DNA of 64,000 nucleotides from Betaproteobacteria bacterium (GTDB lineage Bacteria; Pseudomonadota; Gammaproteobacteria; Burkholderiales; SG8-39). The stretch is from NCBI GenBank assembly GCA_947478805.1, contig CANJXQ010000005.1:6346-70345 (forward strand), in the 5' to 3' direction. The notes beneath the pieces are model-generated. The model did not search any database and had not been told where the DNA came from. It worked only from the letters and a program-made list of their open reading frames with translations. Position 1 is the stretch's first letter. Each line of letters begins with the position of its first letter. This document shows, in pieces, positions 1 to 64,000 of the stretch. Made by a program: the position numbers and the translations under genes.

Positions 1-995
1 TGACCTTTCTCGGCGGGGGCGAACGCGGCGGGTTGGTGGATCTCGACATTGGACCCGTCGAGCGCGCCCGGAATGCCGGGGCGCACGCTTGCCAGATCTC
101 CCGTCCCCGTGATGACGGTCTGCCCCGCGACCGACATGACGTAATCAACATAGACCTGTGCCGCATTCGGCCGCTTCGACCATCCAAGAATGTTGTCGCC
201 AACGGCGAATCCATAAGCCGGACTGGGGATGACCATCTTGACCGGCGCACCCTGCTTAATCAGCGGTAGCACCGGGCTTGCAACCGCGAAGACGAGGGCC
301 GCAACCTCCCCGGACGCAACTGCCTGTGCCCCCGTCACGACGCCGTAGAAACGCGGCTGCTGCGCCGCGAACCGGGCGTTGAAGTTGGGCCCATATGTGC
401 TTTCGAGCCACACGTACCAGCCCAACTGGGGAATCGCTTCGATATCCGTTGTCGCAATGCGGCCCTTCAGCTCAGGCTTGAGAATGTCCCGATACCCGCT
501 GATCGGGTCTTTCACCAGATTGGTGTTGTAGGCGATGACGGCAATATCCAGGCGGCTGATCGGGATCGCGCCGCCCAGCAGCGACTTGGCAGGCCACGTG
601 CTTACCGACGGACCGACGGGTTGACGAATCGCGCCTTCCTTCAGGCGATCCATGTAGTACACGAGATCTGCTGACCCGGCCACATCAGCGCCTTCCGTGC
701 CGGTCTGGCGCTCCTGTTCGAGCTTGCTGATCAGAGCCGATCCGATAATCCGGCTGTGCTCAAGGACGATCCCTGGGTACGCGCTTTCGAAGGCCGTCTT
801 GACGCGCCCCATGGTGGCTTGCGACGCGCTTCCATAGAAAACAACCTTTCCTTCCTTGCGCGCGGCTGCCACGATCTTCTGCCATTCGGCCGGCGAAACG
901 GGTTCGGCCCCGGCTTGTTCCGTCATAAGGAACAAGGCTGCGGAAGCCAGCACGGTGCTTGCACACAGGCTTAACGAGATCAATCGCTTCAACAT
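1..995 (-). CDS. ABC-type periplasmic solute-binding protein (family-1 SBP, Fe3+/polyamine-like); C-terminus cut by window edge
   Basis: Not in the ORF track because it runs off the left edge. My minus-strand translation from the ATG at 995..993 reads MLKRLISLSLCASTVLASAAALFLMTEQAGAEPVSPAEWQKIVAAARKEGKVVFYGS... This is a signal peptide followed by an SBP-like N-terminus, and the frame stays open to position 1. Confidence 0.65.
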   Translation of the reverse strand, partial: MLKRLISLSLCASTVLASAALFLMTEQAGAEPVSPAEWQKIVAAARKEGKVVFYGSASQATMGRVKTAFESAYPGIVLEHSRIIGSALISKLEQERQTGTEGADVAGSADLVYYMDRLKEGAIRQPVGPSVSTWPAKSLLGGAIPISRLDIAVIAYNTNLVKDPISGYRDILKPELKGRIATTDIEAIPQLGWYVWLESTYGPNFNARFAAQQPRFYGVVTGAQAVASGEVAALVFAVASPVLPLIKQGAPVKMVIPSPAYGFAVGDNILGWSKRPNAAQVYVDYVMSVAGQTVITGTGDLASVRPGIPGALDGSNVEIHQPAAFAPAEKG

Positions 996-1018
996 GGCTC
1001 TCCCCCCTCAGGTGGGCG

Positions 1019-1510
1019 TTACTTCTGGACGGCGGTCGTGGTCGCTTGTTCCGTCACAGATGCACTCGTGTCCGTCCATCCTTCGGGCGGATCACAGGCA
1101 ACCGTTCCCATTTCCGCCGGAAGAGACATTTCGATGACTTCGATGTCCGCGCTGGCCGATATATCGTTGTGTTTCAGCCCTCCAGGGATGAAGACCATGT
1201 CCCCCTCCTTTGCGCGAACGCGCTTCCCGTTCTCGAACTCCAGATCGGCGAACCCTTTTAGGATGTAGACAATCTGGGCATGGCAAAGGTGGTAGTGCCA
1301 TCCGGTCGGCGGGGTCGGCCGCATGCCCGTTTGCTGGGTGGGGCGTTCTTTGCTGCTGATGATTTGTGCGCGCATCCAACCACCACTGGCTGCAGCAAGG
1401 CCCATATCCCGATATTCGGAATAGTCGCGGCGTCCCGGTAATACTGTCGCCGTGTCCCTGCTGACATGAGACCAGGTCATTTTCCTGGCTTGTTCAAACA
1501 CATCGGTCAT
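1019..1510 (-). CDS. cupin domain protein
   Basis: ORF 1019..1603 trimmed to the Met at 1510 (MTDVFEQARK...). Both cupin motifs are visible: GWHYHLCHAQIVYILKG and GDMVFIPGGLKHN. Confidence 0.6.
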   Translation of the reverse strand: MTDVFEQARKMTWSHVSRDTATVLPGRRDYSEYRDMGLAAASGGWMRAQIISSKERPTQQTGMRPTPPTGWHYHLCHAQIVYILKGFADLEFENGKRVRAKEGDMVFIPGGLKHNDISASADIEVIEMSLPAEMGTVACDPPEGWTDTSASVTEQATTTAVQK

Positions 1511-1849
1511 GATCGCTCCTCGTCGTCTCGATGCATCACTGCTGATAGGACTTGTTCGCTTGTCCGTGTTGCCAATCAGAAAATCCCGGGGCCAGAATAT
1601 CATTTCCCATAACAGACCGCGGAAATGCGGCCGGCATTGGTCAGGGTGTCCCGCGTTACTAGAGAATGACCGCCGCTCTTCCGATCCCCTCGCCCCGCAC
1701 CACCCGCTCCTGCCTGTGCGATGCCTGGTCTTGTCGCATCTGGCTTGGTACTGATGTAGTCTTCCCGTCAGGAAGCGAGCCTGAGTAAAGGGGTCGAGCG
1801 ACGTCGTGCTCGACGACGCACGCTTGCTTTAATTCTGTGGAGAGACAAC

Positions 1850-2638
1850 GTGACGGACAATGCGTCAACATCGAACAAGCTGAAGGGGAAAGTGGCCATC
1901 GTGAGTGCGGCCGCCGGTGCTGGCATCGGTCAGGCGGTGGCGGCGCGCTTCGGACATGAAGGCGCGACCGTGGTCATTACGGACTCGCATGAGCGCCGTG
2001 TCGGTGAAGCGGCGGCGCGCTTGTCACGGGACCTCGGGCGCGAGGTGCAGGCTTTCAAGGTGGATGTGCGCGAGAACGCCGATATCGTTAAGTGCGTCGA
2101 AGCGACGATGATGGCCCACGGGAAGATCGACATCCTGTTCAACAATGCAGGCATCAACAAGATCGGGCCGTTCTGGGAACTGAGCGACGAAGAATGGCAG
2201 AAGATTCTCGACGTGAATCTGTCGGGCACGTTCCGCTTCTCGCGTGCAGTCGCGCCGCACATGATCGACAGGAAGTCGGGTGTGATCATTAATGTTTCCT
2301 CGATTGCGGGCTGGATGTCCAACGTGGGACGGGGTGGCCAGGCGGCCTACGCCGCGGTCAAGGCCGGCGTCATGGGGTTCACGCGGGCGACGGCGACCGA
2401 TCTTGGCCCCTACGGCATCCGGGTGAATGCCATCGCGCCGGGGCTGGTGTACAACGAATTCCTCGAAAAACTGCACGACAAGCCGTGGTTCGAGGAAAAG
2501 CGCAAGGAGACCGTGCTGGGGCGCATGGGGAAGGTGGAGGACATCACTGCCGCCGCCGTGTACCTGGCCAGTGACGACAGCAGTTTCATCACCGGTGAAG
2601 TGCTCAACGTCAGCGGTGGCTGGTACATGCACGCGTAG
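1850..2638 (+). CDS. SDR family oxidoreductase
   Basis: 262 aa with a GTG start. Gly-rich NAD(P) site AAAGAGIGQA, NNAG motif, and catalytic YAAVK (YxxxK). Confidence 0.85.
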   Translation: MTDNASTSNKLKGKVAIVSAAAGAGIGQAVAARFGHEGATVVITDSHERRVGEAAARLSRDLGREVQAFKVDVRENADIVKCVEATMMAHGKIDILFNNAGINKIGPFWELSDEEWQKILDVNLSGTFRFSRAVAPHMIDRKSGVIINVSSIAGWMSNVGRGGQAAYAAVKAGVMGFTRATATDLGPYGIRVNAIAPGLVYNEFLEKLHDKPWFEEKRKETVLGRMGKVEDITAAAVYLASDDSSFITGEVLNVSGGWYMHA

Positions 2639-2669
2639 CGCGCGCGATCAGCAATTTAGTTAGGCGCTC

Positions 2670-3728
2670 TTATTCAGGTTTGATGCCAGCCTGCTGCACG
2701 ACAGCGCCCCATTTCTTGATCTCGGCTTCGATGAACTGGGTGAATTGCTCGGGTGTATTGCCAACCGGATCGACACCCTGATTGATCAGGCGGTCGCGTA
2801 CGTCCGGCGACTGGACGACGCGCGCGATTTCCTGCGACCACTTCTGCACGATGTCCCGCGGGGTTTTGGCGGGCGCAAGCACGCCGGTCCACGAATAGGC
2901 CTCGAATCCAGGCAGCCCGGATTCGGCGACGGTCGGCAGGTCGGGTGCCAGCGGGCTGCGCTTGGCGCCTGCAACGGCGAGACCCTTGACCCGCCCGCCC
3001 TTGATCTGTGGGAGCGCATTGAGGAGGCTGTCGAAGCCGAGCGTTGTTTCTCCGGCAAGGATGCTGGTCATCGCGGGGCCGCTCCCCTTGTACGCGACAT
3101 TCATGATTTCAGTTCCTGCCACCGAATTGAAGAGGGCTGCGGCGAGGTGCGTACTGGTGCCGACCCCCGCAGTGGCGGCGTTCAGCTTTCCCGGCTGCTT
3201 CTTGGCCAGTTGAATGAGTTCCGCCACGGAGTTCACGGGAACCTGCGCGTTGACGACCAGCAGCAGGTTGGTGATGCCGATGAGGCTTATCGGCGAAAAA
3301 TCCTTCACCGAGTCGTAGGGGAGCTTGTACATCCACGGATTGACGGCATGGTTGAGCACCGCGATGGTGACGATATGGCCGTCCGGTGCGGACCTGGCGA
3401 CGAATTCGGTTGCCACAATCCCGCCGGCCCCGGGACGGTTTTCCACGAGCACCGGCTTGCCCCAGGCTTCGCCCAGTTTTTGCGATAGCAGGCGCGCGAT
3501 GGGATCGACCGCGCCGCCTGGCGGGAACGGCAGGATCAGGCGCACGGGCTGGCTGGGAAATGATTGCGCTGTCAGTGCGGATGATGACGATTGCGAATGG
3601 GCGGCACCCGTCATCGAGGCTGCCAGCGCGACCCCGCAAAATCCCGTGATCAGCCTTTTCTTCAGGAGTTCGGTGCCCCAGTGGCTCGCAATGGAGTTTC
3701 GGTGCGCGTTGCGCGTTTGATTCATCAT
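2670..3728 (-). CDS. Bug-family (TctC-like) tripartite tricarboxylate transporter substrate-binding protein
   Basis: ORF 2670..3911 trimmed to MMNQTRN at 3728, which is preceded by GGAGAGAG. It has a signal peptide and Bug hallmarks: FPPGGAVD, VENRPGAGG and YKGSGPA. Confidence 0.85.
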   Translation of the reverse strand: MMNQTRNAHRNSIASHWGTELLKKRLITGFCGVALAASMTGAAHSQSSSSALTAQSFPSQPVRLILPFPPGGAVDPIARLLSQKLGEAWGKPVLVENRPGAGGIVATEFVARSAPDGHIVTIAVLNHAVNPWMYKLPYDSVKDFSPISLIGITNLLLVVNAQVPVNSVAELIQLAKKQPGKLNAATAGVGTSTHLAAALFNSVAGTEIMNVAYKGSGPAMTSILAGETTLGFDSLLNALPQIKGGRVKGLAVAGAKRSPLAPDLPTVAESGLPGFEAYSWTGVLAPAKTPRDIVQKWSQEIARVVQSPDVRDRLINQGVDPVGNTPEQFTQFIEAEIKKWGAVVQQAGIKPE

Positions 3729-3849
3729 TTCTCTCTCCTGGTTCACGTCGTTGTGTTGAGTCCTGATGCCGGCAATGGGGCGGCCAGATTTCGCGTAGCG
3801 CATTGCGAGGCCAAGGGTGGCAGAACCTGCCCCATGCGTCGCATTGACT

Positions 3850-5550
3850 TTATGGCGCCGCAAGCGAGCCCCGCAGCAGCTTGCCCGGCAGGGCACCGGT
3901 ATGTTCCCCATTCAAGAGCAGCACTTGTCCGGAGACGATCGTTGCGAGTATTCCCCGGCACTTCTGGGTCAGACGCAGGCCATTGCCCGGCAGGTCTCTC
4001 CTGACCTCCGGAAGCGCGGGCAATATGCTTGCCGGGTCGAAGATGTTCAGGTCGGCGACCATGCCCACCCGAACCAGGCCGCGATCGTGAAATCCCCAGG
4101 CGCGGGCGGGGGCCAGCGTGATCATTCGAACGCCTTCTTCGAGGCTGAACAAGCCGCGCTCGCGCACCCAGTAGGCGAGCAGCGTCGTGGGGATGGACGA
4201 ATCCATGATCTGGCTGACATGCGCGCCGGAGTCGGAGAAGGTCACCACCGTCTGCGGATGGCGCAGGATGGTCTCCACGTGCGCCAAGTCGAGATTGGAC
4301 ACCGGTTGCTGGAAGAACTGGTTGAAATCCGTCTCGAGGGCGAGTTCGATCATCACCTCGACCGGATCCATGCCGCGCGAGGCGGCGATGCTGGCGACCG
4401 TGGGGTTCATGTTCGGCAGCGCGGTGTGGATGGCGCAGAGCCGTTCGTAATCCGGCGGGCGCGATTCGGCGCCATACCCTTTCGGGTAGGGGCCATGTCG
4501 GGCCGCTTGCACCAGTCGCGCGCGCACCTCGCGATCGGCCAGCGCTTTTCGTTGTTCGTCCAGCGGCAGCGCGCGCACCGGCTTCCATTCATCCAGCATG
4601 TCGAAGGGCAATCGGGTGCGGAACGACAGCAGGATGGAGATGTCGCGGGCATGCGACTGGCCGAACATGCGACCCCCCGCGGCTGCGGTGGCGTCCAGCA
4701 AGTCCAGGCGCAACTTCCAGCCGCCCGGATTCTCGGGTGCGCTGATCAAGCCGAAGGTGACCGGGATGCCGCTATCTACGGCGAGCGTCTTCAGACGGTC
4801 CAGATTGCGCAGTTGATGCTCGGGTTCGTAGCCTCGGAAGTCTTCGGCCAGCTCGAAGAGACCACCACCCATGCGACCCATGGTGCCGACCAATCGTTCG
4901 ACTTCCGACCACTCGGCGATGCGCGAGGCCACCGGCCGGTTGTCCATCATGAGGTGATGGCCGCGTGAAGTGGTGAAGCCGATGGCACCGGCCTTCAGGG
5001 CGTCGGACAGCTCCGATTGCATGAGCGCAAGGTCGTCCTCGGTTGCGGGCTGGTCGAAGGCGCGCTCGCCCATGGCCCAGGTGCGCAGGGCGGAGTGACC
5101 GATATTCGCCGCGTAATTGATGCCGCGCGGCAGGCGTTCGAGCGCCTCCAGGTAGGAACGGAACCGGTCCCAGGTCCAGTCGATGCCCGCATCGATGGTC
5201 GCGGCCTTGATGTCTTCAGCGCGCTCGAGGCTGCTGATGACGAACCGGCGCTGATCCCGCCTTGCGGGCGCCAGCGTGAAGCCGCAGTTCCCCATGACCA
5301 CCGAGGTGACGCCATGCCAGCAGCTGCTGGTTCCCAGCGGGTCCCAGAACACCTGGGCATCCATGTGCGTGTGGCCGTCGATGAATCCGGGGCTGATGAC
5401 CCGTCCACTGGCATCGATCTCGCGATGACCCCGCTCGTTGATCCGCCCGATCTTCGCGATGCGTTCACCGGCAATGGCGACATCGGCGCGGTAGCGCGGC
5501 AGGCCGGTGCCATCGACGACGGTGCCGTTGCGGATGATCAGATCGAACAA
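3850..5550 (-). CDS. N-acyl-D-amino-acid deacylase (D-aminoacylase) family amidohydrolase
   Basis: 566 aa. N-terminus MFDLIIRNGTVVDGTG...ISPGFIDGHTHMD, then NCGFTLAP, as in D-aminoacylase/amidohydrolase-3 proteins. Confidence 0.85.
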   Translation of the reverse strand: MFDLIIRNGTVVDGTGLPRYRADVAIAGERIAKIGRINERGHREIDASGRVISPGFIDGHTHMDAQVFWDPLGTSSCWHGVTSVVMGNCGFTLAPARRDQRRFVISSLERAEDIKAATIDAGIDWTWDRFRSYLEALERLPRGINYAANIGHSALRTWAMGERAFDQPATEDDLALMQSELSDALKAGAIGFTTSRGHHLMMDNRPVASRIAEWSEVERLVGTMGRMGGGLFELAEDFRGYEPEHQLRNLDRLKTLAVDSGIPVTFGLISAPENPGGWKLRLDLLDATAAAGGRMFGQSHARDISILLSFRTRLPFDMLDEWKPVRALPLDEQRKALADREVRARLVQAARHGPYPKGYGAESRPPDYERLCAIHTALPNMNPTVASIAASRGMDPVEVMIELALETDFNQFFQQPVSNLDLAHVETILRHPQTVVTFSDSGAHVSQIMDSSIPTTLLAYWVRERGLFSLEEGVRMITLAPARAWGFHDRGLVRVGMVADLNIFDPASILPALPEVRRDLPGNGLRLTQKCRGILATIVSGQVLLLNGEHTGALPGKLLRGSLAAP

Positions 5551-5591
5551 AGAGGGCTCATTCCAATGATGGGATCGACGTGCTCACGAAT

Positions 5592-6410
5592 CTAGCGCAG
5601 CGCCGCGCCGCCATCGACCAGGATGTCGATGCCGGTGATGTAGCGCGCCTCCTCCGAGGCAAGAAAACGCACCGCGTTGCCGATGTCCCAGCCCGTGCCC
5701 TCGATGCCTAGCAGCGTGCCCTTGAGCCGGCGCTCGCGCTCGGCTGCCTGACGCTTGTCACGTTCGGCATCGGTCTCCGGCGTGTTGTGCTTGTTGGCGA
5801 GGCCCATGGGCGTGGCCACCATGCCGGGGAGGATGCAGTTGGCGCGGATGCCGTCGGCACCATGGTCGACCGCAAGGCTCCTTGTGAAGGCGATGATGGC
5901 GCCTTTGGAGGTGGCGTAGGCGTTGTTGCCGGCACTCGGATAGATGCCGCCGAAGCTGCTGATGTTGATGATGGAGCCGCCGCCGGATTTCTTCATCTCG
6001 GGGACGGCGTACTTGCACATCAGCATCATGCTCTGCACGTTGACGGTGAACACGCGCATCCATTCCTCGGGGGGGAGGTCAACCACCGAGGTGCGGATTT
6101 TCGCGCTTACCCCCACATTGTTGACCAGGATGTCGAGCCGTCCGCCAAGGAGGTTCACGGCCTGCTTCACGGCGACGCGGCAGTCCTCGGGCTTGGTGAC
6201 GTCGATGGGAGCTCCCACTGCTCCCGAGCCCTTCTCCGCGGCGATCATGTTGAGGGTTTCCTGCGCTGCCGCCGGGTTCTGGTCCACCACCAGCACCTTG
6301 GCGCCGCTTCGCGCAAGGAGGATCGCCGCTGCGCGGCCATTGCCGATGCCGGGGGCGCTCGAGCCCGCGCCAGTCACCAGGGCTGTCTTGCCTTTGAGTC
6401 GGTCATCCAT
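5592..6410 (-). CDS. SDR family oxidoreductase
   Basis: 272 aa with TGAGSSAPGIGNG, NNVG and YATSK motifs. Confidence 0.85.
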   Translation of the reverse strand: MDDRLKGKTALVTGAGSSAPGIGNGRAAAILLARSGAKVLVVDQNPAAAQETLNMIAAEKGSGAVGAPIDVTKPEDCRVAVKQAVNLLGGRLDILVNNVGVSAKIRTSVVDLPPEEWMRVFTVNVQSMMLMCKYAVPEMKKSGGGSIINISSFGGIYPSAGNNAYATSKGAIIAFTRSLAVDHGADGIRANCILPGMVATPMGLANKHNTPETDAERDKRQAAERERRLKGTLLGIEGTGWDIGNAVRFLASEEARYITGIDILVDGGAALR

Positions 6411-6549
6411 TCTCTGTTCCGTAACGATTGGGTATGGGGAATTGTAGGCCGAAAGCCGCGTATCGATTCCGCCGTACTGGTGCCATGGCCTGGCTCACAA
6501 AGCGCCGTATCATCCAAAATTGGAAAAATGCCCTGAGGAGGAAGTCACA

Positions 6550-7521
6550 ATGACCAATAACGGCGGCGCACCCGAGAGTTCCATCGCGCTCATCCGCGCT
6601 ACCGGCAAGCGCCTCAGCAACTGGGGGCGGTGGGGGGAGGACGACGAGCGCGGCACGCTGAACTACATCACGCCGGATGCGATCCGTCATGCCACCACGC
6701 TGGTGAAGACCGGCGCCACGGTGCGCCTCGGGCTCAACTACGACGCCAATGGACCGCAGATCCCGAGCCCCAGCGGGCGCTTCAATCCGATCCACGTCAT
6801 GACCCGGCATGCGGGGGACGCGGAGCTTTGCGAGCATCCGGCACCCATGGAATTCGGCTATGCCGATGACATTGTCACCATGCCGCTCCAGTGCAGCACG
6901 CAGTGGGATGGCCTCGCGCACATCTACTACGACAAACAGATGTACAACGGCTACAGCACCAATCAGGTGTTGGGTGGCGGTGCCATGAAGAATGGCATCG
7001 AGCTGCTGTGCGACGGCGTGGTAGGGCGCGGCGTGCTGCTGGATGTGGCGAAGTTCAAGGGCATGGGCGTATTGCCGAGCGGCTACGCCATTTCCGCGGC
7101 GGAGCTCGCGGCCTGCGCGAAGGCGCAGAACATCGACATGCGCCAGGGCGACATCGTGCTGGTGCGCACGGGCACGATGAGCTCCCTGCTCAAGGGCGAC
7201 AAGAACACCTACATGGATCCTGTCGCCAACCCGGGGCTCGCCTTCGACACCCTCGACTGGATCTACGACAACAAGGTCGCGGCGCTCGCCTGCGACAACT
7301 ACGCGGTCGAAGTGCGCCCGAGCGGCGTGCCGGGAATTCGCTTGCCGTTTCATCATGTGGCGATCCGCGACATGGGCTTGTTGCTGGGCGAAATCTTCAA
7401 TTTCGAGGACATTGCCCGCGCCTGCGCCGCAGATGGTCGCTACGAATTCATGTTCGTGGGCTCACCGCTGCCGATCACCGGCGCAGTCGGATCTCCCCTC
7501 AATCCGCTGGCCCTGCGCTGA
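6550..7521 (+). CDS. cyclase family protein (kynurenine-formamidase-like fold)
   Basis: ORF 6520..7521 trimmed to the ATG at 6550, which follows GAGGAGG. Contains WGRWGEDDERGTLN and the STQWDGLAHI block typical of putative cyclases. Confidence 0.7.
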   Translation: MTNNGGAPESSIALIRATGKRLSNWGRWGEDDERGTLNYITPDAIRHATTLVKTGATVRLGLNYDANGPQIPSPSGRFNPIHVMTRHAGDAELCEHPAPMEFGYADDIVTMPLQCSTQWDGLAHIYYDKQMYNGYSTNQVLGGGAMKNGIELLCDGVVGRGVLLDVAKFKGMGVLPSGYAISAAELAACAKAQNIDMRQGDIVLVRTGTMSSLLKGDKNTYMDPVANPGLAFDTLDWIYDNKVAALACDNYAVEVRPSGVPGIRLPFHHVAIRDMGLLLGEIFNFEDIARACAADGRYEFMFVGSPLPITGAVGSPLNPLALR

Positions 7522-7557
7522 CGGTCCCGGGGAGCTGCGCCGGGAACACGCTCCTTC

Positions 7558-8463
7558 TCAGGAAGACGGGCTTCTGCCGATCCACTCCGGCTTGCCCTTG
7601 ACAACGACGCGGCGCAATACGCGCCGGTGGGCGCCCAGGTCGAAATTCTGGATGGCGCGGTGTATCAGGCAGCGGTTGTCCCAGAACACCAGGTCTCCCT
7701 GGCGCCATTTGTGCGTGTGGATGAATTGGGGCTGGGTGGCGTGATCGGTGAGGGTCTTGAGCAGGGCCTGTCCCTCGTCGAGCGGCATGTCGAGGATGCG
7801 CGAGCAATACATCCCGATATACAGGCTCTTCTCGCCCGTGTCCGGGTGCACCCGGATGAGCGGGTGAATGACGGGGGGCGACTTGAGCCTTTCTTCTTCT
7901 GTCGGCGGGCGCCCGGTGATGGTCTCGCGCATGTAGCCCCAGCTGTGCTCGACGCGCAGCCCATCGATTTTCGCCTTCGTGCCTGCGTCGAGTGCCGCAT
8001 AGGCGCGCGTCAGGTCTGCAAATTCGGTGTCGCCACCTTCGGGCGGGACTTCCACGGCGCAGAGCATGGTGAGCAGCGAAGGGACGGCCTCGTGCGCCTT
8101 GTCCGAGTGCCAGAAATAGTTCTCGTAGACTGCGGGTTTTCTCGACGGCTTGCCCTCGGCATCGAGGTTGGTGATGCCGTGCACCACCGAGAAGACATTG
8201 CCGGTGGCATCGCGGTTCTTGTGGCTCTCGATGTGGCCGAACCGGCTGGCGAATTCATAGATGTGCTGGTCGGTCATCTGCTGACCGCGTATGAAAAGCA
8301 GATGGTGGCGCGTGAACGCATCGAGAACGTCGGGCATCTGCTGGGAGACGTCGGTCGATGCATCGATGCCGCGCAGTTCCGCGCCCAACGGCGGCCCGCA
8401 GGCAATGACCTCCATATGTGGAGTCCTGGCAGATGCGGTAGCTGCCCCTGGATTTGCGCTCAT
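7558..8463 (-). CDS. TauD/TfdA family Fe(II)/2-oxoglutarate dioxygenase
   Basis: ORF 7558..8505 trimmed to the ATG at 8463 (GGAGGAAAGACC upstream). Contains the WHSD (HxD) motif, DTEFAD, and the C-terminal WDNRCLIHRA block. Confidence 0.8.
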   Translation of the reverse strand: MSANPGAATASARTPHMEVIACGPPLGAELRGIDASTDVSQQMPDVLDAFTRHHLLFIRGQQMTDQHIYEFASRFGHIESHKNRDATGNVFSVVHGITNLDAEGKPSRKPAVYENYFWHSDKAHEAVPSLLTMLCAVEVPPEGGDTEFADLTRAYAALDAGTKAKIDGLRVEHSWGYMRETITGRPPTEEERLKSPPVIHPLIRVHPDTGEKSLYIGMYCSRILDMPLDEGQALLKTLTDHATQPQFIHTHKWRQGDLVFWDNRCLIHRAIQNFDLGAHRRVLRRVVVKGKPEWIGRSPSS

Positions 8464-8512
8464 GGTCTTTCCTCCGATACCGGTCTGGAAGCATTTAGAT
8501 CTCATTTCACAA

Positions 8513-8576
8513 TTGAGGGGATACTCCCCTCAAGCTCCCCTACATCAGGGGCCATTTCGGTAATTCTGAAATGGCC
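8513..8576. promoter_or_regulatory. two perfect 9-bp inverted repeats in a divergent promoter region
   Basis: TTGAGGGGA-tac-TCCCCTCAA at 8513-8533 and GGCCATTTC-ggtaattct-GAAATGGCC at 8550-8576. They lie between the divergent starts at 8463 (-) and 8727 (+). Function unknown. Confidence 0.3.
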
Positions 8577-8726
8577 TCTTAGTCTTGTCCGAGAATACCG
8601 CCCCAGCCTTCTTTTGACAGATTAATATGGCCTCTGGGGTGGGACAAGCGCTTTCTGTCGGGACTCGTGGTGATTCGAATCGCGACGATGAATGCAATCG
8701 ACGGAATGGTTCAGGGAGAGCGAACA

Positions 8727-9638
8727 ATGATTGTCGGCTTTGTGGGATTGGGAGCGATGGGGGGCGCCATTGCATCGAGGTTGGTCGCGGGAGGCCAGCG
8801 CATGGTGGTGCACGACAAGTCGCCGGAACGCGCGAAGGTGTTCGAGGGCAAGGCGCAGATCGCCGACTCGTCGCGCGCGGTGGCCGATGCGGCCGATGTG
8901 GTATTCACGTGTCTCACGTCCCCGCAGACCTACGAGGAGGCCGTATTCGGCCCGCAGGGCATCATCGGCGGTTCGAAGATCAGGACCTACATCCACGCTG
9001 GCACCAGCGAGTCCTCGCTGCTCGAGCGTCTGGAGACGGCGTTCGCTGCCCGGGGTGTCGATGCGCTGGATGCGCCGGTGACGGGAGGCGTTGCACGGGG
9101 CGTGAATGGCACGCTGACGGTCATGGTTGCCGGCAAGCGCAAGGTGTTCGACGACATGATGCCGCTGTTCCGTAACTACGGCACCAAGGTGGTCCATGTG
9201 AGTGACCGGGTCGGTGCCGCGCAGCGACTCAAGCACGTCAACAGCATGCTCTCGGCCGCCAATCTCGCCATTGCCTGCGAGGCACTGCTGGTGGCCCACA
9301 AGGCGGGGCTTTCGCTGGAAGCGACGCTGGATGTGCTCAACAACGGCACGGGGCAGAGCATTGCCACGCTGGACAAGATCCCGAAGCAGGTGTTTACGCG
9401 CGCGTTCAACCACGGCGGAGCCATCGAGCTCATGATCAAGGACATCCGCGCGTTCATCGGCGCGGCGCATGATTTCGATGTCCCGGCGCCGATGTGCGAG
9501 GCGGTGGTGAGCGCATTCGTGAAAGCGGCGGACGAGCTGGGGGGCAACGTTGACGTCACCGCCGTCATGCGCTCGATCGAACGGGCTGCCGGATTCGAGC
9601 TGCCTGTGGTGGGACCCGGCGCGACTACTCCGGCTTGA
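8727..9638 (+). CDS. NAD(P)-dependent oxidoreductase, 3-hydroxyisobutyrate dehydrogenase family
   Basis: ORF 8667..9638 trimmed to MIVGFVGLGAMGGAIASRL, the Rossmann GxGxxG at the N-terminus. Confidence 0.8.
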   Translation: MIVGFVGLGAMGGAIASRLVAGGQRMVVHDKSPERAKVFEGKAQIADSSRAVADAADVVFTCLTSPQTYEEAVFGPQGIIGGSKIRTYIHAGTSESSLLERLETAFAARGVDALDAPVTGGVARGVNGTLTVMVAGKRKVFDDMMPLFRNYGTKVVHVSDRVGAAQRLKHVNSMLSAANLAIACEALLVAHKAGLSLEATLDVLNNGTGQSIATLDKIPKQVFTRAFNHGGAIELMIKDIRAFIGAAHDFDVPAPMCEAVVSAFVKAADELGGNVDVTAVMRSIERAAGFELPVVGPGATTPA

Positions 9639-10587
9639 CACCCATTTTCTTGGCCATGTCGGCGTACAAGGCAGCTTCTTCCAACAGCTTCTTGTAAGCG
9701 GACTCGGGCGTGTCCCCGACCGTGTCCATGCTCATTTTCGCCAGCCCGTCCTTCACCGCCTGGGTTCGCAAGGCCTGGATGGCGGCGTTGTACAGCTTGT
9801 CGACCACCGGCTTCGGCGCCTCGGTTCGGATGTTCAGGGTGTATTCCGGGTCCCGAATCTGCGCCAGCCCCAGCTCCTTGAAGGTCGGGACATCGGGGTA
9901 TTTCGCGAGGCGCGCCTCGCCGCTCACCGCCACTGGCCGGATGGCGTCCTTGAACGTCTGCAGGTTGGAATCATTGGTGATGACCAGCTGGATCTGGTTG
10001 GTCGCCACCGCCTGGATCAGCGGGCCGGCGCCCGAGAAGGGAACGTGGACGATGTCCATCCCCAGCTGCCTGATGGCTGATTCGATCACCATCTGGATGG
10101 ACAGGTTGTTCGAACCGTAATTCAGCTTGCCGGGGTTGGCCTTCGCATACGCCACCATCTGGTTGAAGTTCGACCAGGGTTGCTTGATGGGCGTGACGAA
10201 GAATGCCTTGATGCCGAAGACGGTGGTAATGGGCTTGAGATCCTTGAGCGGATCGAATTTGAGGTTCTTTACCTGGACCGGAAGGCTGGCCAGCGGCGAC
10301 ACATAGGTGAATATGGTCGTGTACCCGTCGGCCGGGGCGTTCATCACATACTCAAGGCCGATGAGCTGGTTTCCTCCGGGCTTGGGCTCGACGATCACGG
10401 TCTGGCCGAGGAACTTGGTCATCTCCTGGCTGAGAACACGCGCCGCAAGGTCGGCAATGCTGCCTGCCGAATTGGCCACGACAATCCGCACTGGTTTCGC
10501 CGGAAATTCCTGCGCGATGGCCGTGGCCCCAAACGCCAAAGCCCCCGCCCCCAACAATGCCAAGCCACTCAACAGTCGTGCCTTCAT
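9625..10587 (-). CDS. Bug-family (TctC-like) substrate-binding protein
   Basis: 320 aa. Signal peptide MKARLLSGLALLGAGALAFG, with the EPKPGGN and FSGAGP blocks. Its 3' end overlaps the convergent gene by 14 nt. Confidence 0.85.
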   Translation of the reverse strand: MKARLLSGLALLGAGALAFGATAIAQEFPAKPVRIVVANSAGSIADLAARVLSQEMTKFLGQTVIVEPKPGGNQLIGLEYVMNAPADGYTTIFTYVSPLASLPVQVKNLKFDPLKDLKPITTVFGIKAFFVTPIKQPWSNFNQMVAYAKANPGKLNYGSNNLSIQMVIESAIRQLGMDIVHVPFSGAGPLIQAVATNQIQLVITNDSNLQTFKDAIRPVAVSGEARLAKYPDVPTFKELGLAQIRDPEYTLNIRTEAPKPVVDKLYNAAIQALRTQAVKDGLAKMSMDTVGDTPESAYKKLLEEAALYADMAKKMGVKPE

Positions 10588-10639
10588 CGCCTTCCTCCCG
10601 TCGAATTGAATTTCCCCGCAATCTTCGAAGCGTGCTTCG

Positions 10640-11467
10640 TTACCACCAGCCGCCGTCCACTCCCAATGCCTGCCCTGTCACAAATGCTGCAGCATCCGAA
10701 GCCAGGAACGCGATGACGCCTGCAACATCCTCCGGTGTCCCGAGCCTGCCGATCGGTACCGCTTTCGCCCGCTCGGCGATTGCGGCCGCCTGGTCGCCGC
10801 CGAATTCGCGCTGGTTGGTGCTTGTCGCGCGCGAGGTGAGTATCGGTCCGGGCATGATTGCATTGATCGTGATTCCACTGTCGGCAAGGTCGATGGCCAG
10901 CGCCTTGGTCAACCCGACCACGGCGGCCTTCGATGCCACGTAGGCGGTGCGACGCGGGCTTCCGCGCCCAACCGCCTTTGACGACAGGTTGATGATGCGG
11001 CCCCACTTCTGTTTGCGCATCCAGGGGATCGCTGCCTTGCACATCAGGAACGGCCCCCTGGCGTTCACCGCCATGACGTAATCCCATGCCTCGACCGGAA
11101 CGTTTTCGATGTCGTTGCGGTCGGCGCCGTGAGGCGCAGCGGCATTGTTGACCAGCACGTCGAGGCGACCGTATCGACGGGTGGCTTCCTCGACCATGCG
11201 CTGCGCATCGGCCTCGACGCTTACGTCGCCGACGACTGCCGAGGCCTTGCCCCCATTGCGCGAAATTTCCTCGACCAGGCTCTCCAGGCCGTTCCAGCCC
11301 CGTCCGGTCTGGCCGGCGATGTCGTGCTGATTGGCGGCGCCGGTGGCAGTGATATCGGCGGAAACTACCGTGAACCCTGCGGCGGCCAAAGCCAGCGCCG
11401 TCGATCTTCCGATGCCCACCTGCTTGCCGCATCCGGTGACCAGGGCGACCCGATTCGTGCTCTGCAT
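10640..11467 (-). CDS. SDR family oxidoreductase
   Basis: 275 aa with TGCGKQVGIG, NNAA and YVASK motifs. Confidence 0.85.
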   Translation of the reverse strand: MQSTNRVALVTGCGKQVGIGRSTALALAAAGFTVVSADITATGAANQHDIAGQTGRGWNGLESLVEEISRNGGKASAVVGDVSVEADAQRMVEEATRRYGRLDVLVNNAAAPHGADRNDIENVPVEAWDYVMAVNARGPFLMCKAAIPWMRKQKWGRIINLSSKAVGRGSPRRTAYVASKAAVVGLTKALAIDLADSGITINAIMPGPILTSRATSTNQREFGGDQAAAIAERAKAVPIGRLGTPEDVAGVIAFLASDAAAFVTGQALGVDGGWW

Positions 11468-11689
11468 GCGAATCCTCGAGGAAGGGGAACTGTAGTGGCC
11501 GATAGGCCGGGAACGACCGACCCAGTTTAGACAGAATCAATCCGATGATCAACGAAACAAGCATGGTCATGGCCAAGAGCGATATTGGCAACCGTTCGCC
11601 TGCGTCGGGATCATGCCTCAGGGGCTGCTATTGCGGGCGGGGCGTCGTACTATTAGGCATTGATCGTGCACCGCGGTTCGGGAGGGGAG

Positions 11690-12415
11690 ATGGACGCAGC
11701 GCAGCAGGATGAACTCAATAAACAGGACCTAGTCACGGCCAACCATATCCTGGCGCACCAGGGAATCCTCGATGCCTTCGGGCATGTCAGCGTGCGCTCC
11801 GTGGTGAACCCCGGCCGCTATTTCATGTCGCGGTCCAGCGCCCCCGCCATGGTCGCGCCGGACGACGTGATGGAGTTCGACCTCGACGGCAATCCCCTGG
11901 ATGCGCGCGGCCGCAAGGTCTATGCCGAGCGTTGCATTCATGGCGAGATCTTCAAGGCCCGCGCGGATGTCAACGCCGTCGTCCACAGCCACTCGCCCAT
12001 GGTCATACCGTTCAGCGTCACGCAAACCGCCTTGCAGCCGGTCTGTCACATGGCCTCATTCCTGCGCAAGCCAGTGCCGGTATTCGAGATCCGCGATGTC
12101 GAGGGAGACAATAATTCGCTGCTCATCGTCAAGGGGCCCACGGGTGCGGCGTTGGCAAAAACACTAGGGGACAGTTCGGTCGTCCTGATGCGGGGGCATG
12201 GCAATGCCGTCGTTGCCGGCAATTTGAGGATGGCGGTATTCCGGGCGGTCTATACGGAACTGAATGCGCGCATCCAGTCTGACGCGCTGCGGCTTGGCAA
12301 GGTCAATTACCTGACGCTGCAGGAGGCCGTCAACTTCCAGGCCGCCTTCGAGGGTTCGGATGCGAACCTGCTCCGCCCGTGGGAGATGTGGGTACGCGAA
12401 CTGGAGAAGGCGTGA
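11690..12415 (+). CDS. class II aldolase/adducin family protein
   Basis: ORF 11660..12415 trimmed to the ATG at 11690, which follows GGAGGGGAG. Contains GHVSVR and the metal site HSHSP. Confidence 0.8.
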   Translation: MDAAQQDELNKQDLVTANHILAHQGILDAFGHVSVRSVVNPGRYFMSRSSAPAMVAPDDVMEFDLDGNPLDARGRKVYAERCIHGEIFKARADVNAVVHSHSPMVIPFSVTQTALQPVCHMASFLRKPVPVFEIRDVEGDNNSLLIVKGPTGAALAKTLGDSSVVLMRGHGNAVVAGNLRMAVFRAVYTELNARIQSDALRLGKVNYLTLQEAVNFQAAFEGSDANLLRPWEMWVRELEKA

Positions 12416-12461
12416 CGATCGCCGACGTCCGGCCACCGCAACGATAGAGACGACCCTGAAT

Positions 12462-13535
12462 ATGCCGAAAAGCATCGCGATACTCGATGAAGACCACGTG
12501 GTCGGACTTGTCCATCAGTTGATGAAGGGTGACCGTGCCGCCGCCGAGCCAGGGCTGAAAGCATTTTTTGCCCCCGAGGTTTGCGACATGGATGCGCTGT
12601 GGTCGCTCGCCGCGGGCCTCACCGAGGCCGATGGTGTGCGCCTGGTCAAGTGCAAGCGCCCCGAGGATGCCATCGGGTCCGACGTGCTGCTGTTTCGCCG
12701 CGGACAGGTCACGCGCGAGATGATGGAATCGAATCCCGCGCTGGTGCTGGTGCAGCGCTGGGGTGAGCGCTCGGACATGATCGATTGCGATGCGGCGAAA
12801 TCGAGAGGCGTATGGGTGTCGTGCCTTCAGCGGCCCATGTTGCACTATGTGGCGGAGCATGTGCTCCTGCTGGCCCTCGCGCTGCTGAAGAAGCTTGTCG
12901 CAAGCGATCGTGCGGTAAGGGATGTGCCCGCGGCCGGTGCACCGGCCCCTGAAGGTCAAATGCGCTACAACTGGCCTGGTATTCCGGGAGTCAATGGTCT
13001 TTACGGCAAGACGATCGGCATTATCGGCATGGGGGAGATCGGCTCCCTGGCATGTCAAAAGGCACGTGCGCTCGGCATGAGGGTGCTTTATTTCAATCGC
13101 ACCCGGCTGCCAGAAGCTTACGAGGTCGCGTGCGGGGTCGAGTACCGGAGCTTGGACGAACTGCTCGAGGAATCCGATATTGTTTCCCTGCACGCGACAT
13201 TTCACGCAGGCGGGGAAAAGCTTCTCGACAAGGAGCGCCTCGCGCGCATGAAACGGGGCGCTATCTTCATCAACACGGGGCGCGGACAGCTGGTCGACGA
13301 GGCTGCGCTGTTCAGCGCCTTGCGGTCAGGGGCGCTGGCAGGGGCAGGTTTGGACGTGCACGGGCGCGAACCACGGCATCAGGGAGACCCTCTGTTCACG
13401 CTGGACAACGTGATACTGACCCCGCACCTGGCGGGCGGATCGCGTCTGGGCACCGTGATGGAGATCAGGGGCATCCTGGAGAATGTCCGCGCAGCCTTCG
13501 ATCGGAGGCCGCCGGTTCATTGTCGAGTGGCTTGA
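12462..13535 (+). CDS. D-isomer-specific 2-hydroxyacid dehydrogenase family protein
   Basis: ORF 12360..13535 trimmed to MPKSIAILDE at 12462. Has the NAD site GIIGMGEIG and the C-terminal TPHLAG block. Confidence 0.8.
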   Translation: MPKSIAILDEDHVVGLVHQLMKGDRAAAEPGLKAFFAPEVCDMDALWSLAAGLTEADGVRLVKCKRPEDAIGSDVLLFRRGQVTREMMESNPALVLVQRWGERSDMIDCDAAKSRGVWVSCLQRPMLHYVAEHVLLLALALLKKLVASDRAVRDVPAAGAPAPEGQMRYNWPGIPGVNGLYGKTIGIIGMGEIGSLACQKARALGMRVLYFNRTRLPEAYEVACGVEYRSLDELLEESDIVSLHATFHAGGEKLLDKERLARMKRGAIFINTGRGQLVDEAALFSALRSGALAGAGLDVHGREPRHQGDPLFTLDNVILTPHLAGGSRLGTVMEIRGILENVRAAFDRRPPVHCRVA

Positions 13536-13582
13536 GTGGCGGGTCAACGAGACTGCTTGCGACGATCTGAGAGGGGAATGAA

Positions 13583-14095
13583 ATGAGCGGGGACGGGGGA
13601 AAAGATCTCGATGAAATGCGGGCGCAATTGCGCATCCTGGCGGACCGCGCCGAAATTGCGGACATCATGACACGGTATTCTCGCGGTATCCGGAAGAACG
13701 ACAGCAAGCTGGTGGCGTCCTGCTTCACTCAGGACGCCAGGCTCGAATCGAATGGGCAGAAGCTGGTGGGTGCCGCGGCAATCGAGACCTACTACACGGA
13801 GTGGTTCGCCGCGACCTCCAATGGCGGCGGAGGATTCGGGATGCAGCGCATCATGAGCACCCCGTACCTGGCCAATGATGCGGAAATTCGAATCAGCGGC
13901 GATACGGCAACGGCGGAGAGTTCGGGGCTCGCCGTGCATGCCGGCAAGCGCGACGACGCGGGGCTGCTCGTCGTCCGCGGTGCCTTCTATATCGACGAAT
14001 TCGTTCGTACGAGCGAAGGTTGGCGGATCAGCAGGCGATTCCACGGAAACAATTGGGTCTCCGAATTTCCTGCGCGGATCCTTTCATCTCAATAG
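13583..14095 (+). CDS. SnoaL-like / NTF2-fold protein
   Basis: 170 aa. The LADRAEIADIMTRYSRGIRKNDSKLVASCF pattern is typical of SnoaL_4 domains. Confidence 0.55.
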   Translation: MSGDGGKDLDEMRAQLRILADRAEIADIMTRYSRGIRKNDSKLVASCFTQDARLESNGQKLVGAAAIETYYTEWFAATSNGGGGFGMQRIMSTPYLANDAEIRISGDTATAESSGLAVHAGKRDDAGLLVVRGAFYIDEFVRTSEGWRISRRFHGNNWVSEFPARILSSQ

Positions 14096-14240
14096 CGTCC
14101 CAGCGTTTGCACCAACGAGAAGGGCGTTGTAGTGCGGTCCTGAGCTGTGCTCGTCCTGACGCAGCTTGAAGCCGCGCCCACGGTCATGCCGCCCGCTGTT
14201 TGCAGCAGTGTCCTGCGTGATGTCGGCTTCATGCGGCCTC

Positions 14241-15236
14241 CTATTCCGCGGTGATCTTCGCCGCGCGCACGATCGCCCCCCATTTTGCATTCTCGGCCTT
14301 GATGAACGCGCCGAACTGCTCCGGTGTTCCGCCACCCAGCTCGTTTCCTTGGCTCAGCACGCGGTCACGGAACTCGGGCATGGCGAGCAACTTGTTCATG
14401 TCGGCATTCAGGCGGGCAATGATGGCGGCGGGCGTGCCCTTGGGGGCGACGGCGCCCTGCCAGTTGAGCACCTCGAAGCCGGGGACCCCGGCTTCTTCCA
14501 TGGTGACGAGGTCGGGCGCGAGCGCCAGGCGCTTCTTGCTGGTGATGGCGAGCGCGCGCGTCTTGCCGGCCTGCATGTTGGGCATGGCGGCGTACATCTG
14601 CTCGAACATCATGTCCACACGCCCGGCGAGCAGGTCCACGGCTGCGGGCGCGCCCCCCTTGTAGGGAATGTGGACCAGATCGATCTTGGTGAGCGACTTC
14701 AACAATTCGGCCGAGAGCTGGTGGCTGCCCCCCAGGCCGCCCGAGGCGAAGGTGATCTTGCCCGGTGAGGCCTTGGCTGCGGCAATGATGTCTTTCACGC
14801 TCTTGAATGGCGATGCCTGGTTCACCATCAACACCAGTGGGCCGCGTTCAATGAGCATGACGGGCATCAGGTCGGTGAGCGGATCGAAGGGAATGGTTTT
14901 CATCATGGCCTGGTTGACCGCCAGCGGGGCAAAGCTGCCCATGCCGATGGTGTACCCGTCAGGCTTGGCCTTGGCGATCATGTCGGTGGCGATGTTGCCG
15001 CCGGCCCCGGCGCGGTTCTCCACCACTACGCTCTGGCCGAGCAGTGGCCCGAGGTAGCGCGCTACCTCGCGTGAACGCAGGTCGGCATTGCCGCCCGGCG
15101 CATAGCCGACGAACCAGGTGATGGGTTTGTTGGGGTAGCCAGTCTGTGCGACGGCGGCAGAGGTTGCGCCGAAGCAGAACAAAAGGGCGCCGCAAGCGGC
15201 GCCGAAATGCGGGACAAAGGCCAGAAATTTGCGCAT
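14241..15236 (-). CDS. Bug-family (TctC-like) substrate-binding protein
   Basis: ORF 14241..15545 trimmed to MRKFLAFVPHFGAACGALLF at 15236. Contains YAPGGNAD, VENRAGAGG and YKGGAPA blocks. Confidence 0.85.
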   Translation of the reverse strand: MRKFLAFVPHFGAACGALLFCFGATSAAVAQTGYPNKPITWFVGYAPGGNADLRSREVARYLGPLLGQSVVVENRAGAGGNIATDMIAKAKPDGYTIGMGSFAPLAVNQAMMKTIPFDPLTDLMPVMLIERGPLVLMVNQASPFKSVKDIIAAAKASPGKITFASGGLGGSHQLSAELLKSLTKIDLVHIPYKGGAPAAVDLLAGRVDMMFEQMYAAMPNMQAGKTRALAITSKKRLALAPDLVTMEEAGVPGFEVLNWQGAVAPKGTPAAIIARLNADMNKLLAMPEFRDRVLSQGNELGGGTPEQFGAFIKAENAKWGAIVRAAKITAE

Positions 15237-15413
15237 GGTCTCTCCGATACGATGGATTTCAAGCAGAAAGAAAGATGATGAACACAGAGAGTATAGTGCG
15301 CCGCGGAGAAATATCGCTCGCGTGGCGGGCGATGGGGGCAACCGTGATACTGTCGGCTCACAGGCGTAGGGTTGCAGTCGTTGCGATTGGGTCTGTCCGG
15401 TAAGGGGCTCATC

Positions 15414-16187
15414 TTGAAGATCATTGCAACGGTGCTTGCGGCTTGCGTTGCCACTGCGGCGTTTTCCACTCGTGCGGAAGAGCGTATCAGCCTGCCGAGT
15501 CGCCCGGGCGTCGAGACACGCTTTGTTTATCAGGCTGTCGCGCAACCGGCCGCACAGGTCATCCTGTTCGAAGGAGGTAATGGCATACCCGGCGGCAGCA
15601 ATCCGGGATTTCTCGACACCAGCCGAAAGGTTTTTTCGGATCAGAACATTTCATATGCGATGTTCATGCCACCGTCGGACCACGCTAGTGGCCTGCAAGA
15701 TACTCGTGGTACCACGCACAGCAACTATCGTGTCAGCGATGACCATACTCGCGATGTTGAGCCCATCATCGCCTGGTTGCGGCAGAAAAGTCAGGCCCCG
15801 GTTTGGCTTGCAGGGGTTAGCGCCGGCACCGTATCGGTGGGCTGGCTTGGAACCCGGGTTCGGGAACCGGTCGATGGCCTGGTTTTTTCGTCCAGCATTC
15901 TTCGCGGCACCAACCGGGTCGGGACGCTGGGTCTCCAGAACATCCGCGTGCCAACGCTGATCACACATCACAAGGAGGACGGCTGCGAACACAATCCTCC
16001 GTTCATGGTGCAGGTCTTCACCAAGTTCCTGCCGAACGAAACCAAGCGTGAAATTCGCCTTTTCGAGGGCGGCGGGGTTCGCGGCCCCGATCCATGCAAG
16101 CAGGGTACTCACCATACCTACTACGGCATCGAGCGCGAGGTGGCAACGGCCATTACGGTGTTCATCAAGGACAATAGTCAGCGCTGA
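15414..16187 (+). CDS. secreted alpha/beta-hydrolase-like protein
   Basis: ORF 15372..16187. The likely start is the TTG at 15414 (LKIIATVLAACVATAAFS signal peptide, AAGGGG upstream). GVSAG resembles a nucleophile elbow. Family assignment is tentative. Confidence 0.5.
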   Translation: MKIIATVLAACVATAAFSTRAEERISLPSRPGVETRFVYQAVAQPAAQVILFEGGNGIPGGSNPGFLDTSRKVFSDQNISYAMFMPPSDHASGLQDTRGTTHSNYRVSDDHTRDVEPIIAWLRQKSQAPVWLAGVSAGTVSVGWLGTRVREPVDGLVFSSSILRGTNRVGTLGLQNIRVPTLITHHKEDGCEHNPPFMVQVFTKFLPNETKREIRLFEGGGVRGPDPCKQGTHHTYYGIEREVATAITVFIKDNSQR

Positions 16188-16297
16188 CCAGGACGAGGGC
16201 TGGCGGACCAGGGGCCCGCACGGATATTGAGGCTCGCCAGCCTGCGGTAGCTGTTGCCACTGCTCACCTCGCACCCAAAGCAAGGCAAAATGGGGCG

Positions 16298-17260
16298 GTG
16301 TTCGACGTACTCGCCGTTACCTTTCCCTTCTTCGCGCTCGTGCTGGCGGGCTTCATTGCCGTTCGACGCGCCATGTTGCCGTTGCCGGCGATTCCCGGCC
16401 TCAACGCCTTCGTGCTGTTCTTCGCGCTGCCCTGCATGCTGTTTCGCTTCGGCGCAGGTACGCCGATCGCGCAGTTGCTGGACCCTGGGGTCTTTGGCGT
16501 CTACCTGATCTGCGCGCTGATCATGGTCGGCTTCACCTTTGCCACCACGCTGAGCCAGCGCGTCGATGCCAACAATGCGGCCTTCGGCGCGTTGACGGCG
16601 GCCTTCCCGAACACCGGCTACATGGGCGTGCCGCTATTCATCGCACTGTTTGGCGCGCGGGCCTCGGGGCCGGCGATCGTCACCATCGTGATCGACCTTG
16701 TGATCACCAGCTCGCTGTGCATTGCCCTGTCGCGCCTGGGGCGCGTGGACGGTGGCGACGCCCGCAGTGCGGGCGAAGCGGCACGCAAGGCCCTTTACGG
16801 CGTCGTCGTCAACCCGCTGCCGTGGGCGATACTCCTCGGTGCTGCATTCTCGGCGTTCGATCTTTCGCTTCCTAAGCCCCTCATGGCCACCATCGGCCTG
16901 CTCGCCGACGCGGCATCCCCGGTGGCCTTGTTCACCATCGGAGCGGTGCTCGCGCGTTCGCAGATGAACAGCGCCGACGCGGCGCCGCTCGCCGACTACG
17001 TGCCGGTAGCGCTGAAGAAGCTGATCCTGCATCCCCTGCTGGTACTGTTGCTGGGCAGCGCGGCCATCCAGCTCGGCGTGCCGCTCGACCGCTTTGCGCT
17101 CACCGTCATCGTGCTGGTCGCCGCGTTGCCCAGCGCGAGCAATGTCGTGATGCTCGCCGAGCGCTACGGGGCCGACGGCGGGCGCATTGCGCGGGTGATC
17201 CTGGTGTCGACAACGCTGGCCTTCGTCACGTTTTCGGGGGCGGTGGCGCTGCTGTCCTAG
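16298..17260 (+). CDS. AEC (auxin efflux carrier) family transporter
   Basis: 320 aa, GTG start, polytopic and hydrophobic throughout. N-terminus VFDVLAVTFPFFALVLAGF is typical of the AEC/MdcF-like family. Confidence 0.75.
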   Translation: MFDVLAVTFPFFALVLAGFIAVRRAMLPLPAIPGLNAFVLFFALPCMLFRFGAGTPIAQLLDPGVFGVYLICALIMVGFTFATTLSQRVDANNAAFGALTAAFPNTGYMGVPLFIALFGARASGPAIVTIVIDLVITSSLCIALSRLGRVDGGDARSAGEAARKALYGVVVNPLPWAILLGAAFSAFDLSLPKPLMATIGLLADAASPVALFTIGAVLARSQMNSADAAPLADYVPVALKKLILHPLLVLLLGSAAIQLGVPLDRFALTVIVLVAALPSASNVVMLAERYGADGGRIARVILVSTTLAFVTFSGAVALLS

Positions 17261-17488
17261 GCTTGGCGATAGGACCGATGTACTGCGTCTGTTTGGCAGT
17301 ATTCGTTTCTTGGATATCCGATAGAAGGGTATCAATAATGAAACGTGACAGTATTGGACGTTCTGCATTCCGAGCGGAATCGTCATCCATCGCGGGTCGG
17401 GTGGTGATTCGCCGGCGGCAGATAGTTTCCTCAGGCATGTCAAAACCGGTCAGACTCGGGTGTCATCAACCCACGAGATCGGAACATC

Positions 17489-17617
17489 ATGAGCCACTCC
17501 AAACTGGTGCGCAGCCGGCGCAAGAAACAGCGGACCGAGAAAGACCTCGCAGGCATCGCCAAGCGGGCCAAGAAGGCGAAGAACGCGGCAGCAAGCGCCA
17601 AGACGCCGGCTGCCTGA
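17489..17617 (+). CDS. candidate small basic protein (42 aa)
   Basis: Below the ORF-track length cutoff. ATG at 17489 gives MSHSKLVRSRRKKQRTEKDLAGIAKRAKKAKNAAASAKTPAA*. About 34 of 41 third-codon positions are G/C, matching genome bias. The SD is weak and I recognise no family. Confidence 0.3.
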   Translation: MSHSKLVRSRRKKQRTEKDLAGIAKRAKKAKNAAASAKTPAA

Positions 17618-17639
17618 CGCATCGCAAGGCCAGGTGCGC

Positions 17640-18410
17640 CTACGCTTTGCTCGTGTAACTCACGCCCGCCATTTCTGCCATCGTCCGCAGTCTTGATCCG
17701 GGACGATCCGAGGGTTTGGGCAATTGCAGGAACAGCACTTCGGCACCTTGCGGCCCGGCCTGAAGCGTCGGCGTGGCCTCACCCGGAGCGACATTGATCA
17801 GCGAGCGCGGCGGTGCTTCCTTGCCGTGCTCGATGAGCGCCCCAGTGCACACGAGGTAGTACTGGTTCCCCGCCAATGATGGCTCGCCTGCCACGCTGGC
17901 GTTCGGGCCGAGGCGCATGCCCATGACCTTGATGCCGTCGCTGGCGTCCGTCACGAGTGTCTCGCGTGTCGATTGGCCTGCGGCCGGCAGCGGTTTTCCG
18001 GTTTCGAACTGGCCATACAGGTTGCGACCGGGCTTGCCGACGATCTTGCTGCGCGCAGCCGGCATCGGAAAGAATCCTGTCACGCATTGGGCGCGGATGG
18101 TGAAGAAATCCAGTCCCTCCTTGCCGCCGATGATCGGGCCGTACGGCGTATAGGCATCGGCGTAGTGAAAGGCGACGGGCGCAATGGCGTCCGGCCCCAT
18201 GCGCCCGCCGCCGCCGACCACCACCTGGAACTGGTCGACATCGTGGAAGTGCGGGTGGATGGTGGAGCCTTCATCCGGCATTTCAACCAGGAATGCCTGG
18301 GGGCCTTCGTGAATGGATTTCACGCGGCCGTAGTAGTGGTGCACGGTCGAGGTGTAGCCCTCCCCGCGCGTTGCCATCGACTCGGTCTGTTCGTAATTGA
18401 CGATCTGCAT
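17640..18410 (-). CDS. cupin-like protein
   Basis: ORF 17640..18638 trimmed to MQIVNYEQTE at 18410. The HPHFHDVDQFQVVVGGGG block resembles cupin motif 1. Confidence 0.5.
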   Translation of the reverse strand: MQIVNYEQTESMATRGEGYTSTVHHYYGRVKSIHEGPQAFLVEMPDEGSTIHPHFHDVDQFQVVVGGGGRMGPDAIAPVAFHYADAYTPYGPIIGGKEGLDFFTIRAQCVTGFFPMPAARSKIVGKPGRNLYGQFETGKPLPAAGQSTRETLVTDASDGIKVMGMRLGPNASVAGEPSLAGNQYYLVCTGALIEHGKEAPPRSLINVAPGEATPTLQAGPQGAEVLFLQLPKPSDRPGSRLRTMAEMAGVSYTSKA

Positions 18411-18638
18411 GCTTGCCCCCAAGGTAGTTTGCCGATGGGGGAATGATAGTCTGGGTCGGCCAGGAGCGCAGCAGCGCCGCAGGGTTCGGCGGAAATGCCG
18501 GCGCAGAGCCGAATAGTCACGGACAGGCCGGCATAGTCCGTATAATCCGTCGCTTTTTTGGCCCGATGATTCGGCCCCCCATTTTTTCGGCCGCCCAATG
18601 GGTTCTAGTTGCCCCTGGAGCCGATCGGTGAAAGACAC

Positions 18639-19541
18639 ATGCTCCTCAAGAACCTCATCATCTACCGGCTAGCAAAGAAGTGGTCCCTGAAGTCGGACGA
18701 CCTGGAAAAGAAACTCGAAGCCCAGGCGTTGCAGCCCTGCGGCAGCTTCGAGATGGAAAGCCGGGGCTGGCTGCCGCCGCAAGGCGAGCACCGCCTGGTC
18801 TATACGCAGGCTCACCACTGGTTGTTGATGCTGGGGGTCGAGCAGAAGCTGTTGCCGGCCTCGGTCATCCGGCAAGCCGCCAAGGATCGCGCCACGCAAA
18901 TTACCGCGCAGCTCGGCCGCCCGGTCGGGCGCAAGCAGATGCGCGACCTGCGCGACCAGGTCACCAACGAGCTGCTGCCGCGCGCGCTCGCCAAGCGCGC
19001 CACCACGCGCGCATGGATCGACACCAAGGGCCGCTGGCTGGTGGTGGACGCGGGTGCCGACAAGAAGGCCGAGGAATTCGTCGATGCGCTGCGGCGCGTC
19101 GAAGAGGATTTCCCGTGCAAGCGCCTGGAGACGGAACGCTCCCCTGGTTCGGCCATGACCAGGTGGCTCGCCTCAGGCAAGCCGCCTGCCGGCTTCACTA
19201 TCGACCAGGACCTCGAGCTGCAGTCGGTCGACCTCGCCAAATCCACCATCCGATACACGCGCCACTCGCTGGAGGGCAAGGAAATCCGCGACCATATCGC
19301 GAGCGGCAAGACGGTGATTCGCCTGGGCATGACCTGGAAGGACAAGATCACCTTCGTGCTCACCGACGAGCTGCACGTCAAGCGGGTGAACTTCGTGGAC
19401 ATCATCCGCGATGAGACGGGCGAAGAGGCCGAGGATGCGGATGAGCAATTCGACATCGATTTCGCATTGATGACGGGCGAGCTGTCGCTGTTTCTCGACG
19501 ATCTCGCTGAAGCGCTGGACGGGGAGAAGGCGAAGGACTAG
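18639..19541 (+). CDS. rdgC: recombination-associated protein RdgC
   Basis: ORF 18609..19541 trimmed to MLLKNLIIYRL. Length of about 300 aa and sequence pattern are typical of RdgC. Confidence 0.85.
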   Translation: MLLKNLIIYRLAKKWSLKSDDLEKKLEAQALQPCGSFEMESRGWLPPQGEHRLVYTQAHHWLLMLGVEQKLLPASVIRQAAKDRATQITAQLGRPVGRKQMRDLRDQVTNELLPRALAKRATTRAWIDTKGRWLVVDAGADKKAEEFVDALRRVEEDFPCKRLETERSPGSAMTRWLASGKPPAGFTIDQDLELQSVDLAKSTIRYTRHSLEGKEIRDHIASGKTVIRLGMTWKDKITFVLTDELHVKRVNFVDIIRDETGEEAEDADEQFDIDFALMTGELSLFLDDLAEALDGEKAKD

Positions 19542-20146
19542 CCGCGAGGCGCAGTGCCTGTCATCGATGCACGCTGCGAGAAGCCGGCGAACCAGTCCGC
19601 GAGCTTCGGGGCCTTGTCGCGCCAGCCCAGGTCGGCAAAGCGAAAATCGAGGTAGCCGAGGGCGCAGCCGATCGACAACGTGCCGATATCAATCCGGCCC
19701 GGCAGCGATTCGGCGATGCCTTCCATCCAGTCGACGCCGGAGCGGATCTTGGCGAGCTGGCTCCCCGTCCAGTCGGCCCAGCGCAGCGCTTCCGGCCTGA
19801 GCGTGATCTCGTAACGCGCGAGCAGCGCGGCGCCGAGTATGCCGTCTGCAGCCGCATGTTCGGTGAGGCGCGCCCAGCGTTCGCGGCCCGATTTCGGGAA
19901 CAGATTGCCGCCGAAGGTCGCGTCGAGGTACTCGCAGATCACGACGCTGTCGAACAGGACGGTGCCATCGTCGCAGAAGAAGGTGGGTACCTGGCCCGTT
20001 GGGTTGCTCTTGACGATGTTGGCGTCCCGATTGATCGCATGCGCCGCATTGGGGAGTTTCTCGATGCGGTCTGCAACGCCCAGTTCATGGGCCACTGCCA
20101 TGCACTTGCGCACGTAGGGTGACGAGGTCGAGAAAAAGATCTTCAT
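19538..20146 (-). CDS. glutathione S-transferase family protein
   Basis: 202 aa. N-terminal thioredoxin-like GST domain with SPYVRK and GQVPTF motifs. Confidence 0.8.
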   Translation of the reverse strand: MKIFFSTSSPYVRKCMAVAHELGVADRIEKLPNAAHAINRDANIVKSNPTGQVPTFFCDDGTVLFDSVVICEYLDATFGGNLFPKSGRERWARLTEHAAADGILGAALLARYEITLRPEALRWADWTGSQLAKIRSGVDWMEGIAESLPGRIDIGTLSIGCALGYLDFRFADLGWRDKAPKLADWFAGFSQRASMTGTAPRG

Positions 20147-20211
20147 GGATTGCGCCTTTCATGGTTTGTCGTGTGGTTTGATTGTGACTGGGTACGCAGA
20201 AGACTGCAGGG

Positions 20212-21969
20212 TCAGGATGCTGGGGTGGCGGCCGGAGGGATTGCATTCTGCGTCTCATCGACGCCTGCTGCGCCGTGCGCCATGTGCATTGCCGACACCC
20301 AGCCGAAGGTCAGGGCGGGGCCGAGGGAAACGCCGGCGGCCGGATAGGCGCCGCCGGTCAGGGATTGCATGTCGGCTCCAACGACGTACAGGCCGCGGAT
20401 GGGTTTGCCGTCATCGTCCAGGGCGCGGGCGAACTCATCCGTGTCGATGCCCCACGCGGTGCCGACATCGCCCGGATACACGTGGACCGCGTAGAAGGGC
20501 GCTCCTGCCACCGGTCCGAGGCAGGGATTGGGGGAATGGCCGGCATCCCCGAGGAAGCGGTTGTAGGCGCTGCCGCCCTTGTTGAATTCGGGATCTGCGC
20601 CGGTTCTGGCGTAGTCGTTGAATCGCGAAACGGTGGCTGCGAGTTCCGAAGCCGGGACTTTCAAGCGTGTGGCAAGTTCCGCAATTGAAGCCGCCCGGAT
20701 CAGATAGCCGTTGCGAACGAGGTGTTCGAGCGGCCTTCCCCCGGGAAGCGCCAGGCCGAGCCCCCAGCGCCGGATGAAGGCGCTGTCGCAGACGAGCGCT
20801 GCGGGAATCGTCGGGACTGTGCGGTGCGACCGGTACATGCCCTCGACGAAGTCGTGGTACGAGGACGACTCGTTGACGAAGCGCTTGCCGGCCGAATTGA
20901 CCGCGAGCAAACCGGGCTTGGCGCGGTCCCAGATGAGGTGGGGATAGCGATGCAGGCTGCCGTCCTCGCGCCTGAGCACAGACACCGGCGCCCAGTACGC
21001 CACGCTCGCAGGCGTCTTGCCCATGCGTGCGCCCGCGCGGCGAGCCAGGCTGATGCCGTCGCCCTGGCTGCCTTCGGCCATCATCGAATACGGCCCGGTG
21101 GGTTTCGGAAAGTATTGTTCGCGCATTGTCGCGTCCTGCGCGAAGCCGCCCGTGGCGATGACCACGCCGCGTTGCGCGCGCACATTGAGCGAGCGGCCGG
21201 CGCGTTCGATGCGCACGCCATTGACAGCGCTTTCGCTGTTGTCGGTTGTTCTGATCAGTTCGCGGGCTGGCGCAGCCAGCCAGTACTCGATCTCGCGGTC
21301 CAGCAGGCTGAGGAAGAGCTGCGCCGCGAGCGAATTGCCGAGGAGAAGCCGTGTTCCGCGGTGATAGCCGCGCAGCCTGTCGAAACCATATCGCAAAACC
21401 AGCCGCATGCCGTGCTTCCAGGACGCGAACGAGCGCGTGACGGCGAGCAGGTGGCGCACGTCTGCGAGGTTGACCATCATGCCGCCCAGCACCATGAAAT
21501 CGCGGATGGGGTCGCGCAGCAGAGCAAAGCGTGCGCCGAGCAGGCGTCCGTCGAATTCCACGGGATCGACGCTGCGACCTCCCAGCGCCGCGCCTTCGCG
21601 TTCGGGATAGTAGTCGGGCGAGTATGCGCGGGCGTTGACCTTGAGACGCGTGCGCTGGGTCAGGTCGTCGAGGGCGCGCGGCCCGCAGCGAAGGAACTGC
21701 CCGACGAGGGCCTGCGATGCCGCCAGTCCGGCCGTGCTGCGCAGGTAGGCGCGGATGTTCTCCGGAGTGTCGGGATGGCCCGCCTTTTCGGAGAGGGAAT
21801 TGAGCGGAATCCATAGGGCGCCGCCCGACACCGCGGTTGTCCCGCCGATGCGTGAGGTTTTCTCCACCACCAGCACCGAGAGACCTTCAAGGCTGGCGGT
21901 CAGTGCCGCTGCCATGCCGGCCGCGCCGCTACCGATCACCACCACGTCGAACTCGCGATCCCATTGCAT
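20212..21969 (-). CDS. FAD-dependent oxidoreductase (KstD / fumarate-reductase flavoprotein-like)
   Basis: 585 aa. Starts MQWDREFDVVVIGSGAAGMAAAL (GxGxxG), followed by GGTTAVSGGALW. Confidence 0.8.
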   Translation of the reverse strand: MQWDREFDVVVIGSGAAGMAAALTASLEGLSVLVVEKTSRIGGTTAVSGGALWIPLNSLSEKAGHPDTPENIRAYLRSTAGLAASQALVGQFLRCGPRALDDLTQRTRLKVNARAYSPDYYPEREGAALGGRSVDPVEFDGRLLGARFALLRDPIRDFMVLGGMMVNLADVRHLLAVTRSFASWKHGMRLVLRYGFDRLRGYHRGTRLLLGNSLAAQLFLSLLDREIEYWLAAPARELIRTTDNSESAVNGVRIERAGRSLNVRAQRGVVIATGGFAQDATMREQYFPKPTGPYSMMAEGSQGDGISLARRAGARMGKTPASVAYWAPVSVLRREDGSLHRYPHLIWDRAKPGLLAVNSAGKRFVNESSSYHDFVEGMYRSHRTVPTIPAALVCDSAFIRRWGLGLALPGGRPLEHLVRNGYLIRAASIAELATRLKVPASELAATVSRFNDYARTGADPEFNKGGSAYNRFLGDAGHSPNPCLGPVAGAPFYAVHVYPGDVGTAWGIDTDEFARALDDDGKPIRGLYVVGADMQSLTGGAYPAAGVSLGPALTFGWVSAMHMAHGAAGVDETQNAIPPAATPAS

Positions 21970-22008
21970 GGGCGGGCCCGAGTCCGATGGTCCTGCGAGC
22001 CGGACGGC

Positions 22009-22884
22009 CTAGGACTTATTCTCGGCGCGCACGGCGACTTCCATCCGGCCGATGGACTCGATTTCGGCGAGCATCATGTCCCCGGGGGCGATGCGCGATG
22101 CGCCCTTGGGATTCCCCGTCATGAAGATGTCGCCAGGGTAGAGCGTCATGACGCTCGAGGCGAATTCGATCATGCTGGGAACGTCCAGGACCATGCGGCT
22201 GGTGGTTTCGTCCTGGCGCAGTTCCCCGTTGAGCCAGAGCCGGATATCGAGGTTGTTCGGCTGGGCGATTTCTTCCCGCGTGACCACCCACGGGCCGAGC
22301 ACGCCAAAGGTGTCGAAGGACTTGTTGTAGCTCGGTGTTTCATCCCCTCGCATGGTGATGTCCATGCCGATCGAGTAGCCGAGGATGTAATCGAAGGCGC
22401 GCTCCTTGGGGATGTTGGTGCCCTTCTTGCCGATGATGATCGCGAGCTCCGTCTCGTGCACGGTCAGGCGCTCCGTGTTGCGCAGCTCGACTCCTTCCGA
22501 GGGGCCGACGAGCGCGCTGGTCGCCTTGATGAACATGCCGTGTTCGCGCGGCTGCTTCTTGGTGGCGGCCACGTGCTCCGGGTAATTGGCAACGCCCAGC
22601 AGGATCTTGTTCGGGTTCGCAACAGGGCTGAGCAGTCGGACCTTGGCAAGCGGTATTGCGGGCGACTTGTCCGCCAGTTCTTCCATGCGCGGCCGTAGCA
22701 TCGCGAAGTTGGCGATCACCTGGTCTTCCCGCGGGAAGGGCCAGCGCAATGCCGGCAGGGCTTCGAGGACCGCGGTGACATCGTGGATGCCGCCGTCGCG
22801 TACGACGCCAAGGCGGCTCGCATCCGCGGTAAGCCGGGTGTCGCCAGGATGTGTTGGGTCGGCATAGAAGCGGCAGAATCTCAC
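22009..22884 (-). CDS. fumarylacetoacetate hydrolase (FAH) family protein
   Basis: ORF 22009..23004 trimmed to the GTG at 22884, which follows GAGGAGACAAC. C-terminal FAH block ELAIIIGKK...DYILGYSIGMDITMR...LYPGDIFMTG. Confidence 0.8.
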   Translation of the reverse strand: MRFCRFYADPTHPGDTRLTADASRLGVVRDGGIHDVTAVLEALPALRWPFPREDQVIANFAMLRPRMEELADKSPAIPLAKVRLLSPVANPNKILLGVANYPEHVAATKKQPREHGMFIKATSALVGPSEGVELRNTERLTVHETELAIIIGKKGTNIPKERAFDYILGYSIGMDITMRGDETPSYNKSFDTFGVLGPWVVTREEIAQPNNLDIRLWLNGELRQDETTSRMVLDVPSMIEFASSVMTLYPGDIFMTGNPKGASRIAPGDMMLAEIESIGRMEVAVRAENKS

Positions 22885-22927
22885 GTTGTCTCCTCGGGTT
22901 GCGTGTTGTTTCGGGGCTCCGCCTTGC

Positions 22928-23812
22928 CTAGAAAGGCACGGTGCCCTCGATGGTCGTTCGGTGCATGCGACGGCGCTGTGGCAGTTGGTAATCGCCGAGC
23001 GCATTGTGGATGGCAGCGCAGTTGTCCCAGAGGATGAAGTCGCCCACCCTCCAGCTGTGCCGGTAGACGAAGCGCGGCTGGGTCATGTGCTCGCGTAGCA
23101 TGTCCAGAAGCTCGTCCGCTTCGGCCTCCGGCATGCCCACGATGCCGACTGACAGCGGCCCGCTGACGTACAGGCACTTGCGCCCCGTGCGCGGGTGGGT
23201 GCGCACCAGCGGGTGAATGACATCCGGAACGCTGTCCTTGTTCTTTTCCCGTTCGGCCTGCGTCTTTTTCCCGCCGTCGCCCATCTCCTGGCGCGCCTTG
23301 CGTTCGGTAAAGATACGATAACTGTTGAGGACCTTCAGCCCATCGATCCGGCGCCGGGTTTCCTCGGGCAGCGCATCGTAGGCGGCGGAGGTGCTGGCGA
23401 ACAGGGTGTCGCCCAACGCGACGCCAGCCGCATCGTGCGGCACTTCGAGCGCATAGAGGGCCGAGCCGCGTGGCGGTTGTTCGACAAAGGCCATGTCGCT
23501 GTGCCAGTTGCGGCCCGCATCGGCCATGCCGATCGGCCTGCCATTCTCGATGATGTTGGACACGACGAAGATCTCCGGAAATCCCGGAAGGAGAAAGGTG
23601 TCGATGAGGAACTTCTCCAGGCTGCCGAAGCGACGACTGAAGTCCGCCTGCTGGCGGGGCGTCAGTTGCTGGTCCCGGAACAGGACCACCCCGTACTGGT
23701 CGAAGGTTCTTTCGATTTCAGCGAAGGTCGCATCATCCAGGTCCTGGGACAGGTCGACGCCCAGGATCTCGTGGCCCAGCGGTGCGTCAGCGTAGCGAAG
23801 TTTCAGTGTCAT
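22928..23812 (-). CDS. TauD/TfdA family Fe(II)/2-oxoglutarate dioxygenase
   Basis: 294 aa with WHSD, DTLFAS and WDNCAAIHNA blocks. Second paralogue in the window. Confidence 0.8.
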   Translation of the reverse strand: MTLKLRYADAPLGHEILGVDLSQDLDDATFAEIERTFDQYGVVLFRDQQLTPRQQADFSRRFGSLEKFLIDTFLLPGFPEIFVVSNIIENGRPIGMADAGRNWHSDMAFVEQPPRGSALYALEVPHDAAGVALGDTLFASTSAAYDALPEETRRRIDGLKVLNSYRIFTERKARQEMGDGGKKTQAEREKNKDSVPDVIHPLVRTHPRTGRKCLYVSGPLSVGIVGMPEAEADELLDMLREHMTQPRFVYRHSWRVGDFILWDNCAAIHNALGDYQLPQRRRMHRTTIEGTVPF

Positions 23813-24076
23813 TGTGATTCCTGATGCTCACGGCCTGTTTCACGGGGCTTTCGTCGAGTCACGTCACAACCAATTTACGAGGCAGTACCTCTCCATGCCA
23901 AGTATATCCAACCCTTTCGTCCGGGTTGCTCCAACGGTCGCAGGCAAGGGGTTGATCGCTTGCCTGTCCTGCATCATTGTTTGTGGTGAAGATAGGCGTT
24001 ACGTATACTTGAGCCCTACAGATTGCCGAGTGCGCCCGCGGTGTGGTTGGGGGTGCCTTTTACCGAGGAGGAACGT

Positions 24077-25060
24077 ATGTCCAATGCAACGATGATGGCT
24101 GCACGAAATCTGCTCCGAGCGGCTGCAGGCTTGTTGGTGATCTGCCTTGTGGCCGGAGCGCAGGCCCAGGAGAACTACCCGAGCCGCAAGAACGTGACGC
24201 TCATCGTCACCTATTCTGCTGGTGCGACCGACACCACGGCGCGGATGTTCGTGCCGTACTTTTCGGAAAAGCTCGGGCAGAAGGTGGTGGTCGAAAACGT
24301 GCCTGGCGCCTCGGGGAACCTCGGATACGCCGCGGGCATGCGCGCAGCGCCTGATGGCTACACCATCGTCTTTGCAGTGCAGGGCCTGGCCAGCAACCCC
24401 GCCTTGTTCGGTGACGCGCCCTACGATCCGATCAAGTCCTTCGTGCCGGTGACGGTGGTGGCAAATCTCTACCAGATGCTCGTTGCCTCGCCGGCGGTGC
24501 CTTTCAACAATCTCACCGAGCTAATCGCGCTGGCGCGCAAGCGCCCGGGCGAGCTGACCTACGCGGAGACGGGGGGCTCGGCCCGGTTTGCGATGGAAGT
24601 GCTGATCGGCATGGCAGGTAACATGAAGCTCACCAACGTCACTTTCAAAGGCGGCGGGGAGTCACTGAATGCGGTGCTGGGCGGGCATGTCAACATGCTG
24701 TGGGATTCCGTGTCCCAGATGGGCGCCCATGTCCAGGCCGGAAGACTCAAGCCGATCGCCTGGGCCGGCGCAAAGCGCAACAAGCAGTTCCCCAACGTGC
24801 CGACCGTTGGCGAGTCCGTTCCGGGCTATGAGTACGGTGGCTGGTTCGGCCTGATCGTTCCTGCCGGCACACCGCGCCCGATCGTGGACCGCATTCGAAC
24901 CGCGGCCGTTGCGGCACTGCAGGTACCGGAACTGCAGCGCAAGCTCGAGGAGGGCGGCAACGAGGTAGTCGGCAGCACTTCCGAGGAGTTCGCCGCGCTG
25001 ATCCAGAAGGAAGTCGTTCGCTACCAGCAACTCACCAAGCAAATGGGAATTTCCCGCTAA
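24077..25060 (+). CDS. Bug-family (TctC-like) substrate-binding protein
   Basis: ORF 24023..25060 trimmed to the ATG at 24077, which follows GAGGAGGAACGT. Has a signal peptide and the VENVPGASGN and FKGGGES blocks. Confidence 0.85.
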   Translation: MSNATMMAARNLLRAAAGLLVICLVAGAQAQENYPSRKNVTLIVTYSAGATDTTARMFVPYFSEKLGQKVVVENVPGASGNLGYAAGMRAAPDGYTIVFAVQGLASNPALFGDAPYDPIKSFVPVTVVANLYQMLVASPAVPFNNLTELIALARKRPGELTYAETGGSARFAMEVLIGMAGNMKLTNVTFKGGGESLNAVLGGHVNMLWDSVSQMGAHVQAGRLKPIAWAGAKRNKQFPNVPTVGESVPGYEYGGWFGLIVPAGTPRPIVDRIRTAAVAALQVPELQRKLEEGGNEVVGSTSEEFAALIQKEVVRYQQLTKQMGISR

Positions 25061-25127
25061 GCGCGCAGCAGACGTCGCCTCCAGGGGGCCCGCCGACGAT
25101 AAATGCGGGTAGTGAGTCGGTGGACCG

Positions 25128-26399
25128 CTACAGCTTGCTGAACCGGATCGGCACGCTCGAATAGATCTCGTAGTGCGTCCCGGGGTCGCGCACCAGTGGC
25201 CGGTCAGGGTCCAGTTCCATGCCGGCACCGTAGAAGCGGCGTGATATGGACACCAGCGTGCCGTCCACGCCCACTTTGCCCATCGGGTTGCGGCTCCCTG
25301 TGACAAGCGGGCGCCCCGGGCAGGCATGCGCTCCGGCGCCGAAGGCGATGCCCCAGGGCGGCGTGTCTTTGGGTTGCACGCGTCGCGGGTTGAACTCGTC
25401 GGCGTGCTCGCCAAATCGTGCATCCATGTTGGCAGGAACGAAATACATGGCCACGGACTCGCCGGCGCGAATGGTGCGTCCGCTGGAGAGCGTGACATCT
25501 TCGGAGGCGACCCGGATGCGTGCGGGCGGGGCCACGGTGAGGCGAAGTGATTCGAAGGCCGCGCGGCGCAGGAATTCCGGGTCGGTGTCGATTAACATGC
25601 GATCTTCCGGGTGCTTCTGGAACCAGCGCTCGAGCCTGAGCGCGAGCGAAATGAACCCGTTGGCAGTGGTCTGCGTGGAGCCGGTAATGAAGCCGTCGAC
25701 CTCGCGCAGGAGCAGCATGTCGTCACTTTTCCAGGTGTCCTCGCGGTGCACGGTCATGAGGGTGAGCATGTCGGTGGCCAGCGCGTTGATGGCTTCGGGA
25801 CTGTCGCCCCTGGCACGCGCCTCGGCAATGAATTTTTTCCGGCGATCAAGGGAAGGGGTGAAGAATTCGCGCTGGAATTCGTCGCGCGCGGCGTGGCCGC
25901 GCGCGAGTACTGCGTCCTTGTCGTCCAGGCTCCAGTCCACAGTCTGCCCGGCGGTGATGGTGCGCACCTGGCGGATGAAGCGCTGTGTTGCTTCCGCCGA
26001 TTCAAGCCCGTCGATGCCGACCAGCGCCGCGGCCACGCGGTGCAGGCACACCTGGATGAGCGGCGCGAGATCGGTGCGCACAATGCCGTCTGCGCCGCGA
26101 TGGACGGCGGCTTCTTCGGCAAGGCAGCGCTCGACGACAGGCACGAGGTGACGGTCGCGATAGCCCGCCACCGCGTCATCGTCGAGCAGGCGCGCGAGGA
26201 TGCGACGACGTGCCAGGTGCTCCTCGCCGTCGATCATGAAGGTGGTGTCCTTCAACAGGCTTTGGCGCGCGATGCGGTGCCCGCCTTGCAGGAACTTGCG
26301 CGAGCGCAGCACCTCGCCGATTTCGTCGAAATCGGTGAGCTGGACCATGCCGGCCACGGCTTCGGCCAGCATTGCGTCGGCAGCGGCTTTCTGGTTCAT
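25128..26399 (-). CDS. cytochrome P450
   Basis: 423 aa. Heme-thiolate loop FGAGAHACPG, ExxR (ESLR), and an I-helix-like GSTQTT. Confidence 0.85.
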   Translation of the reverse strand: MNQKAAADAMLAEAVAGMVQLTDFDEIGEVLRSRKFLQGGHRIARQSLLKDTTFMIDGEEHLARRRILARLLDDDAVAGYRDRHLVPVVERCLAEEAAVHRGADGIVRTDLAPLIQVCLHRVAAALVGIDGLESAEATQRFIRQVRTITAGQTVDWSLDDKDAVLARGHAARDEFQREFFTPSLDRRKKFIAEARARGDSPEAINALATDMLTLMTVHREDTWKSDDMLLLREVDGFITGSTQTTANGFISLALRLERWFQKHPEDRMLIDTDPEFLRRAAFESLRLTVAPPARIRVASEDVTLSSGRTIRAGESVAMYFVPANMDARFGEHADEFNPRRVQPKDTPPWGIAFGAGAHACPGRPLVTGSRNPMGKVGVDGTLVSISRRFYGAGMELDPDRPLVRDPGTHYEIYSSVPIRFSKL

Positions 26400-26513
26400 G
26401 CGAGCCTCTCTTGAGATAAGTAGTGGGGCTGATTCAGTCAGGTCGGGCCATTATCCGCGCCGCCTCTTGCCTTTGCAGCGAATTCAACGGGCGTCGGTTG
26501 TGGTGCGGTCCGG

Positions 26514-27440
26514 TCACGCGCCTGCGAGGGTCGCGCGCAGGCGTGCCAGGGGGCGCCCGTCGATGGCCGCAAGGCCCAGTCCTATCAATGTGATGCCGAA
26601 CCCCTGTTGCACGGTGAAGGTTTCGTCGAGGATGAAGACACCGAGCAGGAGCGCGCTGACTGGCGCGAGAAAGGTCACGATGATGCCGTTGGTGGCGCCC
26701 ACGGACTTCAGAATGGCGAAATAGAGCAACGGGGTGATGCCGGTGCTGAGGACCGCCAAGGCCAGGACGGCAACGATCGGCAGCGTTCCGGGCATGGGCA
26801 GGGTCCAGGGCTGGTCGACGATGAGTGCCACGGGCAGGCTGAGGACTGCAGCGCCGGTTACTTGCCCGGTAGCGGTAACCATCGAAGGCTGATTGCGAAA
26901 CCGCCGTGCATAGACTGCCGCCAGGCCATAGGAGAACGCGCCGCCGAGCACCGCGACCTGCGCAACGACTTGATCGCCCAGGCCGCGTAGTGCTTCTATG
27001 CCGACCATCACGGAGACCCCGGCCATGCCCAGCAGCACGCCCACGAACTTGGGCATTGTCAGGCGCTCGTCGCGCGTTGCGTAGTGCGCCACGACAACGG
27101 CGAACAGGGGCGCCGTGGTGTTGAATATCGCGGCAAGGCCGCTGGCGATTTGCTTCTGGCCCCAGGTGACCAGGCAGAACGGCAGAAACAGGTTCAGGAA
27201 GCCCAGGATGAACATGTCGCGCCAAAGCTTGAGCGGCAAGATGAAACTGTAGCCGCGCGCGCTGACATAGGCGAGGAGCAGCACCGATCCGATGACCAGG
27301 CGAATCGACACCACGGTGATGGGCGGCAGGCCTCGCAGCGCCAGCGCGTTAAAGAAGTATGAGCCGCCCCACAGGATCGCGAGCGACAGCATCAGCGTCC
27401 AGTCGAGCAGACCGGGACGCGGGTAGGCCTGGTCGTTCAA
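26514..27440 (-). CDS. EamA/DMT family transporter (paralogue A)
   Basis: 308 aa, about 10 hydrophobic segments. Shares the blocks VAHYATRDERL, GATN, PVSALLLG and GLAAIDGR with the four tandem copies at 29279-33158. Confidence 0.85.
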   Translation of the reverse strand: MNDQAYPRPGLLDWTLMLSLAILWGGSYFFNALALRGLPPITVVSIRLVIGSVLLLAYVSARGYSFILPLKLWRDMFILGFLNLFLPFCLVTWGQKQIASGLAAIFNTTAPLFAVVVAHYATRDERLTMPKFVGVLLGMAGVSVMVGIEALRGLGDQVVAQVAVLGGAFSYGLAAVYARRFRNQPSMVTATGQVTGAAVLSLPVALIVDQPWTLPMPGTLPIVAVLALAVLSTGITPLLYFAILKSVGATNGIIVTFLAPVSALLLGVFILDETFTVQQGFGITLIGLGLAAIDGRPLARLRATLAGA

Positions 27441-27480
27441 CGCCTAAGGCCGATCTGTGTTGCGTGCTTGGGCGCTTGCC

Positions 27481-28398
27481 TCATGCGGCCGCTGCGACCT
27501 GCCGTGCAGCCATGGCCTGCGCCACCCGCGAATTGGGCGCGCGACCGAGTGCTTCGCAGATGAACTGTCCGGCAGCGAACACCTTGTCGATGTCCACGCC
27601 GGTGTGGATGCCCATGCCGTTGAGCATGTAGAGCACGTCTTCCGTGGCAACGTTGCCGCTCGCCCCCTTCGCGTAGGGGCAGCCACCCAGACCCGCTACC
27701 GAACTGTCAACCGTTGCGATGCCCGCTTCCATGGCCGCGTAGATGTTGGCCAATGCCTGGCCCCAGGTGTCGTGGGTATGCAGCGCAAGGCGCTCGACCG
27801 GAACATGGCGGGCCACCGCAGCGATCATCGTCTGTACTTTGCCTGGCGTCCCCACGCCGATGGTGTCGCCGAGCGAGATTTCATAGCAGCCCATGGCATC
27901 CAGCGCCTTGGCAATGTCGGCCACGGCTTGCGGGGAAACTTCGCCTTCATAGGGGCAACCGACCGCGCAAGAGATATAGCCGCGAATGCGCATCTTGTTC
28001 GTCCGGGCAAGATCCACTACCGGACGGAATCGCTCCAGGCTCTCGGCGATGCTGCAATTGATGTTGCGCTGGCTGAAGCGCTCCGTGGCTGCTGCAAACA
28101 CGGCGATTTCATCCACTCCCGAGGCCAGTGCCGCCTCCATGCCCTTGATGTTCGGCATCAGCACTGGGTAGGCGACGCCCGGTTTGCGCTGCAGGCCCTT
28201 CATCACCTCGGCGTGATCGGCCATCTGCGGCACCCATTTGGGTGAGACGAAGGCCGTGGCTTCCACGCTGGGCAGGCCTGCATCGGCAAGGCGGTGGATC
28301 AGTTCGAGCTTGACGGCCGTGGGCACGGCACGGGCTTCGTTTTGAAGCCCGTCGCGCGGCCCCACTTCGACGATGCGCACGCTCTTGGGCAGGTTCAT
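27481..28398 (-). CDS. hydroxymethylglutaryl-CoA lyase (LiuE/MvaB-like)
   Basis: ORF 27481..28440 trimmed to [21 protein letters not shown], the canonical HMGL N-terminus. Its start lies 2 nt after the upstream gene's stop. Confidence 0.85.
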
Positions 28399-28400
28399 GG

Positions 28401-29219
28401 TTATTCTCCGGGGGTCTTGGGCTTCGCCGGTGGCAGCCAATTCGGGCGGCGCTTCTCGAGGAAGGAGCGCACGCCTTCCTTGCCTTCGGCAGATGCGCGT
28501 GCCGTGGCGATGCGCGAAGCGGTGTCGGCGATCAGCGCGGCGTCGAGCGGGCAGCGCGCGACGTCGGCGATCAACTGCTTGGACGCCGATAGCGCGCCCG
28601 GACCGCCTTGGACCAATTGGGCCGCCAGGTGCGCGACGCGCTCATCGAGCGCGTGTGGCGCCACGGTCTCATGGACCAGGCCGATCCGCAGCGCTTCCGT
28701 GGCATCGAAGGCTTCGGCGGTGAGGAAGTAACGTCGCGCCGCCCGCTCGCCGATTGCGTTGATGACGTAGGGGCTGATGGTGGCTGGCGTGAGCCCGATG
28801 CGTACCTCGGACAGGCGGAACTGCGCATCCGTGGATGCGATGGCGATGTCGCAGGCGCAGACTAGCCCCATGCCCCCGGCAAATGCCGGCCCCTGCACTC
28901 GGGCAATGGTGGGCTTGGGCAGGGTATACAACCGGTGCAGCATCGCGGCCAACACCTCGGCGTCGGCGCGGTTCTCCTCGAAGCCGAAGCCTGCCATCTT
29001 CTTCATCCAGTGGAGGTCGGCGCCGGCGCAGAACGCCGTGCCGCGCCCGGCCAGGACGACGGCACGCACCCGCTCATCGGCGGCCAGCGCGACGAAGGAC
29101 GCATCCAGCTCGGCAATGGTGGCTTCGTTGAAGGCATTGCGCACCTCCGGGCGGTTGAGCCACACCGTCGCAATGCCGCCGGCAACGTCGATTTCAAGCG
29201 TTTGCGGATTCATGCGCAA
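28401..29219 (-). CDS. enoyl-CoA hydratase, methylglutaconyl-CoA hydratase (LiuC/AtuE)-like
   Basis: 272 aa. Crotonase fold with the [10 protein letters not shown] signature seen in LiuC-type hydratases. Confidence 0.75.
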
Positions 29220-29278
29220 ATTTTCTCACAGTCTCAAGGGTGCTGAGGGCGATGAGTTAATCGTTCGAGCACAACGGA

Positions 29279-30256
29279 TCAACGCTTTTTAGAGCGGTCA
29301 AAACCGGCGAGCCGGAACACCCGCCCGTCAATGGCGGCCAGGCCGACGCAGATCAGCGCCATGCCGGCAAACTGGCGCGGTTCGATGATTTCATCCAGCA
29401 CCAGCATGCCGAGCAGCAGCGCGCTGACGGGAATCAGGAATGTCACCAGCATCAGGTTGGTGGCGCCTGCCACGGCAAGGATCCGGAAGTACAGGTAGTA
29501 GGAGATGGCCGTGCAGAAAACCACCAGTCCCAGCATCGCGCCCCAGGTGATTGCGCCCGGCATGGCGAGGTTCCACGGGTGATCGATGACGAGGGCGAAT
29601 GGCGCCATGATGAAGGCGCAGCAAATCATCGGGCCCGTTGCGGCAACCATGGGCGGCAGCCCCGAGAGGCGGCGGCTGACAATGCTCGCGCAGGCATAGG
29701 ACAGCGCTGCAAATAGGATGGCCACCTGCGCGAGCACGTGCAGGCCGAGCCCGCGCAACGCATCGATGCCGACCATGACCGTGACGCCCGCAATGCCGAA
29801 GGCGATGCCGATGAGCTTGGGAACCGACATGCGCTCGTCGCGCGTTGCGTAGTGCGCCACCAGCACGGTAAATAGCGGCGAAGTGGCGTTGAGGATGGAG
29901 GCCAGGCCGCTGGCGATCTGCGTCTGGCCGTAGGAGATGAGGGTGAACGGAATCAGGCTGTTCATCGTGCCGATCAGGGCGAAATTCGCCCACACCGAAA
30001 GCCGGTGTTTCATGGACTGGCCGGACATCCGGACGATGAGATAAAGGAATACTCCCGCAAGCACCGAGCGCACCCACACCAGGGTGAAAGGCGGCAATTC
30101 GCGCAGCGCCACCTTGTTGAAGAAGAACGAGGATCCCCAGACAGCGGCGAGGGCGACCAGCAGCACCCATTCGAATACGCCCATGCGGTAGTGACCCGGG
30201 CTGACGGGTGGCGCGGTGGTCGTGCCCGATGATGTGCTGTCGGTGACTGACTTCAT
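29279..30256 (-). CDS. EamA/DMT family transporter (paralogue B)
   Basis: 325 aa. Its ATG overlaps the stop of paralogue C (ATGA at 30253-30256). Shares blocks with A, C, D and E. Confidence 0.85.
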   Translation of the reverse strand: MKSVTDSTSSGTTTAPPVSPGHYRMGVFEWVLLVALAAVWGSSFFFNKVALRELPPFTLVWVRSVLAGVFLYLIVRMSGQSMKHRLSVWANFALIGTMNSLIPFTLISYGQTQIASGLASILNATSPLFTVLVAHYATRDERMSVPKLIGIAFGIAGVTVMVGIDALRGLGLHVLAQVAILFAALSYACASIVSRRLSGLPPMVAATGPMICCAFIMAPFALVIDHPWNLAMPGAITWGAMLGLVVFCTAISYYLYFRILAVAGATNLMLVTFLIPVSALLLGMLVLDEIIEPRQFAGMALICVGLAAIDGRVFRLAGFDRSKKR

Positions 30257-31188
30257 GCGCCCGCCACGCGGGCGCGCAACCAGGTCAGCACGCGACCGTC
30301 AATGGCTGCCAGGCCCGCTGCAATCATGAGCATGCCGGCAAGGTGGCGCGGTTCGACGGTCTCACCGACAAACAAGACGCCAAGCAGGATCGCGCTCACC
30401 GGTGTCAGCAGGTTGACCAGGATGACATTGGTGGAGCCCACGCTGGCCAGCAGCCGGAAATACAACACATAGGAAATACCCGAACCGATGACGGCAAGAC
30501 CCGCAATCGACCACCAGGTCGCGGCACCCGGCATCGCAAGTTCCCAGGGGTGGTCGTGGATGAGCGCCAGGGGAATCATCAGGACCATCGACGTGGCTGC
30601 CTGCCCTGCCGCCGAGACCACCGGGGGGATGTCCTTCAGGCGTCGCCCGATGATCCCCGCGGTGGCCATGGCCGCCGCCGACACCAGCACTGCGAGTTGC
30701 GCCGTGACATGGTCGCCGATGCCGCGCAACGCATCGGGCCCCATGATGACGGCGACGCCAGCCACGCCCGCGAGCACGCCCGCGACTTTGCGACGGGTCA
30801 TTTTTTCGTCATGCGTGAACACATGCGCGAGAACGACGACGAACAGCGGCGCGGAAGCCGCAAGAATGGCGGCGAGTCCGGCGGAGATGTATGTCTGGCC
30901 GTAAGTGGTGAAGTTGAAGGTCACGAAATTGTTGACCAGCCCCATCATGGCGATGCCACGCCATGTGCGCCAGGACTGGCGCATCGAATGGCCGAAGGCA
31001 TGCACCATGAGGACGAGAAAGGCAGTGGCGAGGATGAGGCGCACGCATACCAGCGAGAAGTGGGGCAATTCGCGCAGCGCGATCTTGTTGAAAAGGAAGG
31101 ACGAGCCCCACAGCGTGCCAAGCAGGATCATGATCGACCACTCCAGGGCGCTCATGTGCGATGCGCGGGGGGCATGCAGGCGCGTCAT
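30253..31188 (-). CDS. EamA/DMT family transporter (paralogue C)
   Basis: 311 aa. Starts 6 nt after the stop of paralogue D. Confidence 0.85.
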   Translation of the reverse strand: MTRLHAPRASHMSALEWSIMILLGTLWGSSFLFNKIALRELPHFSLVCVRLILATAFLVLMVHAFGHSMRQSWRTWRGIAMMGLVNNFVTFNFTTYGQTYISAGLAAILAASAPLFVVVLAHVFTHDEKMTRRKVAGVLAGVAGVAVIMGPDALRGIGDHVTAQLAVLVSAAAMATAGIIGRRLKDIPPVVSAAGQAATSMVLMIPLALIHDHPWELAMPGAATWWSIAGLAVIGSGISYVLYFRLLASVGSTNVILVNLLTPVSAILLGVLFVGETVEPRHLAGMLMIAAGLAAIDGRVLTWLRARVAGA

Positions 31189-31194
31189 CGTGGC

Positions 31195-32145
31195 TTATCC
31201 GGCTCTCGCACCGGGCAGTCGTGAGCCAATCCACGCAATGATCCGTCCGTCGATGGCGGCAAGGCCGGCGGCGATCAGCGCCATGCCGGCGACCTGGCGC
31301 GGCTCGATGATTTCAGCGAGGAAGAAGGCACCCAGCAGCAGTGCCGTGACCGGGTTGAGGAAAGTCACCAGCAGCAGGTTGGTGGCGCCGGAGGTCGCCA
31401 GCAGGCGGTAGTAGATGGTGTATCCCAGCGCCGTGCCACCGAGTGCGATGCCTCCCACAGCGAGCCAGGTCACGACGCCTGGCATTGGCAGTTGCCACGG
31501 GTGGTCGGTGAATAGCGCGAGGGGGAGGAGGAACAGCGTTGTCCAGGCAGCCTGTCCGGTAGCCGACAGCAGCGGCGGCACTGCCTTGAGGCTGCGTCCG
31601 AACACGCCGGCCATGGCCATGGACATGGCCGCCAGCACCAGCGCCAGTTCGCCCAGCAGTGCCGGGCTGATGCCGCGCAGCGCGCTGGGGCCGATGATCA
31701 CGGCGACACCCGCGATGCCAGTCAGAACACCCGTGATCTTGAGCGCGCTCAAACGCTCGTCGCGCAGGAAGAAGTGGGCGAAGATTACCGTGAACATGGG
31801 CGCGGAAGCGTTGAGTACTGCGGCAAGCCCGCTGGTGATTTGCGTCTGGCCCCAAGCGTTCAGGGAATGCGGCACCAGGCTGTTCAAGAGGCCCATGATG
31901 GCGAAGCTGCGCCACACCCGCCACGGTTGCGCCAGCGAGTGCCCGAGCGCCATGGCCACTGCGGCCAGCGCGGCGGTGGTGATGATCATGCGCAGGCACA
32001 CCAGGGTGAACGGCGGCAATTCGCGCAGGGCAAGCTGGATGAGGTTGAATGAGCCTCCCCACAGGAAACTGAGCAGGATCAACAGGCCCCATTCCACCGG
32101 GCCCATGGCAAAGCCGCCTGTTCGTGAGGTGGTGGGCATGCTCAT
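31195..32145 (-). CDS. EamA/DMT family transporter (paralogue D)
   Basis: 316 aa. Its ATG overlaps the stop of paralogue E (32142-32145). Confidence 0.85.
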   Translation of the reverse strand: MSMPTTSRTGGFAMGPVEWGLLILLSFLWGGSFNLIQLALRELPPFTLVCLRMIITTAALAAVAMALGHSLAQPWRVWRSFAIMGLLNSLVPHSLNAWGQTQITSGLAAVLNASAPMFTVIFAHFFLRDERLSALKITGVLTGIAGVAVIIGPSALRGISPALLGELALVLAAMSMAMAGVFGRSLKAVPPLLSATGQAAWTTLFLLPLALFTDHPWQLPMPGVVTWLAVGGIALGGTALGYTIYYRLLATSGATNLLLVTFLNPVTALLLGAFFLAEIIEPRQVAGMALIAAGLAAIDGRIIAWIGSRLPGARAG

Positions 32146-33158
32146 CGTGCTGCGGGCCCGCTGCGCCAGGCACGCGAACGCAACCAGGCCAGCGGCCTGC
32201 CGTCGATGACGGCCAGGCCGGTGCCGATCAGCAGCATGCCGGCGACCTGGCGCGTGTCGATGATTTCATCGAGGAATGCCGCGCCCATCAACAGTGCGCT
32301 CACCGGAATGGTCAGTGTGACCAGCGAGAGATTGGTCGCCCCCGCATTGGCGAGCAGGCGAAAGTAGATCAGGTACGCGAACACGGTGCCAAGGATGGCC
32401 AGGGAGATCACCATGATCCACGTGGTCTGCCCGGGGAGTGCGCGCGTCCACGGCTGCTCGAAGGCGATGGCCAGCGGCAGTGAAAAGACTGCAGCGCAAA
32501 TGCACTGGCCGGTCGCGGATACCGCAGTCGGCACGGCGTGCAGCCGGCGCCCAAAAATGCCGGCCAACGCGAGCGTCACGGCGGTCCCTAGCAGGGAACA
32601 TTGGGCCAGCACGTCCAGGCGCGCGCCGCGCAAGGCATCGAATCCCATGATGACGGCCACGCCCGCGATGCCCAGCAGCACGCCTGTGATCTTGCGCCAA
32701 GTCATTTGCTCGTCGCGAGTGAGGAAATGCGCGAAGATCACCCCGAACAAGGGCGTGCTGGCGGTGATGATGGAGGCGAGGCCGCTGGGGAGCTGCACCT
32801 GGCCCCAGGCGGTAAACGTGTAGGGCATGAGCACGTTGAGCAGTCCCATGCCGGCAAACCCTTTCCACGCCGAGCGCGGCTGGCGGATCGTCGCGCCAGT
32901 GGCCTTGAGGTACGCGAGCAGCAGCAGCGAAGTCAGCGTGAGGCGCAGGAAGATCAGCGTGAATGGCGGCAGCTCGCGCAGCGCGACCTTGTTCAGCACG
33001 AATGACGTGCCCCACAAGACCCCCAGCGTGAACAGCAGAGTCCATTCAAGAAGCCCCATGGTGAGTCGGGGCAGGGCGGTGGTGCGTTGCATGGCGGGAA
33101 GCTCGGCATTGTGAGGCTTGCCCGGCAGCCAGTCCATCGGGATTTCAGAAGTTCCCAC
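32142..33158 (-). CDS. EamA/DMT family transporter (paralogue E)
   Basis: 338 aa as tracked. The true start may be the internal Met at 33092 (MQRTTALPRL...). First gene of the string. Confidence 0.8.
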   Translation of the reverse strand: MGTSEIPMDWLPGKPHNAELPAMQRTTALPRLTMGLLEWTLLFTLGVLWGTSFVLNKVALRELPPFTLIFLRLTLTSLLLLAYLKATGATIRQPRSAWKGFAGMGLLNVLMPYTFTAWGQVQLPSGLASIITASTPLFGVIFAHFLTRDEQMTWRKITGVLLGIAGVAVIMGFDALRGARLDVLAQCSLLGTAVTLALAGIFGRRLHAVPTAVSATGQCICAAVFSLPLAIAFEQPWTRALPGQTTWIMVISLAILGTVFAYLIYFRLLANAGATNLSLVTLTIPVSALLMGAAFLDEIIDTRQVAGMLLIGTGLAVIDGRPLAWLRSRAWRSGPAAR

Positions 33159-33232
33159 CTGTTTCGGCAGTTGCGGGCATTCTGTTACTGTTGGTGCCCC
33201 CGCCGATATCCACTCATTGTGAAACGCGATAG

Positions 33233-34405
33233 TTGAAACTCATACTCGTCGTTCTTCTCGCCGCGTTGACCAGCACTAGCGTATTTGGCAGCCGGGTCAT
33301 CGTGTCGCTCACGGCGATTCACCTGGGGGCGAGCCCTGCAGTGGTGGGTGGCATCATGTCACTCTACTTCCTGCCGCCGATCGTGCTCAGCATGTTCATG
33401 GGGCGCCTCGTCGACCGCACCGGAGTGGCATTGCCAATGGCGCTGGTGGCCAGTCTGCTCATCGCAGGGCACGTATTGCCCGCGGCCGCCCCGTCGTTGT
33501 GGACGCTGGCGATATCCGCTGCGTGTACGGGCACAGCGTTCGTCGGTGCGATGATCGCGCTGAGCAGTGCGGCCGCTTTTGCCGGTCCGCCCGAGGAGCG
33601 GGCGGTCAATTTCAGCTGGTTTACGCTGGGCACGGGTTTCGGCGTGGGACTCGGGCCGTTCCTCTCGGGGTTCGCGATCGACGACATGGGAGACCGTGCG
33701 GCGTCATTGGCGCTATGTGTGTGGCCCGCGGTAATACTTGCCATTCTGGCGGTGGCAAGGCGCAGGTTGCCCGTGGTCACCGCAGTCTCGACAGTTGGCA
33801 CTAGCTCTGCTGCGACAGGTGTGCAAGCACTGCCGTGGACCGAGTTGCTCCGCGACAAGCACCTGCGCGCGGCATTGGTGGCCAGTGTCATGGGCCCGGC
33901 CGGCTACGAGGTGTTCCTGTTCGTGATGCCGGTGCTGGGGTCGCGCATCGGCCTGTCGGCATCGACCATCGGCACCATTCTTGCGGCCAGTGCCGCGGCC
34001 ATCTTCGTGGTGCGCCTGGTCATGCCGATGCTGGTGCGGTGGATGCGCGATTGGACCATGATGGTGGTGGTGTTCATCGCCCTGTCGCTGTCCTTCCTGT
34101 TGCTGTCGATGCTCACGCAGACCTGGGTCTTGTTCCTGATCTCAATTGTCATGGGTGTCGCCCAGGGCATGGGGCAACCCGTGATCATGTCGATGTTCTT
34201 TGCGGCTTCGCCAGAAGGCCGCAAGGGGGAGGCGGCCGGCGTGCGGGGCATCCTGCAAAACACGTTCAGTGCTGCGTCACCGGTGCTGATGGGCGGGCTG
34301 GGCACGATCCTGGGACTGGGGCCTGTGCTCGTCGCTGCAGCGGTCATCTATGCCTGGGGAAGCTGGTATGCCCGGCGGCAATCGGTGGGGTGGACCCTGA
34401 CTTAG
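33233..34405 (+). CDS. MFS transporter
   Basis: 390 aa, TTG start, about 12 hydrophobic segments. Has an MFS loop motif, GRLVDRTG. Divergent from the EamA string. Confidence 0.8.
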   Translation: MKLILVVLLAALTSTSVFGSRVIVSLTAIHLGASPAVVGGIMSLYFLPPIVLSMFMGRLVDRTGVALPMALVASLLIAGHVLPAAAPSLWTLAISAACTGTAFVGAMIALSSAAAFAGPPEERAVNFSWFTLGTGFGVGLGPFLSGFAIDDMGDRAASLALCVWPAVILAILAVARRRLPVVTAVSTVGTSSAATGVQALPWTELLRDKHLRAALVASVMGPAGYEVFLFVMPVLGSRIGLSASTIGTILAASAAAIFVVRLVMPMLVRWMRDWTMMVVVFIALSLSFLLLSMLTQTWVLFLISIVMGVAQGMGQPVIMSMFFAASPEGRKGEAAGVRGILQNTFSAASPVLMGGLGTILGLGPVLVAAAVIYAWGSWYARRQSVGWTLT

Positions 34406-34444
34406 CGGTTTGTTTAAAGAAGGGGCACAGCCCCCCTTGATCCC

Positions 34445-35200
34445 CTAGCTGTTTGCGCTTCCGCAGGCAGGGCAGGCGGGGTCCCGCGTAAGGCGCACTG
34501 TGCGCCAATCGGCGCCAAGCGCATCGAACATGACCAGTCGTCCCGACAGCGTTTCACCGATGCCGATGAGCAACTTGAGCGCTTCGGCGGCTTGCACGGT
34601 GCCCACCATGCCCGTGAGCGGCGCGAACACGCCCATGACGGCGCAGCGGGTTTCCTCCAACTCTGCATTCTCGGGAAACAGGCAGGCATAACAGGGGCTG
34701 TCGTCGCGGCGAAGGTCGAAGACGGCGATTTGTGCATCGAAACGAATCGCCGCGCCGGATACCAGCGCCTTGCGATGCCGGACACAGGCGCGATTCACGG
34801 CATGTCGTGTGGCGAAATTGTCGGAGCAGTCGAGGACCACATCGGCCGCCGCGACTTCCCGCTCGAGGGCTTCACCTTCAAGGCGCATGCGCAGTGGGAC
34901 GACGTGCGTCTCCGGGTTCAGTCGCGCCAAGGTGTCGCGACCGGATTCAACCTTGGGTCGACCCACGGCGTCTGTGCCGTGCATGACCTGGCGCTGCAGG
35001 TTGGTCAGGTCGACCGTATCGCCATCGGCCAGCGCGATCGTGCCCACGCCGGCCGCTGCAAGATACATTGCTGCTGGTGAGCCGAGACCACCGGCGCCGA
35101 TGATCAGCGCGCGCGAATCAAGCAGCTTTTGCTGCCCCTCAACACCGATCTCGGTGAGCAGGATGTGGCGCGAGTAGCGCAGCAATTGCCCGTCGTTCAT
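34445..35200 (-). CDS. moeB: molybdopterin-synthase adenylyltransferase MoeB (HesA/MoeB/ThiF family)
   Basis: 251 aa with LRYSRHILL, GAGGLGSP and DxDxVxxxNLQRQ motifs, plus a C-terminal CPACG zinc motif. Confidence 0.7.
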   Translation of the reverse strand: MNDGQLLRYSRHILLTEIGVEGQQKLLDSRALIIGAGGLGSPAAMYLAAAGVGTIALADGDTVDLTNLQRQVMHGTDAVGRPKVESGRDTLARLNPETHVVPLRMRLEGEALEREVAAADVVLDCSDNFATRHAVNRACVRHRKALVSGAAIRFDAQIAVFDLRRDDSPCYACLFPENAELEETRCAVMGVFAPLTGMVGTVQAAEALKLLIGIGETLSGRLVMFDALGADWRTVRLTRDPACPACGSANS

Positions 35201-35379
35201 CGAATCACTCGCAAGAGCGGTTCAGCAGTTTTGGAGTTTACTTGCGGCGCGGGCATTGCTCGTGACTCTCCACGCGAGTGGCAACTTTGAACAATTTCCC
35301 GCCGATTGGGCCGCGCGAAAGCGCCGGCTCGCATCGGCGCAGATCAAGCGGCGCGCCTCGGGCAGCGCGTCCGCATTGA

Positions 35380-36822
35380 TCAGTTCTTGGGTGGCGCTTC
35401 GACCGGTGCCTGCGCGCTCTGCTGTTGCGGCGTGAGCTTCACCGGCAGGCCCTTGAGGCGATTGATCGCCTGCTGGAAAACGAAGTCCTTCTCGGAGGCA
35501 AACTCCATCGGCGTGAACGGTTTAGCGTCTTCGTCCGCCGGTTTTGCAGCCGGCTTGGCAGGCGCCGGGGCGGCCTTGGTGGCGATTTCTCCCGCCTTGC
35601 TTTCCGGATTGGCAAGATGCTTGTCCAGGTCCGCTTCGCGCAAGCCGATGGTTGGGCTTGCCGGATCCTCGATGATGAGATCCGGCACGATGCCCTTGGC
35701 CTGGATCGAGCGACCGCTGGGCGTGTAGTAGCGCGCGGTCGTGAGCTTGATCGCGGTGTTGTTTCCCAGCGGCATGATGGTCTGCACGGAGCCCTTGCCG
35801 AAGGTCTGTGTGCCGATCACCGTGGCGCGTTTGTGGTCCTGCAGGGCGCCTGCAACGATTTCCGAGGCGGAAGCCGAACCGCCATTGACCAGCACGACCA
35901 TGGGCACGCTCTTTACGGCCGCAGGCAGGTTTTTCAGGTAGTCCTCGCCGCGGCCACGCAGGTAATCCTCTGGCGTAGCGAGGAACTTGCGTCGTGCGTC
36001 GTCAGTGCGTCCGTCTGTCGACACCACGAGCGTCTTGGCGGGGAGAAACGCCGCGGAGATGCCGACGGCCCCGTTCAGCAGTCCACCCGGGTCATTGCGC
36101 AGGTCCAGCACCAGGCCCTTGAGCGGACCCTGCTTGTAGAGGTTGTTGAGGTGTCGCACCATCGTCTCGCCGGTGTGTTCCTGGAACTGCGATACGCGCA
36201 CCCAACCGTAGCCCGGCTCCACCAGTTTCGATTTCACGCTTTGCACCTGGATGATGTCGCGCACCAGGGTGATTTCCAATGGCTTGGGCTCGCCTTTTCT
36301 CACGATGGTGAGCTTGATCGAGGTCTTGGGCTTGCCGCGCATGCGCTTGACCGCGTCGTTGAGCGTCATGCCCTTGACCGGTGTCTCGTCGAGCTTGACG
36401 ATCAGATCGTTGGGCTTCAGGCCGGCGCGAAACGCCGGCGAGTCCTCGATCGGCGACACCACCTTGACGAAGCCGTCTTCCATGCCGACTTCGATTCCCA
36501 GGCCGCCGAACTCGCCCTGGGTTCCGACTTGAAGTTCCTTGAACGCTTCCTGGTCGAGATATGCCGAATGCGGATCGAGGTCAGTCAACATGCCGTTGAT
36601 GGCGCCAGTGATGAGCTTCTTGTCTTCGACGGGTTCGACGTAGCCGGACTTGATGGCGCCAAACACTTCGGCGAACGAACGCAAGTCTTCGATCGGCAGC
36701 GGGAGGCGCGATACGTCTCGCTGCGCGACCGCCGAGAAATTCAGCGATAGCGCCACACCGGCGACAACGCCGATGAGGACGAGCACGATCTGTTTCACTT
36801 TGGTACCCATGGTGGTACGCAT
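35380..36822 (-). CDS. ctpA: S41 family carboxy-terminal processing peptidase
   Basis: 480 aa. N-terminal TM segment, a PDZ-like segment, and the S41 blocks GGSASASEI and TFGKGSVQ. Confidence 0.85.
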   Translation of the reverse strand: MRTTMGTKVKQIVLVLIGVVAGVALSLNFSAVAQRDVSRLPLPIEDLRSFAEVFGAIKSGYVEPVEDKKLITGAINGMLTDLDPHSAYLDQEAFKELQVGTQGEFGGLGIEVGMEDGFVKVVSPIEDSPAFRAGLKPNDLIVKLDETPVKGMTLNDAVKRMRGKPKTSIKLTIVRKGEPKPLEITLVRDIIQVQSVKSKLVEPGYGWVRVSQFQEHTGETMVRHLNNLYKQGPLKGLVLDLRNDPGGLLNGAVGISAAFLPAKTLVVSTDGRTDDARRKFLATPEDYLRGRGEDYLKNLPAAVKSVPMVVLVNGGSASASEIVAGALQDHKRATVIGTQTFGKGSVQTIMPLGNNTAIKLTTARYYTPSGRSIQAKGIVPDLIIEDPASPTIGLREADLDKHLANPESKAGEIATKAAPAPAKPAAKPADEDAKPFTPMEFASEKDFVFQQAINRLKGLPVKLTPQQQSAQAPVEAPPKN

Positions 36823-36936
36823 TGCCTCATCTCCAGTGCCGGTCGCCCAGCGTGTTTGTGCTGCAAATCCGCCGCGAGGGGCTGGCCGCGGTGTCGCCCT
36901 TCATTCAGTCCTGTCGTATCTTGTGCCGATGCAGAC

Positions 36937-38256
36937 TTATTTCAACGTCACCCATTTCATCGGATCGAATGGTTGTCCTTCGTGACGGGCTTCAAAGTAT
37001 AAACCTGATTCCGTGCTCCCACCGCTGGCGCCGGTCGTGGCGACCGCATCGCCGGAGCGCACCTGGTCGCCAACCTGCTTCAGAACCGCTTCATTGTTCC
37101 CGTAGATGGTCAGATAACCCTCCCCGTGGTCGAGAATCAGGAGGTTGCCGAAGCCGCGCATCCACTCCGCGAACACCACTCGGCCGGGGGCGACAGCCCG
37201 TACTTCCTGGCCAGAGGCGGCGCGTATGAACAGGCCTTTCCAGGACGGTCCGCCATCGGGCCGAGCGCGACCGAAACGGCCCGTCAGTTCCCCACGGACG
37301 GGCAAGCGCAGACTGCCCTTGAGTGCGGCAAAAGACCGCGATATGCCCTGTTCGGGCCCCTGGGATGGGGGTACGGCGTCGTTACGCGGGTTGCGCGGCA
37401 TGCCCCTGGGATTAGTGCGGGATTTCTGAGCCTCTTCGGCAATGACCTTGCCGATTTCCTCGATCAGTCGGGTCAGGCGGGATTCGTCTCGTTCGAGGCC
37501 GCGTACCTGGCGGCGTTGCTCGCGAAGGCGCGCAGACACCTTGTCGAGCACGCCGCGGCGCGCAGTGTGTTCACGAGCCAGGCGATTGCGCTCCGTTTTC
37601 TGGCTCGCCTCGATGCGTCGCAGGTCGGCGTTCTTTTCCCGGGTCTCTTCCTGCAGTTCCTTGATTCGGTCAAGGGAGCCGCGAAGTGTCCGCACGAGAT
37701 CTGCCTGCGCCTTCGTAATGAAGCCGTAGTAATGCAACTCGCGCGAGGTCTGGTTGGGGTCTGCGCCAGACAGCAGCAATTTGAGGTAGTCGGCCTCCCC
37801 GTTCAGGTACCGCACTGACAGGAGCTTGCCGATCGTTTCCTGTCGGCGGGCCAATTCCGCCTCGATGCGACGCGTTTCGCCGTTCAATTGTGCGAGTTCC
37901 GCCTGGGCCGCCTGTCGTTCCAGCGCGAGGTTGTGCAACTGGCGATTGGCTTCCGAGATGGCTTGTTCGGACTCACGCAGAGCGTCGCGCGCCTCGGTGC
38001 GGGTTTCTTCGTTGTCCGCAATTGCTGTCTTGAGGCGCTCGATACGGTTGCGCAACTGACGCAGGTCTTCCGGGTCAGCGGGCGGTTTCGGCTGGGCTGC
38101 GCGGCCTGATGCCGGGAAGGCAAGGAAGATCGTTGTGGCAAGGCAAACCAATACTGCTCGCGCGAAGAAAAACTCCCGCAAAGGACTCGCGCAGGTGAGC
38201 CAGCCGCGAGAATGCCGCCTCGCTGTCGCGACGGAATCACCGTCGCGAGGCATCAT
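36937..38256 (-). CDS. envC: murein hydrolase activator EnvC-like (coiled coil + M23/LytM domain)
   Basis: 439 aa. Long heptad-rich Q/E/R region followed by the M23 block LILDHGEGYLTIYGNN. Its ATG overlaps the gpmA stop by 1 nt. Confidence 0.75.
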   Translation of the reverse strand: MMPRDGDSVATARRHSRGWLTCASPLREFFFARAVLVCLATTIFLAFPASGRAAQPKPPADPEDLRQLRNRIERLKTAIADNEETRTEARDALRESEQAISEANRQLHNLALERQAAQAELAQLNGETRRIEAELARRQETIGKLLSVRYLNGEADYLKLLLSGADPNQTSRELHYYGFITKAQADLVRTLRGSLDRIKELQEETREKNADLRRIEASQKTERNRLAREHTARRGVLDKVSARLREQRRQVRGLERDESRLTRLIEEIGKVIAEEAQKSRTNPRGMPRNPRNDAVPPSQGPEQGISRSFAALKGSLRLPVRGELTGRFGRARPDGGPSWKGLFIRAASGQEVRAVAPGRVVFAEWMRGFGNLLILDHGEGYLTIYGNNEAVLKQVGDQVRSGDAVATTGASGGSTESGLYFEARHEGQPFDPMKWVTLK

Positions 38257-39002
38257 CAGCGGGCTTTCCCCTGATTGGCCACCGCAGCGGCGGCGGCTGC
38301 TGCAGCTGCTGCGTCGCCCAAGTAGTAGTTGCGGATGGGTCGCAGGCTTGCGTCCAGTTCATAGACCAGCGGGATGCCGGTGGGAATGTTGAGGCCCACG
38401 ATCTCCTGGTCGCTGATATTGTCCAGATACTTGACCAGCGCCCGCAGTGAATTGCCATGGGCGGCGATGATGACGCGCTTGCCCTCGCGTACCGTAGGGG
38501 CAATCACATTGCTCCAGTACGGCACGAAACGCGCCACGGTGTCCTTGAGACACTCCGTGAGCGGCAATTCCCCTGCTGTCAGCTGGGCGTAACGCGGATC
38601 GCTTCCCGAATGGCGCGGGTCTTCCCGCGTCAGCGGCGGCGGCGGAGTGTCGTAGCTGCGCCGCCAGGCGAGCACTTGGTCATCGCCGAATTTGGCCGCC
38701 GTTTCAGCCTTGTTGAGCCCCTGCAGCGCTCCATAATGGCGCTCGTTCAGTCGCCAGGAGTGTTGGACGGGGATCCACATGCGATCCATTTCTTCCAGCG
38801 CCAGCCAGAGGGTCTTGATGGCGCGCTTGAGCACCGAGGTATAGGCGAGGTCGAAATCGAAGCCTTCCGCCTTGAGCAGGCGTCCTGCGCGGCGTGCCTC
38901 ATCGCGTCCCTGGTCGGTGAGATCGACGTCGGTCCATCCGGTGAAGCGGTTTTCCTTGTTCCACACGGATTCGCCGTGTCGCAACAGCACGATGCGATGC
39001 AT
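38256..39002 (-). CDS. gpmA: 2,3-bisphosphoglycerate-dependent phosphoglycerate mutase
   Basis: 248 aa. Starts [23 protein letters not shown] (RHGE catalytic motif) and ends with the AVANQGKA tail. Confidence 0.9.
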
Positions 39003-39014
39003 GATTTGGGTTTT

Positions 39015-39044
39015 TTGCGATGCGTTATCAGGGGCCCGTATAAT
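39015..39044 (+). promoter_or_regulatory. candidate sigma-70 promoter for the arsR-rhodanese-grxC unit
   Basis: TTGCGA (39015-39020), an 18-nt spacer, then a perfect TATAAT (39039-39044). Located 15 nt upstream of the first possible arsR start. Confidence 0.4.
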
Positions 39045-39058
39045 AGCCGATTAACCCA

Positions 39059-39430
39059 TTGGACCGGACGCGCCGCCGGCGCGGATACCTTCTCGTGAAC
39101 ACCGCATCGCAAGACATATTTTCCCTGATTGGCCGGTCCGGGCAGATCGAGCTGGCCGCGCACGCCATGAAGGCGATTGCGCATCCGCTGCGCCTGAAGA
39201 TTCTCTGCGTGCTGGGCGACCAGGAAGTCAATGTGCAGGACATTGTCGATGCAGTGGGGACATCGCAAAGCAACATTTCGCAGCACCTCGCGATCCTGCG
39301 CGACAAGGAAATCGTCAATTGGCGCAAGGATGGTAACCGGGTGTTCTACAAGGTGGCTGACGGGCGCACCTTGACCCTGATCGGCATGATGCGCGAAGTG
39401 TTTTGCGGCGAAGAGTCGGACCGGGCCTGA
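39059..39430 (+). CDS. ArsR/SmtB family transcriptional regulator with an SqrR/BigR-like Cys pair
   Basis: HTH block HPLRLKILCVL...VQDIVDAVGTSQSNISQHLAILR. The start is uncertain: TTG at 39059, GTG at 39095 or ATG at 39167. Its only two Cys residues are 66 residues apart. Confidence 0.75.
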   Translation: MDRTRRRRGYLLVNTASQDIFSLIGRSGQIELAAHAMKAIAHPLRLKILCVLGDQEVNVQDIVDAVGTSQSNISQHLAILRDKEIVNWRKDGNRVFYKVADGRTLTLIGMMREVFCGEESDRA

Positions 39431-39455
39431 ACTGGCGCGTAACGCGGGAAAATTG

Positions 39456-39872
39456 ATGAATATCTGGAAATTCCTCCTCGACAACATCTACATCGTCGCG
39501 GTCGCGGTGATCAGCGGCGGCATGCTGGTGTGGCCGATGCTCAAGCGCGGTGCCGGAGGCCCCGCAATCGACACGCTGCAGGCAACTTTGCTCATGAACC
39601 AGCAGAATGCCACCGTGATCGATGTGCGCGAACAGTCTGAATACGAAGCGGGCCACATTCTCAATTCGCGCAATATTCCGCTTTCCCAGGTCGAGGCCCG
39701 TGCGGGTGAAGTCAAAAAGAACAAGAACCTTCCGGTCATCGTTTACTGCGCGAGCGGCGTTAAATCAGCAGCGGCCGTCGCTGCCTTGAAGAAGAGCGGC
39801 TACGAGCAGGTGTTCAACCTCGCCGGCGGCATCGCCGCTTGGCGTCAGGCAGGACTGCCGACGGAAAAGTGA
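39456..39872 (+). CDS. rhodanese-domain sulfurtransferase with N-terminal TM anchor (YibN-like)
   Basis: ATG at 39456 (the track starts at a TTG 3 nt upstream). Hydrophobic N-terminus and active-site loop CASGVKS. Confidence 0.8.
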   Translation: MNIWKFLLDNIYIVAVAVISGGMLVWPMLKRGAGGPAIDTLQATLLMNQQNATVIDVREQSEYEAGHILNSRNIPLSQVEARAGEVKKNKNLPVIVYCASGVKSAAAVAALKKSGYEQVFNLAGGIAAWRQAGLPTEK

Positions 39873-39874
39873 CC

Positions 39875-40135
39875 ATGGCCAAAGTCGTCATGTACTCCAC
39901 TGCGGTCTGCCCGTACTGTGTGCGGGCGGAACGGTTGCTCGTGTCCAAGGGTGTCGCCGAGATCGAGAAGGTGCGCATCGACCTGGATCCGATCAGGCGC
40001 CAGGAAATGATGGACAAGACCGGCCGGCGCACGGTGCCGCAGATCTGGATTGGCGAGACCCACGTCGGCGGCTGCGACGAACTGTATGCCCTCGACAGGA
40101 GCGGGAAGCTGGAACCGCTGCTTAACGCACCGTGA
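39875..40135 (+). CDS. grxC: glutaredoxin 3
   Basis: ORF 39839..40135 trimmed to MAKVVMYSTAVCPYC. CPYC active site, TVPQIWI, and GGCDEL. Confidence 0.85.
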   Translation: MAKVVMYSTAVCPYCVRAERLLVSKGVAEIEKVRIDLDPIRRQEMMDKTGRRTVPQIWIGETHVGGCDELYALDRSGKLEPLLNAP

Positions 40136-40193
40136 ACCGGGTCGAGCGGTTCCGCCACGACTGCGCCCGCACAACGATTTTCTGATTGGAGCA

Positions 40194-40664
40194 ATGATGA
40201 GCGAAGCGCAACAGCCGGTTTTCAGCATCGAAAAGATCTACGTCAAGGACCTCTCTTTGGAGGTGCCCAATGCGCCGCAGGTGTTCCTGCAGGCTGAGGC
40301 TCCGCAGCTTGAGGTGCAGTTATCCAATGCATCGCAGAGCATTGACGGCGTGCTGTTCGAGTCTTCGGTTTCAGTCACCGTGACGGCAAAAGTCGGAGAC
40401 AAGACCTTGTTTCTCGTCGAGGCGGTGCAGGCGGGAATCTTCCAGATCCGCGGGATTCCGGAGGGTGAATTGCCGGCGGTGCTGGGGATCGTCTGCCCGA
40501 ATGTGCTGTTCCCTTATGCCCGGGAAGCGGTCTCGGATATCGTCAATCGCGCCGGGTTCCCGCCCGTGTTGCTCGCGCCGGTGAATTTCGAGGCGATCTA
40601 CCAGCAGCAGATGGCGGGCGCGGCGCAGTCGGATGCCGGCCCACGCATCGAGATTGCGCACTGA
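40194..40664 (+). CDS. secB: protein-export chaperone SecB
   Basis: ORF 40050..40664 trimmed to MMSEAQQPVFSIEKIYVKDLSLEVPNAP. Contains the CPNVLFPYAREAVSD block. Confidence 0.9.
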   Translation: MMSEAQQPVFSIEKIYVKDLSLEVPNAPQVFLQAEAPQLEVQLSNASQSIDGVLFESSVSVTVTAKVGDKTLFLVEAVQAGIFQIRGIPEGELPAVLGIVCPNVLFPYAREAVSDIVNRAGFPPVLLAPVNFEAIYQQQMAGAAQSDAGPRIEIAH

Positions 40665-40676
40665 TCGACGCCCCCG

Positions 40677-41123
40677 ATGCGACGCTTGCTCGTAGCCATT
40701 CAACTGGCACTTGCATCAGCCGGTGCCGCCAGCGCCTTTGGCGCTGACCTTCGTTCGGTATCGGAGCGCGTCGCCGTCCTCTACGATGCGCCTTCGATCC
40801 GGGCAAAGAAAGTGTACGTGGTCGGGCAGTACTACCCGGTCGAGATCGTGGTGAACCTGGACAACTGGGTCAAGGTGCGCGATGTCAGCGGCGAATTGAC
40901 CTGGATCGAGAAGAAGTCGTTGTCCGAGAAGCGCACGCTGATTGTCACCGTGGCGATGGCCGACGTGAGGCAGGCCGCCGACGAGAAGTCCGCATTGGTG
41001 TTTCAGGCCCGTGAGGGCGTGATCCTCGAGCTGTCTGAAATAGGCAGCACGGGGTGGGTCAGGGTGCAGCACCGCGATGGCCAGACCGGCTACGTCAACA
41101 GCAAGCAGGTCTGGGGTCTTTAG
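40677..41123 (+). CDS. periplasmic SH3-like domain protein
   Basis: 148 aa. Signal peptide, then two segments of the WVKV/WVRV-type bacterial SH3 pattern. Tentative. Confidence 0.45.
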   Translation: MRRLLVAIQLALASAGAASAFGADLRSVSERVAVLYDAPSIRAKKVYVVGQYYPVEIVVNLDNWVKVRDVSGELTWIEKKSLSEKRTLIVTVAMADVRQAADEKSALVFQAREGVILELSEIGSTGWVRVQHRDGQTGYVNSKQVWGL

Positions 41124-41162
41124 GCCGCGGGCTTATCGAGGGCCGGCCAGGCGAATATCCCG

Positions 41163-42143
41163 ATGAACATTGCCATTCTGGGTGCAGGTGCGTGGGGCAC
41201 TGCGCTTGCCGTCTCGCTGTCGAGCAGCCATCGATTGGCCCTGTGGGCGCGCGACCCCGAATTGGCCCGAACGCTGGCGGGCGAGCGCCTGAACAGCCGT
41301 TATCTGCCGGAAATCGAATTGCCCCAGTCGGTCGAGCCGACAGGGGATTTTGATCATGCGGTGGCCGATGCGACGTTGCTGATCGTGGCCACGCCCATGT
41401 CCGGCCTGCGCGAGACATTGCGCCGGGTGAAATCAATCGATGTACCGGTGGTGTGGGCGTGCAAGGGCTTCGAGGCGGACTCGGCGACTTTGCCGCACCG
41501 GATGGCGGTGGCCGAACTCGGGGCTGCGCGCGTGTGCGGCGTGTTGTCTGGCCCGAGCTTTGCGCAGGAAGTGGCGCGCGGGCAACCGACGGCACTGACG
41601 CTGGCTTCCTCGGATGCCGTCTTCGCTCGCGAAACCGCGCGCGCGCTGCATCACTCACGTCTCCGGATCTACTACAGCACCGATGTCGTCGGGGTCGAGG
41701 TTGGCGGCGCGGTGAAAAATGTCATGGCCATTGCCACCGGCATTTGCGACGGCTTGAAATTGGGCCTCAATGCGCGAGCCGCGTTGATTACGCGCGGGTT
41801 GGCCGAGATCACGCGGCTCGGCATGCGTCTTGGCGGGGCTGCGGAAACCTTCATGGGCCTGGCGGGGGCGGGTGACTTGATCCTGACTTGTACCGGGGAC
41901 CTGTCGCGCAACCGCCGCGTGGGCTTGATGCTGGCGGGCGGCAAAAGCCTTGAGCACATCCTTCTCGAGCTCGGTCACGTCGCCGAAGGCGTGCATTCGG
42001 CGCAGGCGGTGCAACGACTCGCGCGCGAAACCGGCGTGGACATGCCGATCACGGATGGTGTGTGTTCGGTACTGTTCGGTGGCGTGAGCGCGCGAGACGC
42101 GGTCGGGCAATTGCTGTCGAGAGACCCCAGGAGCGAATCCTGA
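41163..42143 (+). CDS. gpsA: NAD(P)H-dependent glycerol-3-phosphate dehydrogenase
   Basis: 326 aa. Starts MNIAILGAGAWGTALA, with the GAVKNV and GDLILTCTGDLSRNRRVG blocks. Confidence 0.9.
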   Translation: MNIAILGAGAWGTALAVSLSSSHRLALWARDPELARTLAGERLNSRYLPEIELPQSVEPTGDFDHAVADATLLIVATPMSGLRETLRRVKSIDVPVVWACKGFEADSATLPHRMAVAELGAARVCGVLSGPSFAQEVARGQPTALTLASSDAVFARETARALHHSRLRIYYSTDVVGVEVGGAVKNVMAIATGICDGLKLGLNARAALITRGLAEITRLGMRLGGAAETFMGLAGAGDLILTCTGDLSRNRRVGLMLAGGKSLEHILLELGHVAEGVHSAQAVQRLARETGVDMPITDGVCSVLFGGVSARDAVGQLLSRDPRSES

Positions 42144-42161
42144 GTGTGCTTTCGGGGTAAC

Positions 42162-42228
42162 AATTACTGACAGAATAATCTAAGGGTTCTCGTCTCTCCT
42201 GAAAAAATATATCAATTACTGACAGAAA
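42162..42228. repeat. 15-bp perfect direct repeat pair in an AT-rich convergent spacer
   Basis: CAATTACTGACAGAA occurs at 42162-42176 and again at 42214-42228, 52 bp apart, between the 3' ends of gpsA and trmL. Confidence 0.6.
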
Positions 42229-42273
42229 TTCGAAGCCGCATCCCACATTAGCCAGGCCCAGCCGTATTGATAG

Positions 42274-42738
42274 TCAGGCGCCGCGCTCGAAGCCCAGCTG
42301 CCGCCAGGCCTCATAGACGACGACAGCAACGGCATTGGAGAGGTTCAAGCTGCGGCTGTCGGGAAGCATGGGCAGCCGCAATTGGTGGGTCGGCGGAAAT
42401 TCTGCCAGCACCGGTTCTGGCAACCCCCGCGTCTCCGGACCGAAGACCAACACGTCGTCCCGAGCGAAACGACAGTCGGCATATCGGTGCGCTGCACGTG
42501 TTGTCACGGCAAGCAGGCGTCGCCCCTCGAAATGCGCCTTGCAGGCGGACCAGTCCGCATGGACCGTCGCGTCTTCCATGCCGCCGTAATCCAGGCCCGC
42601 TCGCCGCGCGGCACGATCGGATAGGCGAAACCCCAACGGGCGTACGAGGTGTAGCCGGCAGCCGGTGTTGGCGGACAGGCGCAGGATATTGCCCGTGTTG
42701 GGCGGTATCTCGGGCTCGTAGAGGACGATATCGAACAT
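42274..42738 (-). CDS. trmL: tRNA (cytidine/uridine-34 2'-O)-methyltransferase TrmL (SpoU family)
   Basis: ORF 42274..42945 trimmed to MFDIVLYEPEIPPNTGNILRL. 154 aa, with the LNLSNAVAVVVYEAWRQ C-terminal block. Confidence 0.85.
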   Translation of the reverse strand: MFDIVLYEPEIPPNTGNILRLSANTGCRLHLVRPLGFRLSDRAARRAGLDYGGMEDATVHADWSACKAHFEGRRLLAVTTRAAHRYADCRFARDDVLVFGPETRGLPEPVLAEFPPTHQLRLPMLPDSRSLNLSNAVAVVVYEAWRQLGFERGA

Positions 42739-42862
42739 GGGCGGGCGTGTTGGAGATTTGACCCAGGGTGCCAACGATGGCATGCGGGTAACGGTAGCCT
42801 TGATTGTCCCATGCGGTCCCGCGATTCCCTGCTGGGCCTGATCGGCAGGATGCTGCATATGG

Positions 42863-43597
42863 CTACTCGCGCGGCCAGGTGCGCGCGACCACCCAATTCT
42901 CGACATGGATGGCACCGACGCGCTTGAGAGAGGCGGCCAGTGCATCGAGCGTTGCGCCTGATGTCATCACGTCATCAACGATGGCGACCGATTTGCCCTC
43001 GAGTGAAGTGCTGCAATCAAAAGCGCCCCGGACATTGGCCCGACGGCGCATGAGCGGCAGGTCTGCCTGGGCTGGCGTATCGCGCAATCGCTGTGCGGCC
43101 TGAAACGTGAACGCAAGCGCCAGTTCGTGCGCCGTGCGCCGACCGATTTCCACCGATTGGTTGAATCCGCGTTGTGCAAGGCGCCGTGCGTGGAGCGGCA
43201 TTGGAATGACGATATCGATAGCGGTGCTGGACGTTCGTCGCGATTTCACCGATTCGGCGAGCTTTCCTGCAAGGAATGTGGCGAGCGGCAACTTATTGCG
43301 ATGTTTCAGCGCGAGGATCAGTCGATCTGCGGGGAATTCATAACGTAGGGCAGCGTGGGTCGCGTCGTAGCTCGGAGCACGCCTGATGCAGCGCCCGCAG
43401 ACCTGCCCCAACGGGCTCGGCATGGCGCAACGGGGGCAATGCGCAGGGGGCAGTCGTTCCAGTGACTGGTCACAGGGTTGGCAAAGGGCTGAATCGAGGC
43501 TCGGGGCGCCGCATAAGTGGCAGTCTTGCGGGAGCACCTTGTCTGCAATCGAGTGCATAAATTTGTTGCAATTGTCGAATATATTAGAACTGATCAT
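42863..43597 (-). CDS. comF: ComF family protein (Cys-rich N-terminus + phosphoribosyltransferase domain)
   Basis: 244 aa. CHLCG...CQPC...CPRC...CGRC, then the PRTase motif VAIVDDVMTSGATL. Confidence 0.75.
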   Translation of the reverse strand: MISSNIFDNCNKFMHSIADKVLPQDCHLCGAPSLDSALCQPCDQSLERLPPAHCPRCAMPSPLGQVCGRCIRRAPSYDATHAALRYEFPADRLILALKHRNKLPLATFLAGKLAESVKSRRTSSTAIDIVIPMPLHARRLAQRGFNQSVEIGRRTAHELALAFTFQAAQRLRDTPAQADLPLMRRRANVRGAFDCSTSLEGKSVAIVDDVMTSGATLDALAASLKRVGAIHVENWVVARTWPRE

Positions 43598-43666
43598 TTG
43601 ACATTAATGCTTGGGAGCAGGGATCATTGAGGACACTGGCCGATTAGGAATTGGCCGTAGCCAATT
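43598..43666 (+). promoter_or_regulatory. candidate sigma-70 promoter plus palindromic operator-like site
   Basis: TTGACA (43598-43603), an 18-nt spacer, then GATCAT (43622-43627). This is followed by the palindrome AATTGGC-cgta-GCCAATT (43649-43666), 47 bp upstream of the ATG at 43713. Confidence 0.3.
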
Positions 43667-43712
43667 TTGGCGTTGAAAGACTGCAGACAGCTGGCTCGAT
43701 ATTGGGGACCCC

Positions 43713-45008
43713 ATGATTCAAAAGGCTATTCTTTTTGCTCGGCTGGCAGTGTTCATGCTTCCCGGCCTGGTACTGGCGGCCGGGCAACCGGCCGCCGAAA
43801 CTGTTCGATTGGCATTCATTGACCCGTTGAGCGGCCCATTTGCCAATGCCGGCGAGTCCAGCCTGAGGCATTTCCGCACCGCCATTGAGGCAATCAACGA
43901 CCGGGGCGCCTCCGGGGTGCACAAGGGTAAGGCGGGCCCGGCGGCCTATCGTTTCGAAATCACAGGATTCGACAACAAGGCGTCGGCACAGGACTCGCTG
44001 ACCCAGTTGCGGCTAGCCATCGACCAGGGGTACCGCATCATCATCCAGGGGCAGAGTTCCGCGGCCGCCTTGGCATTGTCCGATGCCATCAGCAAGCACA
44101 ATGGGCGCGAGCCTTCGCGCCAGGTGTTGTTCCTCAACTATGCCGCTCTTGATCCGGACCTGACCAACAACCAGTGCTCATTCTGGCATTTCCGATTCGA
44201 CGCTAACTCCGACATGCGCGTTGAAGTGATGGCCAAGGTGCTGGAGCAGGCGCAGGCGGTGAAGGCTGTGTACGTGATCGGCCAGAACTATTCCTTTGGG
44301 CAGCAGGTGTCCCGGGCGGTCCGTGAAGTGCTGGCCCGCAGGCGTCCCGACATTCGCATTGTGGGCGATGAATTGCACCCGCTGGGGCAGGTCAAGGACT
44401 TTGCGCCCTACGTGGCGAAGATTCGCGCCTCCGGGGCCGACACCGTGATTACCGGAAACTGGGGCAACGACCTCTCCTTGCTGGTCAAGGCGGCACGCGA
44501 GTCGGCATTGGACGTGAATTTCTACACTTTCTACGCGGGCTCGCTGGGCGCGGTGACCGCGATCGGCGATGCCGGTGCCGGTCGCGTCAAGCAGGTCACC
44601 GAGTGGCATTCCAATGTTCCCTCTCGCGAGATCGAGGACTATGCCAAGCGTTACAAGGCGCGCTGGGGCGAGGACTTGTTCTTTTTTCGTGTGCAGACCC
44701 TGTTGGGGATGCTGTCCGAGGCCCTCGCCAAGGCGGGCTCGACGGAACCGGTGAAAATCGCCACAGCGCTCGAGGGCATGCGCTATCGCACGGCGCTCGG
44801 GGAAGTCGAGATGCGGGCGGCCGATCACCAGTTGTTGCAGCCGCTGTTCGTGTCCACACTGGTCCGCTCTGGGGCGCGGGGAGGCGACAAGGCGGTGCGC
44901 TACGACGTGGAGAACACCGGGCTGGGTTTTCGCACCGATGCGCGCGTGGAGTCGTTCGTGAGCGCACAGCCGACGTCCTGCCAGATGCGGCGGCCCGCGC
45001 TCCAGTGA
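43713..45008 (+). CDS. branched-chain-amino-acid-type (LivJ-like, type-1 PBP) ABC substrate-binding protein
   Basis: 431 aa. Signal peptide, then a FIDPLSGPFA...GQNYSFGQ pattern. No permease or ATPase genes are adjacent. Confidence 0.75.
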   Translation: MIQKAILFARLAVFMLPGLVLAAGQPAAETVRLAFIDPLSGPFANAGESSLRHFRTAIEAINDRGASGVHKGKAGPAAYRFEITGFDNKASAQDSLTQLRLAIDQGYRIIIQGQSSAAALALSDAISKHNGREPSRQVLFLNYAALDPDLTNNQCSFWHFRFDANSDMRVEVMAKVLEQAQAVKAVYVIGQNYSFGQQVSRAVREVLARRRPDIRIVGDELHPLGQVKDFAPYVAKIRASGADTVITGNWGNDLSLLVKAARESALDVNFYTFYAGSLGAVTAIGDAGAGRVKQVTEWHSNVPSREIEDYAKRYKARWGEDLFFFRVQTLLGMLSEALAKAGSTEPVKIATALEGMRYRTALGEVEMRAADHQLLQPLFVSTLVRSGARGGDKAVRYDVENTGLGFRTDARVESFVSAQPTSCQMRRPALQ

Positions 45009-45064
45009 GTCGGTGCCGCGCTGATGGCGCAGGGCAGTGAACACGCCCGGATAGAATGCCGGGC

Positions 45065-45997
45065 ATGTCGGATACACATTCCCCGGTAGGCACTGAACAC
45101 GCGGTCGATTGGCTGGATGTGCCTGCGGCGCGGCGCCGATTCGAGCGTGCCGCACCAAGCACGGCAGGCGTGGATGTGCTGGCGCGGGAGATCGAGCGAC
45201 GCATGGCCGAACGGCTCGAACTCGTTCGCGTTGCTCCTGATTCGATTCTCGACGCCGGCTGCGGGCTCGGCGCTGGCAGCGCGATGCTGCGCAAGCGCTA
45301 TCCGCAGGCCCGCCTCATTGGCGTCGACAGCGCGTGGCGGGTGCTGCGCCAAGCGGCCCTGTCACGTTCTCTTGGCACGCGGGTTCAACAGCTTCTCTCG
45401 GGCGGCGCGCCCCTCAGGATTTGCGGCGACATTTGCGACTTGCCTCTGACGACGGGAAGCATTTCGATGGCATGGTCGAATCTCGCGCTGGCCTGGACGC
45501 CGGAACCGATGCGCGCGTTTGGCGAACTGGGCCGAGTGCTTGCACCCGGCGGGCTGCTGATGTTTTCCAGTTATGGCCCTGACACGCTGAAGGAGCTTCG
45601 CGCCGCATTTGCAAGTGCCGACGCGTGCGCGCACGTGCATCCTTTCATCGACATGCATGACTTGGGTGACATGTTGGTTGCCAGCGGGTTCGTGACGCCG
45701 GTGATGGACATGGAAACCGTGACGCTGACTTACGCAAACTTCGAAGGGTTGTCGCAAGATTTGCGCTTGTCGGGACAATCCAACGTGGCGCGCGATCGTG
45801 CCCGGGGCATGCTGGGTAGAAACCGGTTTGCGCGCATGCGTGCAGCTTACGAGGCAGCGCGCAAGGACGGCCGCCTTCCGGCAACGATCGAAGTGATTTA
45901 CGGCCACGCATGGCGTGGCGAGCCGCGTGTCGCCAAGGATGGTCGCGCAATCATCCAATTGCAGATTCCCGCCAGGCGCAATGTCAAGCAGCGCTGA
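45065..45997 (+). CDS. bioC: class I SAM-dependent methyltransferase, BioC-like (malonyl-ACP O-methyltransferase)
   Basis: ORF 45056..45997. SAM motif I ILDAGCGLGAG and an N-terminal FERAA...ARE pattern as in BioC. Its position next to comF is typical for beta-proteobacteria. Confidence 0.6.
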   Translation: MSDTHSPVGTEHAVDWLDVPAARRRFERAAPSTAGVDVLAREIERRMAERLELVRVAPDSILDAGCGLGAGSAMLRKRYPQARLIGVDSAWRVLRQAALSRSLGTRVQQLLSGGAPLRICGDICDLPLTTGSISMAWSNLALAWTPEPMRAFGELGRVLAPGGLLMFSSYGPDTLKELRAAFASADACAHVHPFIDMHDLGDMLVASGFVTPVMDMETVTLTYANFEGLSQDLRLSGQSNVARDRARGMLGRNRFARMRAAYEAARKDGRLPATIEVIYGHAWRGEPRVAKDGRAIIQLQIPARRNVKQR

Positions 45998-46310
45998 TTT
46001 GAGAGCGGTTCTCAGCTTGATTTAACTCGGTTTCTTCATTGCTTCGGCTTGCCGCAGCGGTGCTTAGTGTGTTAATTTAGCGCGGCTTTTTTGCCACTTT
46101 CTGCAGGTACATTCCCTCCGCTCATCGCATTACAAGAGCCCATCGACACAGGCCGCTTGCGGCCGGGCTCCAGTCGGTTTCGCGCCACGCGAAGGCAGTC
46201 GGCAGGGGGGCAGTTGCAGTATGGGCGTGATGAGCGGCGTTTAACATGAGGCCCGGCGGTTCGGTTGGCTGCGGGGCTGGCGAACCAGTTTCGGAAATGG
46301 TGAGGACAAG

Positions 46311-47438
46311 ATGATGAAAAAAATCGGGGGAATGGCAGGCGCAATGCTGCTCTCGCTTTATGCGGGCGCATCGTCGGCCGCCTGGCAGCTCAACCTGACG
46401 ACCGGTGCGACCAAGTCCACCCAGGTGATCTACGACCTGCACAACCTGATGATGTGGATCATCCTCGTCATTTTCGTTGGCGTGTTCGGCGTCATGTTCT
46501 ACTCCGTGTATGCCCATCGCAAGTCGGTGGGCCACAAGGCCGACCAGTTTCACGAGAACACGACGGTTGAACTCATCTGGACCATCGTTCCTTTCTTCAT
46601 CCTCATAGCGATGGCGTGGCCGGCGACCAAGGCATTGATCGACCTCCGCGATACCTCCAATCCTGACATGACCGTCAAGGTGACCGGTTATCAGTGGAAA
46701 TGGGGCTATGACTACCTGAAGGGAGAGGGCGAGGGAATCAGTTTCGTATCCCAGTTGTCGACCCCCCAGGCGCAGATCTATGGGACGGAGGCGAAGGGCG
46801 AGAACTATTTGTTGGAGACGGACAGGCACCTGGTTGTTCCCGTGGGGAAGAAAATTCGTGTGCTGACAACGGCCAGTGACGTCATCCATGCGTGGTACGT
46901 TCCGGCATTCGGTGTCAAGCAGGACGCGATTCCAGGATTCGTTCGCGATACCTGGTTCCGCGCCGAGAAGGAAGGCATCTATCGTGGCCAATGCGCGGAA
47001 CTGTGCGGCAAGGACCACGGCTTCATGCCCATCGTGGTCGAAGTCGTGTCCGCGGAGAAGTTCAGCGCCTGGGCGGGCGAGCAGAAGAAGGCGATGGCGG
47101 CGGCAGCCGATGATCCGGACAAGAAGTGGGAATTGGCCGACCTAAAGGCGCGCGGCGAAAAGGTTTACGCAGCCAACTGCGTTGCCTGCCATCAGGCCAA
47201 TGGCCAGGGCATCAAGGGCACGTTTCCAGGGCTCGACGGCGGCAAGATCACGACCGGCCCAGTCAAAGGACATATTGATCAGGTGTTGAACGGCAAGGCT
47301 GGCACCGCCATGGCCGCCTTCGGCAAGCAGTTGTCGGACACCGAGATCGCTGCGGTCGTCACTTACGAGCGCAACAGCTGGGGCAACAAGACCGGCACGG
47401 TTGTGCAGCCCTCGGATGTCAAGGCGATGCGCAAATAA
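46311..47438 (+). CDS. ctaC: cytochrome c oxidase subunit II with C-terminal cytochrome c domain
   Basis: 375 aa. CuA site HAWYVPAFG...CAELCGKDHGFMP and heme c motif CVACH. Confidence 0.9.
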   Translation: MMKKIGGMAGAMLLSLYAGASSAAWQLNLTTGATKSTQVIYDLHNLMMWIILVIFVGVFGVMFYSVYAHRKSVGHKADQFHENTTVELIWTIVPFFILIAMAWPATKALIDLRDTSNPDMTVKVTGYQWKWGYDYLKGEGEGISFVSQLSTPQAQIYGTEAKGENYLLETDRHLVVPVGKKIRVLTTASDVIHAWYVPAFGVKQDAIPGFVRDTWFRAEKEGIYRGQCAELCGKDHGFMPIVVEVVSAEKFSAWAGEQKKAMAAAADDPDKKWELADLKARGEKVYAANCVACHQANGQGIKGTFPGLDGGKITTGPVKGHIDQVLNGKAGTAMAAFGKQLSDTEIAAVVTYERNSWGNKTGTVVQPSDVKAMRK

Positions 47439-47471
47439 GCGCAGTCACGGATACGGATTCAGGAGAATACT

Positions 47472-49082
47472 ATGAGCGCAGTCCTCGACACCCACGGCAA
47501 GGCCCACGACGGGCACGGTGATCATGACGATCACGGCCACCACACGCCAACCGGCTTCATGCGCTGGGTGACCACGACCAACCACAAGGACATCGGCACG
47601 ATGTACCTGTGGTTCAGTTTCGCCATGTTCCTCTTCGGCGGGGTGATGGCCATGGTCATTCGTGCTGAATTGTTCCAGCCGGGCATGCAGATCGTCACGC
47701 CGGAATTCTTCAATTCGATGACGACTTATCACGGCCTGATCATGGTGTTCGGCGCCATCATGCCGGCCTTCGTCGGCTTCGCGAACTGGCAGATCCCCAT
47801 GATGATCGGCGCGCCGGACATGGCATTTCCGCGCATGAACAACTGGAGCTTCTGGCTGTTGCCGCCTGCTGCGATCCTGCTGGTTGCGTCCTTTCTTGTG
47901 CCGGGCGGTGGCGCGGGCGTGGGCTGGACGATGTATGCCCCGCTGACGACGCAAATGGGCCCTGGCATGGATCTCACGATCTTTGCCGTGCATATCCTCG
48001 GCATGAGCTCCATCATGGGCTCGATCAACATCATCACGACCATCCTCAACCTGCGGGCACCTGGGATGACCCTGATGAAGATGCCCCTCTTCGTCTGGAC
48101 ATGGTTGATCACGGCCTACCTGCTGGTGGCCTCGATGCCGGTGCTGGCCGGTGCGGTCACCATGACCCTGACCGATCGACATTTCGGCACCTCGTTCTTC
48201 AATGCGGCCGGGGGCGGCGATCCTGTCTTGTACCAGCACATCTTCTGGTTCTTCGGCCATCCCGAGGTGTACATCATCGCCATTCCGGCATTCGGCGTGA
48301 TCTCGCAGGTCATCCCTGCGTTCTCGCGCAAGCCGTTGTTTGGCTACGCGTCGATGGTTTACGCCACATCGTCGATCGCCATCCTGTCATTCATGGTCTG
48401 GGCACACCACATGTACGTGGTTGGCATGCCGGTCGCGGGGCAACTCTACTTCATGTACGCCACCATGCTGATTGCCGTGCCCACCGGCGTAAAGGTGTTC
48501 AACTGGGTTGCAACCATGTGGAAAGGCTCGCTGACATTCGAGACGCCGATGTTGTTTGCGCTCGGATTCCTGTTCCTGTTTACTCTTGGCGGGTTCACCG
48601 GCCTTGTCCTGGCCATGACGGTGGTCGATGTGCAGCTCCAGGATACGTACTACGTGGTCGCGCACTTCCACTACGTGATGGTGGCCGGCGCGCTCTTCTC
48701 GGCATATGCCGGCGTGTATTTCTGGTTCCCCAAGTGGACCGGCAAGATGTATGACGAGACGCTGGGAAAGTGGCATTTCTGGTTGTCCATCATCTTTTTC
48801 AACCTGACCTTCTTCGTGCAGCACTTCCTCGGCCTGGCGGGCATGCCGCGCCGGATTCCAGACTACAGCCTCCAGTTCGCCGAGTTCAACCAGATTTCCT
48901 CGATCGGTGCATTTGGCTTCGGCATCTCGCAGCTGTTGTTCCTCTACATCATCATCAAGGCGATTCGCAGCGGTGAGAAGGCGCCCCAGCTTCCGTGGGA
49001 TGGTGCCGATACGCTGGAGTGGACGCACCTGCCCACCCCGGCCCCGTATCACACGTTCGAAAATCCGCCGACGGTGAAGTAG
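47472..49082 (+). CDS. ctaD: cytochrome c oxidase subunit I
   Basis: 536 aa. Has the canonical blocks WFFGHPEVY and HHMY, with about 12 TM segments. Confidence 0.95.
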   Translation: MSAVLDTHGKAHDGHGDHDDHGHHTPTGFMRWVTTTNHKDIGTMYLWFSFAMFLFGGVMAMVIRAELFQPGMQIVTPEFFNSMTTYHGLIMVFGAIMPAFVGFANWQIPMMIGAPDMAFPRMNNWSFWLLPPAAILLVASFLVPGGGAGVGWTMYAPLTTQMGPGMDLTIFAVHILGMSSIMGSINIITTILNLRAPGMTLMKMPLFVWTWLITAYLLVASMPVLAGAVTMTLTDRHFGTSFFNAAGGGDPVLYQHIFWFFGHPEVYIIAIPAFGVISQVIPAFSRKPLFGYASMVYATSSIAILSFMVWAHHMYVVGMPVAGQLYFMYATMLIAVPTGVKVFNWVATMWKGSLTFETPMLFALGFLFLFTLGGFTGLVLAMTVVDVQLQDTYYVVAHFHYVMVAGALFSAYAGVYFWFPKWTGKMYDETLGKWHFWLSIIFFNLTFFVQHFLGLAGMPRRIPDYSLQFAEFNQISSIGAFGFGISQLLFLYIIIKAIRSGEKAPQLPWDGADTLEWTHLPTPAPYHTFENPPTVK

Positions 49083-49102
49083 CCGGGAACTGGAACAGTA
49101 TC

Positions 49103-49210
49103 GTGGATGACGCCCGCAAACGCGCCAACCTGCGCCTCGGCCTGATGCTGGGGGCGCTCGCGCTGGCGTCGTTCCTCGGATTTCTCGCCAGGATGTATCT
49201 TTCGCGATGA
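49103..49210 (+). CDS. cytochrome oxidase small assembly protein (about 35 aa, single TM)
   Basis: GTG at 49103 gives VDDARKRANLRLGLMLGALALASFLGFLARMYLSR. Its stop overlaps the ctaG ATG (ATGA at 49207-49210). A gene at this position is usual in Burkholderiales cox clusters. Confidence 0.45.
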   Translation: MDDARKRANLRLGLMLGALALASFLGFLARMYLSR

Positions 49211-49758
49211 GCACGGCTGATTCAATCGTCAGCGCCAACCGGCTGTTGCTGCGCAAACTGCTTGTCGTCAGCGTGTTGATGTTCGGCTTTGCGTTCGCGC
49301 TCGTGCCCTTCTACGAGAAGATCTGCGAAGTCGCCGGGCTGCGCGATATCTTCCGGTCGGATGAGGTTGCGGCAAAGAACACGCAGGTCGACATGTCGCG
49401 TTCGGTAGCGGTCGAGTTCGATTCGAACACGCAACGCCTGGCATGGACGTTTCGGCCGCTTGCCTCAGGACTGGCGGCACATCCGGGCGCGGTGATGCAC
49501 GTGGAGTACGAGGTGCGCAATACGCTGGATCGTCCGGTCACGGGCCAGGCGGTGCCCAGTTACGGTCCGCAACTTGCCGGACAGTATTTCAGGAAGCTCG
49601 AGTGTTTCTGCTTCCAGCAACAGACGCTGGCGCCGGGTGAAGTCCGGCGGATGCCGGTGGTGTTCGTGATCGATCCGAACCTGCCAAAAGACATTGGCAC
49701 GATCACGCTGTCGTACACGTTTTTCGAAGTGGCTGGAACGCAGAAGCGGCCCGGCTAG
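49207..49758 (+). CDS. ctaG: cytochrome c oxidase assembly protein CtaG/Cox11
   Basis: 183 aa. N-terminal TM segment and the Cox11 block KLECFCF. Confidence 0.9.
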   Translation: MSTADSIVSANRLLLRKLLVVSVLMFGFAFALVPFYEKICEVAGLRDIFRSDEVAAKNTQVDMSRSVAVEFDSNTQRLAWTFRPLASGLAAHPGAVMHVEYEVRNTLDRPVTGQAVPSYGPQLAGQYFRKLECFCFQQQTLAPGEVRRMPVVFVIDPNLPKDIGTITLSYTFFEVAGTQKRPG

Positions 49759-49761
49759 GCG

Positions 49762-49977
49762 GTGAAGGAGAGGGTAAAGCGCAAGGCCACGCCAGCCGCA
49801 ATCGCCAAGACCGTGTTGTCGGCGTTCTTCGGCATACGAAAGCGTGGGGACCACGACGAGGAGACGGTCCAGCTGTCGCCGGTGCAAATCGGGGTGGCCG
49901 CTGTTGTTGCAGGACTCTGTTTTGTGGGCGGGTTGATTCTCCTGGTGAGGTTCATCCTGGGCAGGGCGATGGGTTGA
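49762..49977 (+). CDS. DUF2970-like small membrane protein
   Basis: 71 aa, GTG start. Basic N-terminus followed by one TM segment. Conserved position between ctaG and ctaE. Confidence 0.55.
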   Translation: MKERVKRKATPAAIAKTVLSAFFGIRKRGDHDEETVQLSPVQIGVAAVVAGLCFVGGLILLVRFILGRAMG

Positions 49978-50064
49978 GGTGGAGATCCAACCGGTGAGAT
50001 CCGGTGACTCCGATGAGAAATATCAGTAGGCGATAGATCAAGTGTATCCAGAGGGAGAACTAGC

Positions 50065-50919
50065 ATGAGCAACGCGACGCCAACGCATAATTATTACCTG
50101 CCAGAGCCGGCCGCATATCCGGTCATCGGTTCAGTGGGCATCCTGCTGCTGTTGGGCGGTTTTGCCATGTGGTTCAATGACGTGGCCCTGGGCCCGTGGT
50201 CCAGCCTTGCAGGCCTCCTCGTGCTCGTCTACATGATGGTGCTCTGGTTTGGCAAGGTCATCGGCGAGTCGGAGGGGGGGCTGTACACCAAGCGTGTGGA
50301 CGTCTCCTATCGCTGGTCCATGAGCTGGTTTATCTTTTCCGAGGTCATGTTCTTCGCGGGCTTCTTCGGCGCCCTTTTCTATGCGCGGCTGTACTCAGTC
50401 CCGGAATTGAGCTCGATCGATCACAAGCTCCTGTGGCCCGATTTCAACCCAGCCTGGCCCAGTGCCGGGCCTGGCGCAGAGGCCAATTTCACCCCCATGG
50501 GCGCCTGGGGTGTGCCGGCAATCAACACGCTGCTGTTGCTCACCTCCGGGGTTACGCTCACCATTGCCCATTTCGGCTTGCTGGCCAACAACCGGGGCAA
50601 GCTCAACCTGTGGCTCGGCCTGACCATTCTGCTCGGCATCACCTTCCTCGGCTTTCAGGCCTACGAGTACAGCCATGCGTATTCAGAACTCAACCTCAAG
50701 CTCACCAGCGGCATCTATGGCACCACCTTCTACATGCTGACCGGTTTCCACGGGTTTCACGTGACAATCGGCACCATCATGCTCATCGTGATCTGGTTCC
50801 GTTGTCTCAAGGGGCATTTCAAGCCTGATCATCACTTTGCGTTCGAAGGAGTGGCCTGGTACTGGCACTTCGTCGACGTCGTGTGGCTGTTCCTGTTTAT
50901 TTTCGTGTACTGGCTCTAA
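50065..50919 (+). CDS. ctaE: cytochrome c oxidase subunit III
   Basis: 284 aa, 7 TM segments. Contains the TGFHGFHV and WYWHFVDVVW blocks. Confidence 0.9.
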   Translation: MSNATPTHNYYLPEPAAYPVIGSVGILLLLGGFAMWFNDVALGPWSSLAGLLVLVYMMVLWFGKVIGESEGGLYTKRVDVSYRWSMSWFIFSEVMFFAGFFGALFYARLYSVPELSSIDHKLLWPDFNPAWPSAGPGAEANFTPMGAWGVPAINTLLLLTSGVTLTIAHFGLLANNRGKLNLWLGLTILLGITFLGFQAYEYSHAYSELNLKLTSGIYGTTFYMLTGFHGFHVTIGTIMLIVIWFRCLKGHFKPDHHFAFEGVAWYWHFVDVVWLFLFIFVYWL

Positions 50920-51010
50920 AAGGGGGGGTGCCGAAGGCCCAAAAGGCTGACGGCATGAGAAGCAAGAAGAAAGAAATGGGGACCCTCGATATTCATGGGG
51001 GATTCACGGG

Positions 51011-51036
51011 GCCGCACCTGGTGCGGCTTTTTTTTT
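51011..51036 (+). terminator. rho-independent terminator after ctaE
   Basis: GCCGCAC-ctg-GTGCGGC stem-loop followed by a run of nine T. Confidence 0.7.
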
Positions 51037-51049
51037 GCGCGGGCCGGCT

Positions 51050-51247
51050 TCAGCCGTTCCGACCGGGAATCAACCCAAAGTAGTATGCAGCCATCAGCAT
51101 GAGGAACAGCGTCACCGAAAAACCGACCCGGACCGCAAGCGCACGAGCCATGCGCCTGCTGTTGTGTCGGTCGGTGACCATGTAATACAGCGCGGAGCCG
51201 AGGCTGGCGAATATGGCGATCAGGAACAGGATGACAATAATGCGCAT
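51050..51247 (-). CDS. twin-TM small protein (DUF2909-like)
   Basis: ORF 51050..51316 trimmed to MRIIVILFLIAIFASLGSALYYM. Two TM helices. Its usual position is opposite the cox genes. Confidence 0.55.
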   Translation of the reverse strand: MRIIVILFLIAIFASLGSALYYMVTDRHNSRRMARALAVRVGFSVTLFLMLMAAYYFGLIPGRNG

Positions 51248-51287
51248 GATTGGGCTGTAGACCGATGATTGATTCGCGACTATAGCA

Positions 51288-52040
51288 GTGGCAACCGTGT
51301 CGAGTGGCGTCAACAAGCGCTATCGCTTCCGGCCGCGTCTGATTCCGACACTGGCGATGCTGGTCATTGTGGTGGCGACCACGTTGTTAGGCAACTGGCA
51401 GACGCGGCGCGCGCAGGACAAACTCGCATTGCAGGCGCAACAGGACTCGCTGGCAACGGGTCCCGTCGCCACGCTGCCGTCGGTGCGGGTCGAGGGCGCT
51501 GCGTGGGCTCAGCGGCGCGTTTCCGTGCGCGGAGAATTTATTGCATCGCGCATGATCCTCATCGACAACAGGGTGCGTAACGGTGTGCCCGGATACCACG
51601 TGGTGATGCCCTTGCGCATTGAAGGCAGCATTCTGTATGTGCTGGTCAATCGGGGATGGATAGCGGCCGGCACGCGGCGGGAGCAGCTTCCACCTGTGGT
51701 TACACCTGCCGGGAGCCTGACCATTGAAGGAACGGCCATGGTCCCGATGCCCAATCCCTACGAGTTGTCCCGGGCCCCCGAAGCCAATGCAAGTGCCGGG
51801 CCCCTCCGCCAGAACCTGGTCATTGAACGCGTTGCCGCGGAGCAGGGCATGGCCTTGCAGCCCATCGTGATACTGCAGAGCAGCCCTTCGAGCGACGGAC
51901 TGATGCGTGACTGGCCACGTCCCGACGCGCGCACCGACAATCATCGTGCCTATGCCTTCCAGTGGTATGCCATGGCCGTTGTTGCGTTGATCCTGTGGAT
52001 CGCATTCAACCTGAAGAAAACCGAGAACGATGAACCCTGA
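51288..52040 (+). CDS. SURF1 family cytochrome oxidase biogenesis protein
   Basis: 250 aa, GTG start. N- and C-terminal TM segments, with LGNWQ and YAFQWY blocks. Confidence 0.8.
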   Translation: MATVSSGVNKRYRFRPRLIPTLAMLVIVVATTLLGNWQTRRAQDKLALQAQQDSLATGPVATLPSVRVEGAAWAQRRVSVRGEFIASRMILIDNRVRNGVPGYHVVMPLRIEGSILYVLVNRGWIAAGTRREQLPPVVTPAGSLTIEGTAMVPMPNPYELSRAPEANASAGPLRQNLVIERVAAEQGMALQPIVILQSSPSSDGLMRDWPRPDARTDNHRAYAFQWYAMAVVALILWIAFNLKKTENDEP

Positions 52041-52611
52041 TCAGAGCCGTCCCCGTAGCCTGCGCACAATGTGGGTGCTCCTGGCCGTTTGCCTGCTTCC
52101 TTTTGTCGCATCGATCGGTCTGTATTACTTCGCGCCTCCCAAGGAGCGCATGAACTATGGCGAGCTGCTGGTCCCGACGCCGTTGCCGGAGATTGCGGGA
52201 ACGGACCTCGAGGGCCGGCCGGCGACATTGGGGGGGCTGAAGGGGAAGTGGCTCCTGCTGCATATCGACTCCGGCGCGTGCGATGAGCGATGCGTGGCCA
52301 AGCAGTACAAGTTGCGCCAGGTGAGACTGACCCAGGGAAAGAATATGGAACGGGTCGCGCGGGTCTGGTTGCTCGCCGACAAGCAGCCCGTCGGTGCTGC
52401 CTTGCTGCGTGATTACGAAGGAACCACGTTGATTCGGGTGCCAGAAGAGGTGCTGAAGAATTTTCCTGCGCGCAATGGCGCGCAGGTGCACGATCACATC
52501 TGGCTCATCGATCCCCTGGGAAACCTCATGCTCAGATACCCTCCGGCGGCCGACCCCAGTGGCATGAAAAACGATCTCCTGCGCTTGTTGAAGCTGTCGA
52601 GAATTGGCTGA
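52030..52611 (+). CDS. membrane-anchored thioredoxin-fold, SCO-like CxxxC protein
   Basis: 193 aa. N-terminal TM segment; [16 protein letters not shown] (CxxxC) and a later [15 protein letters not shown], parallel to the CPDVC and [18 protein letters not shown] of the bona fide SCO at 53631. Overlaps SURF1 by 11 nt. Confidence 0.55.
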
Positions 52612-52756
52612 GCCTCGGCGGTATCGTCGTTTTACCCCGGTGGTACGGCGCGACCTCCGTGATAAAATCGACGGCAGCATCGCCATCCCCTCCTTACGTG
52701 GCGGCGCCGTCTTCGCGTCCAATCAGATCACCCCGAGATCTCCCACGGCGAACCCG

Positions 52757-53644
52757 ATGCTTCTCGCTTCCCACTCCATTACGGTGCAATTACAGCAGTT
52801 CCTCGCGCTGACCAAGCCGCGTGTGGTGGCGCTGATTGTCTTTTGTGCCGTCATCGGCATGTTTCTCGCCACGCCGGGCGCGGTCCCCGCGCCAATCCTG
52901 CTCGCGGGGACTGTCGGCATCTGGTTCGTTGCCGGTGCCGCAGCAGCAATCAACTGCCTGGTCGAACAAAAGATCGATGCCATGATGGCACGAACGCGAG
53001 GCCGTCCGTTGCCTCGCGGGGAGCTGTCTTCGGTGCAGACTTTGCTATTTGCCGGCGTGGTCGGTGGGGTCGGCCTGTGGGTGCTGTACCGGTACGTCAA
53101 CCCGCTCACGATGTGGCTGACGCTGGCAACCTTCGTCGGCTACGCCATCATCTATACCGTGGTGCTGAAGCCATTGACTCCCCAGAACATCGTCATCGGG
53201 GGCCTGTCTGGCGCCATGCCCCCATTGCTCGGGTGGACGGCCGTGACCGGCGAAGTGGCGCCTGAAGCGCTGCTGCTGGTCCTGATCATCTTCGCCTGGA
53301 CGCCGCCCCATTTCTGGGCGCTGGCGCTGTACCGGAGCCACGAGTACGCCAAGGCCGGCCTGCCCATGCTTCCCGTTACTCACGGCAACCGCTATACGCG
53401 CCTGCAGGTGCTGCTCTACACGATCATTCTCTTCGGGTGCTCGCTGCTGCCGTTCGTCCACGGCATGAGCGGATTCATCTACCTCTTTGTCGCGGTGGTG
53501 CTCGGAGCTGTGTTTCTTGGCTACGTGATTCGCCTTCACGCTCACTACAGCGATGAACTTGCGCGCAGGACTTTTCATTATTCGATCACGTATCTCGCGC
53601 TCCTGTTTGCCGGCCTGCTGCTTGATCACTATGTCGTACTTTGA
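52757..53644 (+). CDS. ctaB: heme O synthase (protoheme IX farnesyltransferase)
   Basis: ORF 52604..53644 trimmed to [24 protein letters not shown] at 52757. UbiA-type blocks [21 protein letters not shown] and [11 protein letters not shown]. Confidence 0.9.
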
Positions 53645-54233
53645 AGCGTTGAAGCGCGCCATGGCTTGCGCCGCGCTGCTGCTTTTCGTCGCGGCCTGCG
53701 GGCCGGCCAAGCCCTCGTTCAGAAACACGGATATCACCGGTGCCGATTTCGGCAAGGAGTTTGCGCTAACCGACCATACGGGAAAGCCGCGAACGCTCGC
53801 GGATTTCTCTGGCAAGGTGGTGGTGATGTTCTTCGGCTACACGCGCTGCCCGGACGTCTGTCCCACCACCATGGCAGAACTCAAGCAGGTGCTCGGCAAG
53901 CTCGGGGGCGATGCCCAGCGGGTGCAAGTCCTGTTCGTCACGGTGGATCCTGAACGCGATACGCAAGCCTTGCTTGCCCAGTATGTCCCCGCGTTCGACC
54001 CGTCATTTCTCGGACTCTATGGCGACCTGCCGGCGACACAAAAAGTGGCGCGCGAATTCAAGGTTTTCTTCCAGAAGGTGGCTGGGTCGAAGCCGGACAA
54101 CTATACGATGGACCATACGGCCGCAAGTTATGTGTTTGACGCAAAGGGACGGTTGCGCCTGTTGGTGAAGAGCGCGAGCGGCGGCGACGCGCTCGTGGAA
54201 GACCTGAAATCCTTGCTCGCTGAAAAAGGCTGA
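53631..54233 (+). CDS. SCO family copper chaperone lipoprotein
   Basis: ORF 53553..54233 trimmed to [24 protein letters not shown] (lipobox). Contains [12 protein letters not shown] (CxxxC) and DHT. Confidence 0.85.
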
Positions 54234-54275
54234 ACGAACAACCTGGCTGGGATATCGATTCGCCGTTTCCAATAA

Positions 54276-54300
54276 AAACGCCGCACGGATGCGGCGTTTT
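54276..54300. terminator. bidirectional rho-independent terminator between SCO and rpoH
   Basis: AACGCCGCA-cgga-TGCGGCGTT, flanked by an A-run upstream and a T-run downstream. It therefore reads as stem plus U-tract on both strands. Confidence 0.75.
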
Positions 54301-54319
54301 TATTTCTGATGAATGAAGC

Positions 54320-55177
54320 TCAAGCCGCTGCGAGCACTTCCTTCATTTTCGCCATGGCCTTGACTTCGATCTGCCTGATGCGTTCCGCCGATACCTTGAA
54401 TTCGGCGGCAAGGTCGTGCAATGTCGCAGTATCCTTTTCGCGAAGCCAACGTGCCTCGATGATGCGCCGGCTGCGCGCATCCAGCGCTGACAAGGCCGCT
54501 TCCAGGCCCTCAACCTTCAACCTGTCGTTTTCCTCGGCTTCAAACAGTTGGGAGGGGCCGGCTGCCGGGTCGGCCAGGTAGGCGATGGGCGCGAAGCTCT
54601 CTTCGTCATCTTCCTTGGGCTCCAAGGCGATATCCTGCCCCGAGAGACGTGTTTCCATTTCCACGACTTCCTCTGGTTTGACGCCCAGCGTCTTGGCCAT
54701 GCCGCTAACCTGGGTGGGTGTGAGGGTCTCCAGGCCGGGTTTCATGCTGCGCAGGTTAAAGAACAGCTTGCGCTGGGCCTTGGTCGTTGCAATCTTCACC
54801 AGGCGCCAGTTGCGCAGGATGAATTCATGCATTTCCGCCTTGATCCAGTGGATGGCAAACGATACCAAGCGCACACCACGCTCCGGGTCGAAGCGCTTGA
54901 CGGCCTTCATCAGCCCGATGTTGCCTTCCTGGATCAGGTCTGCCTGCGGCAGGCCGTAGCCCGTGTAGCCGCGCGCAATCGCGACGACCACGCGCAGGTG
55001 CGACAGAACCAGCTGCCGGGCGGCTTCAAGGTCGTCCTCGCTGCGGAACTTTCGTGCAAGGCGCAGTTCGGCCTCCGGCGTCAGCATCGGGAACCGGTTC
55101 ACGGACTGGACGTAGTTCTCGATGCTTCCGACACCAACCGGCACCATCGGTACCGGTAACGCTGTGGCGTGTGCCAT
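54320..55177 (-). CDS. rpoH: RNA polymerase sigma-32 factor RpoH
   Basis: 285 aa. Sigma-70 regions 2-4 plus the RpoH box QRKLFFNLR. AAGGAG SD upstream. Confidence 0.9.
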   Translation of the reverse strand: MAHATALPVPMVPVGVGSIENYVQSVNRFPMLTPEAELRLARKFRSEDDLEAARQLVLSHLRVVVAIARGYTGYGLPQADLIQEGNIGLMKAVKRFDPERGVRLVSFAIHWIKAEMHEFILRNWRLVKIATTKAQRKLFFNLRSMKPGLETLTPTQVSGMAKTLGVKPEEVVEMETRLSGQDIALEPKEDDEESFAPIAYLADPAAGPSQLFEAEENDRLKVEGLEAALSALDARSRRIIEARWLREKDTATLHDLAAEFKVSAERIRQIEVKAMAKMKEVLAAA

Positions 55178-55253
55178 TCGAAATCTCCTTTGCCGTTATT
55201 GACCCGCTGGCACTCATGCCAGCCGGGCTTGCTACTTTCCCCTTATGGGAATT

Positions 55254-55280
55254 TTAGCACTCTGGTGGTTAGAGTGCTAA
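55254..55280. promoter_or_regulatory. CIRCE element (HrcA operator) upstream of rpoH
   Basis: TTAGCACTC-tggtggtta-GAGTGCTAA is an 18/18 match to the consensus TTAGCACTC-N9-GAGTGCTAA. It lies 77 bp upstream of the rpoH ATG and 51 bp downstream of the ftsX stop. Confidence 0.8.
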
Positions 55281-55330
55281 TGCCGCTGATCGTTCGCGCT
55301 ACAGCGAAATATTTCGGCCTAGGCCATGCA

Positions 55331-56239
55331 CTATAAGGGATCATATACAAGTAAGTGCCGGCTAACCGATAAGTAGGTGCCTAGCCAGCCAAGGATTCCG
55401 GCAAAGAACAGAAAGGACAGGGAATCCTGCAGCGCCAACAGTCGCAATACCGGCAGGATCCCGAAGATCGGCCCGAGCCGGGCGAGATCGGCATTGAAGA
55501 CCAACATGGCGCCCTGCACGATGCCCAGGGCGATCACGCCGCCGGCAACCCCAAGCGCCACCCCCTGGTAGAAGAAGGGACGGCGCACATAGGCATCGGT
55601 TGCGCCCACCAACTTGCTGACTTCAATCTCTTCGCGCTGGGTCAATACCTGCAGGCGAATGGTATTGAAGGTGACGGCTACCAGCGCCAGTCCAAGCAAT
55701 AGCGACAGCATCAGGACTGCGGAGCGAGCGATGCGCATCAAAGACTCGATGCGGCGTATCCACGCCGAGTCCACCTGGACGGTCCCGACGCCGGGGAGAC
55801 CGCGAAACTGGGTCTCCAGCCGGGCCGAGATATCCGCATCCGATGAGGTCAACGTGACGACGAAAGCGTCCGGGAGCGGGTTTTCGCGCAACGACGCGAT
55901 GACGTCGTTGAGCCCCGGCAATCGCTTGAGCGACGCCAGGGCCGAGTCCTTGGGCACAAAACGCACCGAGCGCACCCCCTCGGCATTGCGCACTCGCGCC
56001 TCCAGCGCCGCCACGTCGGCTCGCCCGGGTGCCGTGGAGAGAAAGATGCTGATCTGGGGCTCTGTCGGCAGGGACCCTGCATAGAGCTGGAGGTTGGATA
56101 GCAGCGCGTACGCCCCCAACGGCAGCGCCAGGACCACGCCCACCACGACAATATTGGCGCAGGATGCGAACGGGGCCTCGGCAAATCGCCCCAGCGCGTG
56201 CTGCAACGATTGCAGGTGATGGCGTAGCCAAGCTGTCAT
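55331..56239 (-). CDS. ftsX: cell division ABC transporter permease FtsX
   Basis: ORF 55331..56446 trimmed to [19 protein letters not shown] at 56239, which overlaps the ftsE stop by 4 nt. Four TM segments. Confidence 0.85.
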   Translation of the reverse strand: MTAWLRHHLQSLQHALGRFAEAPFASCANIVVVGVVLALPLGAYALLSNLQLYAGSLPTEPQISIFLSTAPGRADVAALEARVRNAEGVRSVRFVPKDSALASLKRLPGLNDVIASLRENPLPDAFVVTLTSSDADISARLETQFRGLPGVGTVQVDSAWIRRIESLMRIARSAVLMLSLLLGLALVAVTFNTIRLQVLTQREEIEVSKLVGATDAYVRRPFFYQGVALGVAGGVIALGIVQGAMLVFNADLARLGPIFGILPVLRLLALQDSLSFLFFAGILGWLGTYLSVSRHLLVYDPL

Positions 56240-56895
56240 TCGGGAATCCTGCCGTGATTGAGAGTGATGACTCGCCCGCGTTCGAGCCGTTCCCTGTCGT
56301 GTGTCGCGATCAGCACAGTGACACCCACCTGATTGAACGAGTGAAACATCTCCGTGATGGTTTGGGCATATTCGGTATCGAGGCTGGCGGTCGGTTCGTC
56401 GGCAATCAGGATGCTGGGACGATTGACGACGGCGCGCGCGATGCAAAGCCGTTGCTGTTCGCCGCCTGAGAGCGCTATTGGCCTCGCCTTCTCGCGATCG
56501 AGCAACCCGACCTTGTCGAGCGCAGCGCGCGCGCGACGCATCGAGTCGCGGTATGGCTGGCCGGTAACGATGAGCGGCAGCATGACATTGTCGAACACGC
56601 TGCGATCGAGCAGGAGTTTCTGGTCCTGGAAGACAAGTCCGAGGTTGCGCCTGAGAAACGGGATGCCGCGTGGAGACAGTGCGGAAACGTTCTGCCCGGC
56701 AACCAGCACGCTGCCGCTGGAGGGGCGCTCTATTGCCGCCAGGAGCCGGACCAAGGTGCTCTTTCCCGCGCCGGAATGACCGGTGAGGAAAACAAATTCG
56801 CCTGGCTCAATGTCGATCGAAATGCCCGACAAGGCCTGAAGTCCGCCAGGATATCGCTTGGTGACATCCCTTACGCTGATGATGGGCTGGGTCAC
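56236..56895 (-). CDS. ftsE: cell division ATP-binding protein FtsE
   Basis: 219 aa. Walker [10 protein letters not shown], signature LSGGEQQR, Walker B ILIADEP. Confidence 0.9.
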
Positions 56896-56984
56896 GTGCG
56901 CGCAGCTCCTCGATCAGTCATGGGTTGTACGTCAAGGGCCATTGGACGGGCCGAGGATCAAGCACCGCGATGCGCGCACCGGAA

Positions 56985-57977
56985 CTAGTCCAGGAGTGCC
57001 GCGACAAAATCGCTTGCCACGAAGGGTCGCAGGTCATCCAGCCCCTCACCGACCCCGAGGTATCTAATCGCAAGGGGACGTGGCGCAGCAAGCTGCTTGC
57101 GCGCATACGCAATCCCCGCCAGCACGCCGCCCTTGGCTGTGCCATCGAGTTTTGTCAATATGAGCCCCGTCAGTCCCAGGGCATCGTCGAATATCCGTAC
57201 CTGATTCAAGGCATTTTGTCCGGTGTTGGCATCGAGCACCAGCCACACTTCATGCGGCGCGGACGCATCGGCCTTGGCGATGACGCGCTTGATCTTGCGC
57301 ACCTCCTCCATGAGGTGTTGCTGTGTCGGCAGTCGACCGGCGGTGTCGGCAAGCAGGATGTCGATGTTGCGCGCGCGCGCCGCATGCACGGCATCGAAAA
57401 TCACTGCGGCAGGATCGCCACCCGACTGCGAGATGACGGCGACGCCATTCTTGTCTCCCCAGGCGATCAGCTGCTCGCGGGCGGCCGCGCGAAAGGTGTC
57501 GCCTGCCGCGAGCAACACGGTGCGCCCCTGGTGCTGGAATAACTTGGCCAGCTTTCCGATCGAGGTCGTCTTGCCCGCGCCATTGACGCCGGCCAGCATG
57601 ATGACGAAGGGTTGCGGCAGCTTCTTCGGCGCCTGGGGATCCAGGGGGTCAGGTTGTTCAAGCGGTGCCAGCAGTTCTGCGAGGATCTCCCGAAGCAGGC
57701 CCTTCAGTTGCTCGGCGGTCTCCAGCCGCTCCTTGCGGGCCCGCTCGCGCAATTGTCGGAGCAGAAACGTCGTCGCATCCATCCCCGTGTCGGCGGAGAT
57801 GAGGGCGGACTCCAGGTCTTCGAACAGCGACTCATCGAGCTTTCGCCCCGCAAACAGGCCGGTCAGTTGCGAGCGCGTGTTCTTCAGGCCCTCCTTGAGA
57901 CGGGCGAGGAAGCTGGTGCGCGCGGCCGGGGTTTCCGGCTTTGGGTCTGGGGCGGATTTCTTGAAGAGGCCGAGCAT
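56985..57977 (-). CDS. ftsY: signal recognition particle receptor FtsY
   Basis: ORF 56985..58184 trimmed to MLGLFKKSAPD at 57977. SRP-GTPase motifs GVNGAGKTT, DTAGR and TKLDG. Confidence 0.9.
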   Translation of the reverse strand: MLGLFKKSAPDPKPETPAARTSFLARLKEGLKNTRSQLTGLFAGRKLDESLFEDLESALISADTGMDATTFLLRQLRERARKERLETAEQLKGLLREILAELLAPLEQPDPLDPQAPKKLPQPFVIMLAGVNGAGKTTSIGKLAKLFQHQGRTVLLAAGDTFRAAAREQLIAWGDKNGVAVISQSGGDPAAVIFDAVHAARARNIDILLADTAGRLPTQQHLMEEVRKIKRVIAKADASAPHEVWLVLDANTGQNALNQVRIFDDALGLTGLILTKLDGTAKGGVLAGIAYARKQLAAPRPLAIRYLGVGEGLDDLRPFVASDFVAALLD

Positions 57978-58148
57978 CTGGGTGCCGAAAGTTGGAGGCG
58001 TGCCGCGCGCTGTTCGGTGCGTGTGCAACACGCGGGAGCGCACCATGAAAGGCGCTAAGATAGGTGTGAATTCTATCAGCTTCACCTGTTTGGCCTCTTG
58101 GCATATGGAGATGCATTCATTGAAGTCATTTGGGCCTGTACTCCTGGC

Positions 58149-59266
<1,118 letters not shown>

Positions 59267-59368
59267 TGCGCCGTTGACGCGCGCAATTATTGTGTGCCAG
59301 GGAAGCGCTGATTAAATCCCGACAACGCGAAACTTAATGACAAGCTTCCCTCCGATGTCGGGGGATTT

Positions 59369-59390
59369 ACAAGGGGGCGGGCCCCCTTGT
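59369..59390. terminator. GC-rich hairpin between convergent coaD and mutM (weak terminator candidate)
   Basis: ACAAGGGGG-cggg-CCCCCTTGT. There is no clear U-tract on either strand. Confidence 0.3.
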
Positions 59391-59401
59391 TCAGTGATTC
59401 T

Positions 59402-60217
59402 CTATGTCTGGCAGGTCGGGCAGTGGAATGTCGAGCGCTGCCCCATACGGCTCAAACGGATTCGACCGCCGCAGTTGCGGCACGGTTCGCCGGTTCGACC
59501 GTAGACAAAATACTGCTGCTGAAAATAGCCTGAGGACCCATCGGAGTGGACGAAGTCGCGCAGGCTGCTGCCACCCGCCTTGAGCGCGGCTTCGAGCGTT
59601 GCGCGGACTTCGATCGCGAGCCGATCGTATCGGGCGGCCGAAACGCGCCCTGCCTGGGTGCCGGGCCGTATGCCCGATCGAAACAGGCTTTCATTGGCGT
59701 ATATGTTTCCCACGCCGACGACCACCGTGTGGTCCATCAACAATTGTTTCACGCTCGAGCGACGGTTACGCGCTGCAGCGTAAAGCACGTTTCCGGAAAA
59801 AGCCGTTTCCAGGGGCTCGACCCCGAGGTGAGCCAGCAAGGGGTGAGAAAGCACATTCGTTCCGGCGTGCCACAGGACGGCACCGAATCGGCGCGGATCG
59901 CGCAGCCGCAACGCGTGATCCCCGAATTGCAGGTCGATATGGTCGTGGACGCCTGCGGGCTCATCCGATTTCACGATGCGCAGGCTCCCGGACATGCCCA
60001 GATGCAAAATCAGCCAGCCCCCCGCCGCCTCCAGCAACAGATACTTCGCCCGCCGTTGCACGCTGCGGATCGTCTTGCCGGCAATCAACGCCGGCAGGCG
60101 CCGCGGGATGGGCCAGCGCAGCCGTGCGTTGCGCACCACGACGCCGGTCACTTCGCGCTTGGTGATGGCCGGCGCAATGCCGCGGCGTGTGATTTCGACT
60201 TCAGGAAGTTCAGGCAT
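59402..60217 (-). CDS. mutM: formamidopyrimidine-DNA glycosylase
   Basis: ORF 59402..60286 trimmed to MPELPEVE at 60217. C-terminal zinc finger CRNCGG...CPTCQ. Confidence 0.9.
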   Translation of the reverse strand: MPELPEVEITRRGIAPAITKREVTGVVVRNARLRWPIPRRLPALIAGKTIRSVQRRAKYLLLEAAGGWLILHLGMSGSLRIVKSDEPAGVHDHIDLQFGDHALRLRDPRRFGAVLWHAGTNVLSHPLLAHLGVEPLETAFSGNVLYAAARNRRSSVKQLLMDHTVVVGVGNIYANESLFRSGIRPGTQAGRVSAARYDRLAIEVRATLEAALKAGGSSLRDFVHSDGSSGYFQQQYFVYGRTGEPCRNCGGRIRLSRMGQRSTFHCPTCQT

Positions 60218-60412
60218 CTGTGATGGGCCGCTGGGGGTGTGTTTCGGTGCACGACTATATCGAATCCACGTGCCTGACGGGAGCATGACGGGCTACTTCG
60301 CCGATAAAGCGCCATTCTTTGCTTGCGGAAGGGCAGTTTTGCTTGCGGGGCAAGGCGCTGCTCCCTAAACTGTGGGACCGCGATTTCCCCATCGTCGCCT
60401 TGGCCGAACTGG

Positions 60413-62245
60413 ATGCAAAAAATTCCTAAATTTCCTTTGCGCTTTTCTTTGCGCGCCCCACTTGCCGGCATCTTGATCTTGCTGTTGTCGGGCTTGCAGG
60501 CGTGCTCGCAAGCGCCGCAAAAACCGGGCGCGACGGCAGCGCAGGGCGATGCCCGCCAGCCCGCCGCAGTGGCGCAGCAGTCTGCGGCGGCGAGCCCTTC
60601 GATACAGATTCCACGCGCCAATGCCCGGCCCCAGGACCCGCCTCCGGAGCTGCCGGCGCAGGAGCTGACCGAAACGATCCTCTATGAATTCCTGATTGCC
60701 GAGATCGCCGCGCAGCGCGGGGATATCGGACTTGCCGCGCAGGCGTATGTCGATCTCGCCAAGCGCACGCGCGACCCGCGCATTGCGCGCCGCGCCACGG
60801 AAATGGCCATGTTTGCGCGCATGAGCAATGCGGCCGTCGAGGCGGCGCGCATATGGCATGACGCAGACCCGCGGTCCACGCGTGCGCTGCAGGCCCTGGT
60901 TGCACTGCTGATCGCCGTCAATCGGTTCGATGAAGCCGAGCCGCACGTGAAGCAAATGCTGTCTGCGCCGGGCGCTGACGTGGGCGAGATGTTTTCCCAG
61001 GTGGGTCGCACGCTGGCTGGCGCCTCCAACAAGGCCGGTGCGTTGCAGCTGGCACGTGCGCTGGCGGCGAGCTACGCGGACAATGCCCATGCCCATTTCG
61101 CAGTGGCCCAGGTTGCGCTCTCGGGGGGAAACGACGCCGTGGCGCTCGAAGAGATCCGTCGCGCCCGCGAACTTCGCGCAGACTGGGAGGCGGCCGTCCT
61201 GCTGGAAGCGCAGATCCTGCAGCGGCGCTCCAATATTGAAGCGCTGCAGGCCATGCGCGGCTTCCTCAAGGCCAATCCGGCCTCGCGCGAGGTACGCCTG
61301 GCCTACGCGCGCGCGTTGGTCGCCGACAAGCGCCTGCCTGAAGCGCGCAGCGAGTTCCAGGGACTGCTGGCGTCCTTCCCCGACAATACCGACGTCATTT
61401 ATGCAGTTGCGCTGCTGTCCATGCAGATGAATGACCATGCAGTGGCGGAAACCAACCTGAAGCGCCTGCTCCAGCTCGACTATCGGGACAAGGACGTGGT
61501 GAGGCTGTACCTGGGCCAGATTGCCGAAGATCAGAAGCGATTCCCCGATGCGCTGACCTGGTACAACTCGGTGGAGCCCGGCGAGCAATACCTGCTGTCG
61601 CGTACCCGTTACGCGCAGGTCCTGGCCAAGCAGGGGCAACTCGAGCAAGCGCGCGCCTGGTTAAAGGCGAGCGAAGTGACGGATCCGCAGCAGAGCATCC
61701 AGTTGCTTCTGTCCGAGGCGCAATTGCTGCGTGATGCCAACCAGCCGCAGGTCGCGTTCGACCTGCTCTCCAAGGAACTCGATCGCCTGCCGAACAATCC
61801 GGACCTGCTGTACGACCACGCCATGCTGGCGGAAAGGATCGAACGCCTGGATGTCCTTGAGTCCAGCCTGCGCAAGCTGATCGGCCTTCGTCCGGAGCAC
61901 GCGCATGCCTACAATGCCCTGGGCTATTCGCTGGCCGATCGCAACCTGCGCCTGCCCGAGGCGCGTGAATTGATCGAAAAGGCGCTGAAACTTGCGCCGG
62001 AAGATGCGTTCATCATCGACAGCATGGGCTGGGTGCTGTTCCGGCAGGGGCAGTTCGCGGAGGCGATCCAGTACCTGCGCAGGGCGTTCGCGGCCCGGCC
62101 CGACGCCGAGATCGCGGCGCACCTGGCCGAAGCGCTCTGGGTGAGCGGTGAGCGCGCCGAGGCCGAGCGCATCGTCAAGGACAGCTTGGATAAATTTCCC
62201 GGCAACGACCTGCTGCTCAACACGCTCAAGCGCATCAAACCCTGA
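60413..62245 (+). CDS. TPR-repeat lipoprotein
   Basis: ORF 60323..62245 trimmed to MQKIPKFPL...LLLSGLQAC (lipobox). It contains many 34-residue A/L/Y-patterned repeats and occupies the conserved position upstream of lolB. Confidence 0.75.
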   Translation: MQKIPKFPLRFSLRAPLAGILILLLSGLQACSQAPQKPGATAAQGDARQPAAVAQQSAAASPSIQIPRANARPQDPPPELPAQELTETILYEFLIAEIAAQRGDIGLAAQAYVDLAKRTRDPRIARRATEMAMFARMSNAAVEAARIWHDADPRSTRALQALVALLIAVNRFDEAEPHVKQMLSAPGADVGEMFSQVGRTLAGASNKAGALQLARALAASYADNAHAHFAVAQVALSGGNDAVALEEIRRARELRADWEAAVLLEAQILQRRSNIEALQAMRGFLKANPASREVRLAYARALVADKRLPEARSEFQGLLASFPDNTDVIYAVALLSMQMNDHAVAETNLKRLLQLDYRDKDVVRLYLGQIAEDQKRFPDALTWYNSVEPGEQYLLSRTRYAQVLAKQGQLEQARAWLKASEVTDPQQSIQLLLSEAQLLRDANQPQVAFDLLSKELDRLPNNPDLLYDHAMLAERIERLDVLESSLRKLIGLRPEHAHAYNALGYSLADRNLRLPEARELIEKALKLAPEDAFIIDSMGWVLFRQGQFAEAIQYLRRAFAARPDAEIAAHLAEALWVSGERAEAERIVKDSLDKFPGNDLLLNTLKRIKP

Positions 62246-62298
62246 TCCGGGGGCGCGCACGCGGCTCGATTGCGCGGCGCCTCCGACCGCAATCGTCG

Positions 62299-62889
62299 TT
62301 GCCAACGCAAGTGTCATTCGTGAAATCCACGCTACTTACCGCCTGCCTGTGTCTCTTCCAGTTCCTGCTGTCCGGCTGTGCAAGCCTGCCGGAGATCCTG
62401 GGCGGAGGGTCTGACATCGAGTTCGAGCTCGAGGGGCGCGCTGCAGTGCGCTATGGTGAGGAAGGCGGGAGCACGCGCATTTCGTGGCGGCATGGCGCAT
62501 CGAGCGACGACGTGCTGATCACCGGTCCGCTGGGCCAGGGTATCGCGCGCATCAGCCGGCGCCGCGGCGAAGTCTCGCTGACCACGGCGGAGGGCAAGGA
62601 GTACCGCGCCGGGGACGCCGAGTCCCTCACCGAATCGGTCCTCGGATGGCGCCTCCCGCTGACTGGCATGCCCGACTGGGTGCGCGGGCGGGCTTCCGTG
62701 GGCAGGGCTGCCCAGGTCGATCGCGATGAAAAAGGGCAGGTCAAGGAAATGAATCAGGACGATTGGCGCATCGAATACCTTGCCTGGAACGATGCGTTGC
62801 CCAGCCGCATGACGCTGTCGCACGAGGGGGCAAGCGGTCGCGTGGTGCTGCGCATCATCATCGATCAATGGAAGAAGGCACCGCAATGA
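62299..62889 (+). CDS. lolB: outer-membrane lipoprotein LolB
   Basis: Lipobox FLLSGC. The start is uncertain: TTG at 62299, or GTG at 62311 or 62320. Followed by ispE with an ATGA overlap, which is the usual lolB-ispE pairing. Confidence 0.75.
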   Translation: MPTQVSFVKSTLLTACLCLFQFLLSGCASLPEILGGGSDIEFELEGRAAVRYGEEGGSTRISWRHGASSDDVLITGPLGQGIARISRRRGEVSLTTAEGKEYRAGDAESLTESVLGWRLPLTGMPDWVRGRASVGRAAQVDRDEKGQVKEMNQDDWRIEYLAWNDALPSRMTLSHEGASGRVVLRIIIDQWKKAPQ

Positions 62890-63830
62890 CGAGCGCGCCG
62901 GTGGATCATGCGCTGTGGACGCGCACCTTTCCGGCCCCGGCCAAGCTCAACCTGTTCCTGCACGTCACGGGGCGGCGTCCCGATGGCTATCACCTGCTGC
63001 AGACGGTGTTCCGCCTCATCGACCTGCAGGACAGCCTGCGGTTTTTCCGTCGCACGGATGAGCGGATTTCGCTGGTTGCCGACATTGCCGGGCTGAGCGA
63101 AGCCAACGACCTTTGCGTGCGCGCAGCGCGTGCCCTGCGCGAGGCGACCGGCCGGGGTACGGGGGTGGATATCCACCTGGACAAGCGCATTCCGATGGGG
63201 GGTGGACTTGGTGGCGGCAGCTCGGATGCCGCAACGACCCTGCTGGCATTGAATCGCTTGTGGGGACTCGGGTTGGAGCAGCCGGCATTGATGGCCATCG
63301 GGCTGAGGTTGGGAGCCGATGTCCCGTTCTTTCTGGGCGGGGGCAATGCGTTCGCCCAAGGCGTCGGGGAACAGCTGATGCCCGTCGACCTGCCGGCGGC
63401 CTGGTACCTTGTTCTCGTGCCGCCGGTGTCTGTGCCCACAGCAGTCGTTTTTGCCGACCCCGAATTGACAAGAAATTCAAAAACCATCACAATATCAAGC
63501 TTTTCGGAAGGTCCAGGCGGGGTTTTCGACCCCTCAAACTCGGTAGGGAAAAAGGTGCACCGTGCGGCCATGGATGGCCGTAACGACCTTCAAGGCGTGG
63601 TGTGCCGGAAGTACCCTGCGGTTGCCGGGCATCTGGATTGGTTAAAGAGCAATGGCGGAAGCGCGGCGGGCACGGCGCGTATGAGCGGGTCCGGAGCCTG
63701 CGTTTTCGCTGAATTCGAGACTGAAGTCGAAGCGCGCGATGTGGCCAAGCGACTGCCCGGCGACATGCGCGGATTGGTAGCACGGGGATTGGAGCGCCAT
63801 CCGATCCTCGAAGTACTGGAAGACAGATGA
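62886..63830 (+). CDS. ispE: 4-diphosphocytidyl-2-C-methyl-D-erythritol kinase
   Basis: ORF 62763..63830 trimmed to MTSAPVDHALW...APAKLNLFLHVTGRRPDGYHLLQTVF. GHMP kinase motif PMGGGLGGGSSDAA. Confidence 0.9.
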   Translation: MTSAPVDHALWTRTFPAPAKLNLFLHVTGRRPDGYHLLQTVFRLIDLQDSLRFFRRTDERISLVADIAGLSEANDLCVRAARALREATGRGTGVDIHLDKRIPMGGGLGGGSSDAATTLLALNRLWGLGLEQPALMAIGLRLGADVPFFLGGGNAFAQGVGEQLMPVDLPAAWYLVLVPPVSVPTAVVFADPELTRNSKTITISSFSEGPGGVFDPSNSVGKKVHRAAMDGRNDLQGVVCRKYPAVAGHLDWLKSNGGSAAGTARMSGSGACVFAEFETEVEARDVAKRLPGDMRGLVARGLERHPILEVLEDR

Positions 63831-63833
63831 ATT

Positions 63834-63907
63834 TGGGGAGTCGCCAAGCTGGTTAAGGCACCGGATTTTGATTCCGGCATGCGAAGGTTCGAATCCTTCC
63901 TCCCCAG
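63834..63907 (+). tRNA. tRNA-Gln (anticodon UUG)
   Basis: Hand-folded cloverleaf. Acceptor TGGGGAG/CTCCCCA; anticodon stem CCGGA/TCCGG with loop ttTTGat; T-arm GAAGG-TTCGAAT-CCTTC; discriminator G. CCA is not encoded. Confidence 0.9.
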
Positions 63908-64000
63908 CCCCGATTGGAAGCGAGTTGTGAAGCAGGACAGGCGTGACGCAGCTGCAAGCATGTGAATGCCGGGCCCACAGGTCAATTGCTGAACGCCATC

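Follow-up and report, generated by a model that had tools for sequence, protein, structure and literature searches.

Gene string and junctions

The window, the whole 64-kb stretch of DNA that was analyzed, carries a tightly packed string of eight minus-strand genes (Table 1). The string is composed of five EamA/DMT transporter genes (E1 to E5), a hydratase, an HMG-CoA lyase, and a P450. E1 to E4 are in tandem, and E5 is set apart from them by the hydratase and lyase genes. No EamA gene beyond these five was found within the 64-kb window. Chance does not explain five paralogues within 7 kb. An earlier reading made from the letters alone, here called the sequence-only reading, had proposed five minus-strand EamA ORFs of 308 to 338 aa together with a LiuC-like hydratase, an HMG-CoA lyase, and a P450; all of these were recovered, and profile matches agree with each identity.

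Table 1. Genes and regions of the string and its immediate flanks.
Feature	Position	Strand	Properties
TctC-family solute-binding protein, convergent with the P450, conserved downstream neighbor	24023..25060	+	PF03401, 194 bits
Divergent cytochrome P450, last gene of the string	25128..26399	-	PF00067, 40 bits vs 22.8; haem loop FGAGAHACPG
E5, fifth EamA/DMT paralogue	26514..27440	-	308 aa; TTG start; PF00892 x2
HMG-CoA lyase	27481..28440	-	NF004283, 470.8 bits vs cut-off 246; HMGL-like, 200 bits
Enoyl-CoA hydratase, AtuE/LiuC-like crotonase type	28401..29219	-	ECH_1, 190 bits
E4, fourth EamA/DMT paralogue	29279..30256	-	325 aa; PF00892 x2
E3, third EamA/DMT paralogue	30253..31188	-	311 aa; PF00892 x2
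E2, second EamA/DMT paralogue	31195..32145	-	316 aa; PF00892 x2
E1, first EamA/DMT paralogue	32142..33158	-	338 aa; GTG start, longest ORF; PF00892 x2, 143 bits
Divergent E1/MFS intergenic region, 74 nt	33159..33232		Sequence read directly; presumed promoter region of the string
MFS transporter, divergent, conserved neighbor of the array	33233..34405	+	MFS_1, 130 bits

Read directly, the junctions are those that had been described. The E1 stop and E2 start share an ATGA overlap (32142-32145), as do the E3 stop and E4 start (30253-30256), and 6 nt (GCCACG, 31189-31194) separate E2 from E3. The remaining spacers are 59 nt between E4 and the hydratase, 40 nt between the lyase and E5, and 114 nt between E5 and the P450. 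Internal promoters may sit in the 59-nt and 114-nt spacers.

The sequence-only reading saw a string on one strand with no terminator, which is borne out: no intergenic terminator-like site was found across the string, and six matches, the number expected from shuffled sequence, are all intragenic. Neither a sigma-70 consensus match nor an Rfam match was found in the 74-nt region that separates E1 from the MFS gene. The string is probably expressed from a promoter in this region, and its first four genes would be coupled tightly or translationally.

Three starts are likely to differ from the longest ORF. Alternatives to the E1 GTG are ATG codons at 33137, 33092, and 33059; E1 orthologues agree only from about MQRTT/MGLLEW onward, and the true start is probably 33092 or 33059. 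The probable hydratase start is ATG 29213. For the lyase, ATG 28398, 2 nt past the hydratase stop, is the most likely start.

Family and fold of E1 to E5

Each of the five proteins matches PF00892 (EamA) twice (E-values 1e-38 to 1e-43). Their alignment is gap-free from TM1 to TM10, no TM segment is lost, and it contains the shared motifs from which an end-to-end relationship had been read by eye. All copies keep the family core, with 23 columns invariant across 119 sequences. Matches to the NCBIfam equivalogs are weak (YedA, 2A78, YddG, and EamA profiles, 83-109 bits); these scores are so far under the cut-offs of 230-472 that a substrate assignment is not transferable to E1 to E5.

Pairwise protein identity is 43.6-52.8%, slightly higher than the 40-50% estimated by eye, which was roughly correct. 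At the DNA level the copies are 65-70% identical and share no long tracts. Synonymous sites are saturated between paralogues, and conversion tracts are absent. An old origin of the paralogues, as opposed to recent amplification, is upheld by this 44-53% identity and by orthologous groups kept down to about 70%. E4 is nearest to the family consensus; it shares 55-60% identity with outside homologues and 48-51% with the other four copies.

In its AF2 model (pLDDT 90), E4 shows 10 TM helices. The best structural match of the model is YddG (5I20; Foldseek, E 1.6e-8, TM-score 0.64-0.71), a solved DMT exporter with a monomeric cavity and the same fold; identity to the solved 10-TM members is only 18-20%. 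E1 to E5 have the double EamA repeat and the 10 TM helices of the exporter-type members YddG, YedA, EamA, and RhtA. In a single DMT chain, TM1-4 and TM6-9 make the cavity (PMC8890701). By this model, each copy is predicted to adopt the whole 10-TM DMT fold and to enclose a cavity of its own.

Origin and conservation in relatives

All array copies and their metagenomic orthologues form one clan (bootstrap 0.94 and 0.98; 117 to about 220 outside homologues), with E1-E3 as a subclade (0.98-0.99), in trees that are neighbor-joining only and in which long-branch attraction among the fast-evolving copies is possible. The trees indicate that the copies arose through duplication inside one lineage, a clade of uncultured freshwater Burkholderiales. 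Characterized 10-TM exporter-type DMT members are normally single genes. The nine outside homologues inspected over +/-10 kb are also single-copy and without an array, in contrast to the five diverged copies found together here.

At least four other assemblies, with protein identities reaching down to about 70%, show the same 4+1 arrangement together with the hydratase, lyase, and P450. It is observed at loci L001 and L003, at L002 together with L019, and on a 148-kb JGI contig of about 70% identity with full flanking synteny. L023 shows E1-E3 as far as its contig end. E1 orthologues are 94-95% identical in L001/L003, 69.5% in L019, and 72% in L023. E2 orthologues reach down to 68-70%, and the next matches (57% or less) belong to the general family. 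The orthologous groups E1 to E5 are recognizable in genomes down to about 70% identity.

Copy number varies among these relatives, from two in L014 to four on the ERZ1305449 contig and five elsewhere. In L014, the E5 orthologue directly adjoins the E4 orthologue (bootstrap 1.0). The ATGA overlaps and 6-nt gap of E1-E4 are identical in L001 and L003, and spacers of 10-43 nt take the place of the overlaps on the JGI contig. The MFS neighbor is also present in L001, L003, L014, L019, L023, and the JGI contig, and a TctC gene adjoins the P450 in L014 and the JGI contig too.

Selection and substitution pattern

Every copy is under purifying selection (dN/dS 0.065-0.27, dS up to about 1), similar to the enzymes. 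By gene, dN/dS is 0.08-0.15 for E1, 0.11 for E2, 0.09-0.15 for E3, 0.10-0.16 for E4, and 0.07-0.27 for E5; the hydratase has 0.08-0.18 and the lyase 0.05-0.12. The copies could still be decaying duplicates, pseudogenes in the making, which would fit their faster sequence evolution after duplication. This is very improbable and is contradicted by intact frames throughout, a gap-free TM1-TM10 core, dN/dS of 0.07-0.27, and orthologues conserved in at least five assemblies. Lost TM segments, which the sequence-only reading named as a sign of decay, were not found.

Substitutions were counted at the 112 columns for which outside homologues show at least 90% invariance. E1 has 26 changes, E2 20, E3 28, E4 15, and E5 25, versus a median of 3 in outside sequences, a set picked by similarity to E4 and E2 and thus biasing the "invariant" columns to consensus-like sequences. 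Nearly all are fixed in all orthologues of E1 (25/26), E2 (20/20), and E3 (24/28). For E4 (6/15) and E5 (7/25), where the orthologue sets are larger and more distant, most changes are not common to all orthologues, so these two copies have gone on diverging within the clade.

The changes are concentrated in the cavity-forming helices. By Fisher's test (p = 4e-7), TM1-4/6-9, with 105 of 420 cells changed, exceed TM5, TM10, and loops, with 9 of 140. Per conserved column, TM1-4/TM6-9 have 0.6-2.1 substitutions, and the paralogues differ least in TM5 (0.67) and TM10 (0.14). In-helix switches between polar and apolar residues include N100V/S/L, I107T/N, Y187L/M, F104H, I275N/T, R196S, R258A, and A261K. 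Many changes are conservative A/S/T/G swaps in small-residue packing motifs.

Copies that move the same substrate, where more transporter or robustness to loss is advantageous, would be consistent with these conservative swaps and with the invariant core. Tandem duplication is also the usual route to higher dosage. However, copies that are purely redundant normally disappear or become homogenised over times such as those implied by 44-53% identity, saturated synonymous sites, and absent conversion tracts. Speciation has left the five orthologous groups distinct, to identities as low as about 70%, and each copy carries 5 to 9 times the changes of single-copy relatives at family-invariant sites, nearly all fixed in E1-E3. 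Dosage or redundancy is therefore distinctly unlikely.

Possible heteromers and related DMT systems

The paired small multidrug resistance proteins EbrAB and YkkCD belong to the DMT superfamily and form heterodimers from paralogous genes that lie side by side and often overlap. The array resembles them in gene arrangement and superfamily. Their subunits are 4-TM half-transporters with no pathway alone, whereas the array proteins are full 10-TM units of variable copy number.

TPT, Vrg4, the CMP-sialic acid transporter (CST), and LicB have the fold common to the array copies. They are one-gene homodimers with a cavity per protomer, and no heterodimer is described among them (PMC8890701). The dimer interface of TPT, Vrg4, and CST is TM5/TM10, and transport is faster on dimerisation in Vrg4 and CST (PMC8890701). 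These two helices are also the best conserved among E1-E5.

The sequence-only reading had suggested a hetero-oligomeric or staged device. In the form considered here, paralogues would pair or assemble through the canonical DMT TM5/TM10 interface, so that the genes of the array specify the parts of one composite transporter or of a few. The conserved interface helices are in keeping with this, as are the E1-E4 overlaps and gap preserved in L001 and L003. P0322, a protein of 625 aa, is a natural fusion that joins two 10-TM EamA units in one chain, with the same product in two independent assemblies, but it has only 33% identity and an unrelated context. A copy number of two, four, or five argues against a fixed subunit set. 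The 70% relative has lost the overlaps, two enzyme genes lie between E5 and E1-E4, and each protein is predicted to have the full fold and its own cavity. No heteromeric 10-TM DMT was found in literature searches, and we know of none. A device built from paralogous subunits is thus unlikely, and the suggestion was not upheld.

Hydratase, HMG-CoA lyase, and P450

The best NCBIfam match of the hydratase is PRK05674, gamma-carboxygeranoyl-CoA hydratase (286 bits, under the cut-off of 426). It scores 165 bits against PDB 4ZU2, a putative isohexenylglutaconyl-CoA hydratase. The leucine (Liu) and acyclic-terpene (Atu) clusters contain a hydratase-lyase pair of the same families (LiuC/AtuE and LiuE), adjacent and coupled here as well. 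Unlike those clusters, the string's hydratase falls under the AtuE equivalog cut-off, and the pair lies within an array of transporter genes. Neither the string nor the approximately 35 window genes scanned yielded liuA, liuB, or liuD, or any acyl-CoA dehydrogenase or biotin carboxylase subunit.

The P450 belongs to a small clade (87 matches), and its best PDB match reaches 44 bits. It follows the array in 4/4 loci whose downstream end is seen (L014, L002, and the ERZ1305449 and JGI contigs), counted among array-bearing loci outside the window's own 73-96% set. Homologues of the P450 at 46-66% identity lie in other contexts, with no EamA neighbors. The hydratase-lyase pair keeps the same position in all five 4+1 arrays and a 3+1 array, across about 70% identity.

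The transporters might have no functional tie to the hydratase, lyase, or P450. The locus would then be a flexible islet between conserved core genes, open to gene gain and loss, with the shared strand incidental. L014 has the order E4-E5-aldolase-P450 without hydratase or lyase, and a threonine-aldolase-like gene present in relatives is missing from the window. Extra genes, 3-4 kb in total, lie between the MFS gene and the array in L001, L003, and ERZ1305449 (identified in L003 and ERZ1305449), L003 retains a stray E1 5' fragment, and a GMC oxidoreductase precedes E1 in L023. The EamA-free P450 homologues and the missing liu genes point the same way. Against this stand the constant place of the hydratase-lyase pair, its purifying selection comparable to that of the transporters, and short spacers without a terminator. 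An incidental islet is possible but unlikely. A tie between the transporters and CoA-ester/P450 chemistry, raised by the sequence-only reading, is supported only in part: the enzymes accompany the array within the clade, L014 lacks the hydratase and lyase, and P450 homologues at or below 66% have no EamA neighbors; the link holds only inside the array clade.

Proposed function of the array

On balance, and with modest confidence, the array is best explained as a battery of transporters that act autonomously and have diverged in specificity, formed by a lineage-specific expansion. One ordinary 10-TM DMT (EamA) secondary transporter would have expanded into the five orthologous groups, and each copy most likely works autonomously, through a substrate cavity of its own. 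The variable copy number argues for such independent units. After duplication, changes at positions constant in single-copy relatives would have accumulated mostly in cavity-forming helices, and purifying selection would then have frozen the changed copies. Changes so placed and then frozen suggest a co-expressed battery whose copies differ in substrate or kinetic specificity. A substrate-range battery, the second suggestion of the sequence-only reading, is plausible if unproven and fits the excess of changes in these helices.

From the gene neighborhood, the AtuE/LiuC-like hydratase, HMG-CoA lyase, and P450 that co-reside with the transporters suggest a candidate cargo class, either small organic acids of branched-chain or isoprenoid type or metabolites that resemble amino acids. 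The array is an ordinary family in an unusual organization and most likely not a new kind of machine. As the sequence-only reading had supposed, no published description of such an array was found in a literature search.

A transport component has likewise been duplicated in tandem and then diverged in plant UMAMIT/EamA clusters and in the TctC/Bug solute-binding proteins of Burkholderiales. UMAMIT tandem arrays are mentioned in PMC13512864. The members of those expansions are eukaryotic genes transcribed separately or binding proteins that are dispersed, whereas the array here is a single operon-like bacterial string conserved as five orthologous groups. Several TctC genes occur within the window.

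Organization of the gene string

The array is composed of eight minus-strand genes. E1 to E4, four tandem EamA/DMT paralogs, are followed by a hydratase, a lyase, the fifth paralog E5, and a cytochrome P450. The sequence-only reading had called five minus-strand transporter ORFs, the first four of them joined by ATGA overlaps at 32142-32145 and 30253-30256 and by a 6-nt spacer at 31189-31194. ORFs and junctions agree with it exactly, and the motif blocks that it quoted are common to all five proteins. The gap between hydratase and lyase is 2 nt if the lyase starts at the ATG at 28398, and the remaining spacers are 59, 40, and 114 nt.

Terminator-like matches in the string are all intragenic, at the number expected from shuffled sequence, and none is intergenic. 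A promoter consensus scan gave no match, and no riboswitch or other Rfam family matched positions 24000-35500 at E 1 or better. Judged indirectly, by its shared strand, its overlaps or spacers of at most 114 nt, and its lack of intergenic terminators and Rfam elements, the string is probably one transcription unit. The rest of the window is ordinary chromosome, e.g., RdgC, S41 and M23 peptidases, ThiF, the cox operon, RpoH, FtsY, and Fpg.

Positions of the string genes and neighboring features in the window
Feature	Position	Strand	Description
E1	32142-33158	-	EamA ORF
E2	31195-32145	-	EamA ORF
E3	30253-31188	-	EamA ORF
E4	29279-30256	-	EamA ORF
E5	26514-27440	-	EamA ORF
P450	25128-26399	-	
MFS gene	33233-34405	+	divergent, bounds the string
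TctC gene	24023-25060	+	convergent with the string, other boundary
TauD-family dioxygenase, FAA-hydrolase-family protein, FAD_binding_2 oxidoreductase (585 aa), GST	19538-23812	-	same-strand genes just past TctC
332-aa ORF	17640-18638	-	coding-like GC3 (0.74), no Pfam match
Second TctC-family gene	14241-15545	-	longest ORF 434 aa

Identity and condition of the transporters

Bacteria have a great many 10-TM DMT/EamA proteins, few of which have a known substrate. E1-E5 are ordinary members of this family by every testable criterion and belong to none of its substrate-defined subfamilies. PF00892 matches each protein twice (133-147 bits against a cut-off of 28.2; E 1e-38 to 1e-43), and two tandem EamA (5-TM) repeats are present in 5/5 chains. 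The alignment of the five is gap-free over the span of all ten predicted helices. TM counts from Kyte-Doolittle peak calling were fragmented and uninformative, and an AF2 model was used instead, together with gap and hydropathy counts per modeled helix. The model of E4, the sole copy modeled, has ten long helices (pLDDT 90, pTM 0.86), and E1, E2, E3, and E5 show no gaps against E4 over TM1-TM10.

The family profile found nothing among PDB sequences at E 0.001 or better, so structural relatives were sought with a fold search. The E4 model matches the DMT exporter YddG (5I20) best, with LicB, SLC35B1, and TPT next. Named DMT equivalogs (YedA, YddG, the EamA O-acetylserine/cysteine exporter, and TIGR00950 2A78) reach at best 82-109 bits, below NCBIfam cut-offs of 230-472, and thus no substrate can be transferred to E1-E5. 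The five are putative secondary transporters of small metabolites.

The copies are 43.6-52.8% identical in protein and 65-70% in DNA. The longest exact word shared between copies is 30 nt, which, with the DNA identity, rules out recent amplification and recent gene conversion. For all five transporters, dN/dS is 0.065-0.27 (Nei-Gojobori, window against the related loci L001, L002, and L003; dS up to ~1), in the same range as the string enzymes (0.05-0.18). Loss of TM segments, which the sequence-only reading had named as the mark of decaying duplicates, is seen in no copy, and decay was rejected on this ground and on the dN/dS values.

Occurrence in other genomes

In a genome scan at species level, three freshwater Burkholderiales/Betaproteobacteria MAGs proved to share the window's layout, with proteins 73-96% identical. 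A metagenome scan with E2 returned four loci, one of them useful (L019). A 148-kb JGI contig (3300059473) carries the complete arrangement with the same flanks, its E2 ortholog being only 70% identical. Another locus, L023, holds at least the first three copies (E1 72%, E2 75%, and E3 70% identical) and then reaches the contig end. E1 is apparently absent from an ENA contig (ERZ1305449), since the first copy there is E2. The E4 of L014, a two-copy locus, is 69% identical to that of the window. The exact E2 sequence has no record in the assembly index.

The array is real, as it is seen in independent assemblies. It is conserved inside one clade, where the copy number is 2, 4, or 5. Nine outside homologs (43-58% identity, mostly from alphaproteobacteria) are single-copy within 10 kb either side.

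Gene order at related loci
Locus	Order
L001	E1-E2-E3-E4-hydratase-lyase-E5-P450
L003	E1-E2-E3-E4-hydratase-lyase-E5-P450
L002	partial, from E3 on
L019	missing head of the L002 genome: MFS, E1, E2
JGI contig	M23, S41, ThiF, MFS (-), four EamA, ECH, HMGL, EamA, P450, TctC, TauD, FAA hydrolase, FAD_binding_2
ENA contig	three EamA, ECH, HMGL, fourth EamA, threonine-aldolase-like gene, P450
L014	E4 and E5 only, side by side, then aldolase-like gene, P450, TctC

Origin of the copies

E4 is 55-60% identical to outside single-copy homologs and 48-51% to its own neighbors; E1, E2, E3, and E5 are ~49-52% identical to the outside set. Two bootstrapped neighbor-joining trees were built, one of 142 sequences over 305 columns and one of 255 sequences, among them the database sequences closest to E2. 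Both place every array copy, with the metagenomic orthologs, in one clan (support 0.94 and 0.98), within which E1, E2, and E3 are a subclade (0.98-0.99). The pairing of E4 with E5 is weak (0.60-0.67). The genes of L014 are clear E4 and E5 orthologs (1.0). Database orthologs of E2 end at 68-70% identity, and the next matches, at 57% or less, belong to the general family. The simplest history would be duplication within the lineage and then rapid divergence, during which E4 stayed nearest to the ancestral sequence. The hydratase-lyase pair is then most simply a later insertion between E4 and E5, or else was lost in L014.

Pattern of divergence

Reference positions were the 112 alignment columns at least 90% invariant among 117 outside homologs. 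At these columns, E1 carries 26 substitutions, E2 20, E3 28, E4 15, and E5 25, against a median of 3 in the outside homologs, a set biased towards consensus-like sequences. Most changes in the first three copies are fixed in all orthologs of the copy (25/26 in E1, 20/20 in E2, and 24/28 in E3). The fractions for E4 and E5 are 6/15 and 7/25, and their ortholog sets are larger and more distant (10 and 5 members).

By modeled helix, 105 of 420 cells are changed in TM1-4 and TM6-9 versus 9 of 140 in TM5, TM10, and the loops (Fisher p = 4e-7). TM1-4 and TM6-9 of a single DMT chain make up the substrate cavity, and TM5/TM10 are the dimer interface in TPT, Vrg4, and CST (PMC8890701). Recurrent sites differ by copy: N100 is replaced by V, S, or L, I107 by T, N, or V, Y187 by L or M, A68 by S, T, or G, and I275 by N, T, or A. 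Many changes are conservative replacements within packing motifs of small residues. Placed by helix and not by side-chain orientation, the substitutions form the pattern that diverged specificity under renewed constraint would produce.

The array is best read, with slightly more confidence than doubt, as a battery of autonomous secondary transporters. Each copy would have its own specificity or kinetics, and the set would be co-expressed from the E1/MFS intergenic region. The variable copy number (2, 4, or 5) fits modular units of this kind. Pure dosage or redundancy would make the array an ordinary gene-family expansion, as would mere independence of the copies. Five long-lived orthologous groups and the surplus of fixed changes at invariant sites are hard to reconcile with dosage or redundancy, which is improbable.

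Heteromers of the paralogs would suit the tight coupling of E1-E4 and the conserved TM5/TM10 helices. DMT proteins are known to dimerize (PMC8890701), and an exhaustive representative search recovered a natural 625-aa fusion of two EamA proteins in two assemblies. The copy number is not constant, however, and in the 70% relative spacers of 10-43 nt take the place of the overlaps. E5 also stands apart from the other copies, and each copy is a complete transporter, so heteromers are unlikely. A specific form of this proposal has facultative or obligate heterodimers assembling via TM5/TM10 into a combinatorial set of composite DMT transporters, with the fusion protein P0322 as a single-chain counterpart; it is quite doubtful. 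If true, full-length (10-TM) DMT proteins would have their first heteromeric system.

As a battery of transporters or otherwise, the five co-located paralogs are a compact natural system for mapping specificity residues in the DMT fold. Each copy is its own orthologous group and differs where single-copy relatives never change. The same series is a direct test case for heterodimers of full-length DMT proteins.

Comparison with known systems

Transporter families are well known to expand in tandem. The array layout is similar to that of paired SMR heterodimers. Paired SMR subunits, however, are half-size (4-TM) and need a partner for the pathway, whereas E1-E5 are full 10-TM proteins of 308-338 aa. 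A heterodimeric transporter of the paired-SMR type was rejected because the subunits are not half-size. The searchable literature yielded no account of bacteria that conserve diverged full-length DMT genes as an operon-like array, which is absence of evidence and not proof, and nothing relevant on the combination of hydratase, lyase, P450, and EamA. There is no evidence of a new mechanism.

The natural di-DMT fusion P0322 (L025:6001-7878) comes from an unrelated context. Its single ORF encodes two full 10-TM EamA units with a ~35-aa linker between them, is 33% identical to E1, and has an identical product in two independent assemblies. A few kb upstream lie three tandem alpha/beta-hydrolase paralogs (L025:904-3783).

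Enzymes of the string

The hydratase is a member of the crotonase family (ECH_1, 190 bits). Its best NCBIfam match is PRK05674, the AtuE-type gamma-carboxygeranoyl-CoA hydratase, at 286 bits and under the cut-off of 426; a putative AtuE (PDB 4ZU2) is its third-best solved relative. Judged by its profile match, the lyase gene is a bona fide HMG-CoA lyase (NF004283/PRK05692, 470.8 bits against 246; protein residues 15-312, profile 1-298/300).

The P450 matches PF00067 with 40.3 bits against 22.8, in the C-terminal third of the protein. Its translation has the FGAGAHACPG heme-ligand loop and ESLR (EXXR motif). It reached none of the named subfamilies, and its best PDB match scores 44 bits. The P450 clade is small and divergent, with 87 database matches at E 1e-10 or better. 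The window P450 has no adjoining ferredoxin or reductase gene; a Rhodoligotrophos homolog (L018) has an adjoining Fer2 gene and a reductase. The JGI contig with the full array encodes a further P450 of the clade at another site (P0151, 52% identical to the window P450), adjoining TspO and TctC genes. The P450 thus has paralogs within one genome.

Liu/Atu catabolic clusters have an acyl-CoA dehydrogenase and two biotin carboxylase subunits beside the hydratase and lyase, but the array has none. No such partner (liuA, liuB, liuD) was found among ~35 window proteins scanned, namely the string and flanks from 17.6 to 39 kb and other long ORFs at 14-17 kb and 41-62 kb. The genes scanned at 46-53 kb are a cytochrome c oxidase operon.

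The sequence-only reading had offered a tie of the transporters to these enzymes as one of two possibilities. That tie holds within the clade, where the enzymes are under purifying selection and occupy the same place in every one of the 4+1 and 3+1 arrays (EamA genes, enzymes, and a further EamA), but it is not general. The hydratase and lyase are missing from L014. When the P450 was used as an anchor for more arrays, homologs at 66, 57, 52, and 46% identity had no EamA neighbors, which makes the P450-array linkage narrow; homologs in this range lie in other contexts, mostly catabolic. As a guess from the neighborhood only, the cargo may be branched-chain or isoprenoid-type acids or amino-acid-like metabolites, and any direction of transport would be a guess of the same kind.

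Fluidity of the locus

The array marks a variable gene islet in abundant, uncultured freshwater Burkholderiales, in which transport capacity is expanded beside branched-chain CoA-ester enzymes and an uncharacterized P450 clade. The islet may hint at a class of dissolved organic compounds in lakes that these bacteria handle. Genes are gained and lost in the neighborhood: besides the aldolase-like gene, L003 has an SBP and amidohydrolase insertion, L023 a GMC oxidoreductase, and the ENA contig UGSC genes.

In L003, a partial 5' end of E1 lies beside the MFS gene (L003:3996-4137, 83% nucleotide identity to window 32940-33081). Two inserted minus-strand genes, encoding a Peripla_BP_6 binding protein and an Amidohydro_2 protein (L003:4238-6934), precede the intact E1. 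With this fragment and these insertions, the array head looks like a rearrangement hotspot. The threonine-aldolase-like gene (PF01212, 172 bits; L014:2878-3975) lies between E5 and P450 in relatives; tblastn found no remnant of it in the window, where there is only the 114-nt spacer at 26400-26513.

The order TauD, FAA hydrolase, FAD_binding_2 is repeated in the JGI contig, up to the end of the stretch covered, so the whole neighborhood is syntenic. Farther along in the window, the second TctC-family ORF has an N-terminal surplus of ~150 aa over the domain, which probably reflects a wrongly placed start rather than a true extension.
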